Assembly: GCA_964415205.1 (NCBI GenBank)
Contig: CAYPZH010000002.1
Location: 10,507-48,696, forward strand
Length of the DNA: 38,190 bases
Source: an uncultured Actinomycetota bacterium
GTDB taxonomy: Bacteria; Actinomycetota; Geothermincolia; Geothermincolales; RBG-13-55-18
Reading direction: 5' to 3'
The translations under genes were made by a program, and so were the position numbers. Shown here in pieces: positions 1-38,190 of this stretch. The notes beneath the pieces were generated by a model. The model was not told where the DNA came from and searched no databases. It saw nothing but the letters and a program-made list of their open reading frames with translations. Numbering within the stretch: the first letter of the stretch is position 1; each line of letters starts with the position of its first letter.

Positions 1-4
1 GAAG

Positions 5-724
5 ATGAAAAAGACGTGGCAGACGGAGCTGGATGGGCTGGTCGAGGTGCTGGGCATCAAGAGCAGGCCCGTGGCGGTGACCTTCACCAACGACGAGGTG
101 GAGGCGAAAAAGCGCAGGCGGGTTTGGATGTGTGCAGCCCTGAAACAGGCGGCGAGGGGCAAGAGTTTCGTCATCGACAGAGACACCTGCGCCTGCCCCG
201 GGGGCGGTTGGCACTGCGGGCTCACCCCGCAGCCGCCCGGACCCGCCTTCCGCGGCCTCCAGTGGTTCCTCACCCGCGGCGAGAAGCTCACCCACTCCAT
301 AACCAGCTTCCAGCGCATGATGTCGCTGGCAACGGCGCCTCCCACGGGCCTGAGCGAGCGCATCCTCATCGGCCCTGTGGCCGAGGCGGAGATGCGCCCC
401 GACCTGGTGGTCTTCCTGGCCAACCCGGAGCAGGTTTGCAGGCTCATCTGGCTCGACCATTACTGGGACGGCATCCCGCCGCAGATAGAGGTGACGGGGT
501 CCCTGTGCCACGGGGCCATCGCCTACCCCGTGGTCACCGGGCGCACCAACGTGACCTTCGGGGACTGGACCGCCCGGCGTATGCAGAAGTTCGCCTCCGA
601 CGTGGTCTTCATGAGCGTGCCCTACGAGAGGATACACAACCTCGTCGCCGCGGTGCCGGAGTGCTCCGCCGGCTCGGCGGAGCTGGAGATACCGGAGGGG
701 TTCCGCCAAGGCCCGGAGAGGTAG
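5..724 (+). CDS. DUF169-family protein (COG2043-like, function unknown)
   Basis: Complete 239-aa ORF from ATG 5. The N-terminal ...RPVAVTF..., the cysteine patch CACPGGGWHCG and the length match my recollection of DUF169 proteins. This is assigned by recall, not by search. The upstream context is cut by the window edge. Confidence 0.6.
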   Translation: MKKTWQTELDGLVEVLGIKSRPVAVTFTNDEVEAKKRRRVWMCAALKQAARGKSFVIDRDTCACPGGGWHCGLTPQPPGPAFRGLQWFLTRGEKLTHSITSFQRMMSLATAPPTGLSERILIGPVAEAEMRPDLVVFLANPEQVCRLIWLDHYWDGIPPQIEVTGSLCHGAIAYPVVTGRTNVTFGDWTARRMQKFASDVVFMSVPYERIHNLVAAVPECSAGSAELEIPEGFRQGPER

Positions 725-1041
725 TCTTGATGCGGCGGCTGCCCGCCGTCGGGGATGAGCGATGCCCCCATACCGTAGCGGACAAGATGGACGCGGAGGG
801 GCGCTGCAGTTATCGCGTGTAACCCTTCCCCCGCATGCGTGTTTTCCCATGCAAGATAATCGAAGATGATGCGGATCGACCAGGCTGTCTCTGCCTGAAT
901 GGCAAAATGTTCCATGCAACCGCAAGGGGGCTTTTTGCGCCGTTTTCAGGGACAGGGGGCCGACCGGCGCGGCTTCCGAAGGTGCAGGGGCGGGCAGGAA
1001 CTGACCGCGAGGGGCGGCCGCGAAAAAAGGGAGGTAAGTCT

Positions 1042-2727
1042 ATGAAAAAGGCGAGAAACGTATGGCAGGGCATCATGAAAGGCCTGTCCCACTCGGAGCG
1101 GGGCTTGATCATATTGCAGGACGAGGGAGAGGCGGCTTATACGCCGCGGGAACTGGTGGAGGCGGCGGAGAGGGCGGCTTGCAGCCTGATGAGGTTGGGC
1201 ATAGAGCCGGGAGACCGCGTAGGCATCATGGCCCAGACAACACCGGCAACGGTGGTGGCCCTCCTCGGGTGCTGGGCGGCGGGGGCGGTGGTTGTCCCCC
1301 TCCCCCTGCCCATGCGCGCCGTAGATCCCGTGTCTTTCATCGAGCAGAGCCGCCGCCGCCTGCACAAGGTGGAAGCCAGCTTGCTCGCCCTGCCCGGCTC
1401 CCTGTTGCCCATGGTGGGCGAGTTGGGGGTGGGGATGAGGCTCGTCGCGTGTGAGGAACTCGACGCGGGCGGGAGGATGCCGCCCGTGCCAACCGCACCG
1501 GAGGACATAGCCCTGGTGCAGTTCACCTCGGGCTCTACCAGCGAGCCGCGCGGTGTGGTCCTCAGCCACGCCAACATCATGGCCAACGCGCGTGCCATAA
1601 GCCGCAAGGTGAGGGTGAGCCGCAACGACCGCATCGTCTCCTGGATGCCCCTCTATCATGACATGGGGCTCATCGGGTTCCTCATCACCGCCCTCGGCTC
1701 GGGCGCCTCGCTCGTCCTCATGTCCCCGCAGCGTTTCGTGTCCGAGCCGTCGCTTTGGATGCGGGCCGTAAGCGACTACCGCGCGACCATCACCGGAGGC
1801 CCGAATTTCGCCTACGCGCTCACGGCGCGCGTGCTCGCTGCGGGTAGCGCAGGCGAGCTGGATCTTTCCTCCCTGCGCCTGGCCCTGAACGGGGCCGAAC
1901 CCGTGGACCCGGAGGTGCTGGACGGTTTCGTGGAGGCGGGCAGGCCGTTCGGGCTGAGGAAACAGGTCCCTTACCCCGTATACGGCCTTGCCGAGGCGAC
2001 GCTGGCCGTGACCTTTCCTCAGCCTGGGAGGATGTACCGCCTGGACCACGTGTCCCGGGCGGGTATCGAGGAGGAGGGCTTAGCCCGCCCCGCGCGGCCG
2101 GGCGAAGAAGGTACGCGGTCCCTGGCATCGCTTGGCTGCGCGCTGGAGGGCCTCGAGGTGAGCGTGGTAAAGGAGGACGGCAGCGAGGCAGGCGAGAGGG
2201 AGGTGGGGGAGGTGTGCGTGCGCGGCGCCTCGCTCATGCGCGGGTACTGGGACGACCCCGAGGCCACCGCCCGGGTGCTGCGGGACGGCCGCCTGCACAC
2301 CGGGGACCTCGGATACCTTGCGGGCGGGGAACTCTACCTGGTGGGAAGGATCAAGGACATGGTGATCATCGGCGGACGCAACCTCTTCCCCGAGGACGTG
2401 GAGCGGTGTGCGGAGCGGGTGAGCGGCGTCCGCAAAGGCAACGCCGTGGTCTTCGGCGTCTCCACGCGCCGTGGGCGGGAGCGCCTGGTGCTGGTGGGGG
2501 AGACGCGCCTCACCTGCCCGCTGGCCGCCGGAGAGACCGCGCGCGCCATCTCCTCCAAGGTGAGGGAGGAGATAGGCGTCCCGGTGCGCGAGGTGGTGCT
2601 GGTGCCCGCAGGGAGCCTTCCCAAGACCTCCAGCGGGAAGAAAAGGCGTTTCCTCTGCCGCGACCTCTATCTGGAGCAGCGACTGCAACCCGTCGCCCGC
2701 GCAGGCGCTCCGCTCTCTAAAGCCTGA
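1042..2727 (+). CDS. AMP-dependent synthetase/ligase, fatty-acyl-AMP ligase (FAAL)-like
   Basis: Lies in the frame of the 835..2727 ORF. GGAGG at 1030-1034 sits 7 nt before ATG 1042 (MKKARN...). Adenylate-forming motifs are present: FTSGSTSEPRGV, YGLAEAT, TGDLGY, GRIKD and a C-terminal PKTSSGKKRR. No carrier-protein gene is adjacent. Confidence 0.8.
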   Translation: MKKARNVWQGIMKGLSHSERGLIILQDEGEAAYTPRELVEAAERAACSLMRLGIEPGDRVGIMAQTTPATVVALLGCWAAGAVVVPLPLPMRAVDPVSFIEQSRRRLHKVEASLLALPGSLLPMVGELGVGMRLVACEELDAGGRMPPVPTAPEDIALVQFTSGSTSEPRGVVLSHANIMANARAISRKVRVSRNDRIVSWMPLYHDMGLIGFLITALGSGASLVLMSPQRFVSEPSLWMRAVSDYRATITGGPNFAYALTARVLAAGSAGELDLSSLRLALNGAEPVDPEVLDGFVEAGRPFGLRKQVPYPVYGLAEATLAVTFPQPGRMYRLDHVSRAGIEEEGLARPARPGEEGTRSLASLGCALEGLEVSVVKEDGSEAGEREVGEVCVRGASLMRGYWDDPEATARVLRDGRLHTGDLGYLAGGELYLVGRIKDMVIIGGRNLFPEDVERCAERVSGVRKGNAVVFGVSTRRGRERLVLVGETRLTCPLAAGETARAISSKVREEIGVPVREVVLVPAGSLPKTSSGKKRRFLCRDLYLEQRLQPVARAGAPLSKA

Positions 2728-2733
2728 CGCACG

Positions 2734-2752
2734 CCTGGCGCTTGGCGCCAGG
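2734..2752. terminator. GC-rich hairpin between convergent genes (possible bidirectional terminator)
   Basis: cctggcgc-ttg-gcgccagg forms a perfect 8-bp stem with a 3-nt loop. It begins 7 nt after the ligase TGA (2725-2727) and lies before the 3' end (2903) of the convergent gene. There is no U-tract. Confidence 0.35.
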
Positions 2753-2902
2753 TGGGACGCACCGCGTAAGCGATCGGGCCTTCTTCGGCTCGGCGGTAGC
2801 GGTGCCATGACGCCTCTGAACGATAAGGCCTGGCGGATATGAGCTTGGACCAGACGACGGATGTGCGGGGCTGGGCCCGGTTGCGGCGCTGTATACCCAG
2901 AG

Positions 2903-3880
2903 TCAGGAGTGCCGGAGACCGCGCAGTATCCGCTCGCCCTCCTCCACCATGCGGCGGATGGCCTCGCCTGCGGGCAGGACCTCGCCGATGGCGCCGGCGC
3001 ATTCCCCCGCGATGACCAGTCCCCTGGTGACGTCACCGTCCCGGAAGGTAGCTGGAGCACGCAGCCATGCTTCGGTCACCCGGGCCGCCCTTTCCTCCAG
3101 GGGCAATGCCTCCAACTCGCGCGCAGCGTCGTTGGACAGGACCCGGATGCTGCCCGTGCCCATGGAAAGGACCATGGTCTCGCCCGGGCCGGCCGCGAGC
3201 AGCGCCCGCTTCACGTCGGGGTGGATACTGCATTCCTCGCTGAGCATGAGGCGGGTCCCTATCTGTACGCCCCTCGCGCCCATAGCGAAGGCGGCGGCGT
3301 AGCCGCGCCCGTCGTGTATGCCGCCGGCGGCTATGACCGGGACCTCTACCATGTCCACTACCTGGGGGACGAGGTTCAGGGTGGATACCGGTCGCGAGGC
3401 CTGTACGCCCCCTGATTCTCCTCCCTCGGCGACCACGGCATCCACGCCCGCCTGCTCAGCCTTCAGAGCCAGCAGGGGAGAGGGGACGACGTGGATCACC
3501 TTTATCCCCGCCTGCTTGAGCAGGGGCGTCAGGGCGGCGGGGGAACCGGCGGAGGTGGTGGCGACGGTTATGCCCTCCTCCGCCAGCACCTCCACCATGG
3601 AGGCGGAGAGGGGATTCCGGGCCACCAGGTTCACGCCGAAGGGCTGGGCGGTGAGAGCGCGGATCTCGGCGATGGCCCTACGCAGGCCGTCCAGGTCAAG
3701 TCCCACCGTAGCCAGCTGGCCGAGGCCGCCGCCCTCGCTCACGGCGGCCACCAGCTCTGGGTTGGAGATGGTGCCCATGGCCCCCATGATCACCGGGTAT
3801 TGCGTGCCCAGGAGTGCGGCCACGCTCTCCATCGGCGGCACGCTGCTTTCGCCACTTCCTCCCGCCGTCCTGCCGCTCAT
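2903..3880 (-). CDS. NMO-family FMN oxidoreductase (nitronate monooxygenase / FabK-like enoyl reductase family)
   Basis: 325-aa ORF containing YPVIMGAMGTISNPELVAAVSEGGGLG, VIAAGGIHDGRG and GARGVQIGTRL, which are typical of PF03060-type TIM-barrel flavoenzymes. Its ATG (3880-3878) overlaps the TGA (3879-3877) of the upstream Fe-S gene as ATGA, indicating translational coupling. Confidence 0.8.
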   Translation of the reverse strand: MSGRTAGGSGESSVPPMESVAALLGTQYPVIMGAMGTISNPELVAAVSEGGGLGQLATVGLDLDGLRRAIAEIRALTAQPFGVNLVARNPLSASMVEVLAEEGITVATTSAGSPAALTPLLKQAGIKVIHVVPSPLLALKAEQAGVDAVVAEGGESGGVQASRPVSTLNLVPQVVDMVEVPVIAAGGIHDGRGYAAAFAMGARGVQIGTRLMLSEECSIHPDVKRALLAAGPGETMVLSMGTGSIRVLSNDAARELEALPLEERAARVTEAWLRAPATFRDGDVTRGLVIAGECAGAIGEVLPAGEAIRRMVEEGERILRGLRHS

Positions 3881-4932
3881 ATCAAACCCCTGTCCCTAAG
3901 GATATTAGCGTTCATCTCCACCACGTTGGCGGGCGGGGCCTCTGTCCCTTCCTTCAGCACCATCTCGACCGCGCCGGCGGGGCAGGTGGAGACGCACAGG
4001 CCGCACCCGATGCAGCGCGCCTCGTCCACGCTCATGAAGTCGGCGCTCTCCACGATGGCGTCTATCTGGCAGCGCTCCCGGCAGGTCCCGCATGCCGTGC
4101 ACGTGTCGGGGTCGATGCTCGCCCGGTAGGAGGAAAGGACGTGGTCCGCCGGGCGCTCATGGGAACGCAGCCCCCGGAACTGCCCGCAGCAGCACGAACA
4201 ACAGCAGCAGATGTTCACGATGCTCTGGGCGTTGCTGGGGCAGAGCACCAGGGCGGCCTCCTCCGCCTGATCCAGAATGGCCAGGCATTCCTCCAGGGTT
4301 ATCATGCGCCCCAGGCCGTTCTCCTCGTAATACTCGGCGGCGAAGCCGAAACTGAGGCAGGTCTCTACCGGCCTCTCACACGCCTGCCCCAGCAGCCCCT
4401 GCTCCACGCGGCAGATGCAGTCCGCAACGGCGAACTTGTCCTGGCCTCTCACCAGCTCGCGGACGCAGTCGTAGGTGGCGACGCCCTTCATGCCTTCCAC
4501 GGCGGTGCCCACCGGCACCACCCGCATCTGCTTCGTTTTCACCCTGTACCAGGATTCGCTGAGGTAGGGCTCGTAGTCGTGTATGAGCTGGGCGAGTTCG
4601 CGGTCCATGCTCTTGAGGTGGAACTCGTACACGCCGACCAGGAAAGACATGGCCATGTACAGAGGCCCACCATCGGTCCTTATCCTGAAGATGTTCCCCC
4701 GCCTGGCCATGGACTCCAGCATTTCCGCCGCCTTATCTTCTTCCAGGCACGCCCGCGCGGCTATGGCCGCAGCCGTTTCCGGGAAGTTATGCAGGTGCAT
4801 CACCAGTTCCGCCTCCTCGGGGGTGAAATATCTCTCCAGCAGCCTCAGCTCGACCCCCGTCCCGGTGGCGGGGAAGCCCCCAGGCATACGGTCCATGAAC
4901 TCCCGCAGCCTCATGTAAACGTCGTCAGCCAT
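3877..4932 (-). CDS. Poly-cysteine multi-cluster Fe-S protein, paralog 1 (2x[4Fe-4S] ferredoxin-type C-terminus)
   Basis: 351 aa. It has the N-terminal MADDVYxRLxxxxDxMP...LFTPEEAEL module, a CICR..C..C patch, a CCCCSCCC run (nt 4186-4209) and two CxxCxxCxxxCP ferredoxin motifs (CTACGTCRERC, CIGCGLCVSTCP). Confidence 0.75.
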   Translation of the reverse strand: MADDVYMRLREFMDRMPGGFPATGTGVELRLLERYFTPEEAELVMHLHNFPETAAAIAARACLEEDKAAEMLESMARRGNIFRIRTDGGPLYMAMSFLVGVYEFHLKSMDRELAQLIHDYEPYLSESWYRVKTKQMRVVPVGTAVEGMKGVATYDCVRELVRGQDKFAVADCICRVEQGLLGQACERPVETCLSFGFAAEYYEENGLGRMITLEECLAILDQAEEAALVLCPSNAQSIVNICCCCSCCCGQFRGLRSHERPADHVLSSYRASIDPDTCTACGTCRERCQIDAIVESADFMSVDEARCIGCGLCVSTCPAGAVEMVLKEGTEAPPANVVEMNANILRDRGLI

Positions 4933-4941
4933 CTCGACCCC

Positions 4942-6027
4942 TTAAGGTTTGATGACCTCGAGGAAAGCGTCCAGCTTGCCCTTCTCCTGCAGGATCTTCA
5001 TGCCCATCTCGCCGGTCGTCTGCGGGGGCTCGCGGTACTCCTCTACCTTGACCAGGTGCAGGGCCTCCTCGGGGCAGCCGCTTACGCACAGGCCACAGCC
5101 GATGCAGCGGTCGCGGTCTACCGACGCGACTTCTTCGGCCACCTTTATGGCGCCGACCGGGCACCTCTCGTCGGCACAGACGCCGCAGCCGTTGCACAGC
5201 TCCGCGTCCACCACAGGCATGAAGCCGGAGGAGGCGAAGACCGGGGCGTTGCCCCACTCCAGGCTCATGCGCAGCAGGCCGCAGCAGCAGGTGCAGCAGT
5301 TGCACACGAAGGTCAGGCTCTCCTGCACGTTGTTGATCTGGTGCACCAGGCCCGCCCGGTCGAACTCCCGCAGCTTCTCCTTCATCTCCTCTTTGCTGAG
5401 GTAGCGGCCGAAGCCGCGCTCCACCAGGTAGGTGCAGGTCTCGTCGAAGAGCATGCACGCCTCGCGCGGGGCGTCGCACTTGCGCTCCATGTCGCGGCAG
5501 GCGCAGGTGCCGATGCCCACCACCGTGGCGTTGTCGATCATCTCGTAGACCTTCTGGTAGGGGAGCACTCCGGGCTCGCTCTCCACCTCCTCCTGGATGG
5601 GGATGATGCGGGAGAACCTGGTCTCGGTGCCGCCGAACCCTTTGCCGAGCTTGGGCAGGTAAGCCTTCCACAATGGCGTCAGCTTTTCCCGCATCTCCTC
5701 GCTCATCCCCTTCATGTAGGGGAACTCGAAGATGCCGGGCATGACCGGGAGCAGGGCGTAGCCGAGCCTGCCTTCCTTCTCGCGCACGAAGACCACTGCC
5801 TTGTCCGCCAGGGACTCGAGGCACCTTGCCGCCGTTTTCTCGTCCACCCCGGCGCGGCGGGCCACGTCCGCCACGCCGAAAGGCCGGAAGCCCAGCCCCA
5901 GGGCCACCCCGGCCTCCTCCTCGGTGAAGAACACCTTGAGGATGTCGATGATCTCGGGCGCCGCAGTGCATCCCGTGGGATGGCGGTCCAGCAGCTCCCG
6001 CAGGCGTTCGTACACTTCATCTGGCAT
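4942..6027 (-). CDS. Poly-cysteine multi-cluster Fe-S protein, paralog 2
   Basis: 361 aa and collinear with paralogs 1 and 3: MPDEVYERL..., CACR..C..C, CNCCTCCC (nt 5281-5304), CNGCGVCADERCP and CIGCGLCVSGCP. The gap to the next gene is 9 nt. Confidence 0.75.
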   Translation of the reverse strand: MPDEVYERLRELLDRHPTGCTAAPEIIDILKVFFTEEEAGVALGLGFRPFGVADVARRAGVDEKTAARCLESLADKAVVFVREKEGRLGYALLPVMPGIFEFPYMKGMSEEMREKLTPLWKAYLPKLGKGFGGTETRFSRIIPIQEEVESEPGVLPYQKVYEMIDNATVVGIGTCACRDMERKCDAPREACMLFDETCTYLVERGFGRYLSKEEMKEKLREFDRAGLVHQINNVQESLTFVCNCCTCCCGLLRMSLEWGNAPVFASSGFMPVVDAELCNGCGVCADERCPVGAIKVAEEVASVDRDRCIGCGLCVSGCPEEALHLVKVEEYREPPQTTGEMGMKILQEKGKLDAFLEVIKP

Positions 6028-6045
6028 GGGTATCTCCCCCTTGTG

Positions 6046-7128
6046 TCACGGCCTCTGACCTTTACGCGACTTCTCCTGCATCTGGGCTGCGATGAACTCG
6101 GGCAAGGGGAGGATCTTTGCTGCGTCCCCGCGGCGCTCCAGGGTCAGTGCCTCCCCCGAACAGGTGGGGATGCATACGCCGCACCCCAGGCAGCGTGCTT
6201 CGTCGACCCGGGCGACCTCGTCTTCATCCACGGAGATGGCCCCCACCGGGCATCGCTCCTCGCAGTCCCCACATCCCACGCAGCTCTCCCTGTCCACCCG
6301 GGCGGCGTAGCTGGAGGCGGCCATGGCGTTAGCGTAGCCTAGCTCGTTGATGGTGTTGATGAACCCGCAGCAGCAGCTGCAGCAGCAGCAGATGGTGGAC
6401 ACCTTCCCCTGGTAGTTATCGGTGGAGAAGACCAGCCCCTCCTCGTGGGCCTCCCTCAGCTTGTCCAGGGTCTCCTCCAGGGTCACTTCCCTGCCCATAC
6501 CCTGCTCGACGATGAAGCGGCCCATGGAGCCGAAGTGGAAGCAGTTCTCCCGCTCGTGCTCGCATCCCTCCCCCACGTACGCCTTGAACTGGCGGCAGGG
6601 GCAGTAGGCCACCGCGCGGTAGTCGACCTCCTCTACAAGCTTGCTCACCGTCTCGTAGGGGAGGACCTGCGTGCCGGGGGAAATCTCCTCCACTACCGGC
6701 ACTATGCGCAGCAGGGGCACCTCGCGGTCTCCGATCTCCTTGCCGAAGGCCGAGCGGAAATAGCTGTACCACAGAGGAGCCAGCGCGCGCACCCTTGCGT
6801 TGTCCTCTCCGGGCCAGAAAGGCGTCTCAGAGAAGCCCACCACTGTGGGGAGCAGGCGGTATTTCGTCGCCCCGCCCTTGCTGCTCCTGAAGACGGTCCC
6901 CTTGGCGACCATGCCGTCCAGCATACCCTCCAGTTCCCCGGGAGGCATACCGGTGATGCCGGAGAGCGAATCCAGGTCAGCGTTCATAAAAGGGAGCTTA
7001 GCTCCCAGCTCCGCCTCCTCAGGCGTGAAGAGGATGCGCAGTATCCCAAGGAGTTCGTCGCTCATGGGGGCCCCGACGGGCATCTCGTCCAGGTGCCGGG
7101 CCAGCTTGGAATAAACGTCATCGGCCAT
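6046..7128 (-). CDS. Poly-cysteine multi-cluster Fe-S protein, paralog 3
   Basis: The ORF track gives 6046..7134 (MKMADDVY). I prefer ATG 7128 (MADDVY, matching paralog 1) because GGAGGAG (complement of 7136-7142) directly abuts ATG 7134 but lies 6 nt before ATG 7128. Motifs are CPCR..C..C, CCCCSCCC (nt 6367-6390), CVGCGDCEERCP and CLGCGVCIPTC. Confidence 0.75.
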   Translation of the reverse strand: MADDVYSKLARHLDEMPVGAPMSDELLGILRILFTPEEAELGAKLPFMNADLDSLSGITGMPPGELEGMLDGMVAKGTVFRSSKGGATKYRLLPTVVGFSETPFWPGEDNARVRALAPLWYSYFRSAFGKEIGDREVPLLRIVPVVEEISPGTQVLPYETVSKLVEEVDYRAVAYCPCRQFKAYVGEGCEHERENCFHFGSMGRFIVEQGMGREVTLEETLDKLREAHEEGLVFSTDNYQGKVSTICCCCSCCCGFINTINELGYANAMAASSYAARVDRESCVGCGDCEERCPVGAISVDEDEVARVDEARCLGCGVCIPTCSGEALTLERRGDAAKILPLPEFIAAQMQEKSRKGQRP

Positions 7129-7145
7129 CTTCATCTCCTCCTACC

Positions 7146-7270
7146 GGGGTCAGGTCTTGGCTTTTGAATACCAATAATTACCATAATCTCTATAGTACCT
7201 GTTTATCGGCCATAGATTTTCAACAATATGGTCAAGATACCGGAGTATCCAAAATCCAAGACCTGACCCC
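7146..7270. repeat. AT-rich 95-bp core flanked by perfect 15-bp inverted repeats, in the intergenic promoter region
   Basis: ggggtcaggtcttgg (7146-7160) is the exact reverse complement of ccaagacctgacccc (7256-7270). The core 7161-7255 is strikingly AT-rich compared with its flanks. The right arm abuts the TetR stop codon (7271-7273) and the left arm ends 4 nt from the SD of the Fe-S operon. Confidence 0.6.
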
Positions 7271-7906
7271 CTACGGTCGGCTCCGCCGGCCGCCGTCCTT
7301 CATCTCCGCGAACTGTTGCAGGATAAGCGCTACGCTGTTGCGCATGGGGGCGGGGTCCAGGGTTACCTTGCTGATCATTATCCCACCCTCCAGGGCGCTG
7401 ATGGCGAAATCCGCGTACTTCGCGCTGTCGAAGTCCAGCGGCAGTTCTTCCTGCCTTTTCATCTCCTCCAGCTCCGACGCGATAAGCCGCGACCAGTCGC
7501 GGAAGGCCTGCGCTATGCGCTCGCGAAAGACATCGTTGGTGTTGCTGGTCTCAAGCGCCAGGTTGCCCAGGATGCAGCCGCGGGAGCAGTCCGCCGCCTC
7601 CACGATGTTCTGGATGCCCCGGAGCATGGCCTCGATGCGTCCGTACGGGGTCAGGTCCTGCCGGTCGAGGGACTCGCGCATGCTTCCCAGGATATGGTCC
7701 GAGGCGTTCTCGATCACTGCGCAGCCCAGCTCCTGCTTGGACGAGAAGTGGAAGTAGAAGCTGCCCTTGGTCACCCCTGCCGCGGCGATGACGTCGTCGA
7801 TGGTGGTCCTGGAATAGCCCTTTTCGTACATAAGTAGGGTGGCGTGGCCCACGATGCGCCGGCGCGTCTTCTCGCCCTTGGACGGTCTCGCCGCCTCTCC
7901 TGCCAT
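7271..7906 (-). CDS. TetR/AcrR-family transcriptional regulator
   Basis: N-terminal HTH signature RRRIVGHATLLMYEKGYSRTTIDDVIAAAGVTKGSFYFHFSSKQELG. I prefer ATG 7906 to the TTG at 7918 given by the ORF track. It lies on the same strand as, and directly upstream of, the Fe-S/NMO operon. Confidence 0.85.
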   Translation of the reverse strand: MAGEAARPSKGEKTRRRIVGHATLLMYEKGYSRTTIDDVIAAAGVTKGSFYFHFSSKQELGCAVIENASDHILGSMRESLDRQDLTPYGRIEAMLRGIQNIVEAADCSRGCILGNLALETSNTNDVFRERIAQAFRDWSRLIASELEEMKRQEELPLDFDSAKYADFAISALEGGIMISKVTLDPAPMRNSVALILQQFAEMKDGGRRSRP

Positions 7907-8143
7907 GGTCTCCCCCAAAACATACCAACTGGTCGGTTTTTCTATTCTATCATCAGCTCATGCCCTGTCAACCCGGGCCCGGGACGGAGCACACAGTATG
8001 CGCGCATCCCGCCGCCGTGACACCTCCCTCTCTGTTCAAATGCATGCGTTCCGGATAAGAATATAGGCGTCGGCATGAGGCCGGAGGAAAAGGCCCCAGG
8101 CGCGAGAAGACGTCGGGGCGCCTGAGTCCGAAAGGCGGAAAAG

Positions 8144-8629
8144 ATGGTGGATAAGGGGTTTCCGGATGTCATCCAGGTGGTCGTGGAGATACCCAAGGGT
8201 TCGCACAACAAGTACGAGTACGACCCAGAGAGCGGACGCATCAAGCTCGATCGCGTCCTCTTCAGCTCCGTGCACTATCCTGCGGATTATGGTTTCGCCG
8301 AGGAGACCATGGCCGAGGACGGTGACGAGGTGGACGTGCTTGTGCTCATCGAGGAGCCCACCTTCCCGGGTTGCCTTATCGAGGCCAAGCCCATCGGCTA
8401 CCTGGAGATGCGGGACGAGAAAGGAGGTGACAACAAGGTCATTGCGGTGCCGCTTAACGATCCCCGTTGGGGCCAGGTCAAAGACCTCTACGAACTCCCG
8501 CCGTCCCTACTCGACGAGATAGAGGACTTCTTCCTCACCTACAAGAGGCTGGAGATGCACGAAGTCCGCAGCGAGGGGTGGTACAACGTCCGCAAGGCCA
8601 AGGACTACCTCATGGATTGCAGGACCTAG
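8144..8629 (+). CDS. ppa: Inorganic pyrophosphatase (family I)
   Basis: 161 aa with VVVEIPKGSHNKYEYD, DRVLFSSVHYPADYGF and DGDEVDVLVL, the classic family I PPase metal-binding motifs. Confidence 0.9.
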   Translation: MVDKGFPDVIQVVVEIPKGSHNKYEYDPESGRIKLDRVLFSSVHYPADYGFAEETMAEDGDEVDVLVLIEEPTFPGCLIEAKPIGYLEMRDEKGGDNKVIAVPLNDPRWGQVKDLYELPPSLLDEIEDFFLTYKRLEMHEVRSEGWYNVRKAKDYLMDCRT

Positions 8630-8717
8630 GGATCATCGCCCCCGTCGAAGGCCTGGCACCAAAGACCTAGCCTCTGGCATCGCCGCCCCATGGAAAACGG
8701 TTCTCGGGACCCGGCTC

Positions 8718-9596
8718 CTAGATGGCTTGAGGCGCCCGCTTGGGCACTCTCCTGCGCCACCATGCGAAGAACCTGGCCACGCCCAGCCCGGAGCGGGTGG
8801 CCAGGCGGGGGAAGAGGCGGCGGTAATGATAGATGATCCTGCTGGGCAAGCCCGGTATGACCAGGAATTTCCTGCGCGCGATGGCTTCCACCACCTGGTA
8901 GGCGACCTTGTGCGGTGACCCGCCCAGGCTCAACAGGAAGTTCTCCAGCAGCCGCGCTCCCCTGAAATGCAGGGGGAAATCCTTGAGGGTGGAGGTGTTC
9001 GCCAGCGGCGTTTTCACGTAACCCGGGCAGACCAGAGTGACGCCCACGCCGTTGTGCCTTAGATCGTAATAGAGCACTTCCGTGAGCCCGGTCACGGCGA
9101 ACTTGCTCGCGCAGTAGGCCGATTGCCCGGGGATGGGGATTATGCCGTCGATGGACCCTATGTTCACCACGTGGCCCGCTCCTCGCTCCGTTAAGGCCGG
9201 CAGGAAGGTCTCGATGACATTGATGGTGCCCATGAGGTTGACGTCGATGATGCGCTGCCATTCATCGTGCTCGGTGGCGGTGACGTGGGCGATGAGGGTG
9301 ATGCCGGCGCAGTTCACCAGGATGTCTGGGCTAATGCCCCGCGAATCCAGCTCGTCCCGGATCCGCCGCAGGTCTTCGATGCTGGTGACGTCGGCCTGGA
9401 AGCCGTAGCCCTCGTAGCCCTCGTCCTTCAGCCCTGCCAGCGCCTTGTCCAGGGAGGCCTGGTTCATGTCGAGGATGATGGGAACGGCGCCCTTGTTCGC
9501 GAGCCTGGCCGCGATGGCGAGGCCTATGCCGCTCGCCCCGCCCGTGACCAGGGCGTACCTGCCCTTGATATGGAATCTCTTTCTCATCGCATTCAC
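8718..9596 (-). CDS. Short-chain dehydrogenase/reductase (SDR) family oxidoreductase
   Basis: Carries the TGGASGIGLAIA Rossmann motif, NCAG, and the catalytic YCASKFAV (YxxxK). Confidence 0.85.
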   Translation of the reverse strand: MNAMRKRFHIKGRYALVTGGASGIGLAIAARLANKGAVPIILDMNQASLDKALAGLKDEGYEGYGFQADVTSIEDLRRIRDELDSRGISPDILVNCAGITLIAHVTATEHDEWQRIIDVNLMGTINVIETFLPALTERGAGHVVNIGSIDGIIPIPGQSAYCASKFAVTGLTEVLYYDLRHNGVGVTLVCPGYVKTPLANTSTLKDFPLHFRGARLLENFLLSLGGSPHKVAYQVVEAIARRKFLVIPGLPSRIIYHYRRLFPRLATRSGLGVARFFAWWRRRVPKRAPQAI

Positions 9597-9730
9597 CCGT
9601 CCACTTTATCACACCGTCCGAGCCAGCGTCATGATGTCCATCGCCAGCCGTGGTTCGCTGTATCTCGCCTGCGGTTCCCCAGTCGCACAGCGCCTCAGTC
9701 TTGAGAACCATGATAATTGATTTTAGAAAC

Positions 9731-9747
9731 ATTTGCAATATGCAAAT
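9731..9747. promoter_or_regulatory. Perfect palindrome ATTTGCA-ATA-TGCAAAT in a divergent intergenic region (candidate operator)
   Basis: The 7-3-7 inverted repeat can be read directly. It sits in the only AT-rich patch between the SDR gene (start 9596, minus) and the amidohydrolase gene (start 9931, plus). The cognate regulator is unknown. Confidence 0.35.
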
Positions 9748-9930
9748 AGTTAATGTCCGGCACGGCCCCGCGCAGGCGCTCACGCGTCCGCATCGGATAA
9801 CCGCGTGCCCTGCGTCTGCTATCATGTATTTGGCGGACTTGGCAAATCGGGACGGTGGATACGTTATCTCGATACCGGTCGCATATTTCGTCTGACCTGT
9901 CTGTTCTCATCGCGAGAGGAGGGAAAGCCC

Positions 9931-10887
9931 TTGCGTATCATCGACTGTCTGTGCAACCTGCCGACCAGGGAAGGCATCATCGATCAGATCACGGGGCTTC
10001 CGCCGCAGATGTCGGATTACCTCAGGCGCATCTACGGGCCGCGCGTCGCCCCCATGCTCGGCCTGACCCCCGAGGAGCTGGCGCGGGCCAAGGAGGAGAT
10101 GAGCGAGGAGGAGCTTTACCGCTTCCTGGAGCCGAGGATAGTGCCCATGGCCCAGACGGAGGAGCAGTTCCTGGCCATGCTGGACGAATGGGACGTGGAG
10201 GTGGCAGTTCTCTACAACATGGACGAGGAGACCACGGGTGGCGTCAAGGGGCTGAGCAACGATTATTTCGCCGAGGTGGTAAACCGCCATCCGCAGCGCC
10301 TGCGCTGCTTCTGTGGCATCGATCCCCACAAGGGTATGGATGCGGTGCGCGAGGTGGAACGCTGCGTCAAGGAGCTGGGCCTGCACGGCGTCGCCATGCG
10401 CCCCTTCGTGCAGCAGATACCCGCCGACCACCGCAGGTTCTACCCCATCTACGCCAAGTGCGCGGAGCTGGGGGTGCCGGTATGGCTGCACCAGTCGGTT
10501 AGTTTCGCCAGGCTCCCCATGTTCTTGGAGCACCCCTCCCACCTCGACCAGGTGGCACTGGACTTCCCCGAGCTGGTGCTCATAGCCGGACACGGCGGCT
10601 GGCCCTGGACAGCGGAGCTGGTGGCCGTGGCATGGCGGCACCCCAACGTGTACGTGGATTTCGCCTCCATGCGCCCCCGCTACGTGGGAAGGCAGAACAC
10701 CGGATGGGAGCCTCTGGTGGAATATGGCAACACCATCCTGGCCGACCGCATCGTCTTCGGCTCCACCTGGCTTTTCATGGGCATGAGCATACCGGAGATG
10801 GTGGAGGAGATAAAGCAGATGCCGCTGAGGGAAGGGGTGCTCGAGAAATGGCTATACGGGAACGCGGCGCGTCTGTTCGGCCTGTAG
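9931..10887 (+). CDS. Amidohydrolase_2-family metal-dependent hydrolase/decarboxylase (ACMSD/LigW-like)
   Basis: Lies in the frame of ORF 9805..10887. The likely start is TTG 9931, preceded by GAGGAGGGAAAG. LRIIDCLCN..., GVAMRPF, WLHQS and the IAGHGGWPW motif are typical of PF04909. Confidence 0.7.
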   Translation: MRIIDCLCNLPTREGIIDQITGLPPQMSDYLRRIYGPRVAPMLGLTPEELARAKEEMSEEELYRFLEPRIVPMAQTEEQFLAMLDEWDVEVAVLYNMDEETTGGVKGLSNDYFAEVVNRHPQRLRCFCGIDPHKGMDAVREVERCVKELGLHGVAMRPFVQQIPADHRRFYPIYAKCAELGVPVWLHQSVSFARLPMFLEHPSHLDQVALDFPELVLIAGHGGWPWTAELVAVAWRHPNVYVDFASMRPRYVGRQNTGWEPLVEYGNTILADRIVFGSTWLFMGMSIPEMVEEIKQMPLREGVLEKWLYGNAARLFGL

Positions 10888-11027
10888 GGGTTCAAGAACA
10901 GCGCGGGGTTGTTTGCATCGCGAAAGCGATTGCGACATCCGAAGGATGGCGCAACGGTGTCCAGCGCCTTAATGCTTCCGAGCGTTAAGGCCTGGCACGC
11001 ATACGTACTCTTTATGAGGAGGTGGGT

Positions 11028-12086
11028 ATGTTAACCAAGTATATGGAAGAGGATAAGCGCATGACGGCGAAGGAGGCGGTGGAGCGTTTCATCGGCGACG
11101 GCGATTCCATGGTCATCGCCAACTGCCTCTATGGCACACCGTACGCCCTGATCCACGAGGTGATCCGGCAGGGGAAGAAAGGCCTCACCGTGTTCCAGCA
11201 GGGCGGCATAGACGAGATCGACCTGCTGATACTCGGAGGTTGCGTGAGCAAGCTCCTGATCGCCTACAACTTCCGCATAGCGGGCGAGCGCATAGAGACG
11301 GTGCTGGAGAGGGCGCTGCGCCGGGGCGAGGTGGAGATAGAGGACTACTCCAACTACACTCTACTGGCCATGCTGCAGGCGGGGGCCATGGGCTACCCCT
11401 TCCTGCCGGTGATGTCGGGCATCAGGGAGAGCGACGTCTGCCGCGTGGAGCGGTTCTGCGCGGGACAGAAGTTCGGAGAGGTGGAGTGCCCGTTCACGGG
11501 GGAGAAAGTGGTGGTGGTGCGAGGGCGAAACCCTGACGTCGCCGTGGTGCACGTGCAGAGGGCGGACAAGTCCGGCAACGCCCAGCTCTGGGGGGCTCTC
11601 ATCAACACCAAGTGGGCCTGCCTCGCCTCGGACCGGGTCATCGTCTCCTGCGAGCAGATCGTGGACGAGGAAGTCGTGTGCAGCTCCCCCCACCTAACCG
11701 TGGTCCCGGGTTTCCGGGTGTGCGCGGTGGTGGAGGAGCCCTGGGGCGCCCATCCCTCCGAGCTGCTCGGCTTCTATGACTACGACATGATCTACCGCAG
11801 CCTCCTCTTCATGCAGACCATGAGCGAGGAGGGGGGCAAGGCTTTCATGGACGAATGGGTCTACGGGACGGAGGACCGCCAGTCCTACCTGCAGCACTAC
11901 GCGGACCGCTTCGGGCTCAAGTACCTGAACGAGCTCAAAGCAAAACCCTATCTGAGCGTCCCCGCCGATTACGGCGCGTCGTGGCGCCGCGCCTGGGACG
12001 ATAACGACGTGAGCTTCAACTTCCAGATGACCCGCGGCGAGTTCCTCCAGGCACTGGAGGAGAAGGGGGGGTTCGTCAATGGTTAA
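11028..12086 (+). CDS. CoA-transferase subunit A (glutaconate CoA-transferase GctA-like, family I)
   Basis: ATG 11028 follows GAGGAGG. The N-terminus ...KEAVERFIGDGDSMVIAN... and the length resemble GctA/AtoD-type alpha subunits. The gene overlaps the B subunit gene by 8 nt (ATGGTTAA). Confidence 0.75.
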   Translation: MLTKYMEEDKRMTAKEAVERFIGDGDSMVIANCLYGTPYALIHEVIRQGKKGLTVFQQGGIDEIDLLILGGCVSKLLIAYNFRIAGERIETVLERALRRGEVEIEDYSNYTLLAMLQAGAMGYPFLPVMSGIRESDVCRVERFCAGQKFGEVECPFTGEKVVVVRGRNPDVAVVHVQRADKSGNAQLWGALINTKWACLASDRVIVSCEQIVDEEVVCSSPHLTVVPGFRVCAVVEEPWGAHPSELLGFYDYDMIYRSLLFMQTMSEEGGKAFMDEWVYGTEDRQSYLQHYADRFGLKYLNELKAKPYLSVPADYGASWRRAWDDNDVSFNFQMTRGEFLQALEEKGGFVNG

Positions 12087-12897
12087 GTACACCGAGGCCG
12101 AGATAATCGTGGCCAATGCCGCTCGGGAGATAGAGGACGGGGACATCGTGGTCATAGGGCAGGGCATCCCCATGGCTGCGGGGGTGCTGGCCAAGGCCAC
12201 CCACGCCCCCCATTGCGTCATCCTCACCGAGGCGGGGATGGTTAATATCAAGCCTTTCCGCAACCTCCTGCACATAGCCGACCCCACCTGCACGCGCGGC
12301 TTCGCGTATTCCTGCGACATGATCGACGTCTTCACCACCATCGTCAACCGCGGCCTGGTGGACGTGACCTTCCTGGGCGTGGGGCAGATAGACCGCTTCG
12401 GGAACATGAACTCCACCGTGTTCGGCGACTACGACGACTTCCGCATGCGCATGATGGGAGCCGGGGGAGCGCCGGAGTTCTTCGGCTATGCCCGCAAGGC
12501 CGTGCTCACCATGCGCGGGGGCAAGTTCGTGGAGAAGGTGGACTACGTGTCCTCGCCCGGTTACCTCGACGGCGGCGACGCCAGGGAAAAGGCCGGCTTC
12601 CCGCCGGGGAGCGGCCCCAAGGTGGTCTACAGCACCATGGGGGTCTTTCACTTCGACGAGGAGAGCAAGGAGATGTTCCTCTACGGCGTCTTTCCCGGCC
12701 ACGACGTCGAGGAGATCAAGGCCGAGGTCCCCTGGGACCTAAAGATGGCGGACGACCTCAAGGAGCTGCCGCCGCCCACCCGGGAGGAAGTTGACCTGAT
12801 AAGGGAGTTCGCGCCCGAGATATCAGCGGGGCGCAGGCTGCAGGTGGAGCTTTCCATCCCGCGTATATTCGACATCCTGGCCACCCGCTCGGCTTAG
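12079..12897 (+). CDS. CoA-transferase subunit B (GctB/AtoA-like)
   Basis: 272 aa with AAREIEDGDIVVIGQGIP. ILTEAGM lies where family I transferases carry the catalytic Glu (the SENG-type motif). Confidence 0.75.
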   Translation: MVKYTEAEIIVANAAREIEDGDIVVIGQGIPMAAGVLAKATHAPHCVILTEAGMVNIKPFRNLLHIADPTCTRGFAYSCDMIDVFTTIVNRGLVDVTFLGVGQIDRFGNMNSTVFGDYDDFRMRMMGAGGAPEFFGYARKAVLTMRGGKFVEKVDYVSSPGYLDGGDAREKAGFPPGSGPKVVYSTMGVFHFDEESKEMFLYGVFPGHDVEEIKAEVPWDLKMADDLKELPPPTREEVDLIREFAPEISAGRRLQVELSIPRIFDILATRSA

Positions 12898-13078
12898 CCG
12901 GCCGTATCCGCCGCGGGCATGGCTGTGGTAGTCCGTGTATGGCCCCTGACGTCTGCTGCCGGCGTTACGACCGCCGGGATATGGGGAAAATACTATACAT
13001 CCATAGATCCGGCGGACGGCACGGGATGAAATGCAGGGGGGGCGCAATGCGCCTGCGATCTGAAGTGGAGGTTGACCC

Positions 13079-14599
13079 ATGAACGTAGGCATGCTCGGGG
13101 AACAGCACCTGGAAAGGGTGGGAGAGGTCGTATCCATGGTCTTCGAGGGGCGGGAGATCACCAACGTGGAGACGAGGGAGAAGTCCGCCCGTTTCGCCAA
13201 CGCCCTGAGTGGGTTGGGTATCGAAACCGATGACGTGGTGGCAGTGAGCATGTCCAACTGCCCCGAGGTCTTCGAGGCCTTCGGTGGTATCTACGCCATA
13301 GGGGGTACGGCGCTGCCCATCCTCTTCGTCCTCTCCGCGGACGAGTGCCGCTATATCCTCGAGGACTCGGAGGCGGTGGCGGTGGTCACCGACAGCATCC
13401 TCCTCGCCAAGATGCTGGAGGCGGCGGAAGGGCTGGAGAACCTGCGCCAAATCATCGTGGTGGGGGGAGAGGACTCGGAGCGCACCCTTTCCTACGAGAG
13501 ACTGCTGGCTGAGTCCTCCCCGGAGTTCGAGATGGTCGACAGGGACGCCGACGACGTCGCCATCCTCATGTACACATCGGGGACCACCGGCAAGCCCAAG
13601 GGGGTCATGCTGACCCACGAGAACCTCATCACCGCGGCCGAGAGCGCTTACCTCGCCAACGAGGTGACCAGGGCGCCTATAACCCTGGTGTGCCTGCCCA
13701 TGGCCCATATCTACGGCGTCGGCGCCATGAACTCGGGGAACTTCTGCGAGTTCCCGGAGGGAAAGGCCATCCTCATGCGCTGGTTCGATCCCGAGGAGTG
13801 CCTGCGCCTCATAGAGAAGTACCGGGTTAACTTCTTTCCCGCCGTCCCGACCATGTACTCCATGATCCTCAACCACCCCAACGCAAACGCCTACGATACC
13901 AGTTCCCTGGACGACTGCATCGCGGGGGCGTCGCCGCTGCCCCTGGAACTGCGGCGCGAGTTCATGGCCAGGTTCGGCTGCGGCATGCGCCAGCTCTACG
14001 GCATGACGGAGACCGCGGGCATGGGAGCCGTGCTGCGGCCCAGCCAGGAGTGGAGGGACGGGTCGACGGGGAAGGCCTATCCAAACATGGAGCTGGCCAT
14101 CTTCGACGAGGACGACAAACCCCTGCCTCCCCGCCAGGTCGGGGAGATAGTCATCCGGGGGCCGCAGGTGATGAAAGGTTACTTCAAGCGGCCGCAGGAG
14201 ACAAAGGAAGCGCTGCGCGGAGGATGGATGCACAGCGGCGATATAGGGTACCTCGACGAGGACGGGTACCTCTACATCACCGACCGCTTGAAGGACATCA
14301 TCATCAAGGGCGGCGAGAACATCATGCCCATGCAGATAGAGGAGGTCATCTACACCCATCCCGCTGTGGCCGAGGCGGCGGTCATCGGCATCCCGGACAA
14401 GACCTACGGCGAGGACATCGTGGCCTACGTCGCCCTGAAGCTCGGCGCAGAAGCCTCGGCCGGGGAGATCCTGGAGTTCTGTCGCGAGCGCCTGCCCGCG
14501 TTCAAGCAGCCCCGCGAGGTGCGGCTGCTGGAGACCCTTCCCAAGAGCTCCATCGGCAAGATACTCAAGCGGGAGCTGCGCAGCCAGTACAAGGCCTGA
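13079..14599 (+). CDS. Acyl-CoA synthetase (AMP-forming, class I adenylate-forming)
   Basis: GGAGG lies 8 nt before ATG 13079. Motifs present are YTSGTTGKPKGVMLTH, YGMTET, SGDIGYLDEDGY, DRLKDIIIKGGENI and PKSSIGKILKREL. Confidence 0.85.
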   Translation: MNVGMLGEQHLERVGEVVSMVFEGREITNVETREKSARFANALSGLGIETDDVVAVSMSNCPEVFEAFGGIYAIGGTALPILFVLSADECRYILEDSEAVAVVTDSILLAKMLEAAEGLENLRQIIVVGGEDSERTLSYERLLAESSPEFEMVDRDADDVAILMYTSGTTGKPKGVMLTHENLITAAESAYLANEVTRAPITLVCLPMAHIYGVGAMNSGNFCEFPEGKAILMRWFDPEECLRLIEKYRVNFFPAVPTMYSMILNHPNANAYDTSSLDDCIAGASPLPLELRREFMARFGCGMRQLYGMTETAGMGAVLRPSQEWRDGSTGKAYPNMELAIFDEDDKPLPPRQVGEIVIRGPQVMKGYFKRPQETKEALRGGWMHSGDIGYLDEDGYLYITDRLKDIIIKGGENIMPMQIEEVIYTHPAVAEAAVIGIPDKTYGEDIVAYVALKLGAEASAGEILEFCRERLPAFKQPREVRLLETLPKSSIGKILKRELRSQYKA

Positions 14600-14664
14600 A
14601 GATGCGACGACGTATGGGGACCTGCTGGAGGGACAGCAGTTCATCGGAAAACAGGAGGTAGGCC

Positions 14665-15141
14665 GTGAGGTGCCTGGTCGTTTACCACACGAAGTTCGGG
14701 AACTGCCTCAGGATCGCCGAGAGCCTCGCCCGAGGGTTCAGTGAGGCGGGGTTGGAGGTGGAGGTGGTCCCTGCGGAAACGCGCAAGGTCACGAGCGAGG
14801 TCGATCTCATCGCGGTGGGAGCGGGGACACGCATGGGCCGGATGACCGGGGGCATCAAGCGTTTCATCCGGCGCGAGATAAAGAGTAAGACCTGGAACGG
14901 AAAGCCGTTCCTGGCTTTCGGGACAGGGGTGAGGCCGGAGGGCAACGGGAGCAAGTACGACGCGTGGAGCGTCAGGGGCGCCGAGAGGATATATGAGGCA
15001 CTGGAGGCAAGGGGGCTGAAACCGATAAGCGGTGCGGCCAAGTTCTACGTCGCGGAGATGAAGGGCCCCCTGGAGGAGGGCATGGAAGAACAGGCCTTCC
15101 AGCTCGGCCTGGAGACGGGCAAGTCCCTGCTGTCTGGATAG
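14665..15141 (+). CDS. Flavodoxin-like protein
   Basis: GTG 14665 lies 6 nt after AGGAGG. The N-terminus (M)RCLVVYHTKFGNCLRIAE and the ~158-aa length are typical of flavodoxin_5-type proteins. Confidence 0.6.
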   Translation: MRCLVVYHTKFGNCLRIAESLARGFSEAGLEVEVVPAETRKVTSEVDLIAVGAGTRMGRMTGGIKRFIRREIKSKTWNGKPFLAFGTGVRPEGNGSKYDAWSVRGAERIYEALEARGLKPISGAAKFYVAEMKGPLEEGMEEQAFQLGLETGKSLLSG

Positions 15142-15155
15142 CCCGCATTCGCGAG

Positions 15156-15234
15156 CAGCTCAATTCATAGAGCCCTTGACCTGGGCTATGGGCCTCACCC
15201 AAAAAGAACAGCGCCTTTCGAGCCGGATGTGGGC
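15156..15234 (+). repeat. Partial, degenerate copy (3' blocks only) of the island repeat family
   Basis: Shares cagctcaa...catagag and the 18-nt core agaacagcgcctttcgag (15205-15222) followed by c.ggatg.gggc with the copies at 24978-25160 and 27319-27505. It lies exactly at the junction between the metabolic block and the island. Confidence 0.45.
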
Positions 15235-15271
15235 TTCATTGAAAAGGGTTCTTTATCGCATGCCGGGCTCT

Positions 15272-15866
<595 letters not shown>

Positions 15867-15917
15867 TTAAGCTGCTTATATTTTATCATCTCAGCATGAC
15901 ACGACGAGAAACCAGGA

Positions 15918-18900
15918 CTAGCCGTGTTCGAGACGTGCCAATGCTTCTCGAGTGCGGGTGAGCCAGTAGGAGTCGGGGATAACTGCCATCTCGAGCAAGA
16001 GTTCTTCTGCCTTGTGAAGGCTCTCAAGGGCTTCTTCCTTTTGGCCGGCCAGCTCGAAGACCTCGCCGAGGAAAAGAAAGCCCAAAGCCGAGATCGGCTT
16101 CGACAACATCTCCTCGGCCATGGAGATCCCGCGCCGGATTTGCTCCGATGCTTCTCGCAACCGAGAGGGCGCTTCTTCTCCCCCCGCCCTCCCCAGGGCT
16201 ACTAAAGCCATCGCCTCAAAGAACACCGCCCCGTGCTCACGCGCCAGCCTCAAGGCCTCTTCCGCATGCGCCCTTGCTCTGCCGGGTTCCCCTGCTCCGA
16301 GGTCAACCAGGGACAATGCCCATGAAGAAAACGGCAATATGATTGGTACACCGCTTTCTTCATTTACCTCGCTGCCCTTCTCGATATCCTTTCTGGCGGT
16401 TTCGTAATCGCCGAGGAAGAAACGGCCCAGCCCCAACCAAAGCATCGCGGTGCCCAGGAGGAACTTCACCCCCGAATCCTCGTAGCGTTCGATGGCCCTG
16501 CTCGCGTGATGGACCAGGCCATCCGCGTCCCCTTCGGGGAACGCAACGAGGCAGTATGTTTGGTCGATGTATCCGGCTCCGAAGACCTCACCGATCTCAA
16601 GGGTATGCTCGAGCCCTTTCTCCAGCACCGCCTTTGCCTCCTCGAATTCCCCCATCATCCCCAGGGCCTGGCCGCACCATGCGCACTGATCGCTGTATAC
16701 GGTCCATGGCCCCACTTTGAGCTCTTTTTCCAGGTGCTTCTCCTCCAGCACCTCGATGACCCTGCGGGCGATCATGGCGACCTCAAGGAAATCTCCCGAG
16801 AAGAACAGGGAGCTGCAAATGTCGAAAGCGGCCAGGGACATAAATCTGATGTCCCCGGCCTTCTCGGCGGTGTCGAAGCATTTCCATGAGTATTCCACAC
16901 CCAGCGATACGTCTCCCCTCAGGGTGTGGAAGAGGGAGAACCTGCTGTAAACGGCGACCAGGCTGCCCTTGTCCCCGAGTTCCTCGGCGAGCCTTTCCGC
17001 CTCCTCGAGGAAACCGATGCTGCCCTCGGGAAAGCCCAGGAAGAAGGCGGGGTCCAGGATGGAGATGAGGATATCCAGCCTGGCTCGCTTGGTATCCTTG
17101 CTCTGCGGCTGGGAGTCGAGTATGCGTATGGCCTCCTCGTAGAGGCGGATGGCCTCCCAGTTGGCGTAATCGTGCGTCGCCTTGTCCCCGGAGAGCCTGA
17201 GATAGCGTATGGCCTTCTCCGTGTTCTCGCTCCTGGAATAGTGGTGGGCTAGGGCCTCGTAGAAGTCCTCCAGGCGGTCGGCGTAGAGCCCCTCTATCGC
17301 CAGGCCTGTCCTCTCGTGCAGCTCCCTCCTTCTCTTGAGCGGGAGGCTCTCGTAGGCCACCTCCTGGGTAAGGGCATGCTTGAAGATGTATTCCGGCTCG
17401 GGGAATAGGCTCTTCTCGTAGATGAACTCCTGGGACTGCAGGGCGTGGAGGGTGGACTTTAAGACCTTACCCAGGCCGGTGACCTCCTCCAGCAGGCGCA
17501 GGGAGAACTCCCTCCCGATGACCGCGGCGAGCTGCAGGACCTCCTTCTCTTCCTCGGGCAGGCGGTCCAGGCGGGAGGCGATGATGCCCTGCACGCTGTC
17601 CGGCACCCTGATCCGCGAGGGCTCGGCGGAGAAGGCGTAGCGCCCGCCCTCCTTCGCGATGGAGCCCGACTCCAGAAGGGAGCGGGTGAGCTCCTCGATG
17701 AAGAGGGGATTGCCGGCGGCCTTCTCGGTGATGAAGTCCGAGATCTCGCGGGATACCTCGCCCTCCGCGAGGATCCCTTCCACCAGCATGGTACTCATGC
17801 CCTCAAGGAGGCTCTCCACCCTTACCTGGCTGTAGAGGGTCCTGCTGGTCCAGGCAGGGGTGTAATCGGGGCGGTAAAGAAGTAGGAGGAGAATGGAGGC
17901 TGTGGGCATGCTCTCCATGAGATAGGAGAGGAAGTCCTCGCTCGTCTTGTCCATCCAGTGCAGGTCCTCCACCGAGACTATCAGGGGCCTCTTGCGGGAT
18001 TCGGCTACGAGCAGGTGGCGGATGGCATCGAAGGCCCTCTCCCTTCGTTGGGCGGGCTCCAGGGCGAGGTAGGATTCGTCGTCCACGGGAAGGGAGAGCA
18101 AATCCTCGAGGGGCGGGAGGATGTGGGAGAGCTGGCCGTCCAGGGGGGCCAGCCCTTCCTCCAGCTTGCGTTTGCTCGCCTCCTCGTCCTCTCCCTCTGC
18201 GATATCGAAGTAGGACCGCAGGATGTCCAGGATGGGGAGGTAGGCGATGGCCTCCCCGTAATGGACGCAGCCCCCTTCCAGGTAGGTGTATTCGCCTTCG
18301 GGGAGGGCCTTCCTGAACTCGAGCAGCAGGCGGGACTTGCCCATGCCGGGCTCACCCACCACCCCCACCACCTGGCCGGAGCCCTCTCTTACCCTCTCGT
18401 ATGCGTGGGCGAGGTGCTCCAGCTCCCTCTCCCGGCCCACGAAGGGGGAAAGGCCGCGGGCGAGGGAGGCGGATATCCTGGTCCTGGCCGGACCCGGCGA
18501 GATGAGGTTCCAGGCCGGCCGCTTTCTTCCCTCCACCTCCACCTCACTGACTTGAGCGAACTCGAAGTATCCCTCCGCCGGGCGGAGGGTGGTCTCGGAC
18601 ACGAGGACCTCTCCCGGTCCGGCGGCGCTTTTCATCTGCGAGGCCAGGTTCACCGTATCCCCCAGGGGGGTGTAGGACATGGAGAGGTCATCCCCTACGC
18701 CCTCCACCTTGATTAGGCCGGTGTTAGCCCCCGCGCGCAGGGTGAGCTCCATCCCCTTTGGCTTGAGTCTCTTTTCGTATTCGGAAAGGCGCCTCACTAT
18801 CGCCAGCGCCGCATAGAGTGCTCTCTGGGGGTCGTCCTCGTGGGCCAGGGGGGCTCCGAAGATGGCGGTGAGGCCGCCGCCTGCGAGCTGGGCTATGGTG

Positions 18901-19550
18901 CCCTCGTATCTGTGGACCTCCTCGGCCATGATGTCTACGGCCGGGCGCAGGAGGTCGTGCACCTCCTCGGGGTCGAGCTTCTCAGAGAGAGCGGGAGGAA
19001 GCGATGCGCCGGCACAGAGCACCGTCACCTGCTTGCGCTCTCCCTCCAGGGAGGGGCGGTGGGAGAGTACCCGCTCAGAAACATCCCCTGGCGCTGAGGG
19101 AACAGTGGTGGTAGTGGAGTACTCCCTTTCCCCGGGCTGGATGCCCAGGGCTCGGAGGCCCTCGATGATACTGGGTATAGTGGGGGAGAGGTCCCCTTCC
19201 TCCGAGCAGAGCATGGCCGTCCCCCCCAGGGCGTGTCGCCACTCCGGCTGGCATTCCTTGAGCTCGTCGGGGGTCACCCCCACCAACACGGGCACGAAGG
19301 GTATCCCCCTCTCGAAGGCCCCCACCACCTCCTTTGTCACCTGGTCGGATGCGAGGGCGGCGGGGGTGGCCAGCAGCACCAGGGCGTCGCAGGCCTCCAT
19401 GGCCCGGGTGATCTGGATAAGGTAGGAGGTGCCGGGAAGTACGTCCCGCTCGAAGAACCAGGCGGCATATCCCGCCTCCTCCAGCCCTTGTGCCAACTCC
19501 CGCATCAGGGGCTCGTCCTCGATGACGTGGCTTACGAAGATGTTTCCCAT
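15918..19550 (-). CDS. Giant TIR / degenerate class III cyclase-homology / P-loop STAND (AAA_16) / TPR protein
   Basis: 1210-aa ORF. Residues 1-~135 are TIR_2-like (IFVSHV, WFFERD, SDQVTKE with Glu74 at the catalytic-Glu position). Residues ~170-350 form a cyclase-homology domain (ERKQVTVL, IFGAPLAHEDDPQRA, GDTVNLA). Residues ~365-620 form the NTPase (Walker A GEPGMGKS, Walker B-like LIVSVEDLHWMD). Residues ~760-1210 are TPR-like helical repeats. Confidence 0.85.
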   Translation of the reverse strand: MGNIFVSHVIEDEPLMRELAQGLEEAGYAAWFFERDVLPGTSYLIQITRAMEACDALVLLATPAALASDQVTKEVVGAFERGIPFVPVLVGVTPDELKECQPEWRHALGGTAMLCSEEGDLSPTIPSIIEGLRALGIQPGEREYSTTTTVPSAPGDVSERVLSHRPSLEGERKQVTVLCAGASLPPALSEKLDPEEVHDLLRPAVDIMAEEVHRYEGTIAQLAGGGLTAIFGAPLAHEDDPQRALYAALAIVRRLSEYEKRLKPKGMELTLRAGANTGLIKVEGVGDDLSMSYTPLGDTVNLASQMKSAAGPGEVLVSETTLRPAEGYFEFAQVSEVEVEGRKRPAWNLISPGPARTRISASLARGLSPFVGRERELEHLAHAYERVREGSGQVVGVVGEPGMGKSRLLLEFRKALPEGEYTYLEGGCVHYGEAIAYLPILDILRSYFDIAEGEDEEASKRKLEEGLAPLDGQLSHILPPLEDLLSLPVDDESYLALEPAQRRERAFDAIRHLLVAESRKRPLIVSVEDLHWMDKTSEDFLSYLMESMPTASILLLLLYRPDYTPAWTSRTLYSQVRVESLLEGMSTMLVEGILAEGEVSREISDFITEKAAGNPLFIEELTRSLLESGSIAKEGGRYAFSAEPSRIRVPDSVQGIIASRLDRLPEEEKEVLQLAAVIGREFSLRLLEEVTGLGKVLKSTLHALQSQEFIYEKSLFPEPEYIFKHALTQEVAYESLPLKRRRELHERTGLAIEGLYADRLEDFYEALAHHYSRSENTEKAIRYLRLSGDKATHDYANWEAIRLYEEAIRILDSQPQSKDTKRARLDILISILDPAFFLGFPEGSIGFLEEAERLAEELGDKGSLVAVYSRFSLFHTLRGDVSLGVEYSWKCFDTAEKAGDIRFMSLAAFDICSSLFFSGDFLEVAMIARRVIEVLEEKHLEKELKVGPWTVYSDQCAWCGQALGMMGEFEEAKAVLEKGLEHTLEIGEVFGAGYIDQTYCLVAFPEGDADGLVHHASRAIERYEDSGVKFLLGTAMLWLGLGRFFLGDYETARKDIEKGSEVNEESGVPIILPFSSWALSLVDLGAGEPGRARAHAEEALRLAREHGAVFFEAMALVALGRAGGEEAPSRLREASEQIRRGISMAEEMLSKPISALGFLFLGEVFELAGQKEEALESLHKAEELLLEMAVIPDSYWLTRTREALARLEHG

Positions 19551-19594
19551 GTGTGCGTCACCTTGCTCGCTCCGGCGGCGCAGGTCTTCTTAGT

Positions 19595-19726
19595 GATGGT
19601 CAAGGAAGCAAGGGAAAGGCCTTGTCCGCAGCACCACTTGTAGCAGGAACCCTTTTGCCCCTAAAACCTAGCACCACCAACATGATAGCACTTAAAGAAC
19701 GGGGCATAGAATCGTAAGGGTTTGTC
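19595..19726 (-). promoter_or_regulatory. Conserved upstream leader/promoter segment of TIR paralog 1 (copy A)
   Basis: About 130 nt align with 24201-24332, including a 37-nt identical core (19657-19693 matches 24264-24300). In gene sense the core contains TGCTATCAT (complement of 19682-19690), an extended -10-like element. Confidence 0.5.
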
Positions 19727-19831
19727 ATTCACAGACAGTAGACTGACGGGTGGGGTTGATGGTCGTTCTGGGCTAGAATAGTAGAAAGGCAACAGATAGA
19801 GGATTTCATCTACACGGAACATGCGCTCGAT

Positions 19832-20044
19832 ATGCTTGAGGAGCGCAAGATCAAAGAGGAATGGGTCAGGTCGGCTTTGCGGGATCCCGAAAGGAAGGAG
19901 AAGAAGGAGGATGGAACGGTCGATTATCTGAGGTCTATCGAGGAATTCGATAATCATTATCTGCGAGTCGCGGTAAACCCGGACGCGCAGCCGCCTAGGA
20001 TCGTTACCGTCTTCTTTGACCGGCGACTTGGGAGGAAGACATGA
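19832..20044 (+). CDS. DUF4258-family protein (putative toxin), possibly N-terminally truncated
   Basis: 70 aa from ATG 19832. The family-like sequence RDFIYTEHALD continues in frame upstream as far as TAG 19796-19798 with no ATG/GTG/TTG. It overlaps the next gene by 4 nt (ATGA). Confidence 0.6.
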   Translation: MLEERKIKEEWVRSALRDPERKEKKEDGTVDYLRSIEEFDNHYLRVAVNPDAQPPRIVTVFFDRRLGRKT

Positions 20045-20241
20045 GGTTGAGAATCGACCAGCAGAACGATGCGTTATATTTCCGCCTCGATGAATCGGAG
20101 ATCGTTGAATCGGAAGAGGTCCAGCCCGGGGTGATCCTGGACTATGACGCCAAGGGCAACGTCATCGGCATCGAGATGCTCGATCTTAGCAAGAGGGTAT
20201 CGAGCGAAAACCTCAAGAACCTGCAGTTTGAGACCCCCTAG
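20041..20241 (+). CDS. DUF2283-family protein (putative antitoxin partner of DUF4258)
   Basis: 66 aa. MRLRIDQQNDALYFRL...GVILDYDAKGNVIGIEMLDLSKR is the typical DUF2283 pattern. Confidence 0.7.
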   Translation: MRLRIDQQNDALYFRLDESEIVESEEVQPGVILDYDAKGNVIGIEMLDLSKRVSSENLKNLQFETP

Positions 20242-20516
20242 GTGCTGCATGCTGCTTAAGCCCCTTGCTGGCGCAGATCAATCCGGAAACGGGCACATTT
20301 TTAACACGGTGAGAAATGCGGTGGTTTCTGAACGCCTCCACAAGCAACAACCTCTAGCTCGCAAAAGCTCAGCGCAAGGGAAGTATTAGACGATAGGAAC
20401 GGGTGCAGCCCCTCCAGGTACTCGTATGACATCATGCCTTTCGAGGCATGTGAGTTTCTATCGGGCGGGCTATTTGTGGTAATCGCGCATCACGATATGG
20501 GATCACAAAGGTAGAC

Positions 20517-23500
20517 CTATCCCTGGCCGAGCCGCGCCAATGCTTCCCGGGTGCGGGCGAGCCAGTAGATCCGGCCCGTCTCTTCGCATATCTTCTCGGC
20601 TCTACGCAGGCACTCCAGGGCCTCCTCTTTCCGCCCCGCCTTCTCGCATACCTCCCCCGCAAATAGATCCCCCAGTGATTTCATCCCACTCGCTCCCATC
20701 TCTTCATAAAGGGACATACCCTGGCGTATGTGCTGCAGGGCGGCATCGACGTGCGATGGATCTGCCTCACACTCTACCCTTCCTAGATACAGCAGGGAGA
20801 AAGCCTCCAACATCTTTGACCGATAATTCCTCGAAAGCGTAAGTGCTTCTTCGGCGTTCCTCAAGGCGTTCCCGGGATCTCCCGCAGCCAGCTGGAAAAG
20901 GGCCAACTGAGACTCGAGCTGAGGCGTGACGATGGGTGCGCCGACCTCCCGGTTTAGCTCCACTCCCTTCTTCGCGTATTCAACCGCTTCCCCGTACTCG
21001 CCCAGCATGTAATGCCCCCACCCCAGACAGGTCAAGGGGAATCCCATGTAGAAACCAAGCCCCGTCTCCTCGAAACACTGCAAGGATCTGCGTGCGTGCT
21101 CGATCACCGCATCGGGATCTCCCTTGAAAGATAACAACAGGCTGTAGAAGTACTCTATCCAGCCGGTCCCAAAGGTGTCCCCGACCTCGAGGGTGTGCTC
21201 GAGACCCCTCTTGAGCACGCTCTCCGCCTCATCGAATTCTCCCAACCACGTTAGAATCATCCCGCGCCATCCGCATTGATGGCTGTACACCATCAATCCG
21301 CCCACCCTGATATCATCCTCCCTGCGATGTTCCTCGATGAGTCTTATGATCCTGTCCGAGATAATGCCCACGTCCTCAAGGCGTCCCACATAATGCATGG
21401 GGACGCAGATATCGAAGCCGGTCTCGGCCATGGTGTCGACGTCCCCCGCCTTCTCGGCCGCATCGAAGCACTTTGCACAGTACTCGATTCCAAGGGATGT
21501 GTTACCTCGAAGGGTTTGATATCGGGCCAGAATGCCGTAGATCTTGGCGAGAGCCCTCTCGTCGCCGAGTTCCTCGGAGAGTCCCTCCGCATTCTCGAGG
21601 ACCTCCATGCTTCCCTCGGGGTAATTCAAGAGGTAGAGCGAGTATATCATCGACAGGTAGACATCCATCTTCGCTTTCTTGTTCTCCTCGCTCTCGGGCT
21701 GTTCATCCAGCAAGCGTATTGCCTCCCTGTAATAGTTTATTGCCTCCCGGTTGGAGTAACTGCGCGCGGCCTTGTCCCCGGAGAGTCTGAGGTAGCCGAT
21801 GGCTTTCTCTGTGTCGTCACTTCTCGAGTAATGGTAGGCCAGCATCTCGTGGAACTCCTCCAGGCGGTCCGCGTAGATACCCTCGATGGCCCGTCCTATC
21901 CTGGCGTGTATCTCCCTCCTGCGCTTGATAAGCAGGCTCAGATAGGCCACCTCCTGGGTGAGGGCGTGCTTGAAGATATACTCAAGCTCCGGGAAGATGC
22001 TCTTCTGATAGATGAACTCCAGCTCCTGCAGGCTCGAGAGACTGGACTCGAGCTCCTCCTCGAGGCCGGTGATGGCCTGGAGCAGGCGAAAGGCGAACTC
22101 CCTCCCTATCACCGCGGCTACCTGCACGAGCCCCTTGAGGCTCTCCTCCAGGCGGTCCAGGCGGGAGGCGATGATGCCCTGGATGGTGTCCCGGCACCTC
22201 GATGTCGGTGGGCCTGCCCGAGAGCACGTAGCCGTCGTCATCCTTGACGATGGAGCCATTCTCCAGAAGGCCGTGGGTGAGCTCCTCGATGAACAGGGGG
22301 TTTCCGGCGGCCCTGCCCACGACGAGGTCGCATATCTCCTCCGCCACCTCACCCCCGGCCAGGATGGACTGGACCAGGTCGGCACCTTTCTCTTCAGGCA
22401 GCTGGTCCACGCGGACCTGGCTGAAGAAGGTCCTGGCAAACCAGGCCGGAGTGTAATCGGGGCGGTAGAGGAGCACGAGCAGGATGCTAGCGGTGGGCAG
22501 GGAATCGATGAGATAGGCGAGGAACTCCTCCGAGGTCCTGTCTATCCAGTGCAGGTCCTCCACCGTGATAACAAGGGGCTTTAACTGGCTCTCCGCGACG
22601 AGCAGGCGGCGGATGGCCTCGAAGACCTTGAGCCTCCTCTGCTGGGGCTCCAGCTTCAGGTACTCCTGGTCCTCCACCTCGAGGGAGAGGACCTCATGGA
22701 GCGGGGGTAGGATATCATCCAGTTGCCCGTCGAAGCGGGCCGTCCTCTCACCTATCCTCTTCTTGATGACGCCCTGGTCCTCCCCCTCGCCTATGCCGAA
22801 GTAGTCTCTCAAGATCTCAAGCACGGGCAGATAGGGGATGTCCTCGCCGTAGTGATAACACCCGCCCTCCAGGCAGGTGTAGTCGCCTTGCGGGAGGGAG
22901 CGGGTGAACTCCACGGCCAGCCTGGACTTACCCACCCCCGGCTCTCCGATCACCCCCACCACCTGGCCCCGTCCTTCCCGGACCTGCCCCAGGTAGTAGG
23001 CGAGGTGCTCCAGTTCCCTCTCCCTGCCCACGAAGCGGGTGAGGCCCCTGGCCAGGGAGGCCTCCACCCTGGTAGCGGCATGCCTGGATGAGAGGACCCG
23101 GTATGCCCTGAGCGGTGCCTCCTCTCCCCGCACCTCGATCTCGCCCAGGTCCTCGAAGTCGAAGTAGCCCTCGGCGAGATGGTAGACGGCTTCGCTGACG
23201 CAGATGTCGCCCGGCTCCGCGGCGTCCTTCATCCCCGCGGCCAGGTCCACGGTGTCCCCCACGGCCGTGTACTCCATGGCCAGGTCGTCCCCTATCCTCC
23301 CCACGATGACCAGGCCGGTGTTTAAGCCCATGCGCAGGCTGCATCTGAGCCCCCTGGCCTCGAGCCCCTCGGCATGATCGCCGAAACGCCGCCGCATATC
23401 CAGTGCTGCATGCAGGGCGCGCCGGGGATCGTCCTCGTGGGCGATGGGCGCCCCGAAGATGGCCATGATGCCGTGCCCCGTGAACTGGGCTACGGTGCCC

Positions 23501-24156
23501 TCGTAGCGGTGGATCTCCCCGCTCATGAGCTCCAGGCAGGGCGCGAGGAGATCGTGGAGCTCCTCGGGATCCAGCTTGCCGGAGCCGAGCCCGGTGATCT
23601 CCACGCAGAGCACCGTTACCTGCCTGCGCTCCCCCTCCACAGTGGAGCGTGCGGCGAGTATCCTCTCGGTCAACTCTCTGGGGGCACGGTATGCAGGACT
23701 GGATATGGCGGGGGTGAGGGCTTCCGCTTTTCCCTCCTCCGGCTGTATGCCCATGGCCTGGAGCCCATCTATTACACGTGACACGGCCTGGGGTAAGCCC
23801 TCGGATCCCACGGTGAACATGGCCGTCCCCCCCAGGGCGTGCCTCCATTCCGGCTGGCGCTCCTTGAGCTCCGGGGGGGTGACGTCGACCAGGACGGGGA
23901 AGAAGGGGATCCTCCTCTCGAAGGCCCCCACCACCTCCTTGGTCACCTGGTCGGATGCGAGGGCGGCGGGAGTCACCAGCAACACCAGGGCGTCGCAGCA
24001 CTCGATGGCCCGGGTGATCTGGATGAGGTAGGAGGTCCCGGGAAGGACGTCCCGCTCGAAAAACCAGGCGGTGTATCCGGCGGCCTCCAGCCCACGGACT
24101 ATCTCCCGCATGAGGGGCTCGTCCGCGATGACGTGGCTTACGAAGATGTTTCCCAT
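20517..24156 (-). pseudogene. Second TIR / degenerate cyclase-homology / STAND / TPR paralog, split by a 1-nt frameshift
   Basis: ORF 21982..24162 (TIR, CHD, NTPase; true start ATG 24156, MGNIF...) and ORF 20517..22439 (rest of the NTPase plus TPR) are collinear with paralog 1. The reading frames switch at ...IEVP/DTIQGIIASRL, where this copy has gtcccggcac (CCC at 22190-22192) against gtccggcac in paralog 1. Confidence 0.8.
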
Positions 24157-24200
24157 ATGCACCCCTGCTTGATCTCTCCGTTGATGCTGGCTCTTTCAGA

Positions 24201-24332
24201 GATGGTCAAGGAAGCAAGGGAAAGGCCTTGTCGGCAACAGTCCACATCTTGCAGGAACCCTTTGCCCCTAAAACCTAGCACCACCAACATGATAGCACTT
24301 GATAGACGGGCATAGGACCGGTCGTGTTTGTC
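24201..24332 (-). promoter_or_regulatory. Conserved upstream leader/promoter segment of TIR paralog 2 (copy B)
   Basis: Aligns with 19595-19726 and has the same TGCTATCAT element (complement of 24289-24297). Confidence 0.5.
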
Positions 24333-24392
24333 GTACCCGGACACTGGAATAGCGGACAGAGTTGGCGGAAGTCGGCAGGAGGCTTCGTCAAG

Positions 24393-24430
24393 TTGCGCCC
24401 TATGTAAGATATTCTTATAATCTTACATAG
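24393..24430 (+). promoter_or_regulatory. Sigma70-like promoter with overlapping operator palindrome for the AbrB/RelE operon
   Basis: TTGCGC (24393-24398), a 17-nt spacer, then TATAAT (24416-24421). A perfect 11-bp inverted repeat ctatgtaagat (24400-24410) / atcttacatag (24420-24430) brackets the -10 box. AGGAGG follows at 24431-24436. Confidence 0.6.
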
Positions 24431-24444
24431 AGGAGGTGATGAAG

Positions 24445-24675
24445 ATGGCCCGCCAGATAGAGCTCACCAGGATGTCCAGCAAGGGGCAGGTGGTAATCCC
24501 CAAGAGGATCAGAACCCAGTTGGGCTTCGAGGAAGGAGACCGCATGACGGTAGAGGCAAGGGACGGTGAGATCGTCCTGCGCAAGCTGTCCCTGGAGGAT
24601 ATCGTGAGGGAGGCTGAACAAGACTGGCGCAGCAAGAAGTCCGTGCGCCTCTACCCGAAGGGCTCCGGGAAATAG
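24445..24675 (+). CDS. AbrB/MazE/SpoVT-family antitoxin
   Basis: MARQIELTRMSSKGQVVIPKRIRTQLGFEEGDRMTV... is a SpoVT-AbrB swapped-hairpin motif. I prefer ATG 24445 (8 nt after AGGAGG) to the GTG at 24436 in the track. Confidence 0.75.
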   Translation: MARQIELTRMSSKGQVVIPKRIRTQLGFEEGDRMTVEARDGEIVLRKLSLEDIVREAEQDWRSKKSVRLYPKGSGK

Positions 24676-24678
24676 CCT

Positions 24679-24963
24679 ATGTGGGAGGTGCACGGCTCCC
24701 GGTGCGTGGCCAAAGCGCTGGAGCGGTACGGCAGCGTTCTGACGGGTTGTTACGATAGGGCCTTTGCCAAGCTCTCGCAGCGTCCTCGCTCGGGAAAGCC
24801 GCTCAAAGGTTACGAAGGGCTTTTCAGCCTGCCTGTCACAACCCCCGGAGGGGAGCACCGCATTATATACCAACTCAAGCCGGAGCATAAGGTCGTCTAC
24901 GTGGTGCTCACCGGTCCGCGAGAGGAGATCTACGAGATATTGAAGAGAAGCGGCTTGAAATAA
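24679..24963 (+). CDS. RelE/ParE-family type II toxin
   Basis: 94 aa beginning 3 nt after the antitoxin stop. ...KLSQRPRSGKPLKGYEGLFSL...HRIIYQL..EHKVVYVVLTGPREEIY fits the RelE/ParE fold pattern. Confidence 0.75.
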   Translation: MWEVHGSRCVAKALERYGSVLTGCYDRAFAKLSQRPRSGKPLKGYEGLFSLPVTTPGGEHRIIYQLKPEHKVVYVVLTGPREEIYEILKRSGLK

Positions 24964-24977
24964 TCAGTATCTTTCCA

Positions 24978-25160
24978 AACGACCAACTCAAAAACAGGCA
25001 CGATCTGGAAACAGCCGTGTAGTCCGTATTTACAAGGTCCATTGCAAACAGGCAGTCTGTTCTGCAAAATGCCAGCTCAAGATACCTGTTTACATAGGGT
25101 TCTTTTTCCTTGCTTGCGACGTATATTGCAGAGCACAGCGCCTTTCGAGACATGAGCGCC
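24978..25160 (+). repeat. Island repeat family, full copy 1 (~185 bp, non-coding)
   Basis: Aligns along its whole length with 27319-27505, for example ggcacgat.tgga.acag.cgtgtagt.cgtattt.caaggtcca, gttctgcaaaatgccagctcaagatacct and cagcgcctttcgag. It starts 15 nt after the RelE stop. Confidence 0.65.
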
Positions 25161-25322
25161 TAAGTTCTCAATCCAATTCGCGGCTTGTTTAAGTTCCATT
25201 ATTATTCCAAGTCGCTTCGCTTAAGTTCCTTACGCAAGGGGTAGAGAGATAGGCAAGGGCTGGGTTCGACGCAACTGCGACACTTCCACATTATCACACC
25301 GGTATCGACAGGGAGGACCGAG

Positions 25323-26559
25323 ATGGAAATCACGCGTGTTTTCGTAGTGGGCGCGGGCTTTATGGGCAGCGGCATAGCCCTGGCAGCGGCATCCTCCGGT
25401 TACCAGGTCATGATGTTTGACTTGAGCGGGGAACGCCTGGACGCAGGGGTGGCGAACATAAGGAGATCGCTTCAAAAGCTCCTGGACAGAAAAAAATTAC
25501 CCGGGAAGAACATGATGCCACTCTGGGCGGCCTTAAACAGCGACGGATATTGGACAGGCCGGTGACGCGGAGCTCGTGATCGAGGCGGTGACGGAAAAAG
25601 TCGAGTTGAAGAGAGATGTGTTCAGCCGTTTGGATGGGATCTGCCCCTCACATACCATTTTAGGAACCAATACCTCGGCCCTCCCCATAACCTCCATAGC
25701 AGCCGCTACTGCCCGACCGGACAGGGTAGTGGGCATGCATTTCTTCTTCCCCGTACCCCGCGTGCGGCTATGCGAGATAATGGCCGGCCTGCTCACTTCC
25801 CATGAAACCATGCTGATTGCATCTGCATGGGTTGACTCGCTGGGCAAAGATACAATAATGATCTGGAAGGACCACGCTGGCTTTATCGCCAACCGCATCA
25901 ATCTTCTCATCTCGATCGAAGCGGTTCGCCTTGTGGATGAGGGAATCGCGACAATAGAGGAGATCGACCTGGCGACGGGAGGAAGCGACTCCCAGATGGG
26001 TATTATCCAGCATATGGATTATGCCGGACTGGATACAGCTTTCAACTCTTTTTCAGCCCTCTACGAGGATACCAGGGAGGCCAGGTTCTTCCCGCCTCCA
26101 CTGCTGCGCCGCATGGTGGCTGTAGGCCTGCTGGGTCGCAAGGCAGGAAGGGGGTTCTACGATTATACCAGCGGTAAGCGTGCGAGTTTTGTGAAGTTGA
26201 GTGGCGATGAAATAGCAGCGCAGAGCGATGAAGAACGACAGCAAAGGTACGCCTGGTTGAACCAGAGGATCTTCATGCCCTCTATTCTAGAGGCGGTGCG
26301 CGTCTTGGAAGCAGAGGTTGCATGCGCAGAGGACATAGATAAGGCTGCTCGCCTGGGCATGAATCTTCCCCTTGGGCAGTTGGAGATGGCTGATAACATA
26401 GGCCTGGATGTTGTGACCGAAACCGCGATGGCCTTCTATAAAAACTCAGGGGAAGCAGGATTCTTCCCGCCTCCCCCGCTGCGCCGCATGGTGGCTGCAG
26501 GCCTGCTGGGTCGCAAGACCAAAAAGGGTTTCTACGAATACCCTCCAGATAACGTTTGA
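25323..26559 (+). pseudogene. 3-hydroxyacyl-CoA (3-hydroxybutyryl-CoA) dehydrogenase, disrupted by two 1-nt frameshifts
   Basis: ORF 25323..25565 carries the Rossmann VVGAGFMGSGIA and ORF 25576..26559 carries the remainder (NTSALPIT, GMHFFFPVP, GFIANRI). The expected bridge ...RKKITREEHDATLGGLKTATDIGQAGDAELVIEAV is readable only by shifting frame at the A7 run (25490-25496) and again at aaa (25535-25537). The C-terminal 3HCDH_C-like segment is duplicated (FFPPPLLRRMVAVGLLGRKAGRGFYDY and FFPPPPLRRMVAAGLLGRKTKKGFYEY). Confidence 0.75.
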
Positions 26560-26590
26560 TATTTCCCTTGTTCATAGGTCATCTGCCATA

Positions 26591-26619
26591 TTGAAGGTGT
26601 CATTGCCTGCTATGATAAT
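26591..26619 (+). promoter_or_regulatory. Sigma70-like promoter for the HepT/MNT pair
   Basis: TTGAAG (26591-26596), an exact 17-nt spacer, then GATAAT (26614-26619). AAGGAG at 26631-26636 lies 8 nt before ATG 26645. Confidence 0.45.
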
Positions 26620-26644
26620 AAGAGCAGTAGAAGGAGCATGGAAG

Positions 26645-26999
26645 ATGGCTGAAAAGAGACTGATACTTGATTATCTGCAGGATATTCTGGACGCCATGGC
26701 AAAGGCTCGAGTTTTCCTGAGTGATATGAATAAGCAGCAAATACGAGGCAGATGATCGAACATCATATGCCGTCATCAGAGCACTGGAGGTGGCCGGGGA
26801 AGCTGCGCGCCATATCCCCGAAGAAATAACCCAGAGATATTCCAAGGTCCCCTGGGGCGATATGATCGGGATGAGAGACGTGTTGATCCATGATTATATC
26901 GAGGTGGATCTGGAAGCGGTATGGTTGACCGTCAAGGACGATCTCCCGAAGGCCGAAGAGGAGATCAGGCGGATCATCAAGGAGTTGGGCGATGACTGA
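26645..26999 (+). pseudogene. hepT: HepT (DUF86, HEPN-domain) toxin, frameshifted
   Basis: ATG 26645 opens MAEKRLILDYLQDILDAMAKARVFLSDMNKQQ..., which stops at 26753-26755. The family sequence continues in the frame of ORF 26790..26999 from ~26739 (KYEADDRTSYAVIRALEVAGEAARHIPEE...), with the HEPN Rx4HxY motif in MRDVLIHDY. The shift maps to caaata (A run 26739-26741). Confidence 0.7.
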
Positions 27000-27285
27000 T
27001 CTGGAAAGGTTTAAGCAAACGCTGAACGAGCATAAGACGGAACTAGAAAAGGAGTACTCGGTAAGCAATATCGGCTTGTTCGGTTCCTACGTGCGCGATG
27101 ATCAGGACGCGGGAAGCGACCTGGACATACTGGTGGAGTTCTCGCAGCCCATAAGCCTGCTGAGGTTCGTGAACCTGAAGCGCAGGCTGAGCGATATCCT
27201 AGATGTTGAAGTTGACCTGGTCATGAAAAAAGCGCTGAAGCCGAGAATCGGCGAACGTATCCTCTCCGAAGTCGTTTATATCTAG
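26992..27285 (+). CDS. mntA: MNT-type nucleotidyltransferase antitoxin (MntA-like)
   Basis: 97 aa with the minimal NTase motif GLFGSYVRDDQDAGSDLDILVEF. It overlaps the end of hepT by 8 nt (ATGACTGA). Confidence 0.8.
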   Translation: MTDLERFKQTLNEHKTELEKEYSVSNIGLFGSYVRDDQDAGSDLDILVEFSQPISLLRFVNLKRRLSDILDVEVDLVMKKALKPRIGERILSEVVYI

Positions 27286-27318
27286 AAGGATCTGCAGATA
27301 ATTCATTAGCTTCACGAC

Positions 27319-27505
27319 AACAACCAACTGCCCAGAAATGGGCACGATTTGGACACAGTCGTGTAGTTCGTATTTCCAAGGTCCACAGCAAACATGGCAG
27401 TCAGTTCTGCAAAATGCCAGCTCAAGATACCTATTTATAGAGGGCTTATTCTCCATGTTCGCTACGTATCTTGCCAAGAACAGCGCCTTTCGAGGCGGAT
27501 GGGCC
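27319..27505 (+). repeat. Island repeat family, full copy 2
   Basis: Collinear with 24978-25160. It starts 33 nt after the MNT stop and ends about 84 nt from the 3' end of the convergent radical SAM gene. Confidence 0.65.
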
Positions 27506-27588
27506 TCTTAAGCGATTGTTCTACGGTTTGAAGAGCGAGCAAGGAAAATCAAGCGCAACCATGAGGCGACTTCGCGTTGTTTTCGTGC

Positions 27589-28998
27589 TCAGGCCTGGCT
27601 CTCGCTCCTGGCCTTGACCGCGCGCTGGATCCCGAACCACTTCCTGCCGTTCCCGTTGCCGGCGTAGTCTCCCACCTCGTGGGAGCGGCCGTTGGAGATG
27701 GAATGGCGGTAGAGGAGGTTGAAGGCGAACCAGTAGCTCCAGTGGCGGTGATAATACATGCGCCGGGCGATGGAGCGGTAGGAATAGAAATCCCTCTGCG
27801 CCTTGCGGGTCCTGTCGGTGAGCCAATGCGCGCTGAAGTTCTTCGGCGTGTAGACCACCCGGGCATCCCACTCGGGCTCGAACCAGAACTCCGGCTCCAC
27901 CCTGCCCTGTTCCATCAGCTCGCGGTAGAGGCGCGTCCCGGGATAGGGGACGAGGTGGCAGAGCTGGGCCACCTGGACCTTGTTGCGCATGGCGAAATCG
28001 AGGGTAGCGGTGAAGGAGGTCTCGTCGTCGCAATCGAACCCGAACACGAAAGCCCCCATGACGTGGATGCCGTACTTGCGCAGCAGCCGCAGGGCCTCGT
28101 CGTATTCCTCCACCTTGTTCTGCCCCTTGCCCATCTCTTCCAGGGCCTTTTTAGACATGGTCTCCAGGCCGATGAAGAGGAAGTAGCAGCCGCTCTCTGC
28201 CGCCAGGGCCACCAGTTCCTCGTCGCGGGCAAAGGTGATGGATGCCTGCGAACCCCAGTTTATCTTCATGGGGATGAGCCCCCTGAACAGTTCCTTTGCG
28301 CGCTTGGGGTTTGCCGCTATGTTGTCGTCCACGAAGGGGACCACCTTGCGTCTCTGCAGATTGGTGCGGGGAAGGGACTCCACCTCCGCCAGGACATCGT
28401 CCACCTCGCGCATGCGCACGCGCCGGCCGTTGAAGGCGGTGACCGAGCAGAAGTTGCAGTTGTGGGGGCAGCCGCGCGACGTCTGCACCCCGTTGCCGCT
28501 CCAGTACCTGCGGGGGTCGATGATGTCCCTACGGGGCTGGAGGGGCCGCGCGAAGTCGATGAACTCCTCCTGGCGGTAAAGGGGTCTGAGGCCGTCCGCC
28601 GCGAAGTCCTCCAGGACCTGCGGCCAGATGCTCTCTCCCTCCCCCACCACCACCGCGTCCGCGTGGCGCGAGGCCTCCTCGGGCATCATGGACGCGTGTA
28701 TTCCTCCCAGCACCACCTTGGCTCCCAGGGCACGGTAACGGCCCGCGATCTTGTAGGCCCGCGGGGCGGTGGCGGTCATGGTGGTGATGCCCACCAGATC
28801 GGGTACTTCAGAGAAATCGATGCGCTCGACGTTCTCGTCGATCAGGCGCACCTCGACCTCGGGCGGCGTGTGGGCCGCCAGGTACATCAGTCCCAGGGGG
28901 GCGAGCAGCCCACGGTTGAAGAGATACGTCTCGCCATGCTTGGTGGGGGCGACAAGGTTCAGTTTCAAATGTCTTTCTCTCTTTCTCATCCTTTTCAA
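27589..28998 (-). CDS. B12-binding-domain radical SAM protein (class B, DUF4070-type C-terminus)
   Basis: N-terminal cobalamin-binding-like segment (LVGITTMTATAPRAYKIAGRYRALGAKVVLGGIHAS) and the radical SAM triad CPHNCNFC. The start is uncertain: ATG 28998, or TTG 28968 (MKLNLVAP...). Confidence 0.8.
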   Translation of the reverse strand: MKRMRKRERHLKLNLVAPTKHGETYLFNRGLLAPLGLMYLAAHTPPEVEVRLIDENVERIDFSEVPDLVGITTMTATAPRAYKIAGRYRALGAKVVLGGIHASMMPEEASRHADAVVVGEGESIWPQVLEDFAADGLRPLYRQEEFIDFARPLQPRRDIIDPRRYWSGNGVQTSRGCPHNCNFCSVTAFNGRRVRMREVDDVLAEVESLPRTNLQRRKVVPFVDDNIAANPKRAKELFRGLIPMKINWGSQASITFARDEELVALAAESGCYFLFIGLETMSKKALEEMGKGQNKVEEYDEALRLLRKYGIHVMGAFVFGFDCDDETSFTATLDFAMRNKVQVAQLCHLVPYPGTRLYRELMEQGRVEPEFWFEPEWDARVVYTPKNFSAHWLTDRTRKAQRDFYSYRSIARRMYYHRHWSYWFAFNLLYRHSISNGRSHEVGDYAGNGNGRKWFGIQRAVKARSESQA

Positions 28999-29207
28999 TC
29001 ACACGAGGTCTCATTATACGCTCCGCCGACGCTTCAGACAACCGACCGTATCAGTATCGGTAGCGCCTCGGCAAAGCTGAAACCGCGGCTTTGCCGGGCC
29101 GGGAGGCGCCGTATCCCCAGTGCGCCGAAAGGCCGGTGCCTTGTGATACCATAGGACCCGCGGCAAGGCGACATCTGTCATGATCGTGGCCAGGAGGTGA
29201 TCCGGAC

Positions 29208-30113
29208 ATGATTACCATCTTCAAGAGGCTCAACATGCTGGGGAAGATCGGACTTATCGTAGGCCTCCTCGGCGGCCTGGCAGGTCTCGTCGCCGTCTTC
29301 ATCGTAAAGCCCATTGCCGGTGCGTTCTGCATCGTTGTCTTCGTCCCCCTCATCTACTTCTCTCTCCGCGCGGCCTTCGGTTCGATGATCCGGCAGGAGG
29401 AACTCAAGGAAAAGGGGGTGCAGGCCGAGGCGACCATCCTGGAGGTAAAAGAGACCGGCGTGACCGTGAACCAGAACTACCCACTGGCGAGACTCACCCT
29501 GGAGGTGCGCCCCCTCCAGGGGGAACCGTTTACGGTGACGATGAGGCAGCTCATCAACCGCTTCGACATACCCAGCATCCAGCCGGGAGCGGTGGTTTCG
29601 GTCCTCTACGACCCAAAGAACCCCAAGAAGATCGCCCTCGGGAGCAAGGGCGAGACGGCCGGCACCCCGGCCCAGGCGGGCATCCCGGGGCAGGCGTACC
29701 CCCCGGCGGCCGGCATCCTGGACGCGCAGACCCTGAGCCTGCTGCAGCAGCACCTGCCCCCAGAGCAGATGCAGGCCGTAACGGCCGCCCTTGCCGGCCA
29801 GGACCCGGAGAAGACGCGCATGGTGAGCGAGTTCCTCGCAAGGGAGGACAAGAAGAACGCCGAGATCAGGGCCACCGGCAAGCCGGCCAAAGCGAAGATC
29901 ATCACCGCCGCGCCGCTGGGCATCAACGTCAACGGAAACAACCCGGCTATGACCTTCGTGCTGGAGGTGTATCCGGAGGGAGAAGCGGCCTTCCAGACCC
30001 AGACCACGGGGGTCATCGCCGAGGTCTCCGTGCCCAAGTACCAGCCGGGGATGGAGGTCTACGTGAAGTACGACCCGGCCGACAGGTCGCGGGTATCCCT
30101 GGACCACTCCTGA
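29208..30113 (+). CDS. Membrane protein with two DUF3592-like repeats
   Basis: AGGAGG lies 9 nt before the ATG. Two N-terminal hydrophobic helices are followed by two similar beta-rich modules ending in ...VVSVLYDPKNPKKIAL and ...VYVKYDPADRSRVSL, separated by a Pro/Ala/Gln-rich linker. Confidence 0.55.
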   Translation: MITIFKRLNMLGKIGLIVGLLGGLAGLVAVFIVKPIAGAFCIVVFVPLIYFSLRAAFGSMIRQEELKEKGVQAEATILEVKETGVTVNQNYPLARLTLEVRPLQGEPFTVTMRQLINRFDIPSIQPGAVVSVLYDPKNPKKIALGSKGETAGTPAQAGIPGQAYPPAAGILDAQTLSLLQQHLPPEQMQAVTAALAGQDPEKTRMVSEFLAREDKKNAEIRATGKPAKAKIITAAPLGINVNGNNPAMTFVLEVYPEGEAAFQTQTTGVIAEVSVPKYQPGMEVYVKYDPADRSRVSLDHS

Positions 30114-30295
30114 CATCACCACGCGAAGGAAGGACGCCTGTAGGCATGCGGCCTTTGCCTCTACGTCTGTCCCTTGGGCGGGAAACAGAACCGCCGCCGG
30201 CCAGCGGGCGTCATAACCGGTGTCTCTTACGGCAGACGATGGGAAAACGACTGTGGAAACGGTCAGGGTCGAGTTACAGGGATGGAGGAGCGGCT

Positions 30296-31108
30296 ATGGG
30301 TAGTCGTGGCGATAGGATCACACACTCGCGCTCTTTGAGCCTGACCGCGGTTTTCTTTCTATCTCTGGTGCTCGCCACCGGCGCCGCACTGGTCGTCGGG
30401 TGCGGAGAGAAGGTGGTCTCCCTGGAGTACGAGCCACAGCCCGAACTGTGCGTGGTCAAAGTGGAGAACGGCGGCGGGCTACCTTATCCCGGAGACGATC
30501 TCATGCCCCTCTTCCAGCTCTTCGGAGACGGTCGCTGTGTAAAGTACCAGGAGCAGCCCGGTGATGGGGGCGGATACGTGCAGGGCAAGCTAGACGAGGC
30601 GGCCTTGGCCGGCCTGCTGCGGGAGATATCGCAGGCGGGCTACTTCGACCTGGAGGACGAGTATATCGACCCCGACGCCTACGACGTCCCCTACCGCACC
30701 ATCGCCGTGGACCTGGTGGAGACGACCAAGGCGGTCACCGTCGATATGCTCAACGACGTGCCGGAGTTCGACGAGGTCTACGGCCTCATCCTCGATTACC
30801 CCATCGGCGAGACGAGCACCTACATCCCCGAGCAGGGATACCTGGTGGTGGTGAAGTACCCGCCCGAGAGTATCGGAGACAATGAACGCCTGGACCCGAA
30901 CGGCGAGGCCTTCAAGCTGTTGCCCGACATGGAGACCCTGTACAAGGCAGCCGCCGACCATGTCGCGGTGGCGGTTGACGGCTCCACCTTCTTGCAGCTC
31001 AAGAAATACGACAACCAACAGGAGTCCGGGGGTTTATACCTCGAGGGGCCGGATGCCATCGTGGCGGTATACCCGGTCTACGAACCGCGCACCGCTGACA
31101 AGCCCTGA
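30296..31108 (+). CDS. Hypothetical lipoprotein
   Basis: I prefer ATG 30296 (GGAGGAG 5 nt upstream) to the ORF-track start at 30146. The signal peptide has the lipobox LVVGC (MGSRG...FFLSLVLATGAALVVGCGEK). I recognise no family. Confidence 0.5.
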   Translation: MGSRGDRITHSRSLSLTAVFFLSLVLATGAALVVGCGEKVVSLEYEPQPELCVVKVENGGGLPYPGDDLMPLFQLFGDGRCVKYQEQPGDGGGYVQGKLDEAALAGLLREISQAGYFDLEDEYIDPDAYDVPYRTIAVDLVETTKAVTVDMLNDVPEFDEVYGLILDYPIGETSTYIPEQGYLVVVKYPPESIGDNERLDPNGEAFKLLPDMETLYKAAADHVAVAVDGSTFLQLKKYDNQQESGGLYLEGPDAIVAVYPVYEPRTADKP

Positions 31109-31190
31109 GCCCGTTGCAGCCACCAGGAGGACGGCGGCCTTCGCCTATCTGTAGTCAGCGGTTTACGGGGCCCAAGGCATCTGCCGGCTC

Positions 31191-32651
31191 TTAGCGGTAG
31201 TCCACCGTGAACATGGTCCAGGGCTGGGTCGGGCGGTCCTTGAGGTAGCCTTCCAAGTAATCCCATTGCGGGTTCTTCTCCAGGTATTCCGATGCCACGA
31301 AGGGCATGCCGCTCGAGTTTCCCCAGCGGGCCCAGAGGCTCATATCCTTCGCCATGGCGCTGTCCATCACCTTGCCGTCCACCGCGCCCGAGGGGCGGAA
31401 GGGCGTCCTGGCCGGCCAGTACTCGAAGGCGTCCAGCTCGTAATGCCCGTCCACGGTGCGGGAACAGGGGTTGTCGGCTTTGTCGAGATAGACGTCGTAG
31501 TGGTCGGCGAGGACCTCTCTGGCCACCGCGACGTCGATGGCGCCCCTGTTCTCCTCCATGAGTTGGGTGAGGCGCACGCGCCTTGCCCCCATGGCCGTGC
31601 GGATGTCGTAAAAGCCCGTGTCCGAGCATTCCAGGTTGCGCAGGACGGGGTCGAAGGGCGCGTTACAGCCCACGTAGTAACCGTCCCTGGTCTTCTCCAC
31701 GTTCTGGTACTTCAGTCCCTGTTCGAAGCGCATGATCTCGCCGCTGTCCGCGTCCCCCAGCAGCCAGCTGTTGGCGTAGCCGCCGTTGTTCTTCTTCTGC
31801 ATGATCTCCACGAAGCCGTCCAGGTCTTCGGCGTACTGCATGGCCTCGCGCACGCGGAAGAACTCCGCCTCCTCGTCGGGGTCGTAGTCGCTGTAGCCGC
31901 CCAGGGTGGTCTCGGTGCCCATGATGCCCGCGTCGGTGACGAAGAAATCGGTCATGCTGTCGATATAGCCGGGGACGCTCTGCATGAGCATACGGTGGCC
32001 CCGGGAGGGCTCGATATCCAGGACCACGTTGAAGTACTGCCCGCTGACGAAGAGGTCCCACGAATTGTGGGCGATGACCACGCCGCCGTCAGCGGTGTAG
32101 GAACCGGTGGCGATGAAGGCGCTGCAGTGTTCGTTATCGGCCTGCCCGTCATATGCCCCTGCCTCCTCGTTGGGCCACCAGTAGCCGGTGAGTTCCATGT
32201 CGCCGTTCCATGCCAGCACCTCCTGCCAGGTTATCTGCGTCCCGGCCCGCGTAGCGCCGTCTGCTATGCCCCTCATCTCCTCTATGTACTCCTCCTCGGC
32301 GTTGGGCATGAAGATCCTCTCCGCCTGCTCGACGAAGTAGGCCCACTCCTTGCCGGTGTCCTGCAAGGTGGTGTACTCGAGCATCTCCATTATCTCCGCC
32401 AGCTCCGGCGCCATGAGGTAGCCGTGCTGGAAGCCCCTCTCGTAGGGCTCGCCCTCGATATGCACGTAGGCCCAGCCGTTGCAGTCGAAGCGGTAGCCGT
32501 CCTCGTAGTAGGTGATCTCGGCGTCGCCCGGGTCGGCCACCACCACCTCGTCCTCGTGGGCGCCCCCGCCGCATCCCATCAGAACGGCGGTTATGAAGAG
32601 CGCGACCGCCACGGGCGGCGTGATGAGGTAGATCGTCTGCTTTCTGGTCAT
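31191..32651 (-). CDS. Lipoprotein, Ntn-hydrolase of phospholipase-B-like / C45-like type
   Basis: ATG 32651 (MTRKQTIYL..., preceded by GGGGGAGGG), with the lipobox VLMGC. The internal DNEHCSAF and VIAHNSW segments resemble the autoproteolytic Cys nucleophile region of PLB-like (laminin A family) Ntn hydrolases. The assignment is by recall. Confidence 0.5.
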   Translation of the reverse strand: MTRKQTIYLITPPVAVALFITAVLMGCGGGAHEDEVVVADPGDAEITYYEDGYRFDCNGWAYVHIEGEPYERGFQHGYLMAPELAEIMEMLEYTTLQDTGKEWAYFVEQAERIFMPNAEEEYIEEMRGIADGATRAGTQITWQEVLAWNGDMELTGYWWPNEEAGAYDGQADNEHCSAFIATGSYTADGGVVIAHNSWDLFVSGQYFNVVLDIEPSRGHRMLMQSVPGYIDSMTDFFVTDAGIMGTETTLGGYSDYDPDEEAEFFRVREAMQYAEDLDGFVEIMQKKNNGGYANSWLLGDADSGEIMRFEQGLKYQNVEKTRDGYYVGCNAPFDPVLRNLECSDTGFYDIRTAMGARRVRLTQLMEENRGAIDVAVAREVLADHYDVYLDKADNPCSRTVDGHYELDAFEYWPARTPFRPSGAVDGKVMDSAMAKDMSLWARWGNSSGMPFVASEYLEKNPQWDYLEGYLKDRPTQPWTMFTVDYR

Positions 32652-32804
32652 GACCAACCCTCCCCCGTCGGCCCAGGTAACGGGCTTACATGGCTTGCGC
32701 AGGACCCTTTGCATATATTATTTCTTTCCCGCGCCCGTATACCCTTCCGGGGCGTGGCCCCCGGACGGCCGGGAGATGTTGGGTGGGCCTGGGCCTGAAG
32801 GGCC

Positions 32805-34517
32805 TCAGTCGTTCATCTGGTAGGCGCCCACGGTGGCGAAGACGTAGTTCTCCCACACCCGCTCGAACCTGGCCTGGTCGATAACCGGCTTGCGCAGCAT
32901 CTTCAGGCACAGGTCCATCTGTTCCGGGGTGCTTGAGGTCTTGGAGTAGAGCTGCAGGGCGTAGCGGGAGAAGTCCCTGACCATGAAGTCGAAGATGGAC
33001 TCCATGAGGTCGTCCTCCACCCCGTAGATGGGCTGGTTCTCCAGCAGAAGCTGCCCGTAGGCCACCAGGGTGAAGAGCTCACCCAGGGTAAGCAGGAAGT
33101 CGATGTCCTTGCGCTGCCCTTCCGTGGGCGGGGCCTTGAGCAACAGCTCCCTGAGCACCTCGATCTGTTCCTTGAAGATGCTCACGTTGGGCAAGCCGCA
33201 GGGCCCGTAGGCCAGCATGAAGTCGTGGAACTGGATACCGCCCAACCCCTTGGTGGGCCCCTGCCGGAAGAGGAAGTCGTCGTCGGCGAGGTCGCTCCGC
33301 TGCGGTATCTCTGGGAAGGGCGCCGGGTTGAAGAAATAATTGGGCATGAACTTGATGATCAGGGCCATGTTCACGTGCACCGTGCCCTCCAGCTTGGGCA
33401 GGGCGCGGATGTCGCGGGCCGCCATCTCGAAATAGGTGTCCTTCTCGAAACCCTTGGCGGCGATGACATCCCAGAGCAGGTTGATGACCTCCTCGCCCTG
33501 GGTGGTGACCTTCATCTTGACCATGGGATTGTAAAGGAGGTAGCGCCGGTCCTCGGGCGAGGCGGAGCGCATGTAGTCCGCCGCGCGCAGGGCGAAGAGC
33601 TTCATGGCCACCAGGCGGGCGTAGGCGTCGGTGAGCAACTGGCGTATGTGGGGGAACTCGGTGACGTGCTTGCCGTATAACACGCGGTTCGCGGCGTGGT
33701 CCACAGCCTCGTAGAGGGCGTGGGTGCAGATACCGATGGAGGCCCAGCCCAGGTTGAACTTGCCCACGTTCACCGTGTTCAAGGCCGCATCCCAGGCATC
33801 CCGCCCCATGGAGAGGATGTCCGTCTCGTGGATGGGGTAGTCGTTCAAGGCGTACTCCGCCACGAAGTTCTGCGAGGCGACCACGTTCTTCACCAGTTCG
33901 TAGCCGCCGTGCTTGGAGCTGACCGCGAAGAAGACGTAGTCTCCCGAGTCCGCCATCTTGCCGAAGGTCGAGACGAGCGCCGCCTCGTTGCCGTTGCCGA
34001 TGTAGTACTTGCGCCCGTTGGCGCGGTACTCGCCTCCCCCCAGCGGCTTCAGCGACATCTCGGTGGAATAGAGGTCGGCCCCGTGCTCCTTCTCCGAGAG
34101 CCCGAAGGCGAAGATGCCGCCGTCCCGCAGCAGTTGCGCCGTCTGCTTCTTCATCTCCTCGTTCTCGCTCATCCACAGCGGACCCAGCCCCAGGATGGAC
34201 ACCTGCCAGGTGTACCAGTAGGCGAGCCCGTAGAAGGCAAGGATCTCGTTGAAGTCGCAGATGCGCCAGGTGTCCCAGCGCGCGTCCTCTCCCAGCGCGT
34301 ACCGCGACGGGGTGAGCAGGTCCGAGAAGAGCTTCTCGTCTTTCTGGAACTGCAGGAAGTCGGAATACCACGTCCTCTCATGGTCGTCTTTCTTTATCTT
34401 GCCCCTGCCCTTTTGCTCGAAGAAAGCGATGGTCTTGAGCATCATCTCCTTGGAACGCTCGTCGCCGGGATATTCCACCTGGTGCTGCTTGGGATTGAGA
34501 AGGATCACTGTCACCAC
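32805..34517 (-). CDS. Acyl-CoA dehydrogenase family protein (large, ~570 aa type)
   Basis: Shows the ACAD-like middle and C-terminal pattern (FGLSEKEHGADL, YYIGNGN, GWASIGICTHALYEAVDHAANRVLYGK, TQGEEVINLLWDVIAAKGFE). The start is ambiguous among GTG 34517, 34514 and 34508. Confidence 0.75.
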   Translation of the reverse strand: MVTVILLNPKQHQVEYPGDERSKEMMLKTIAFFEQKGRGKIKKDDHERTWYSDFLQFQKDEKLFSDLLTPSRYALGEDARWDTWRICDFNEILAFYGLAYWYTWQVSILGLGPLWMSENEEMKKQTAQLLRDGGIFAFGLSEKEHGADLYSTEMSLKPLGGGEYRANGRKYYIGNGNEAALVSTFGKMADSGDYVFFAVSSKHGGYELVKNVVASQNFVAEYALNDYPIHETDILSMGRDAWDAALNTVNVGKFNLGWASIGICTHALYEAVDHAANRVLYGKHVTEFPHIRQLLTDAYARLVAMKLFALRAADYMRSASPEDRRYLLYNPMVKMKVTTQGEEVINLLWDVIAAKGFEKDTYFEMAARDIRALPKLEGTVHVNMALIIKFMPNYFFNPAPFPEIPQRSDLADDDFLFRQGPTKGLGGIQFHDFMLAYGPCGLPNVSIFKEQIEVLRELLLKAPPTEGQRKDIDFLLTLGELFTLVAYGQLLLENQPIYGVEDDLMESIFDFMVRDFSRYALQLYSKTSSTPEQMDLCLKMLRKPVIDQARFERVWENYVFATVGAYQMND

Positions 34518-34715
34518 TCCTCGCTGTTCGGGGCCCGGCCCTGCCGGAAGGAGACGGGCCTGGAGTCATCGGCACTTATCATTATACCCAGCGCCGTGCC
34601 GGGTTTACGGCTTACGTATCCAGGCAATAATATCTGCCGAACGCACCCTTTAAGCGATCGCAGCTACGTACCCGGGACGGCCGGGGGCGCGTGAGTGCCT
34701 TATATACGCCCTCTG

Positions 34716-34730
34716 GTGACGTGCCGTCAC
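34716..34730. promoter_or_regulatory. Palindrome GTGACG-TGC-CGTCAC upstream of the DUF1638-cupin-cooS-like operon (candidate operator)
   Basis: The perfect 6-3-6 inverted repeat can be read directly, 55 nt upstream of ATG 34785 in the divergent ACAD/DUF1638 intergenic region. The regulator is unknown. Confidence 0.3.
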
Positions 34731-34784
34731 GTTGCCGTATCTCATTTGACGCGGTAACGACATATTAAGAAAGGAGCCGTGAAG

Positions 34785-35414
34785 ATGGAGGCACCGCACA
34801 TAGCCATCGTCTCCTGCGGGTCGTTCCAGGAGGATCTGGAGACGCTGAGGGAGGAGGGCCTTATTGACGGCATAAAGGTTCTCTTCACCGAGCCCTGCCT
34901 TAAGGAAAGGCCGAGGAAGCTGGAGGAACTGCTGAAAGCGAGGATAGAAGAGGCAAAGGGCGAGGCCGACAGGATACTGGTCATCTACGGCGACGGTTGC
35001 TTCATCGACACCTCGGACTTCTCGCGCGGCATCGACAGCCTCATCGCGGACACCGGCGCCGAGCACGAAAGGATACGGCAGCACAGCTGCATCGAGATGA
35101 TGCTCTCCGAGCAGGACAAGGAGAGGCTCGCGGAGGGCATGAAGGTCTACTGGATGATGCCCGCGTGGGTGGAGCATAAGAACGAGGTCTTCGAGGAATG
35201 GGACCTGGGCAAGCGCAACCAGACCTTCCCCCAGAACGACACGGCCATCATCGTGGACAGCCTGGGTTTCTTCGACCGGCTCATGGAGGAGGACCCCGAA
35301 AGGATACTCGAGATGTCCGACTGGATGGGCATCCCCCTGGACGCCAGGGCCATCACCCTGGACCGCTTCCGTGAGCTTCTGCTGGCAAGCCTGCAACGCC
35401 TGCGGGAAAGCTGA
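34785..35414 (+). CDS. DUF1638-domain protein
   Basis: I prefer ATG 34785 (8 nt after AAAGGAG). HIAIVSCGSFQEDLE..., ILVIYGDGC and the ~210-aa length match my recollection of DUF1638. Confidence 0.6.
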   Translation: MEAPHIAIVSCGSFQEDLETLREEGLIDGIKVLFTEPCLKERPRKLEELLKARIEEAKGEADRILVIYGDGCFIDTSDFSRGIDSLIADTGAEHERIRQHSCIEMMLSEQDKERLAEGMKVYWMMPAWVEHKNEVFEEWDLGKRNQTFPQNDTAIIVDSLGFFDRLMEEDPERILEMSDWMGIPLDARAITLDRFRELLLASLQRLRES

Positions 35415-35536
35415 TCCCGGTAACGCGTCCACCAACTGCGAGGGTTTCAGTTGCGTTGGGGTGGGAATCATAAGCATTATCAATCACGGCGGGACGTCCC
35501 GCCTGAGGCAAGAGTCGTGAAGAGGAAGTGAAGAGC

Positions 35537-35875
35537 ATGAAGATCATCGAGGCGAAAAAGGCGGAGGTATCACCGAACCCCCACGGCGTGCACGCCAGCA
35601 TGATATACGACAGCGAGAAAGCCCAGGTGGTGCACATCCTGCTCAAACCGGGAGAGAGCCTGAAGAAGCACATCACCCCCGTGGACGTGTTCTTCTACGT
35701 GCTGGAGGGCGAGGGCGTCATAGAGATCGGCGAGGAGCGGGAGACGGCGGGCGCGGACATGCTCATCGACAGCCCGGCGAAGATCCCGCACCGCTGGATC
35801 AACGAGAGCGACGCGGACTTCCGGGTGCTGGTGGTGAAGGTCCCCCGTCCTACGCAACAGACCCGGTTGCTGTGA
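35537..35875 (+). CDS. Cupin-domain protein
   Basis: I prefer ATG 35537. ...LKPGESLKKHITPVDVFFYVLEGEG...IPHRWINESD fits the two cupin motifs. Confidence 0.7.
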   Translation: MKIIEAKKAEVSPNPHGVHASMIYDSEKAQVVHILLKPGESLKKHITPVDVFFYVLEGEGVIEIGEERETAGADMLIDSPAKIPHRWINESDADFRVLVVKVPRPTQQTRLL

Positions 35876-35944
35876 CCCATAGGATCGCGCCTGCGCCCGG
35901 CAGCCGAGCGGGCAGGCCGATACTCAGAGAGAAGGGATAAGGAT

Positions 35945-37852
35945 ATGGAAGACGACAGGATCTCCTATCACGAATCGGTGAAAGCCGCCTACCGCCGCAT
36001 CAAGGAAGACGGCATGACCAATATCTGGGACCGCTACGAGGCCCAGGGTTTGAGCAAGGAGGACCCCGACAAGAGATGCCCCTTCTGCCAGGCGGGAGCC
36101 AGGTGCGACCTCTGCTCCAACGGGCCCTGCCGCGCCGACGCCGCCAAGGACAAGCGCGGTGTTTGCGGCATCACCGCGGACGGCATGGCCATGCGCATGA
36201 TGGCCCTGCGCAACGTCCTGGGCACTTCGACCTACCACTACCACGCCGAACAGACCATCAAGACCCTGCGCGCCACGGCTGAGGGTAAGACCCCCTTCGA
36301 GATAAAGGAGCCCGGCAAGCTGCGGGACTTCGCCGGCCGCCTGGGCGTGGACACATCGGGAAGCGACGCCGACTTGGCCCTGCGGCTGTGCGATTTCGTC
36401 GAGGCCGACTTCAACCGCAAGGCCGACCAGCCCAGCCTCATCGTGGAGGCGCTGGCCACCCCGGAACGCAAAGAGACTTGGAAAAAGTTGGACATATTCC
36501 CCGGGGGAGTCTACGGCGAGATGCTGCGGGTCAACGCCTCCTGCCTCACCAACGTCGACGGTTTCTACCAGAGTCTGGCCCTCAAGGCCATGCGCATGGG
36601 CGTGGCCATGGCCTACCAGAGCCAGATCGTCAACGAGTACTGCATGGACATCCTCTACGGCCTGCCTAGGCCCCACCCCATGCGCGTGGACCTGGGGGTG
36701 CTGGACCCCGATTACGTCAACGCGCTGCCCAACGGCCACGAGCCCTTCCTGGGCTTTGCCATGGTGCAGCTGGCCCGCCGGCAGGAGTGGCAGGACAAGG
36801 CCAGGGCCGCCGGGGCCAAGGGACTGCGGGTGATAGCCAACATCGAGACCGGGCAGGAGATGATCCAGCGCTGGGAGATGGACGACGTCTTCTACGGTTT
36901 CACCGGGAACTGGATCATGCAGGAGGCGGTGCTGGCCACGGGTTGCGTGGACCTCTTCGCCTGCGACATGAACTGCTCCATGCCCATAGATCCCTCCTAC
37001 GCCGAGCGCTATAGGTTCAAGCTCATCCCCGTGAGCGACCTGGTGGCCTTCGAGGGGGTCACCGACCGCCTGGACTACGTGCCCGAAGAGGCCGAGGAAC
37101 AGGCCGCCCGGCTCCTGGAGATGGCGGTGGCCAACTTCAAGCAGCGGCGAGGCGCGGTCGAGCCCATCGGCGGCCTTCCCAGCGGCGAGGCGGTGGTGGG
37201 CTTCTCCACCGAGAGCATCCTGGAGGCCCTGGGAGGGACCCTCGCCCCCCTCCTCGACGCCATCAAGTCGGGCGCCATCAAGGGCATCGCGGGGCTGGTC
37301 TCCTGCACCACCCTAAGGGGCTCGGGCCAGGACGTTCACAGCGTGGCGGTGGCCAAGGAGCTCATAGCGCGGGACATCCTCATCCTCTCCATGGGCTGCG
37401 GCAACGGCGCCATGCAGGTGGCGGGCCTGTGCCTGCCCGGGGCTGCGCAGATGGCGGGGCCCGGGCTCAAGGGAGTGTGCGAGAGACTGGGCGTGCCGCC
37501 GGTGCTCAGCTACGGCACCTGCACCGACACCGGGCGCATCGCCGACCTGCTGGCCGCGGTGTCGGGGGCCCTGGGCGACGTGCCCATACCAGACCTGCCG
37601 GTAGTGGCCGCGGCGCCGGAGTACATGGAGCAGAAGGCGACCATGGACGCCGTCTTCGCACTGGCCCTGGGCCTCTACACCTACGTCAACCCGGTGCCCA
37701 CCGTCACCGGCGGCCCAAACCTGGTCAGGCTGCTCACCGAGGACTGCGCGGAAGTCACCGGAGGGGTGATGCGGCTGGAGACCGATGCCTCGGCAGCGGC
37801 GGACGGCATGCTCTCACACATCGAGTCAAAGCGGGAAAAGCTGGGCATCTGA
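35945..37852 (+). CDS. cooS: CooS-family (anaerobic Ni,Fe-CO dehydrogenase catalytic subunit / hybrid-cluster-protein superfamily) enzyme with a non-canonical ligand set
   Basis: 635 aa. N-terminal CPFCQAGARCDLCSNGPCR...RGVCG, NGHEP, CDMNCSMP, VSCTT, MGCGNG, YGTCTDTGR and EQKA are collinear with CooS cluster motifs. The canonical GICCTGNE segment, however, reads ANIETGQE (Glu301, nt 36845-36847). Confidence 0.85.
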   Translation: MEDDRISYHESVKAAYRRIKEDGMTNIWDRYEAQGLSKEDPDKRCPFCQAGARCDLCSNGPCRADAAKDKRGVCGITADGMAMRMMALRNVLGTSTYHYHAEQTIKTLRATAEGKTPFEIKEPGKLRDFAGRLGVDTSGSDADLALRLCDFVEADFNRKADQPSLIVEALATPERKETWKKLDIFPGGVYGEMLRVNASCLTNVDGFYQSLALKAMRMGVAMAYQSQIVNEYCMDILYGLPRPHPMRVDLGVLDPDYVNALPNGHEPFLGFAMVQLARRQEWQDKARAAGAKGLRVIANIETGQEMIQRWEMDDVFYGFTGNWIMQEAVLATGCVDLFACDMNCSMPIDPSYAERYRFKLIPVSDLVAFEGVTDRLDYVPEEAEEQAARLLEMAVANFKQRRGAVEPIGGLPSGEAVVGFSTESILEALGGTLAPLLDAIKSGAIKGIAGLVSCTTLRGSGQDVHSVAVAKELIARDILILSMGCGNGAMQVAGLCLPGAAQMAGPGLKGVCERLGVPPVLSYGTCTDTGRIADLLAAVSGALGDVPIPDLPVVAAAPEYMEQKATMDAVFALALGLYTYVNPVPTVTGGPNLVRLLTEDCAEVTGGVMRLETDASAAADGMLSHIESKREKLGI

Positions 37853-37954
37853 GCGCCGCAACTGCGGCGTCTGATATGAACAGGCAGGTCAGACCACCGG
37901 CCTGCTTTCCTATAAGCTTGCGATCGGTAACGGGATCGGACCCCGGGGCCCGCC

Positions 37955-38190
37955 TCAGCCGCCGCGGATGGCGTTGACGATATCGGGGTCGAGGCCCTCG
38001 AACCTCTCCAACCACTCGATACGCTCTTTGCGCAGGGCTTCCTTGAGCGAGGTGATCTCGCTGGGTTGGTAGAAGTTCTCCAGCTGAAAACGGGCGAAAT
38101 CCATTCCGGGTATCTCCTCCGGCACCTCGTACCCCCAGAAGGAGTCCTCTTTCCAACTTATCTCGTCCCGGGCTATCATCTCGATGATCT
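37955..38190 (-). CDS. 3' end of a gene running off the window; C-terminus resembles ATP-dependent PEP carboxykinase
   Basis: The frame is open to the window edge. ...IIEMIARDEISWKEDSFWGYEVPEEIPGMD...LENFY... resembles the ...D.FG..VP...PGV... C-terminal region of PckA-type enzymes. This is a weak call from 78 residues. Confidence 0.35.
   Translation of the reverse strand, partial: IIEMIARDEISWKEDSFWGYEVPEEIPGMDFARFQLENFYQPSEITSLKEALRKERIEWLERFEGLDPDIVNAIRGG

Follow-up and report, generated by a model that had tools for sequence, protein, structure and literature searches.

The analysed stretch of DNA (the window, 38,190 nt from an uncultured Actinomycetota bacterium) contains a large gene whose product joins TIR, class III cyclase-homology, STAND NTPase and TPR modules, a second, frame-broken copy of this gene, and small gene pairs between and beside the two copies (Table 1). 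The open reading frame of the intact gene has no interruption: its 1210 codons contain no stops, with a coding-type GC3 of 0.82, and its product starts with MGNIFVSH, as in homologs. A homolog search returned the protein itself as a 100% match and an ortholog, RJP35145.1, with 79% identity. The TIR_2, Guanylate_cyc, AAA_16 and TPR families were all matched in Pfam, which confirms the initial annotation of a single uninterrupted polypeptide with four modules. The Pfam search over the whole 1210 residues gave neither an HTH nor any other domain for downstream signalling.

Table 1. Features of the intact gene, its domains, the second copy and the neighbouring small gene pairs in the window.
Feature	Position	Strand	Evidence
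Complete TIR / degenerate cyclase / AAA_16 STAND NTPase / TPR gene, 1210 aa	15918..19550	-	ORF list, translation, Pfam
TIR domain, aa 1-135	19146..19550	-	TIR_2 profile, catalytic alignment, AF2/Foldseek
Flexible TIR-to-cyclase linker, aa 136-168	19047..19145	-	pLDDT, conservation
Class III cyclase-homology domain, catalytically degenerate, aa 169-350	18501..19046	-	Guanylate_cyc, structure-based residue alignment, Foldseek
STAND nucleotide-binding/oligomerisation module, aa 369-760	17271..18446	-	AAA_16, Walker motifs, conservation
TPR / MalT-like TPR region, aa 761-1210	15921..17270	-	TPR_2, TPR_12, TPR_MalT
Second four-domain copy, frame-broken	20517..24162	-	BLASTP, junction sequence, Pfam
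DUF433 (15633-15854) / DUF5615 PIN-like (15272-15706) toxin-antitoxin-type pair, directly downstream of the intact gene	15272..15854	-	Pfam
DUF4258 / DUF2283 small-gene pair, between both copies	19832..20241	+	Pfam
MazE-type antitoxin / ParE-type toxin pair, upstream of the second copy	24436..24963	+	Pfam

The TIR_2 profile (PF13676) matches residues 4–94 with an E-value of 4e-15 (56.7 bits, cutoff 28 bits). Glu74 of the SDQVTKE motif (codon 19329–19331), proposed earlier as the catalytic glutamate of an SxWxxxE-type motif, is a catalytic-type residue that falls in the catalytic glutamate column of the solved TIR structures of BtTIR (7uxr), PdTIR (3h16) and TIR-STING (6wt6). The glutamate and the surrounding motif, S[DN]QV[TS][KRS]E, occur without exception in the homologs (77/77), and a BB-loop-like segment, ERDVLPGTSY, occupies residues 34–43. 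The AF2 model of the domain (pLDDT 89) has as its best Foldseek matches AbTir (7uxu, E-value 1.6e-7), SPARTA TIR-APAZ (TMq 0.83), RUN1, Cat1 and SARM1. With AbTir, SPARTA TIR-APAZ, SARM1 and RUN1/TNL (TMq 0.76–0.83) it shares the conserved catalytic glutamate after the beta-C strand and the flexible BB-loop, but it differs from them in sequence (14–23% identity), in a glutamine at the canonical tryptophan position of the SxWxxxE-type motif, and in its activating scaffold. These matches suggest a fold closest to enzymatic, oligomerisation-activated NADase TIRs, rather than to adaptor TIRs, and the domain is probably an NAD-cleaving executioner. The TIR behaves like a module for output: its subtype is portable and also heads WD40, TPR, Sel1, FGE-sulfatase and beta-propeller proteins. 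When the two copies in the window are compared, conservation is highest in the TIR (79%) and lowest in the cyclase (54%). The linker that follows has a pLDDT below 50 at residues 141–151, the lowest conservation of the N-terminal segments in the family alignment (0.52), and 33% identity between the two copies.

The cyclase-homology domain is matched by Guanylate_cyc (PF00211) at residues 173–344 with an E-value of 1.4e-13 (51.3 bits, cutoff 21.9 bits), and its fold is kept, with Foldseek TMt values of 0.78–0.84 to Cya2, CyaB and Rv1900c. A residue alignment to Cya2 (2w01) and CyaB (3r5g) places G181, Q221, G225, T294, N301 and Q305 at the catalytic positions. Both metal-binding aspartates are replaced by glycine (G181, codon 19008–19010; G225, codon 18876–18878), and glutamine occupies the positions of the substrate lysine (Q221) and the transition-state arginine (Q305, codon 18636–18638); the transition-state asparagine is retained (N301). 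To judge from these residues, the domain is a catalytically dead pseudo-cyclase. With both metal-binding aspartates and the transition-state arginine gone, it cannot synthesize cNMP, and the protein contains no second signalling enzyme. Of the class III cyclase homology assigned initially, the fold is upheld by profile and Foldseek, but a working enzyme is not. The accompanying proposal, in which the dimeric fold of the cyclase would pair the TIR domains in advance, is compatible with the data.

AAA_16 is matched at residues 369–555 (E-value 3.6e-30, 106 bits). The Walker A motif, GEPGMGKS, contains K405 (codon 18336–18338), the lysine of the P-loop recognized in the initial annotation; it is intact and invariant in 121 aligned sequences. 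The Walker B motif, VSVEDLHW (LIVSVEDLHWMD), with its acidic pair E528/D529, is conserved across the family, a helical/winged-helix region lies downstream of it, and conservation of the whole STAND module is high (0.69–0.73 in the family alignment). The Walker A and B motifs, helical modules and C-terminal repeats are those of a STAND NTPase of the AAA_16/MalT-like type. TPR_2, TPR_12 and TPR_MalT matches extend to residue 1202, in agreement with the approximately 450 residues of TPR-like repeats seen at first inspection. From about residue 830 on, the TPRs vary more across the family than any other part of the protein (mean major-residue frequency 0.51, compared with about 0.7 elsewhere), and the region is therefore presumed to be the ligand sensor. 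Since one chain joins a probable NAD-cleaving TIR to a cyclase that has lost its activity, a switch driven by ATP and a sensor of variable repeats, the protein looks like a putative relative of the NLR immune receptors of plants and animals.

The second copy is present at the position where a paralog had been noted, but it is not an intact gene: a single extra G (+1) near 22192–22196 splits it into two overlapping ORFs. In BLASTP, these two overlapping frames match residues 1–657 (61%) and 642–1210 (52%) of the intact protein. Its cyclase is also degenerate, with E, Q, H, T, D and G at the catalytic positions. The neighbouring 3-hydroxyacyl-CoA dehydrogenase gene is likewise split.

The window holds four TA-type modules and one PADLOC candidate, an MNT (PDC-S09), and GC dips to 0.49–0.58 around the genes; this TA-rich island is embedded in metabolic genes. 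The DUF433/DUF5615 pair also follows the gene at the ortholog locus L001 and at L091. No RM, CRISPR, CBASS or similar defence system was found in the window. The variable island, TA-dense and AT-patchy, is as described initially, but its description as typical of defence genes is weak, as no known defence genes flank the gene.

It is very improbable that the family is a decaying remnant here, with both copies degenerating into pseudogenes and no current function left for the intact frame. Such decay would account for the frameshift, the dead cyclases in both copies and the split in the adjacent dehydrogenase gene, but the 1210-codon frame is free of stops with coding-type GC3, and the TIR glutamate, the Walker motifs and most structural residues are shared with the 79%-identical ortholog, which also has a dead cyclase. 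Additionally, errors in the assembly may explain the single-base indels.

At least 77 homologs have the same TIR-cyclase-AAA_16-TPR order, with 43–79% identity, so that the survey of homologs suggested at the outset found the architecture to recur; by these alignments, the protein is a member of a sizeable uncharacterised family, not a one-off. A literature search found no paper on this architecture. PADLOC, whose use had also been suggested, called no system and gave only weak domain-level matches (PycC, ThsB, SAVED-TIR and Aga-TIR). The claim of an undescribed architecture holds in that no described defence system matches, but not in the sense of uniqueness. No neighbour gene family is conserved over 50 homolog loci, and the gene is therefore regarded as self-contained. 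No known defence system lies beside it or at eight inspected homolog loci, where most of the surrounding genes are housekeeping or metabolic, with small TA pairs among them; the expected defence neighbourhood was not seen at these loci. No family copy was found on IMG/VR viral contigs. Tandem, diverging paralog arrays are frequent in the family, and the window contains a fresh pseudogene.

The N-terminal module on the cyclase-AAA_16-TPR chassis is swappable, and may be a TIR, a zinc ribbon, a kinase or none. The TIR-less relatives, which are 45–60% identical and are conventionally seen as signalling cyclases or regulators, are abundant, with several copies per genome in bacteria with large genomes (Cupriavidus, Paraburkholderia, Pseudomonas and Rokubacteria). 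The D/D/N/R tetrad of the cyclase is intact in 50/77 TIR-bearing proteins versus 43/44 TIR-less proteins (Fisher p = 1.1e-5, with sequences treated as independent), leaving 27/77 and 1/44, respectively, with degenerate catalytic residues, and the losses fall in at least eight separate places on the family tree. Where catalysis has been lost, the rest of the cyclase domain diverges more quickly when measured against the NOD (0.96 versus 1.08, p = 7e-5, sequences treated as independent), and the TIR shows no speed-up relative to the NOD (p = 0.27, sequences treated as independent). Across the aligned sequences, cyclase decay appears to track TIR presence. In evolutionary terms, the ancestral chassis may have been cyclase-AAA_16-TPR, with a proximity-activated cyclase as output; gain of the TIR would have provided a second proximity-activated output, followed by repeated decay of cyclase catalysis.

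The best whole-protein family match is TIGR03903 (TOMM system kinase/cyclase fusion), which aligns residues 169–1146 with profile positions 282–1249 (E-value 1.4e-108). Membership was rejected: the score of 364 bits is below the cutoff of 705.75, the alignment begins past the kinase, and the window is free of cyclodehydratase and TOMM genes. The resemblance to an Rv0386-type chassis recorded in the initial annotation is borne out by this below-cutoff alignment, in that cyclase, AAA_16 and TPRs are collinear over about 1000 residues. However, the protein starts with a TIR instead of the Ser/Thr kinase of TIGR03903, and it was not assigned to the Rv0386-type LAL regulators (cyclase-ATPase-TPR-LuxR HTH), as it has a dead cyclase and no HTH family match, hence no C-terminal LuxR HTH. 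Rv0386 has a glutamine instead of lysine at the substrate-defining position, as does the cyclase described here. From this resemblance, the protein might be a physiological signal-transduction protein, of the Rv0386 or TOMM kinase-cyclase kind, in which the TIR is a regulatory, interaction or NAD(P)-sensing module rather than a death effector. The abundance of the TIR-less chassis, the alternation of the TIR with kinases and zinc ribbons, which are non-killing domains, the housekeeping neighbours, and the apparently active cyclase of most TIR-bearing members all agree with a regulator. We nevertheless consider it unlikely: the catalytic glutamate is invariant in a fold nearest to enzymatic NADase TIRs, the cyclase, which should be the output, is repeatedly lost only when a TIR is present, no HTH or downstream signalling domain follows, and a hypervariable TPR end, tandem arrays and pseudogenisation would be odd for a housekeeping regulator.

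Pycsar and Pucsar, which consist of a cyclase and a cNMP-activated TIR effector in two genes, likewise bring together a TIR and a cyclase fold of the class III type (weak PycC profile match, 3.4e-10), but here one polypeptide contains a STAND switch, and its TIR has no cNMP-binding domain. Since the cyclase lacks its catalytic residues, cNMP-to-TIR signalling is inoperable in this protein; additionally, no CNBD-TIR or 3TM effector gene is nearby in the window, and these systems were rejected. Thoeris was also rejected, with a ThsB profile match of only E = 2.6e-4 and no ThsA-like gene in the window or conserved near the homologs. A Thoeris-like mode of action is rather unlikely. In it, the activated TIR would make a cADPR isomer or related signal, with cNMP added in the intact-cyclase orthologs, for an effector encoded elsewhere, and NAD+ would not simply be depleted because the signal switches on that remote effector. 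AbTir and BtTir, to which the TIR is structurally close, produce cADPR isomers, ThsB and ThcB4 profiles match weakly, and most orthologs carry two nucleotide-processing domains. At one locus (L006), a gene for a SLATT_1 membrane-effector-type protein is followed directly by three tandem copies in the same orientation, but this is a single case, with no effector-like neighbour conserved across 50 loci, and the window lacks genes of the ThsA, SLOG, Macro and CNBD types. The signal-generating TIR systems known so far are operonic with their own effectors, which also argues against a signal generator.

On balance, the gene seems to encode a stand-alone NLR-like (STAND) sensor-effector with the N-terminal TIR as its output. 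The variable C-terminal TPR array would bind a trigger, for which a protein from a phage or another invader is the most plausible candidate, and binding would free the AAA_16 NOD for ATP binding and oligomerisation, as expected from STAND biology and the intact Walker A and B motifs. Oligomerisation could then gather the flexibly tethered TIRs into composite active sites around Glu74 that hydrolyse NAD+, with growth arrest or abortive infection as the outcome. The pseudo-cyclase may have been kept for structure, as a spacer that separates the TIR from the NOD and probably dimerises. The STAND-TPR sensor with a TIR effector envisaged initially fits the conserved TIR and NOD, the hypervariable TPRs, the tandem arrays and the N-terminal swapping. 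A defence role is plausible from these sequence features; the lack of viral copies, the weak PADLOC domain matches and the housekeeping neighbours count against it.

A single-gene TIR-NLR protects E. coli against phages (Rousset et al. 2022, PMC9122126). The protein described here resembles such single-gene TIR-STAND/NLR proteins (the P4-satellite TIR-NLR, TIR-Avs/bNACHT) in its N-terminal TIR with a catalytic-type glutamate, central P-loop STAND NTPase, C-terminal repeat sensor, autonomous one-gene organisation and diversifying paralogs. It differs in the AAA_16/MalT-like NTPase with MalT-like TPRs and in the class III cyclase-homology domain between TIR and NOD. Avs/AVAST, bNACHT and other catalogued STAND systems were not supported, with no Avs, NLR or NACHT model among the PADLOC-DB matches. 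Should the family act in immunity, the TIR-NLRs of bacteria would gain a branch of AAA_16/MalT type that senses through TPRs, and conflict biology would be linked to a large, functionally obscure cyclase-AAA_16-TPR chassis that occurs in hundreds of species, often in multiple copies.

A broader and improbable reading is that the family is an unrecognised class of bacterial NLR-like immune receptors with TIR and cyclase as proximity-activated, nucleotide-processing outputs in series. The obligately dimeric cyclase fold would pair the TIRs as a licensing scaffold, intact-cyclase members would emit cNMP and an NAD-derived signal, and the lineage in the window would be TIR-only with a pseudo-cyclase adaptor; such a scaffold would represent a new geometry of TIR activation. 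The repeated, TIR-dependent decay of the cyclase offers a natural experiment on the replacement of one proximity-activated output by another and on the turning of an enzyme into a scaffold. Cyclases fused to a STAND NTPase have been predicted to be a further clade with an immune role (bioRxiv 10.64898/2026.08.12.744502), and the intact- and dead-cyclase orthologs form matched pairs for this 2026 prediction. Dozens of full-length family members are already deposited with machine annotation.

The window protein is encoded by an uninterrupted reading frame of 1210 codons with no internal stops, as initially annotated, and with a third-position GC content (GC3) of 0.82, typical for coding frames in this window of 60–66% GC. 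All four modules that had been read from the sequence (a TIR domain, a class III cyclase-homology domain, an AAA_16 STAND nucleotide-binding module, NOD, and TPR repeats) are matched by Pfam, and both claimed NTPase motifs are present, GEPGMGKS (K405) and LIVSVEDLHWMD. A promoter and terminator scan returned no promoter-like sites, and its terminator-like sites were as numerous as expected from shuffled sequence.

Coordinates of the window features and of the homolog loci (L-numbers) discussed in the text
Feature	Position	Strand	Evidence or remark
Intact gene (window protein)	15918-19550	-	
TIR_2	aa 4-94 of window protein		Pfam, E=4e-15
Guanylate_cyc	aa 173-344 of window protein		Pfam, E=1.4e-13
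AAA_16	aa 369-555 of window protein		Pfam, E=3.6e-30
TPR_2, TPR_12, TPR_MalT	up to aa 1202 of window protein		Pfam
DUF433/DUF5615 TA-type module	directly downstream of intact gene		Pfam
DUF4258/DUF2283 TA-type module	between the two copies		Pfam
Paralog (second copy)	20517-24162	-	same four domains (Pfam)
Paralog, overlapping ORFs	21982-24162 and 20517-22439	-	
MazE/ParE TA-type module	upstream		Pfam
3-Hydroxyacyl-CoA dehydrogenase, split	25323-25565 and 25576-26559	+	3HCDH_N start; rest of 3HCDH_N and 3HCDH
MNT nucleotidyltransferase	26992-27285	+	PADLOC candidate family PDC-S09, E=4e-29
L006/L007/L139, SLATT_1 gene and three tandem copies	1022-13624		ERZ27248180 k141_962073; Ga0315280_10000301
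L102, TIR/alpha-beta-hydrolase/cyclase gene	621-2450		
L102, zinc-ribbon-cyclase-AAA_16-TPR gene	2822-5971		
L104, 1508-aa chassis protein	239-4765		
L130, 105-aa ORF	5676-5993	-	muconolactone-isomerase-like, weak, E=6e-4
L149, four-gene TIR array	4636-13245		

Glu74, in the SDQVTKE motif, falls as proposed in the catalytic glutamate column of BtTIR (7uxr), PdTIR (3h16) and TIR-STING (6wt6), with weak pairwise E-values (1e-3 to 2e-2). The main alignment comprises 121 sequences, 77 TIR-bearing (76 database homologs and the N-terminal half of the paralog) and 44 TIR-less; Glu74 is invariant in all 77 of the former, where the motif S[DN]QV[TS][KRS]E[VI]V is nearly invariant, and the Walker A lysine is invariant in 121/121. 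An AlphaFold2 model of the TIR domain alone (aa 1–140) has a pLDDT of 89 and a pTM of 0.85. Its top PDB neighbours are AbTir (7uxu, TM 0.76/0.79) and SPARTA TIR-APAZ (TMq up to 0.83), together with RPPT, RUN1, Cat1, BtTir and SARM1, all of which are enzymatic TIRs activated by oligomerization.

A profile of this TIR subtype matched 823 representative clusters at E≤1e-30, mostly proteins of 300–600 residues. WD40 propellers are its partner in 11 of 63 sampled proteins, and further partners include an alpha/beta-hydrolase, TPR and Sel1 arrays, CARDB, cohesin, LVIVD and NHL propellers and FGE-sulfatase. The occurrence of one subtype on so many ligand-binding scaffolds marks it as a portable N-terminal module, as expected of an output or effector domain. 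In some proteins, seven copies in tandem precede WD40 propellers; another protein is a TIR-TIR-FGE-sulfatase fusion (multi-TIR and FGE-sulfatase examples: P0124, 1773 aa; P0126, 2208 aa; P0129, 619 aa); FGE-sulfatase (FGS) domains are sensor modules of bacterial conflict systems. Locus L149 contains four tandem genes, each starting with this subtype and continuing with differing, usually extracellular domains (CARDB, cohesin-like and others), and resembles a receptor-like TIR gene cluster. The subtype is also repeatedly associated with class III cyclase proteins, as at L102, where the product of the first gene, which we take to be LipJ/Rv1900c-like with an added TIR, adjoins a zinc-ribbon-cyclase-AAA_16-TPR gene.

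The cyclase-homology domain recognized initially is confirmed by its Pfam match and fold; the loss of its catalytic residues had been missed. Residue-level alignment to Cya2 (2w01) and CyaB (3r5g) shows that both metal-binding aspartates are replaced by glycine (Gly181 and Gly225), the substrate lysine by Gln221 and the transition-state arginine by Gln305, with Asn301 and Thr294 retained. The fold is intact in an AlphaFold2 model of aa 1–362 (pLDDT 79; Foldseek TMt 0.78–0.84 to Cya2, CyaB and Rv1900c), and the linker of roughly 35 residues between the TIR and cyclase domains shows little conservation and has low model confidence. Since catalytic residues are lost and the fold is kept, the domain is a catalytically dead pseudo-cyclase. 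Pycsar-like self-signalling, from a cyclic nucleotide to the TIR, was rejected for the window protein because its cyclase lacks both metal ligands.

Judged from the alignment, cyclase catalysis has apparently been lost repeatedly and specifically among TIR-bearing members, which we consider the most interesting new result. Of the TIR-bearing proteins, 50/77 keep the catalytic D/D/N/R tetrad, versus 43/44 TIR-less ones (Fisher p=1.1e-5, with sequences counted as independent), and the losses fall at no fewer than eight separate places on a tree of the cyclase-AAA_16-TPR core (the chassis). At the six aligned catalytic positions, intact orthologs such as P0004 and RJP26781.1 read DQDTNR and the window protein GQGTNQ. 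Where the tetrad has been lost, conservation of the remaining cyclase domain is lower when scaled to that of the NOD (ratio 0.96 vs 1.08; Mann-Whitney p=7e-5, without phylogenetic correction), and the TIR/NOD conservation ratio is unchanged (p=0.27). This repeated, TIR-specific loss suggests that the operative output is the TIR.

The window gene is not unique but represents a sizeable uncharacterized family of TIR-effector STAND proteins on this chassis. Searching 5.8 billion proteins gave 3829 matches at E≤1e-10. Among the best 120 of these, 76 bear a TIR, most being full-length (about 1190–1230 aa), and the remainder have a double zinc ribbon or no N-terminal domain. The full-length TIR-bearing homologs share the identical TIR_2, Guanylate_cyc, AAA_16 and TPR order at 43–79% identity, and carry automated names such as 'TIR domain-containing protein' and 'class 3 adenylate cyclase/TPR'. 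TIR-bearing homologs derive from Actinomycetota, Desulfobacterota-type and other MAGs, the closest relatives being Actinomycetota MAG proteins. TIR-less chassis are very common: a scan of species-representative genomes, keyed on NOD motifs of the full-length alignment, returned TIR-less loci only, at least 571 of them, often several per genome. Proteins with a TIR, a zinc ribbon or a bare N-terminus are interspersed on the chassis tree, so the N-terminal module has been swapped often. The 1508-aa chassis protein at L104, directly upstream of a TIR-bearing copy, has another such swappable module, an N-terminal region of roughly 480 residues with no Pfam match. The cluster of homolog P0022 joins proteins of at least 90% identity that carry the labels Deltaproteobacteria bacterium RBG_13_43_22 (OGP52270.1) and Candidatus Methylomirabilis sp. 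(HEX9920666.1, partial), the result either of recent inter-phylum horizontal transfer or of a binning error.

In 50 TIR-bearing members, the mean major-residue frequency is about 0.7 for the TIR, cyclase and NOD versus 0.51 for the C-terminal TPR region (aa 831–1210). This pairing of a constant putative effector and switch with variable C-terminal repeats is the pattern of NLRs. GC content is lower at the TPR-coding 3' ends of both window copies (0.55–0.60 at 15918–17000 and 20517–21500; 0.63–0.68 in the 5' parts), in parallel with the higher variability of the TPR sequence.

On balance, we favour, with modest confidence, the window protein being an autonomous STAND sensor-effector. A trigger would be recognized by the TPR region, the NOD would oligomerize in an ATP-dependent manner, and the tethered TIRs would cluster and cleave NAD+ at composite Glu74 sites, with the pseudo-cyclase as a structural, possibly dimerizing, spacer; the initial suggestion that a cyclase dimer pre-pairs the TIRs is compatible with these data. 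By analogy, the protein may work like single-gene TIR-NLR or Avs-type defence proteins, for which the TIR-NLR of P4 satellites is an experimental precedent (PMC9122126). Thus the underlying observation stands and its interpretation is partly supported, the evidence for an antiphage role of the family being circumstantial.

A TIR-specific metagenome scan identified 101 relatives, and 80 loci were retrieved, about 50 with the full fusion; the TIR profile found no relatives in viral contigs. Clustering of neighbours at 50 loci revealed no conserved partner or effector gene: no family occurs in more than six loci, and the top clusters are antisense ORFs inside the gene itself or otherwise sub-clade synteny. 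The gene is therefore without a conserved partner. A Thoeris-like signal generator acting on a trans-encoded effector is accordingly improbable; Thoeris membership itself was rejected by profile and neighbourhood tests, with no ThsA. Around eight homologs, the annotated genes are mainly of housekeeping type (mraZ/mur, rho/prfA, glycyl-radical enzymes), with a TA pair here and there. Such surroundings would suit a role in physiological signalling, with the TIR as a regulatory domain, a reading that we consider unlikely beside the evidence for the TIR as output.

Tandem arrays are frequent (two copies in the window, three at L006/L139, and others at L090, L094, L104, L116 and L120) and often mix TIR-bearing, zinc-ribbon and bare copies, with intact cyclases in the TIR-less ones. 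At one locus (L006/L007/L139), a 539-aa SLATT_1 membrane-effector-type gene (plus DUF4231-like) lies directly upstream of three TIR-cyclase-STAND-TPR paralogs, on the same strand with gaps of 10–80 bp; the tetrad is intact in two of them, and Glu occupies the first metal position in the middle one. The arrangement is a candidate operon that would tie the family to a pore-type effector. In one sub-clade (L114, L115, L122, L123, L128, L130), a conserved convergent 105-aa ORF lies just downstream of the fusion gene; it may reflect nothing more than synteny or may be a partner specific to that lineage.

Membership of known systems was not found. Avs/bNACHT was rejected, as no profile matched. The window protein differs from Pycsar/Pucsar in its dead cyclase and the lack of a CNBD effector, and from Rv0386-type LAL regulators in having no HTH. 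Its chassis (aa 169–1146) matches the NCBIfam kinase/cyclase fusion TIGR03903 after the kinase of that model, below cutoff; the protein lacks the kinase, and the window has no TOMM genes. Kaur et al. 2020 (PMC7159879) list, among the effector-region domains of NTP-dependent conflict systems, TIRs and cNMP cyclases, inactive ones included; the TIR-cyclase-AAA_16-TPR architecture is absent from that list, and literature searches found no description of it. In the Pucsar preprint of August 2026 (bioRxiv 10.64898/2026.08.12.744502), cyclases fused to STAND NTPases (NACHT, AP-ATPase) are predicted to form an 'immune clade 1', which the authors leave to later work.

The defence-type context claimed for the window is only partly seen. 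Four small TA-type modules surround both large genes, with GC dips to 0.49–0.58 around them, and the DUF433/DUF5615 pair recurs beside the closest ortholog. However, the wider window is metabolic (pyrophosphatase, SDR, amidohydrolase, CoA-transferase, acyl-CoA ligase, flavodoxin, 3-hydroxyacyl-CoA dehydrogenase, B12-radical SAM enzyme, acyl-CoA dehydrogenase and a prismane-family protein), and PADLOC recognized no system in it, the window protein giving only domain-level matches to PycC (3e-10) and ThsB (3e-4). The MNT gene is the sole PADLOC match among the neighbours of the large genes.

The neighbouring paralog, upstream of the intact gene, has the expected four domains, but its reading frame is broken. 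It aligns to the window protein in two overlapping frames (61% identity over aa 1–657, 52% over aa 642–1210), and the frame shifts at a single surplus G in gtgccGGGacacc, near 22192–22196, whose removal restores EVPDTIQGIIASRLDRL. As there are no other lesions, the paralog is either a very recent pseudogene or the product of an assembly indel. The cyclase of this copy is degenerate as well (E, Q, H, T, D, G), and identity between the two copies is highest in the TIR (79%), followed by the NOD (63%), cyclase (54%), TPR (52%) and linker (33%). That the window gene is itself decaying, as the broken copy and dead cyclase might suggest, is very improbable given its intact frame and conserved TIR. 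The 3-hydroxyacyl-CoA dehydrogenase gene is also split between different frames, and this second frameshift within 38 kb hints at assembly indel errors or genuine gene decay.

Follow-up and report, generated by a model that had tools for sequence, protein, structure and literature searches.

The locus described here raises the question of what purpose a class III cyclase-homology domain (CHD) serves when it has lost its catalytic residues and is carried on one polypeptide with a TIR domain and a STAND ATPase. The window, meaning the whole 38,190-nucleotide stretch of DNA that we analyzed from an uncultured Actinomycetota bacterium (contig CAYPZH010000002.1), contains two such genes. W1 (positions 15918..19550, minus strand) is an intact reading frame of 1210 aa, and its translation gave Pfam matches in the order TIR_2 (residues 4-94), Guanylate_cyc (PF00211, residues 173-344; E 1.4e-13; 51.3 bits, cut-off 21.9), AAA_16 (369-555), and TPR/TPR_MalT up to residue 1202. 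W2 (20517..24156, minus strand) is a tandem paralog with 58% amino acid identity and a W1-like architecture that is presently divided between two ORFs. The W1 AAA_16 module (17886..18446, minus strand; residues 369-555; E 3.6e-30) qualifies as a STAND NTPase by its profile match, a Walker A motif of the GxxxxGK[ST] form (GEPGMGKS, 399-406), and an acidic Walker B-like motif (VEDLHW, 528-532), and the W2 motifs are identical in kind. The C-terminal TPR/MalT-like repeat region of W1, a presumed sensor (15921..17153, minus strand; approximately residues 800-1210; TPR_2, TPR_12, and TPR_MalT matches), is the least conserved part of the protein, with 46% amino acid identity between W1 and W2.

We compared the W1 CHD (18501..19043, minus strand; residues 170-350) with PDB sequences using phmmer, which returned the solved cyclases Cya2 (2w01; E 6.6e-19) and CyaB (3r5g; E 1.3e-17), with the motifs aligned without gaps. 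Because TVLCAG in W1 lies opposite TILTSD and TVFFSD in the solved enzymes, Gly181 (nt 19008-19010, minus strand) occupies the position of the first metal-binding Asp; likewise, LAGGG opposite FMGDG and FVGDC places Gly225 (nt 18876-18878, minus strand) at the second. The alignment of VNLASQMKS with VNLASRLES indicates that Asn301 (nt 18648-18650, minus strand) is kept and that the transition-state Arg has been replaced by Gln305 (nt 18636-18638, minus strand). Gln221 (nt 18888-18890, minus strand) and Thr294 (nt 18669-18671, minus strand), which are typical of the family at the substrate position, are still present. These catalytic columns were reproduced in a MAFFT alignment of 124 rows that combined W1, W2, and the solved Cya2 and CyaB with 119 further homologs. 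Those 119 carried D, D, N, and R in 103, 103, 104, and 96 cases, respectively. In the W2 CHD (23092..23634, minus strand; residues 175-355), the same alignment places Glu186 and His228 at the metal-binding Asp positions, Asp304 at the Asn position, and Gly308 at the Arg position; Gln224 and Thr297 are at the substrate positions. The PF00211 match of W2 scored 55.0 bits (cut-off 21.9; E 1e-14) over residues 181-348, in the numbering of an ORF translation that starts two codons 5' of the MGNIF Met.

Neither domain has the two metal-binding Asps that define a class III cyclase, and the transition-state pair is incomplete in W1, which has Asn301 alone, and absent from W2. Both are thus pseudo-cyclases by all sequence criteria, making cNMP synthesis by either of them very unlikely. 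A previous reading of the DNA letters alone, hereafter the sequence-only reading, had named the same substitutions in W1 (Gly181, Gly225, and Gln305, with Asn301 kept) and in W2 (Glu186, His228, Asp304, and Gly308 at nt 23092-23634), and our alignments agree with it in residues and numbering: no Asp falls at either metal position on alignment to the solved CHDs or to the family, and the columns concerned are well conserved across the homologs. Its proposal that these domains do not serve cNMP signaling is also borne out by these criteria. Its further statement that every canonical catalytic residue had been lost is correct for the four positions of W2 but slightly too strong for W1, in which Asn301 and the substrate-position residues Gln221 and Thr294 remain.

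The beta1-alpha1 phosphate/metal loop has been rebuilt in both proteins, from FADVxGFTSLSE to CAGASLPPALSE in W1 and to CVEITGLG--SG in W2. This remodeling bears on whether some nucleotide turnover, or a different chemistry, might continue with non-canonical residues, for instance at the Glu/His metal site of W2. Glu and His can in principle ligate metals, and since Gly or His often stands at the Asn position in relatives (DDGR in 17 and DDHR in 13 of the ~150 CHDs surveyed), the canonical residues are not all strictly needed. Nevertheless, with Gly at both metal positions of W1, the Arg missing from W1 and W2, and the substrate loop remodeled, we consider residual or altered catalysis very improbable.

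The dead site could instead gate the ATPase or the TIR domain by binding a cyclic nucleotide, ATP, or GTP, as degenerate sites act as regulatory pockets in heterodimeric cyclases. Such allosteric sensing would fit the retention of the base-recognition residues Gln221/Thr294 in W1 and Gln224/Thr297 in W2, which most degenerate relatives share, as well as the presence of Asn301 in W1, and mere nucleotide binding by inactive cNMP cyclase domains of other conflict systems was proposed by Kaur et al. 2020 (PMC7159879). However, Thr294 lies within the structurally conserved YT..GD motif, and its retention therefore carries little weight for nucleotide sensing. Both metal ligands are gone, and the rebuilding of the phosphate/metal loop, with two prolines in W1 and indels in W2 and in the W1 ortholog P0002, makes nucleotide sensing less likely. 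Moreover, the replacements vary by lineage (G/S/E/Q at site one and G/H/E/Y/N/A at site two), a pattern unlike that of selection for a new common ligand. We regard the sensor explanation as quite unlikely.

Loss of the catalytic residues does not appear to have dissolved the cyclase fold. An AlphaFold2 model of W1 residues 1-365 had a pLDDT of 81.5, and its top Foldseek matches were CyaB (3r5g), Cya2 (2w01), and CyaC (1wc*), with target TM-scores of 0.71-0.80 (E 1e-12 to 1e-14), supporting persistence of the fold in the degenerate domain. Comparison of W1 with W2 gave dN/dS values of 0.49 (CHD), 0.33 (ATPase), 0.27 (TPR region), and 0.22 (TIR domain), all of which are rough since dS is close to saturation. 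The CHD value is the highest among the structured domains and is still far below 1. At non-catalytic CHD columns, identity to the intact consensus was 0.64 for degenerate and 0.78 for intact members; expressed relative to the ATPase, same-column CHD identity gave ratios of 0.96 and 1.07, respectively (p = 2e-4), so that even the degenerate CHDs are conserved to nearly the same degree as the ATPase. We conclude that the degenerate CHD is under weaker yet real purifying selection as a folded module. The sequence-only reading had likewise held that the fold was retained and the scaffold motifs conserved; the model (pLDDT 81.5, TM ~0.8), the dN/dS, and the conservation ratio uphold the former, and the near-invariance of FGAP, AHEDxP, and GDTV across the family upholds the latter.

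The same measurements bear on the possibility that the CHD is a neutral relic, functionless in both paralogs and decaying since the TIR domain took over. Such a relic would persist either for lack of time to disappear or because its deletion would upset the folding of neighboring domains. The raised dN/dS of the CHD, the greater distance of degenerate CHDs from the family consensus, the indels within the catalytic loop, and a frameshift in W2 are all in keeping with decay. Nonetheless, a dN/dS far below 1, a core that is free of disruptive indels and confidently predicted to fold, and the near-invariant scaffold motifs argue against it, as do the eight members of one degenerate clade (P0018-P0039), all of which have a full-length CHD at only 50-54% identity to W1. 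On balance, we find a neutral relic unlikely.

The W2 frameshift consists of an additional G (+1) in a GGG run at 22190-22192, and removal of one G restores a stop-free read-through of 1212 aa. The frameshift is present in two independent metagenome assemblies: contigs from sequencing runs belonging to two different studies span the site without gaps. W2 is probably heading toward a pseudogene, and given a real +1 frameshift, retention of its CHD for a role may not hold. The earlier suggestion that the fold is kept for a role is likely for W1, whose CHD is predicted to fold and has a dN/dS of ~0.5, but may fail for W2. The sequence-only reading did not contain three points given here: the TIR domain as probable effector, the mostly intact family, and this frameshift.

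Class III cyclases act as head-to-tail dimers, and W1 and W2 are adjacent genes with partly complementary losses. Their CHDs might consequently pair like mammalian C1/C2 and leave one crippled or regulatory site, with Glu186/His228 of W2 as metal ligands and the Asn and base-recognition residues coming from W1. Relatives with two CHDs per chain do display complementary degeneracy (e.g., P0221, SKGTNR plus DQDTEK). Such a heterodimer would still have no transition-state Arg, which is absent from both partners (Gln305 and Gly308), and it would depend on a paralog that is frameshifted in two independent assemblies. In addition, P0002 is present in single copy on a 35-kb contig, and the degenerate clade that holds W1 is not that of W2, both clades including relatives with a single gene. 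We judge a complementing pair to be extremely improbable.

Degeneration of the CHD is not inherent in the architecture. Among 76 TIR-bearing homologs, 50 had an intact D/D/N/R set, five had lost one residue, and 21 had lost at least two; all 43 TIR-less homologs kept D/D/N/R (degenerate, 0/43). The association between catalytic loss and TIR presence gave a Fisher p of 3e-5 on tip counts, with phylogeny ignored. Since D/D/N/R is kept in 50/76 TIR-bearing and 43/43 TIR-less members, the family is normally predicted to be an active cyclase. TIR-less and TIR forms were intermixed on a coarse neighbor-joining tree built from the ATPase and TPR regions only, on which Fitch parsimony placed 10 state changes to degeneration (9-11 across 40 bootstraps), all of them in proteins with a TIR domain. 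The two paralogs fell together within one all-degenerate clade in only 2/40 bootstrap replicates, and they have probably lost their catalytic residues separately. Predicted catalytic loss is thus recurrent and confined to TIR-fused members. Its repetition, and its occurrence only where a TIR domain is fused, suggest that TIR fusion makes the cyclase output dispensable; with the residues kept in most relatives and lost only alongside TIR, the cyclase seems to be a second, superfluous output that is kept as scaffold. We also observed a parallel case, P0176, in which a degenerate CHD (GQSTNA) is joined to another N-terminal output domain, BTAD.

The TIR domains of W1 (19269..19541, minus strand; residues 4-94; TIR_2 E 4.3e-15) and W2 (23848..24147, minus strand; residues 4-103; TIR_2 E 1.1e-16) gave weak matches to the ThsB-like and SAVED-TIR models of PADLOC. 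Within the conserved TIR helix motif, Glu74 of W1 (nt 19329-19331, minus strand) aligned with the Glu found in the solved structures 7uxr, 3h16, and 6wt6, which we take to be the catalytic Glu. This putative catalytic residue is invariant among all TIR-bearing homologs, and the corresponding motif in W2, QVTKEVVGA (nt 23923-23949), is preserved. The N-terminal TIR domain is therefore a probable live effector, as judged from its sequence.

Our preferred reading, in which we place somewhat more belief than doubt, is that W1 is an NLR-like conflict or defense sensor with TIR as the live effector and the pseudo-cyclase as a structural or dimerizing connector. The variable C-terminal TPR region would sense a trigger, upon which the AAA_16 NTPase, whose Walker motifs are intact, would switch and oligomerize as expected from its family, gathering the N-terminal domains. 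The TIR domain would then provide the output, presumably NAD+ cleavage, given the retention of its putative catalytic Glu. The ancestor of the W1 and W2 CHDs was presumably an active class III cyclase of the kind still intact in most relatives; the metal Asp pair and the transition-state Arg were lost in W1 and, probably separately, in W2, where the Asn went as well. Without the metal Asps and the Arg, neither CHD is predicted to produce cNMP, and the dead domain most likely serves as a dimerizing connector that would hold the TIR domains in position within the active oligomer.

W1 and W2 are surrounded by three toxin-antitoxin pairs. The other neighboring genes belong to ordinary anaerobic acyl-CoA metabolism, and the "defense island" context is consequently thin. 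The W1 ortholog P0002 (79% identity) lies in an otherwise different neighborhood that still has the DUF433/DUF5615 pair on its downstream side, and further relatives adjoin a HEPN/MNT pair or stand in tandem paralog arrays. No cNMP-binding domain was detected in W1, W2, or the scanned neighboring ORFs.

Our literature search returned no paper on any member of the TIR-CHD-AAA_16-TPR family, and PADLOC has no system model for such proteins, giving only partial PycC and ThsB-like domain matches. The best NCBIfam match was the TOMM system kinase/cyclase fusion TIGR03903 (W1 residues 169-1146, 364.3 bits). We rejected membership in that family, as the score is well below the 705.75 cut-off, the match covers profile positions 282-1249 only, and W1 has no kinase domain; a TIR domain takes the place of the N-terminal kinase.

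The order CHD–AAA_16 ATPase–TPR is shared with the multidomain class III cyclases Rv0386, Rv1358, and Rv2488c of Mycobacterium tuberculosis, and D/D/N/R is retained in hundreds of relatives that have this core and no TIR domain. W1 also has Gln at the substrate-Lys position, as reported for Rv0386. Unlike W1 and W2, Rv0386-type proteins lack a TIR domain and have a C-terminal LuxR-type HTH, whereas no HTH or GerE family was among the W1/W2 Pfam matches; Rv0386 is also an active cyclase, unlike W1 and W2 with their lost catalytic residues. A degenerate CHD keeps its fold and serves structure or regulation in mammalian adenylyl cyclase C1/C2 and in soluble guanylyl cyclase. The W1 CHD resembles these pseudo-heterodimers in having kept the fold and lost the catalytic residues. 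In the pseudo-heterodimers, however, the missing residues come from the partner domain and one site thus remains active; for W1, no partner provides the Arg, and its ortholog P0002 is single-copy.

A class III-type cyclase and a TIR domain also co-occur in Pycsar (PycC with a TIR or TM effector), and in the related "Pucsar" cGMP-TIR systems (bioRxiv 10.64898/2026.08.12.744502). The best PADLOC matches were PycC models, partial over the CHD (E 3.4e-10, 137/374 profile positions). Pycsar and Pucsar place cyclase and effector on separate proteins that communicate by a diffusible cNMP, with a cNMP receptor domain on the effector; in contrast, W1 joins TIR and a dead cyclase on one chain without a cNMP-binding domain. 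The lost catalytic residues and the lack of a cyclic-nucleotide-binding effector in the scanned ORFs rule out W1 and W2 as Pycsar. Catalytically inactive cNMP cyclase domains have been described in multidomain proteins of vWA–MoxR conflict systems, where they were proposed to bind nucleotide or to be dominant-negative regulators (Kaur, Burroughs, Iyer, and Aravind, eLife 2020, PMC7159879). Those proteins have a vWA component instead of the TIR-STAND-TPR arrangement of W1, and the available portion of that paper does not connect TIR fusion with catalytic loss.

The Avs models of PADLOC gave no match at E <= 0.01, and W1 differs from Avs in its AAA_16/MalT-type NTPase and in the extra CHD between effector and NTPase. 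W1 nonetheless carries effector, STAND NTPase, and repeat sensor on one polypeptide, the tripartite organization (TIR effector, STAND NTPase, repeat sensor) of Avs/AVAST and other bacterial NLR-like STAND defense proteins, and the toxin-antitoxin genes adjoining W1 and W2 add to the likeness to Avs-type loci. Plant TIR-NB-LRR receptors follow an analogous tripartite logic.

The interval 18501-19043 (minus strand), singled out by the sequence-only reading, covers residues 170-350 of W1, a 1210-codon ORF at 15918..19550 on the minus strand, and corresponds to its class III cyclase-homology domain (CHD). Pfam places a TIR_2 domain at residues 4-94 of W1, Guanylate_cyc (the CHD) at 173-344, and AAA_16 at 369-555, followed by TPR/MalT-like repeats that reach the C-terminus. 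The tandem paralog W2, also on the minus strand with its ATG at 24156 and its stop at 20517, shares the architecture of W1 and is read as two ORFs. The TIR is the best conserved part of the two proteins (87% amino acid identity). In W1, Glu74 (motif 'QVTKEVVGA') aligned to the glutamate in the conserved helix motif of the solved TIR proteins 7uxr, 3h16, and 6wt6 and was invariant across every TIR-bearing homolog; in TIR NADases, this glutamate is the catalytic one. Both W1 and W2 have an intact Walker A (GEPGMGKS) and an intact, acidic Walker B (VEDLHW). Divergence is greatest in the TPR region (46% identity), which would be expected of a sensor.

A strongly conserved stretch, 'TPPELKE.QPEWRHALGG', follows the Pfam TIR match at W1 residues 95-135 (~19146-19268, minus strand). 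Across the family, Q101 and W104 are invariant and R105, L108, and G109 nearly so, and the segment was modelled as helices with pLDDT 83-91; we read it as a probable C-terminal extension of the TIR domain, specific to this family. The 438-aa homolog P0133 has a TIR that shares 59% identity with residues 1-172 of W1, the conserved 'QPEWRHALGG'-type extension among them, and that is fused to an alpha/beta hydrolase in place of the CHD–STAND portion; the TIR module moves between architectures.

The sequence-only reading had proposed that both CHDs lack every canonical catalytic residue. The best phmmer matches of the CHD among PDB sequences were Cya2 (2w01, E 6.6e-19), a Cya2-derived chimera, and CyaB (3r5g, E 1.3e-17), and the alignments to Cya2 and CyaB were gap-free through the motifs. 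W1 has Gly181 at the first metal Asp ('TILTSD', 'TVFFSD'), Gly225 at the second ('MGDG', 'VGDC'), and Gln305 at the transition-state Arg ('SRLES'), and it retains the 'VNLA' Asn as Asn301; its substrate-Lys position is Gln221 and its second substrate position is Thr294. A 124-row MAFFT alignment of W1, W2, 119 other homologs, and the two solved cyclases agreed with this placement and put Glu186, His228, Asp304, and Gly308 at the catalytic positions of W2. The earlier residue numbers and W2 CHD coordinates (23092-23634) were verified, and the absence of canonical metal residues in both paralogs was borne out. Complete loss was overstated for W1, in which Asn301 and the family-typical substrate Gln and Thr are kept, and otherwise stood. 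Rescue of an Asp at the metal positions by re-alignment was rejected, as the phmmer-PDB alignments, the MAFFT alignment with the two solved cyclases, and the fold search concurred in finding no nearby Asp in W1.

The damage extends past the four classical residues to the entire beta1-alpha1 phosphate/metal loop, where 'FADVxGFTSLSE' is changed to 'CAGASLPPALSE' in W1 and 'CVEITGLG--SG' in W2; likewise, 'RMES' reads 'QMKS' in W1 and 'GMKD' in W2. We consider it very probable that the CHD is unable to cyclise nucleotides. Residual or altered chemistry is very unlikely. An allosteric nucleotide pocket, which could be set beside the kept substrate Gln and Thr of W1 and also has to be set beside the rebuilt phosphate loop, strikes us as quite unlikely.

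The AlphaFold2 model of W1 residues 1-365 had a mean pLDDT of 81.5, and Foldseek matched it to CyaB, Cya2, and CyaC (E values between 1e-12 and 1e-14; target TM-scores 0.71-0.80). Taken with the alignments, these results point to a predicted cyclase fold without cyclase residues. We compared W1 and W2 by codon, with the extra G of W2 removed for this analysis only, and obtained dN/dS values, rough given the high dS between the paralogs, of 0.22 for the TIR, 0.49 for the CHD, 0.33 for the ATPase, 0.44 for the middle region, and 0.27 for the TPR. At non-catalytic CHD columns, identity to the consensus of the intact family members (those with canonical catalytic residues) was 64% in degenerate vs. 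78% in intact members, and when CHD conservation was scaled to that of the ATPase plus middle regions, the ratio fell from 1.07 in intact to 0.96 in degenerate proteins (Mann-Whitney p = 2e-4). From the dN/dS values and the conservation ratios, CHD constraint in degenerate members is relaxed, yet still present. A CHD that persists as a neutral relic would be compatible with the relaxation; conservation of the degenerate CHD is still close to that of the ATPase, its scaffold motifs persist, and a fold is predicted for it, and we regard the relic as unlikely. The earlier proposal that the fold is kept for a non-catalytic role is partly supported by the predicted fold, the scaffold motifs, and the remaining constraint.

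We searched full-length W1 against a 5.8-billion-protein collection and obtained 3769 matches at E <= 1e-20. Among the best 119 of these (W1 itself excluded), which came from uncultured Actinobacteria, Desulfobacterota-like bins, Dehalococcoidia, and similar sources, a TIR was present in 78 and absent from 41; the TIR-less homologs are also CHD–AAA_16–TPR proteins, some with an N-terminal zinc ribbon and others with nothing ahead of the CHD. Scoring of the columns across these best 119 matches found the canonical D, D, N, and R in 103, 103, 104, and 96 proteins, respectively, and the family consensus is canonical ('VTVLFADV.GFT … GTIAQFLGDG.MALFGAP … GDTVNLASRMES'). When full-length proteins were tabulated with W1 and W2 included, all 43 TIR-less members had intact D/D/N/R, with no protein missing one residue or more; the 76 TIR-bearing members comprised 50 intact proteins, five that had lost one residue, and 21 that had lost two or more (Fisher p = 3e-5, a value without phylogenetic correction). 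Since 43/43 TIR-less and 50/76 TIR-bearing proteins are intact, the pseudo-cyclase is not inherent to the architecture; it is a minority state restricted to TIR-fused members. Annotations such as 'class 3 adenylate cyclase' and 'adenylate/guanylate cyclase domain-containing protein' claim too much function for about one in four TIR-bearing proteins.

The TIR-bearing family is known mainly from metagenomes (uncultured Actinobacteria and Desulfobacterota-like bins). A scan of species-representative genomes, in which loci matched query residues from ~93-170 through 365, yielded TIR-less CHD–STAND loci only, and in a representative search at 50% clustering the TIR–CHD family shrank to about three representatives, with a gain of controls and no new TIR-bearing lineages.

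To place the losses, we used a neighbour-joining tree built from ATPase and TPR columns only, which makes it independent of the CHD and TIR. Degenerate proteins fell at about ten separate places, and Fitch parsimony gave 10 state changes (9-11 over 40 bootstrap replicates). The best 119 of several thousand matches include about ten independent cyclase knock-outs, all in TIR-bearing proteins. The replacement residues vary by lineage: written in the order Me1/Sub1/Me2/Sub2/Asn/Arg, the codes are GQGTNQ for W1, SQDTNQ for P0002, EQHTDG for W2, EHHSNE for P0014, DQYTTA for P0022 and P0030, ESETTD for P0037, GQNTDA for P0070, and DENKDE for P0082 (P numbers denote homologs from our searches). W1 grouped with P0002 and P0015 and W2 with P0014, and because intact proteins lay between the two groups in 38/40 replicates, W1 and W2 most likely lost catalysis independently. 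Pseudo-enzymes are common, and a dead cyclase domain alone would be ordinary; what merits attention is the recurrent, TIR-restricted loss in an apparently unstudied architecture. This restriction points to functional redundancy of two effector domains in one sensor, and the roughly ten losses provide a natural experiment with matched intact/dead pairs, e.g., P0004 or P0008 vs. W1.

The wider control set consisted of the CHDs of 148 cluster representatives at 50% identity. Single-CHD STAND proteins in this set almost never lacked either Asp or the Arg. Of ~150 CHDs that otherwise had D, D, and R, 17 carry Gly and 13 carry His at the Asn position, and on this sequence comparison Asn is an unreliable marker of inactivity in the CHD–STAND family. 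Five relatives (P0221, P0127, P0122, P0226, and P0243) have two CHDs in a single chain with complementary losses; in P0221, CHD1 reads SKGTNR, without the metal Asp, and CHD2 reads DQDTEK, without the Asn and Arg. These STAND-linked bacterial proteins are a counterpart of the mammalian C1/C2 pseudo-heterodimer. A heterodimer in which W1 and W2 complement each other was considered, and we deem it highly improbable. The 1347-aa P0176, a BTAD (SARP-type activator)–degenerate CHD (GQSTNA)–AAA_16–TPR protein, is a second case in which another N-terminal output domain coincides with a dead CHD.

W2 has one surplus G in the GGG run at 22190-22192 (minus strand, 'GTGCCGGGACACC'), which shifts the frame between '…DIEVP' and 'DTIQGIIASRLDRL…' and divides the gene into ORFs at 21982..24162 and 20517..22439. 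Deleting a single G gives back a frame of 1212 aa that is colinear with W1. Two sequencing runs, each from a different study, gave contigs that cross the site gap-free, one of them with a C>A SNP at position 22169; a single-sample assembly slip was thus ruled out, and the frameshift is a real allele. As dN/dS is below 1 over the whole gene, inactivation was probably recent, and W2 is probably a recent pseudogene.

Three toxin–antitoxin pairs flank the paralogs: DUF433/DUF5615-PIN_10 just downstream of W1 (15272-15854, minus strand), DUF4258/DUF2283 between W1 and W2 (19832-20241, plus strand), and a MazE/ParE-like pair upstream of W2 (24436-24963, plus strand). The rest of the window is devoted to anaerobic acyl-CoA metabolism (AMP-binding ligases, CoA transferases, acyl-CoA and 3-hydroxyacyl-CoA dehydrogenases, a B12 radical-SAM enzyme, and a protein of the prismane/CODH family). 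P0002, the W1 ortholog (79% identity), lies in another neighbourhood and is the only copy on its 35-kb contig. Since a DUF433/DUF5615 pair lies directly downstream there too (L001 13698-14280), this pair appears to travel with the gene. The intact P0008 adjoins a HEPN/nucleotidyltransferase pair. Another intact protein, P0013, heads a tandem array (L004 1379-9623) of a TIR–CHD–AAA_16–TPR gene, the TIR-less CHD–AAA_16–TPR gene P0017, whose catalytic residues are likewise intact, and a 286-aa CHD-only gene; such paralog arrays seem typical of the family. This context fits a mobile conflict or defence module, without proving one. G+C content is 0.54-0.56 at 20001-22000 and 24001-28000 vs. 0.60-0.69 elsewhere in the window; the low-G+C stretches take in the 3' half of W2, the MazE/ParE pair, and the genes after it, and a boundary of inserted DNA may lie here.

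The paralogs also share upstream blocks (~19551-19730 for W1 and ~24157-24336 for W2, both minus strand) that run into the first 300 nt of TIR-coding sequence. From about -180 to +300 of the ATG, identity in 60-nt windows is 0.68-0.93, vs. ~67% at the nucleotide level for the rest of the genes, and a core of ~110 nt at -155 to -45 is ~96% identical. dS between W1 and W2 is 0.37 in the TIR region vs. 0.55-1.65 elsewhere, and the block is partly conserved before P0002. A regulatory RNA was rejected, as an Rfam search of the block gave no match at E <= 1 and its fold energy was no better than that of shuffles (z = 0.09); for the same reasons, promoter/operator DNA or a gene-conversion tract is more likely.

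On balance, we favour reading W1 as an NLR-like, single-chain TIR-STAND sensor with its dead CHD as a connector. The TPR would sense a trigger, the STAND module would oligomerise, and the TIR would provide an NAD+-consuming output. Ancestrally, the CHD is an obligate head-to-tail dimer, and because of this the CHD of W1 may serve to juxtapose TIR domains. A more speculative extension, which we think doubtful, is that intact family members are dual-output immune sensors that make cNMP and TIR/NAD+-derived signals from one activated oligomer, that losses in TIR-fused members trim a redundant messenger arm, and that the cyclase dimer is an obligatory platform nucleating TIR assembly. If true, this would be a new TIR activation scaffold, unlike Avs, Thoeris, or Pycsar logic.

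PADLOC returned partial domain matches only (PycC, ThsB-like, and SAVED-TIR), with no system-level match and none to its Avs models, and the best NCBIfam match, TOMM kinase/cyclase, scored far under its cut-off. We found no description of a TIR–CHD–AAA_16–TPR protein or of TIR-linked loss in the literature, where coverage was limited and absence is unproven. The architecture appears unstudied and is absent from PADLOC, and we put it forward as a candidate for a new NLR-like defence family encoded by a single gene. There is precedent for inactive cNMP cyclase domains in conflict systems, namely in vWA–MoxR systems (PMC7159879). Rv0386-type multidomain cyclases share the CHD–AAA_16–TPR core with W1 but have a LuxR HTH and an activity-competent site, both absent from W1 and W2. 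Avs/AVAST and other bacterial NLR-like proteins follow the same effector–STAND–repeat logic as W1. Pycsar and Pucsar pair a cyclase with a TIR, as W1 does; unlike those systems, W1 fuses the two in one chain, has no cNMP receptor domain, and carries a cyclase that is dead.
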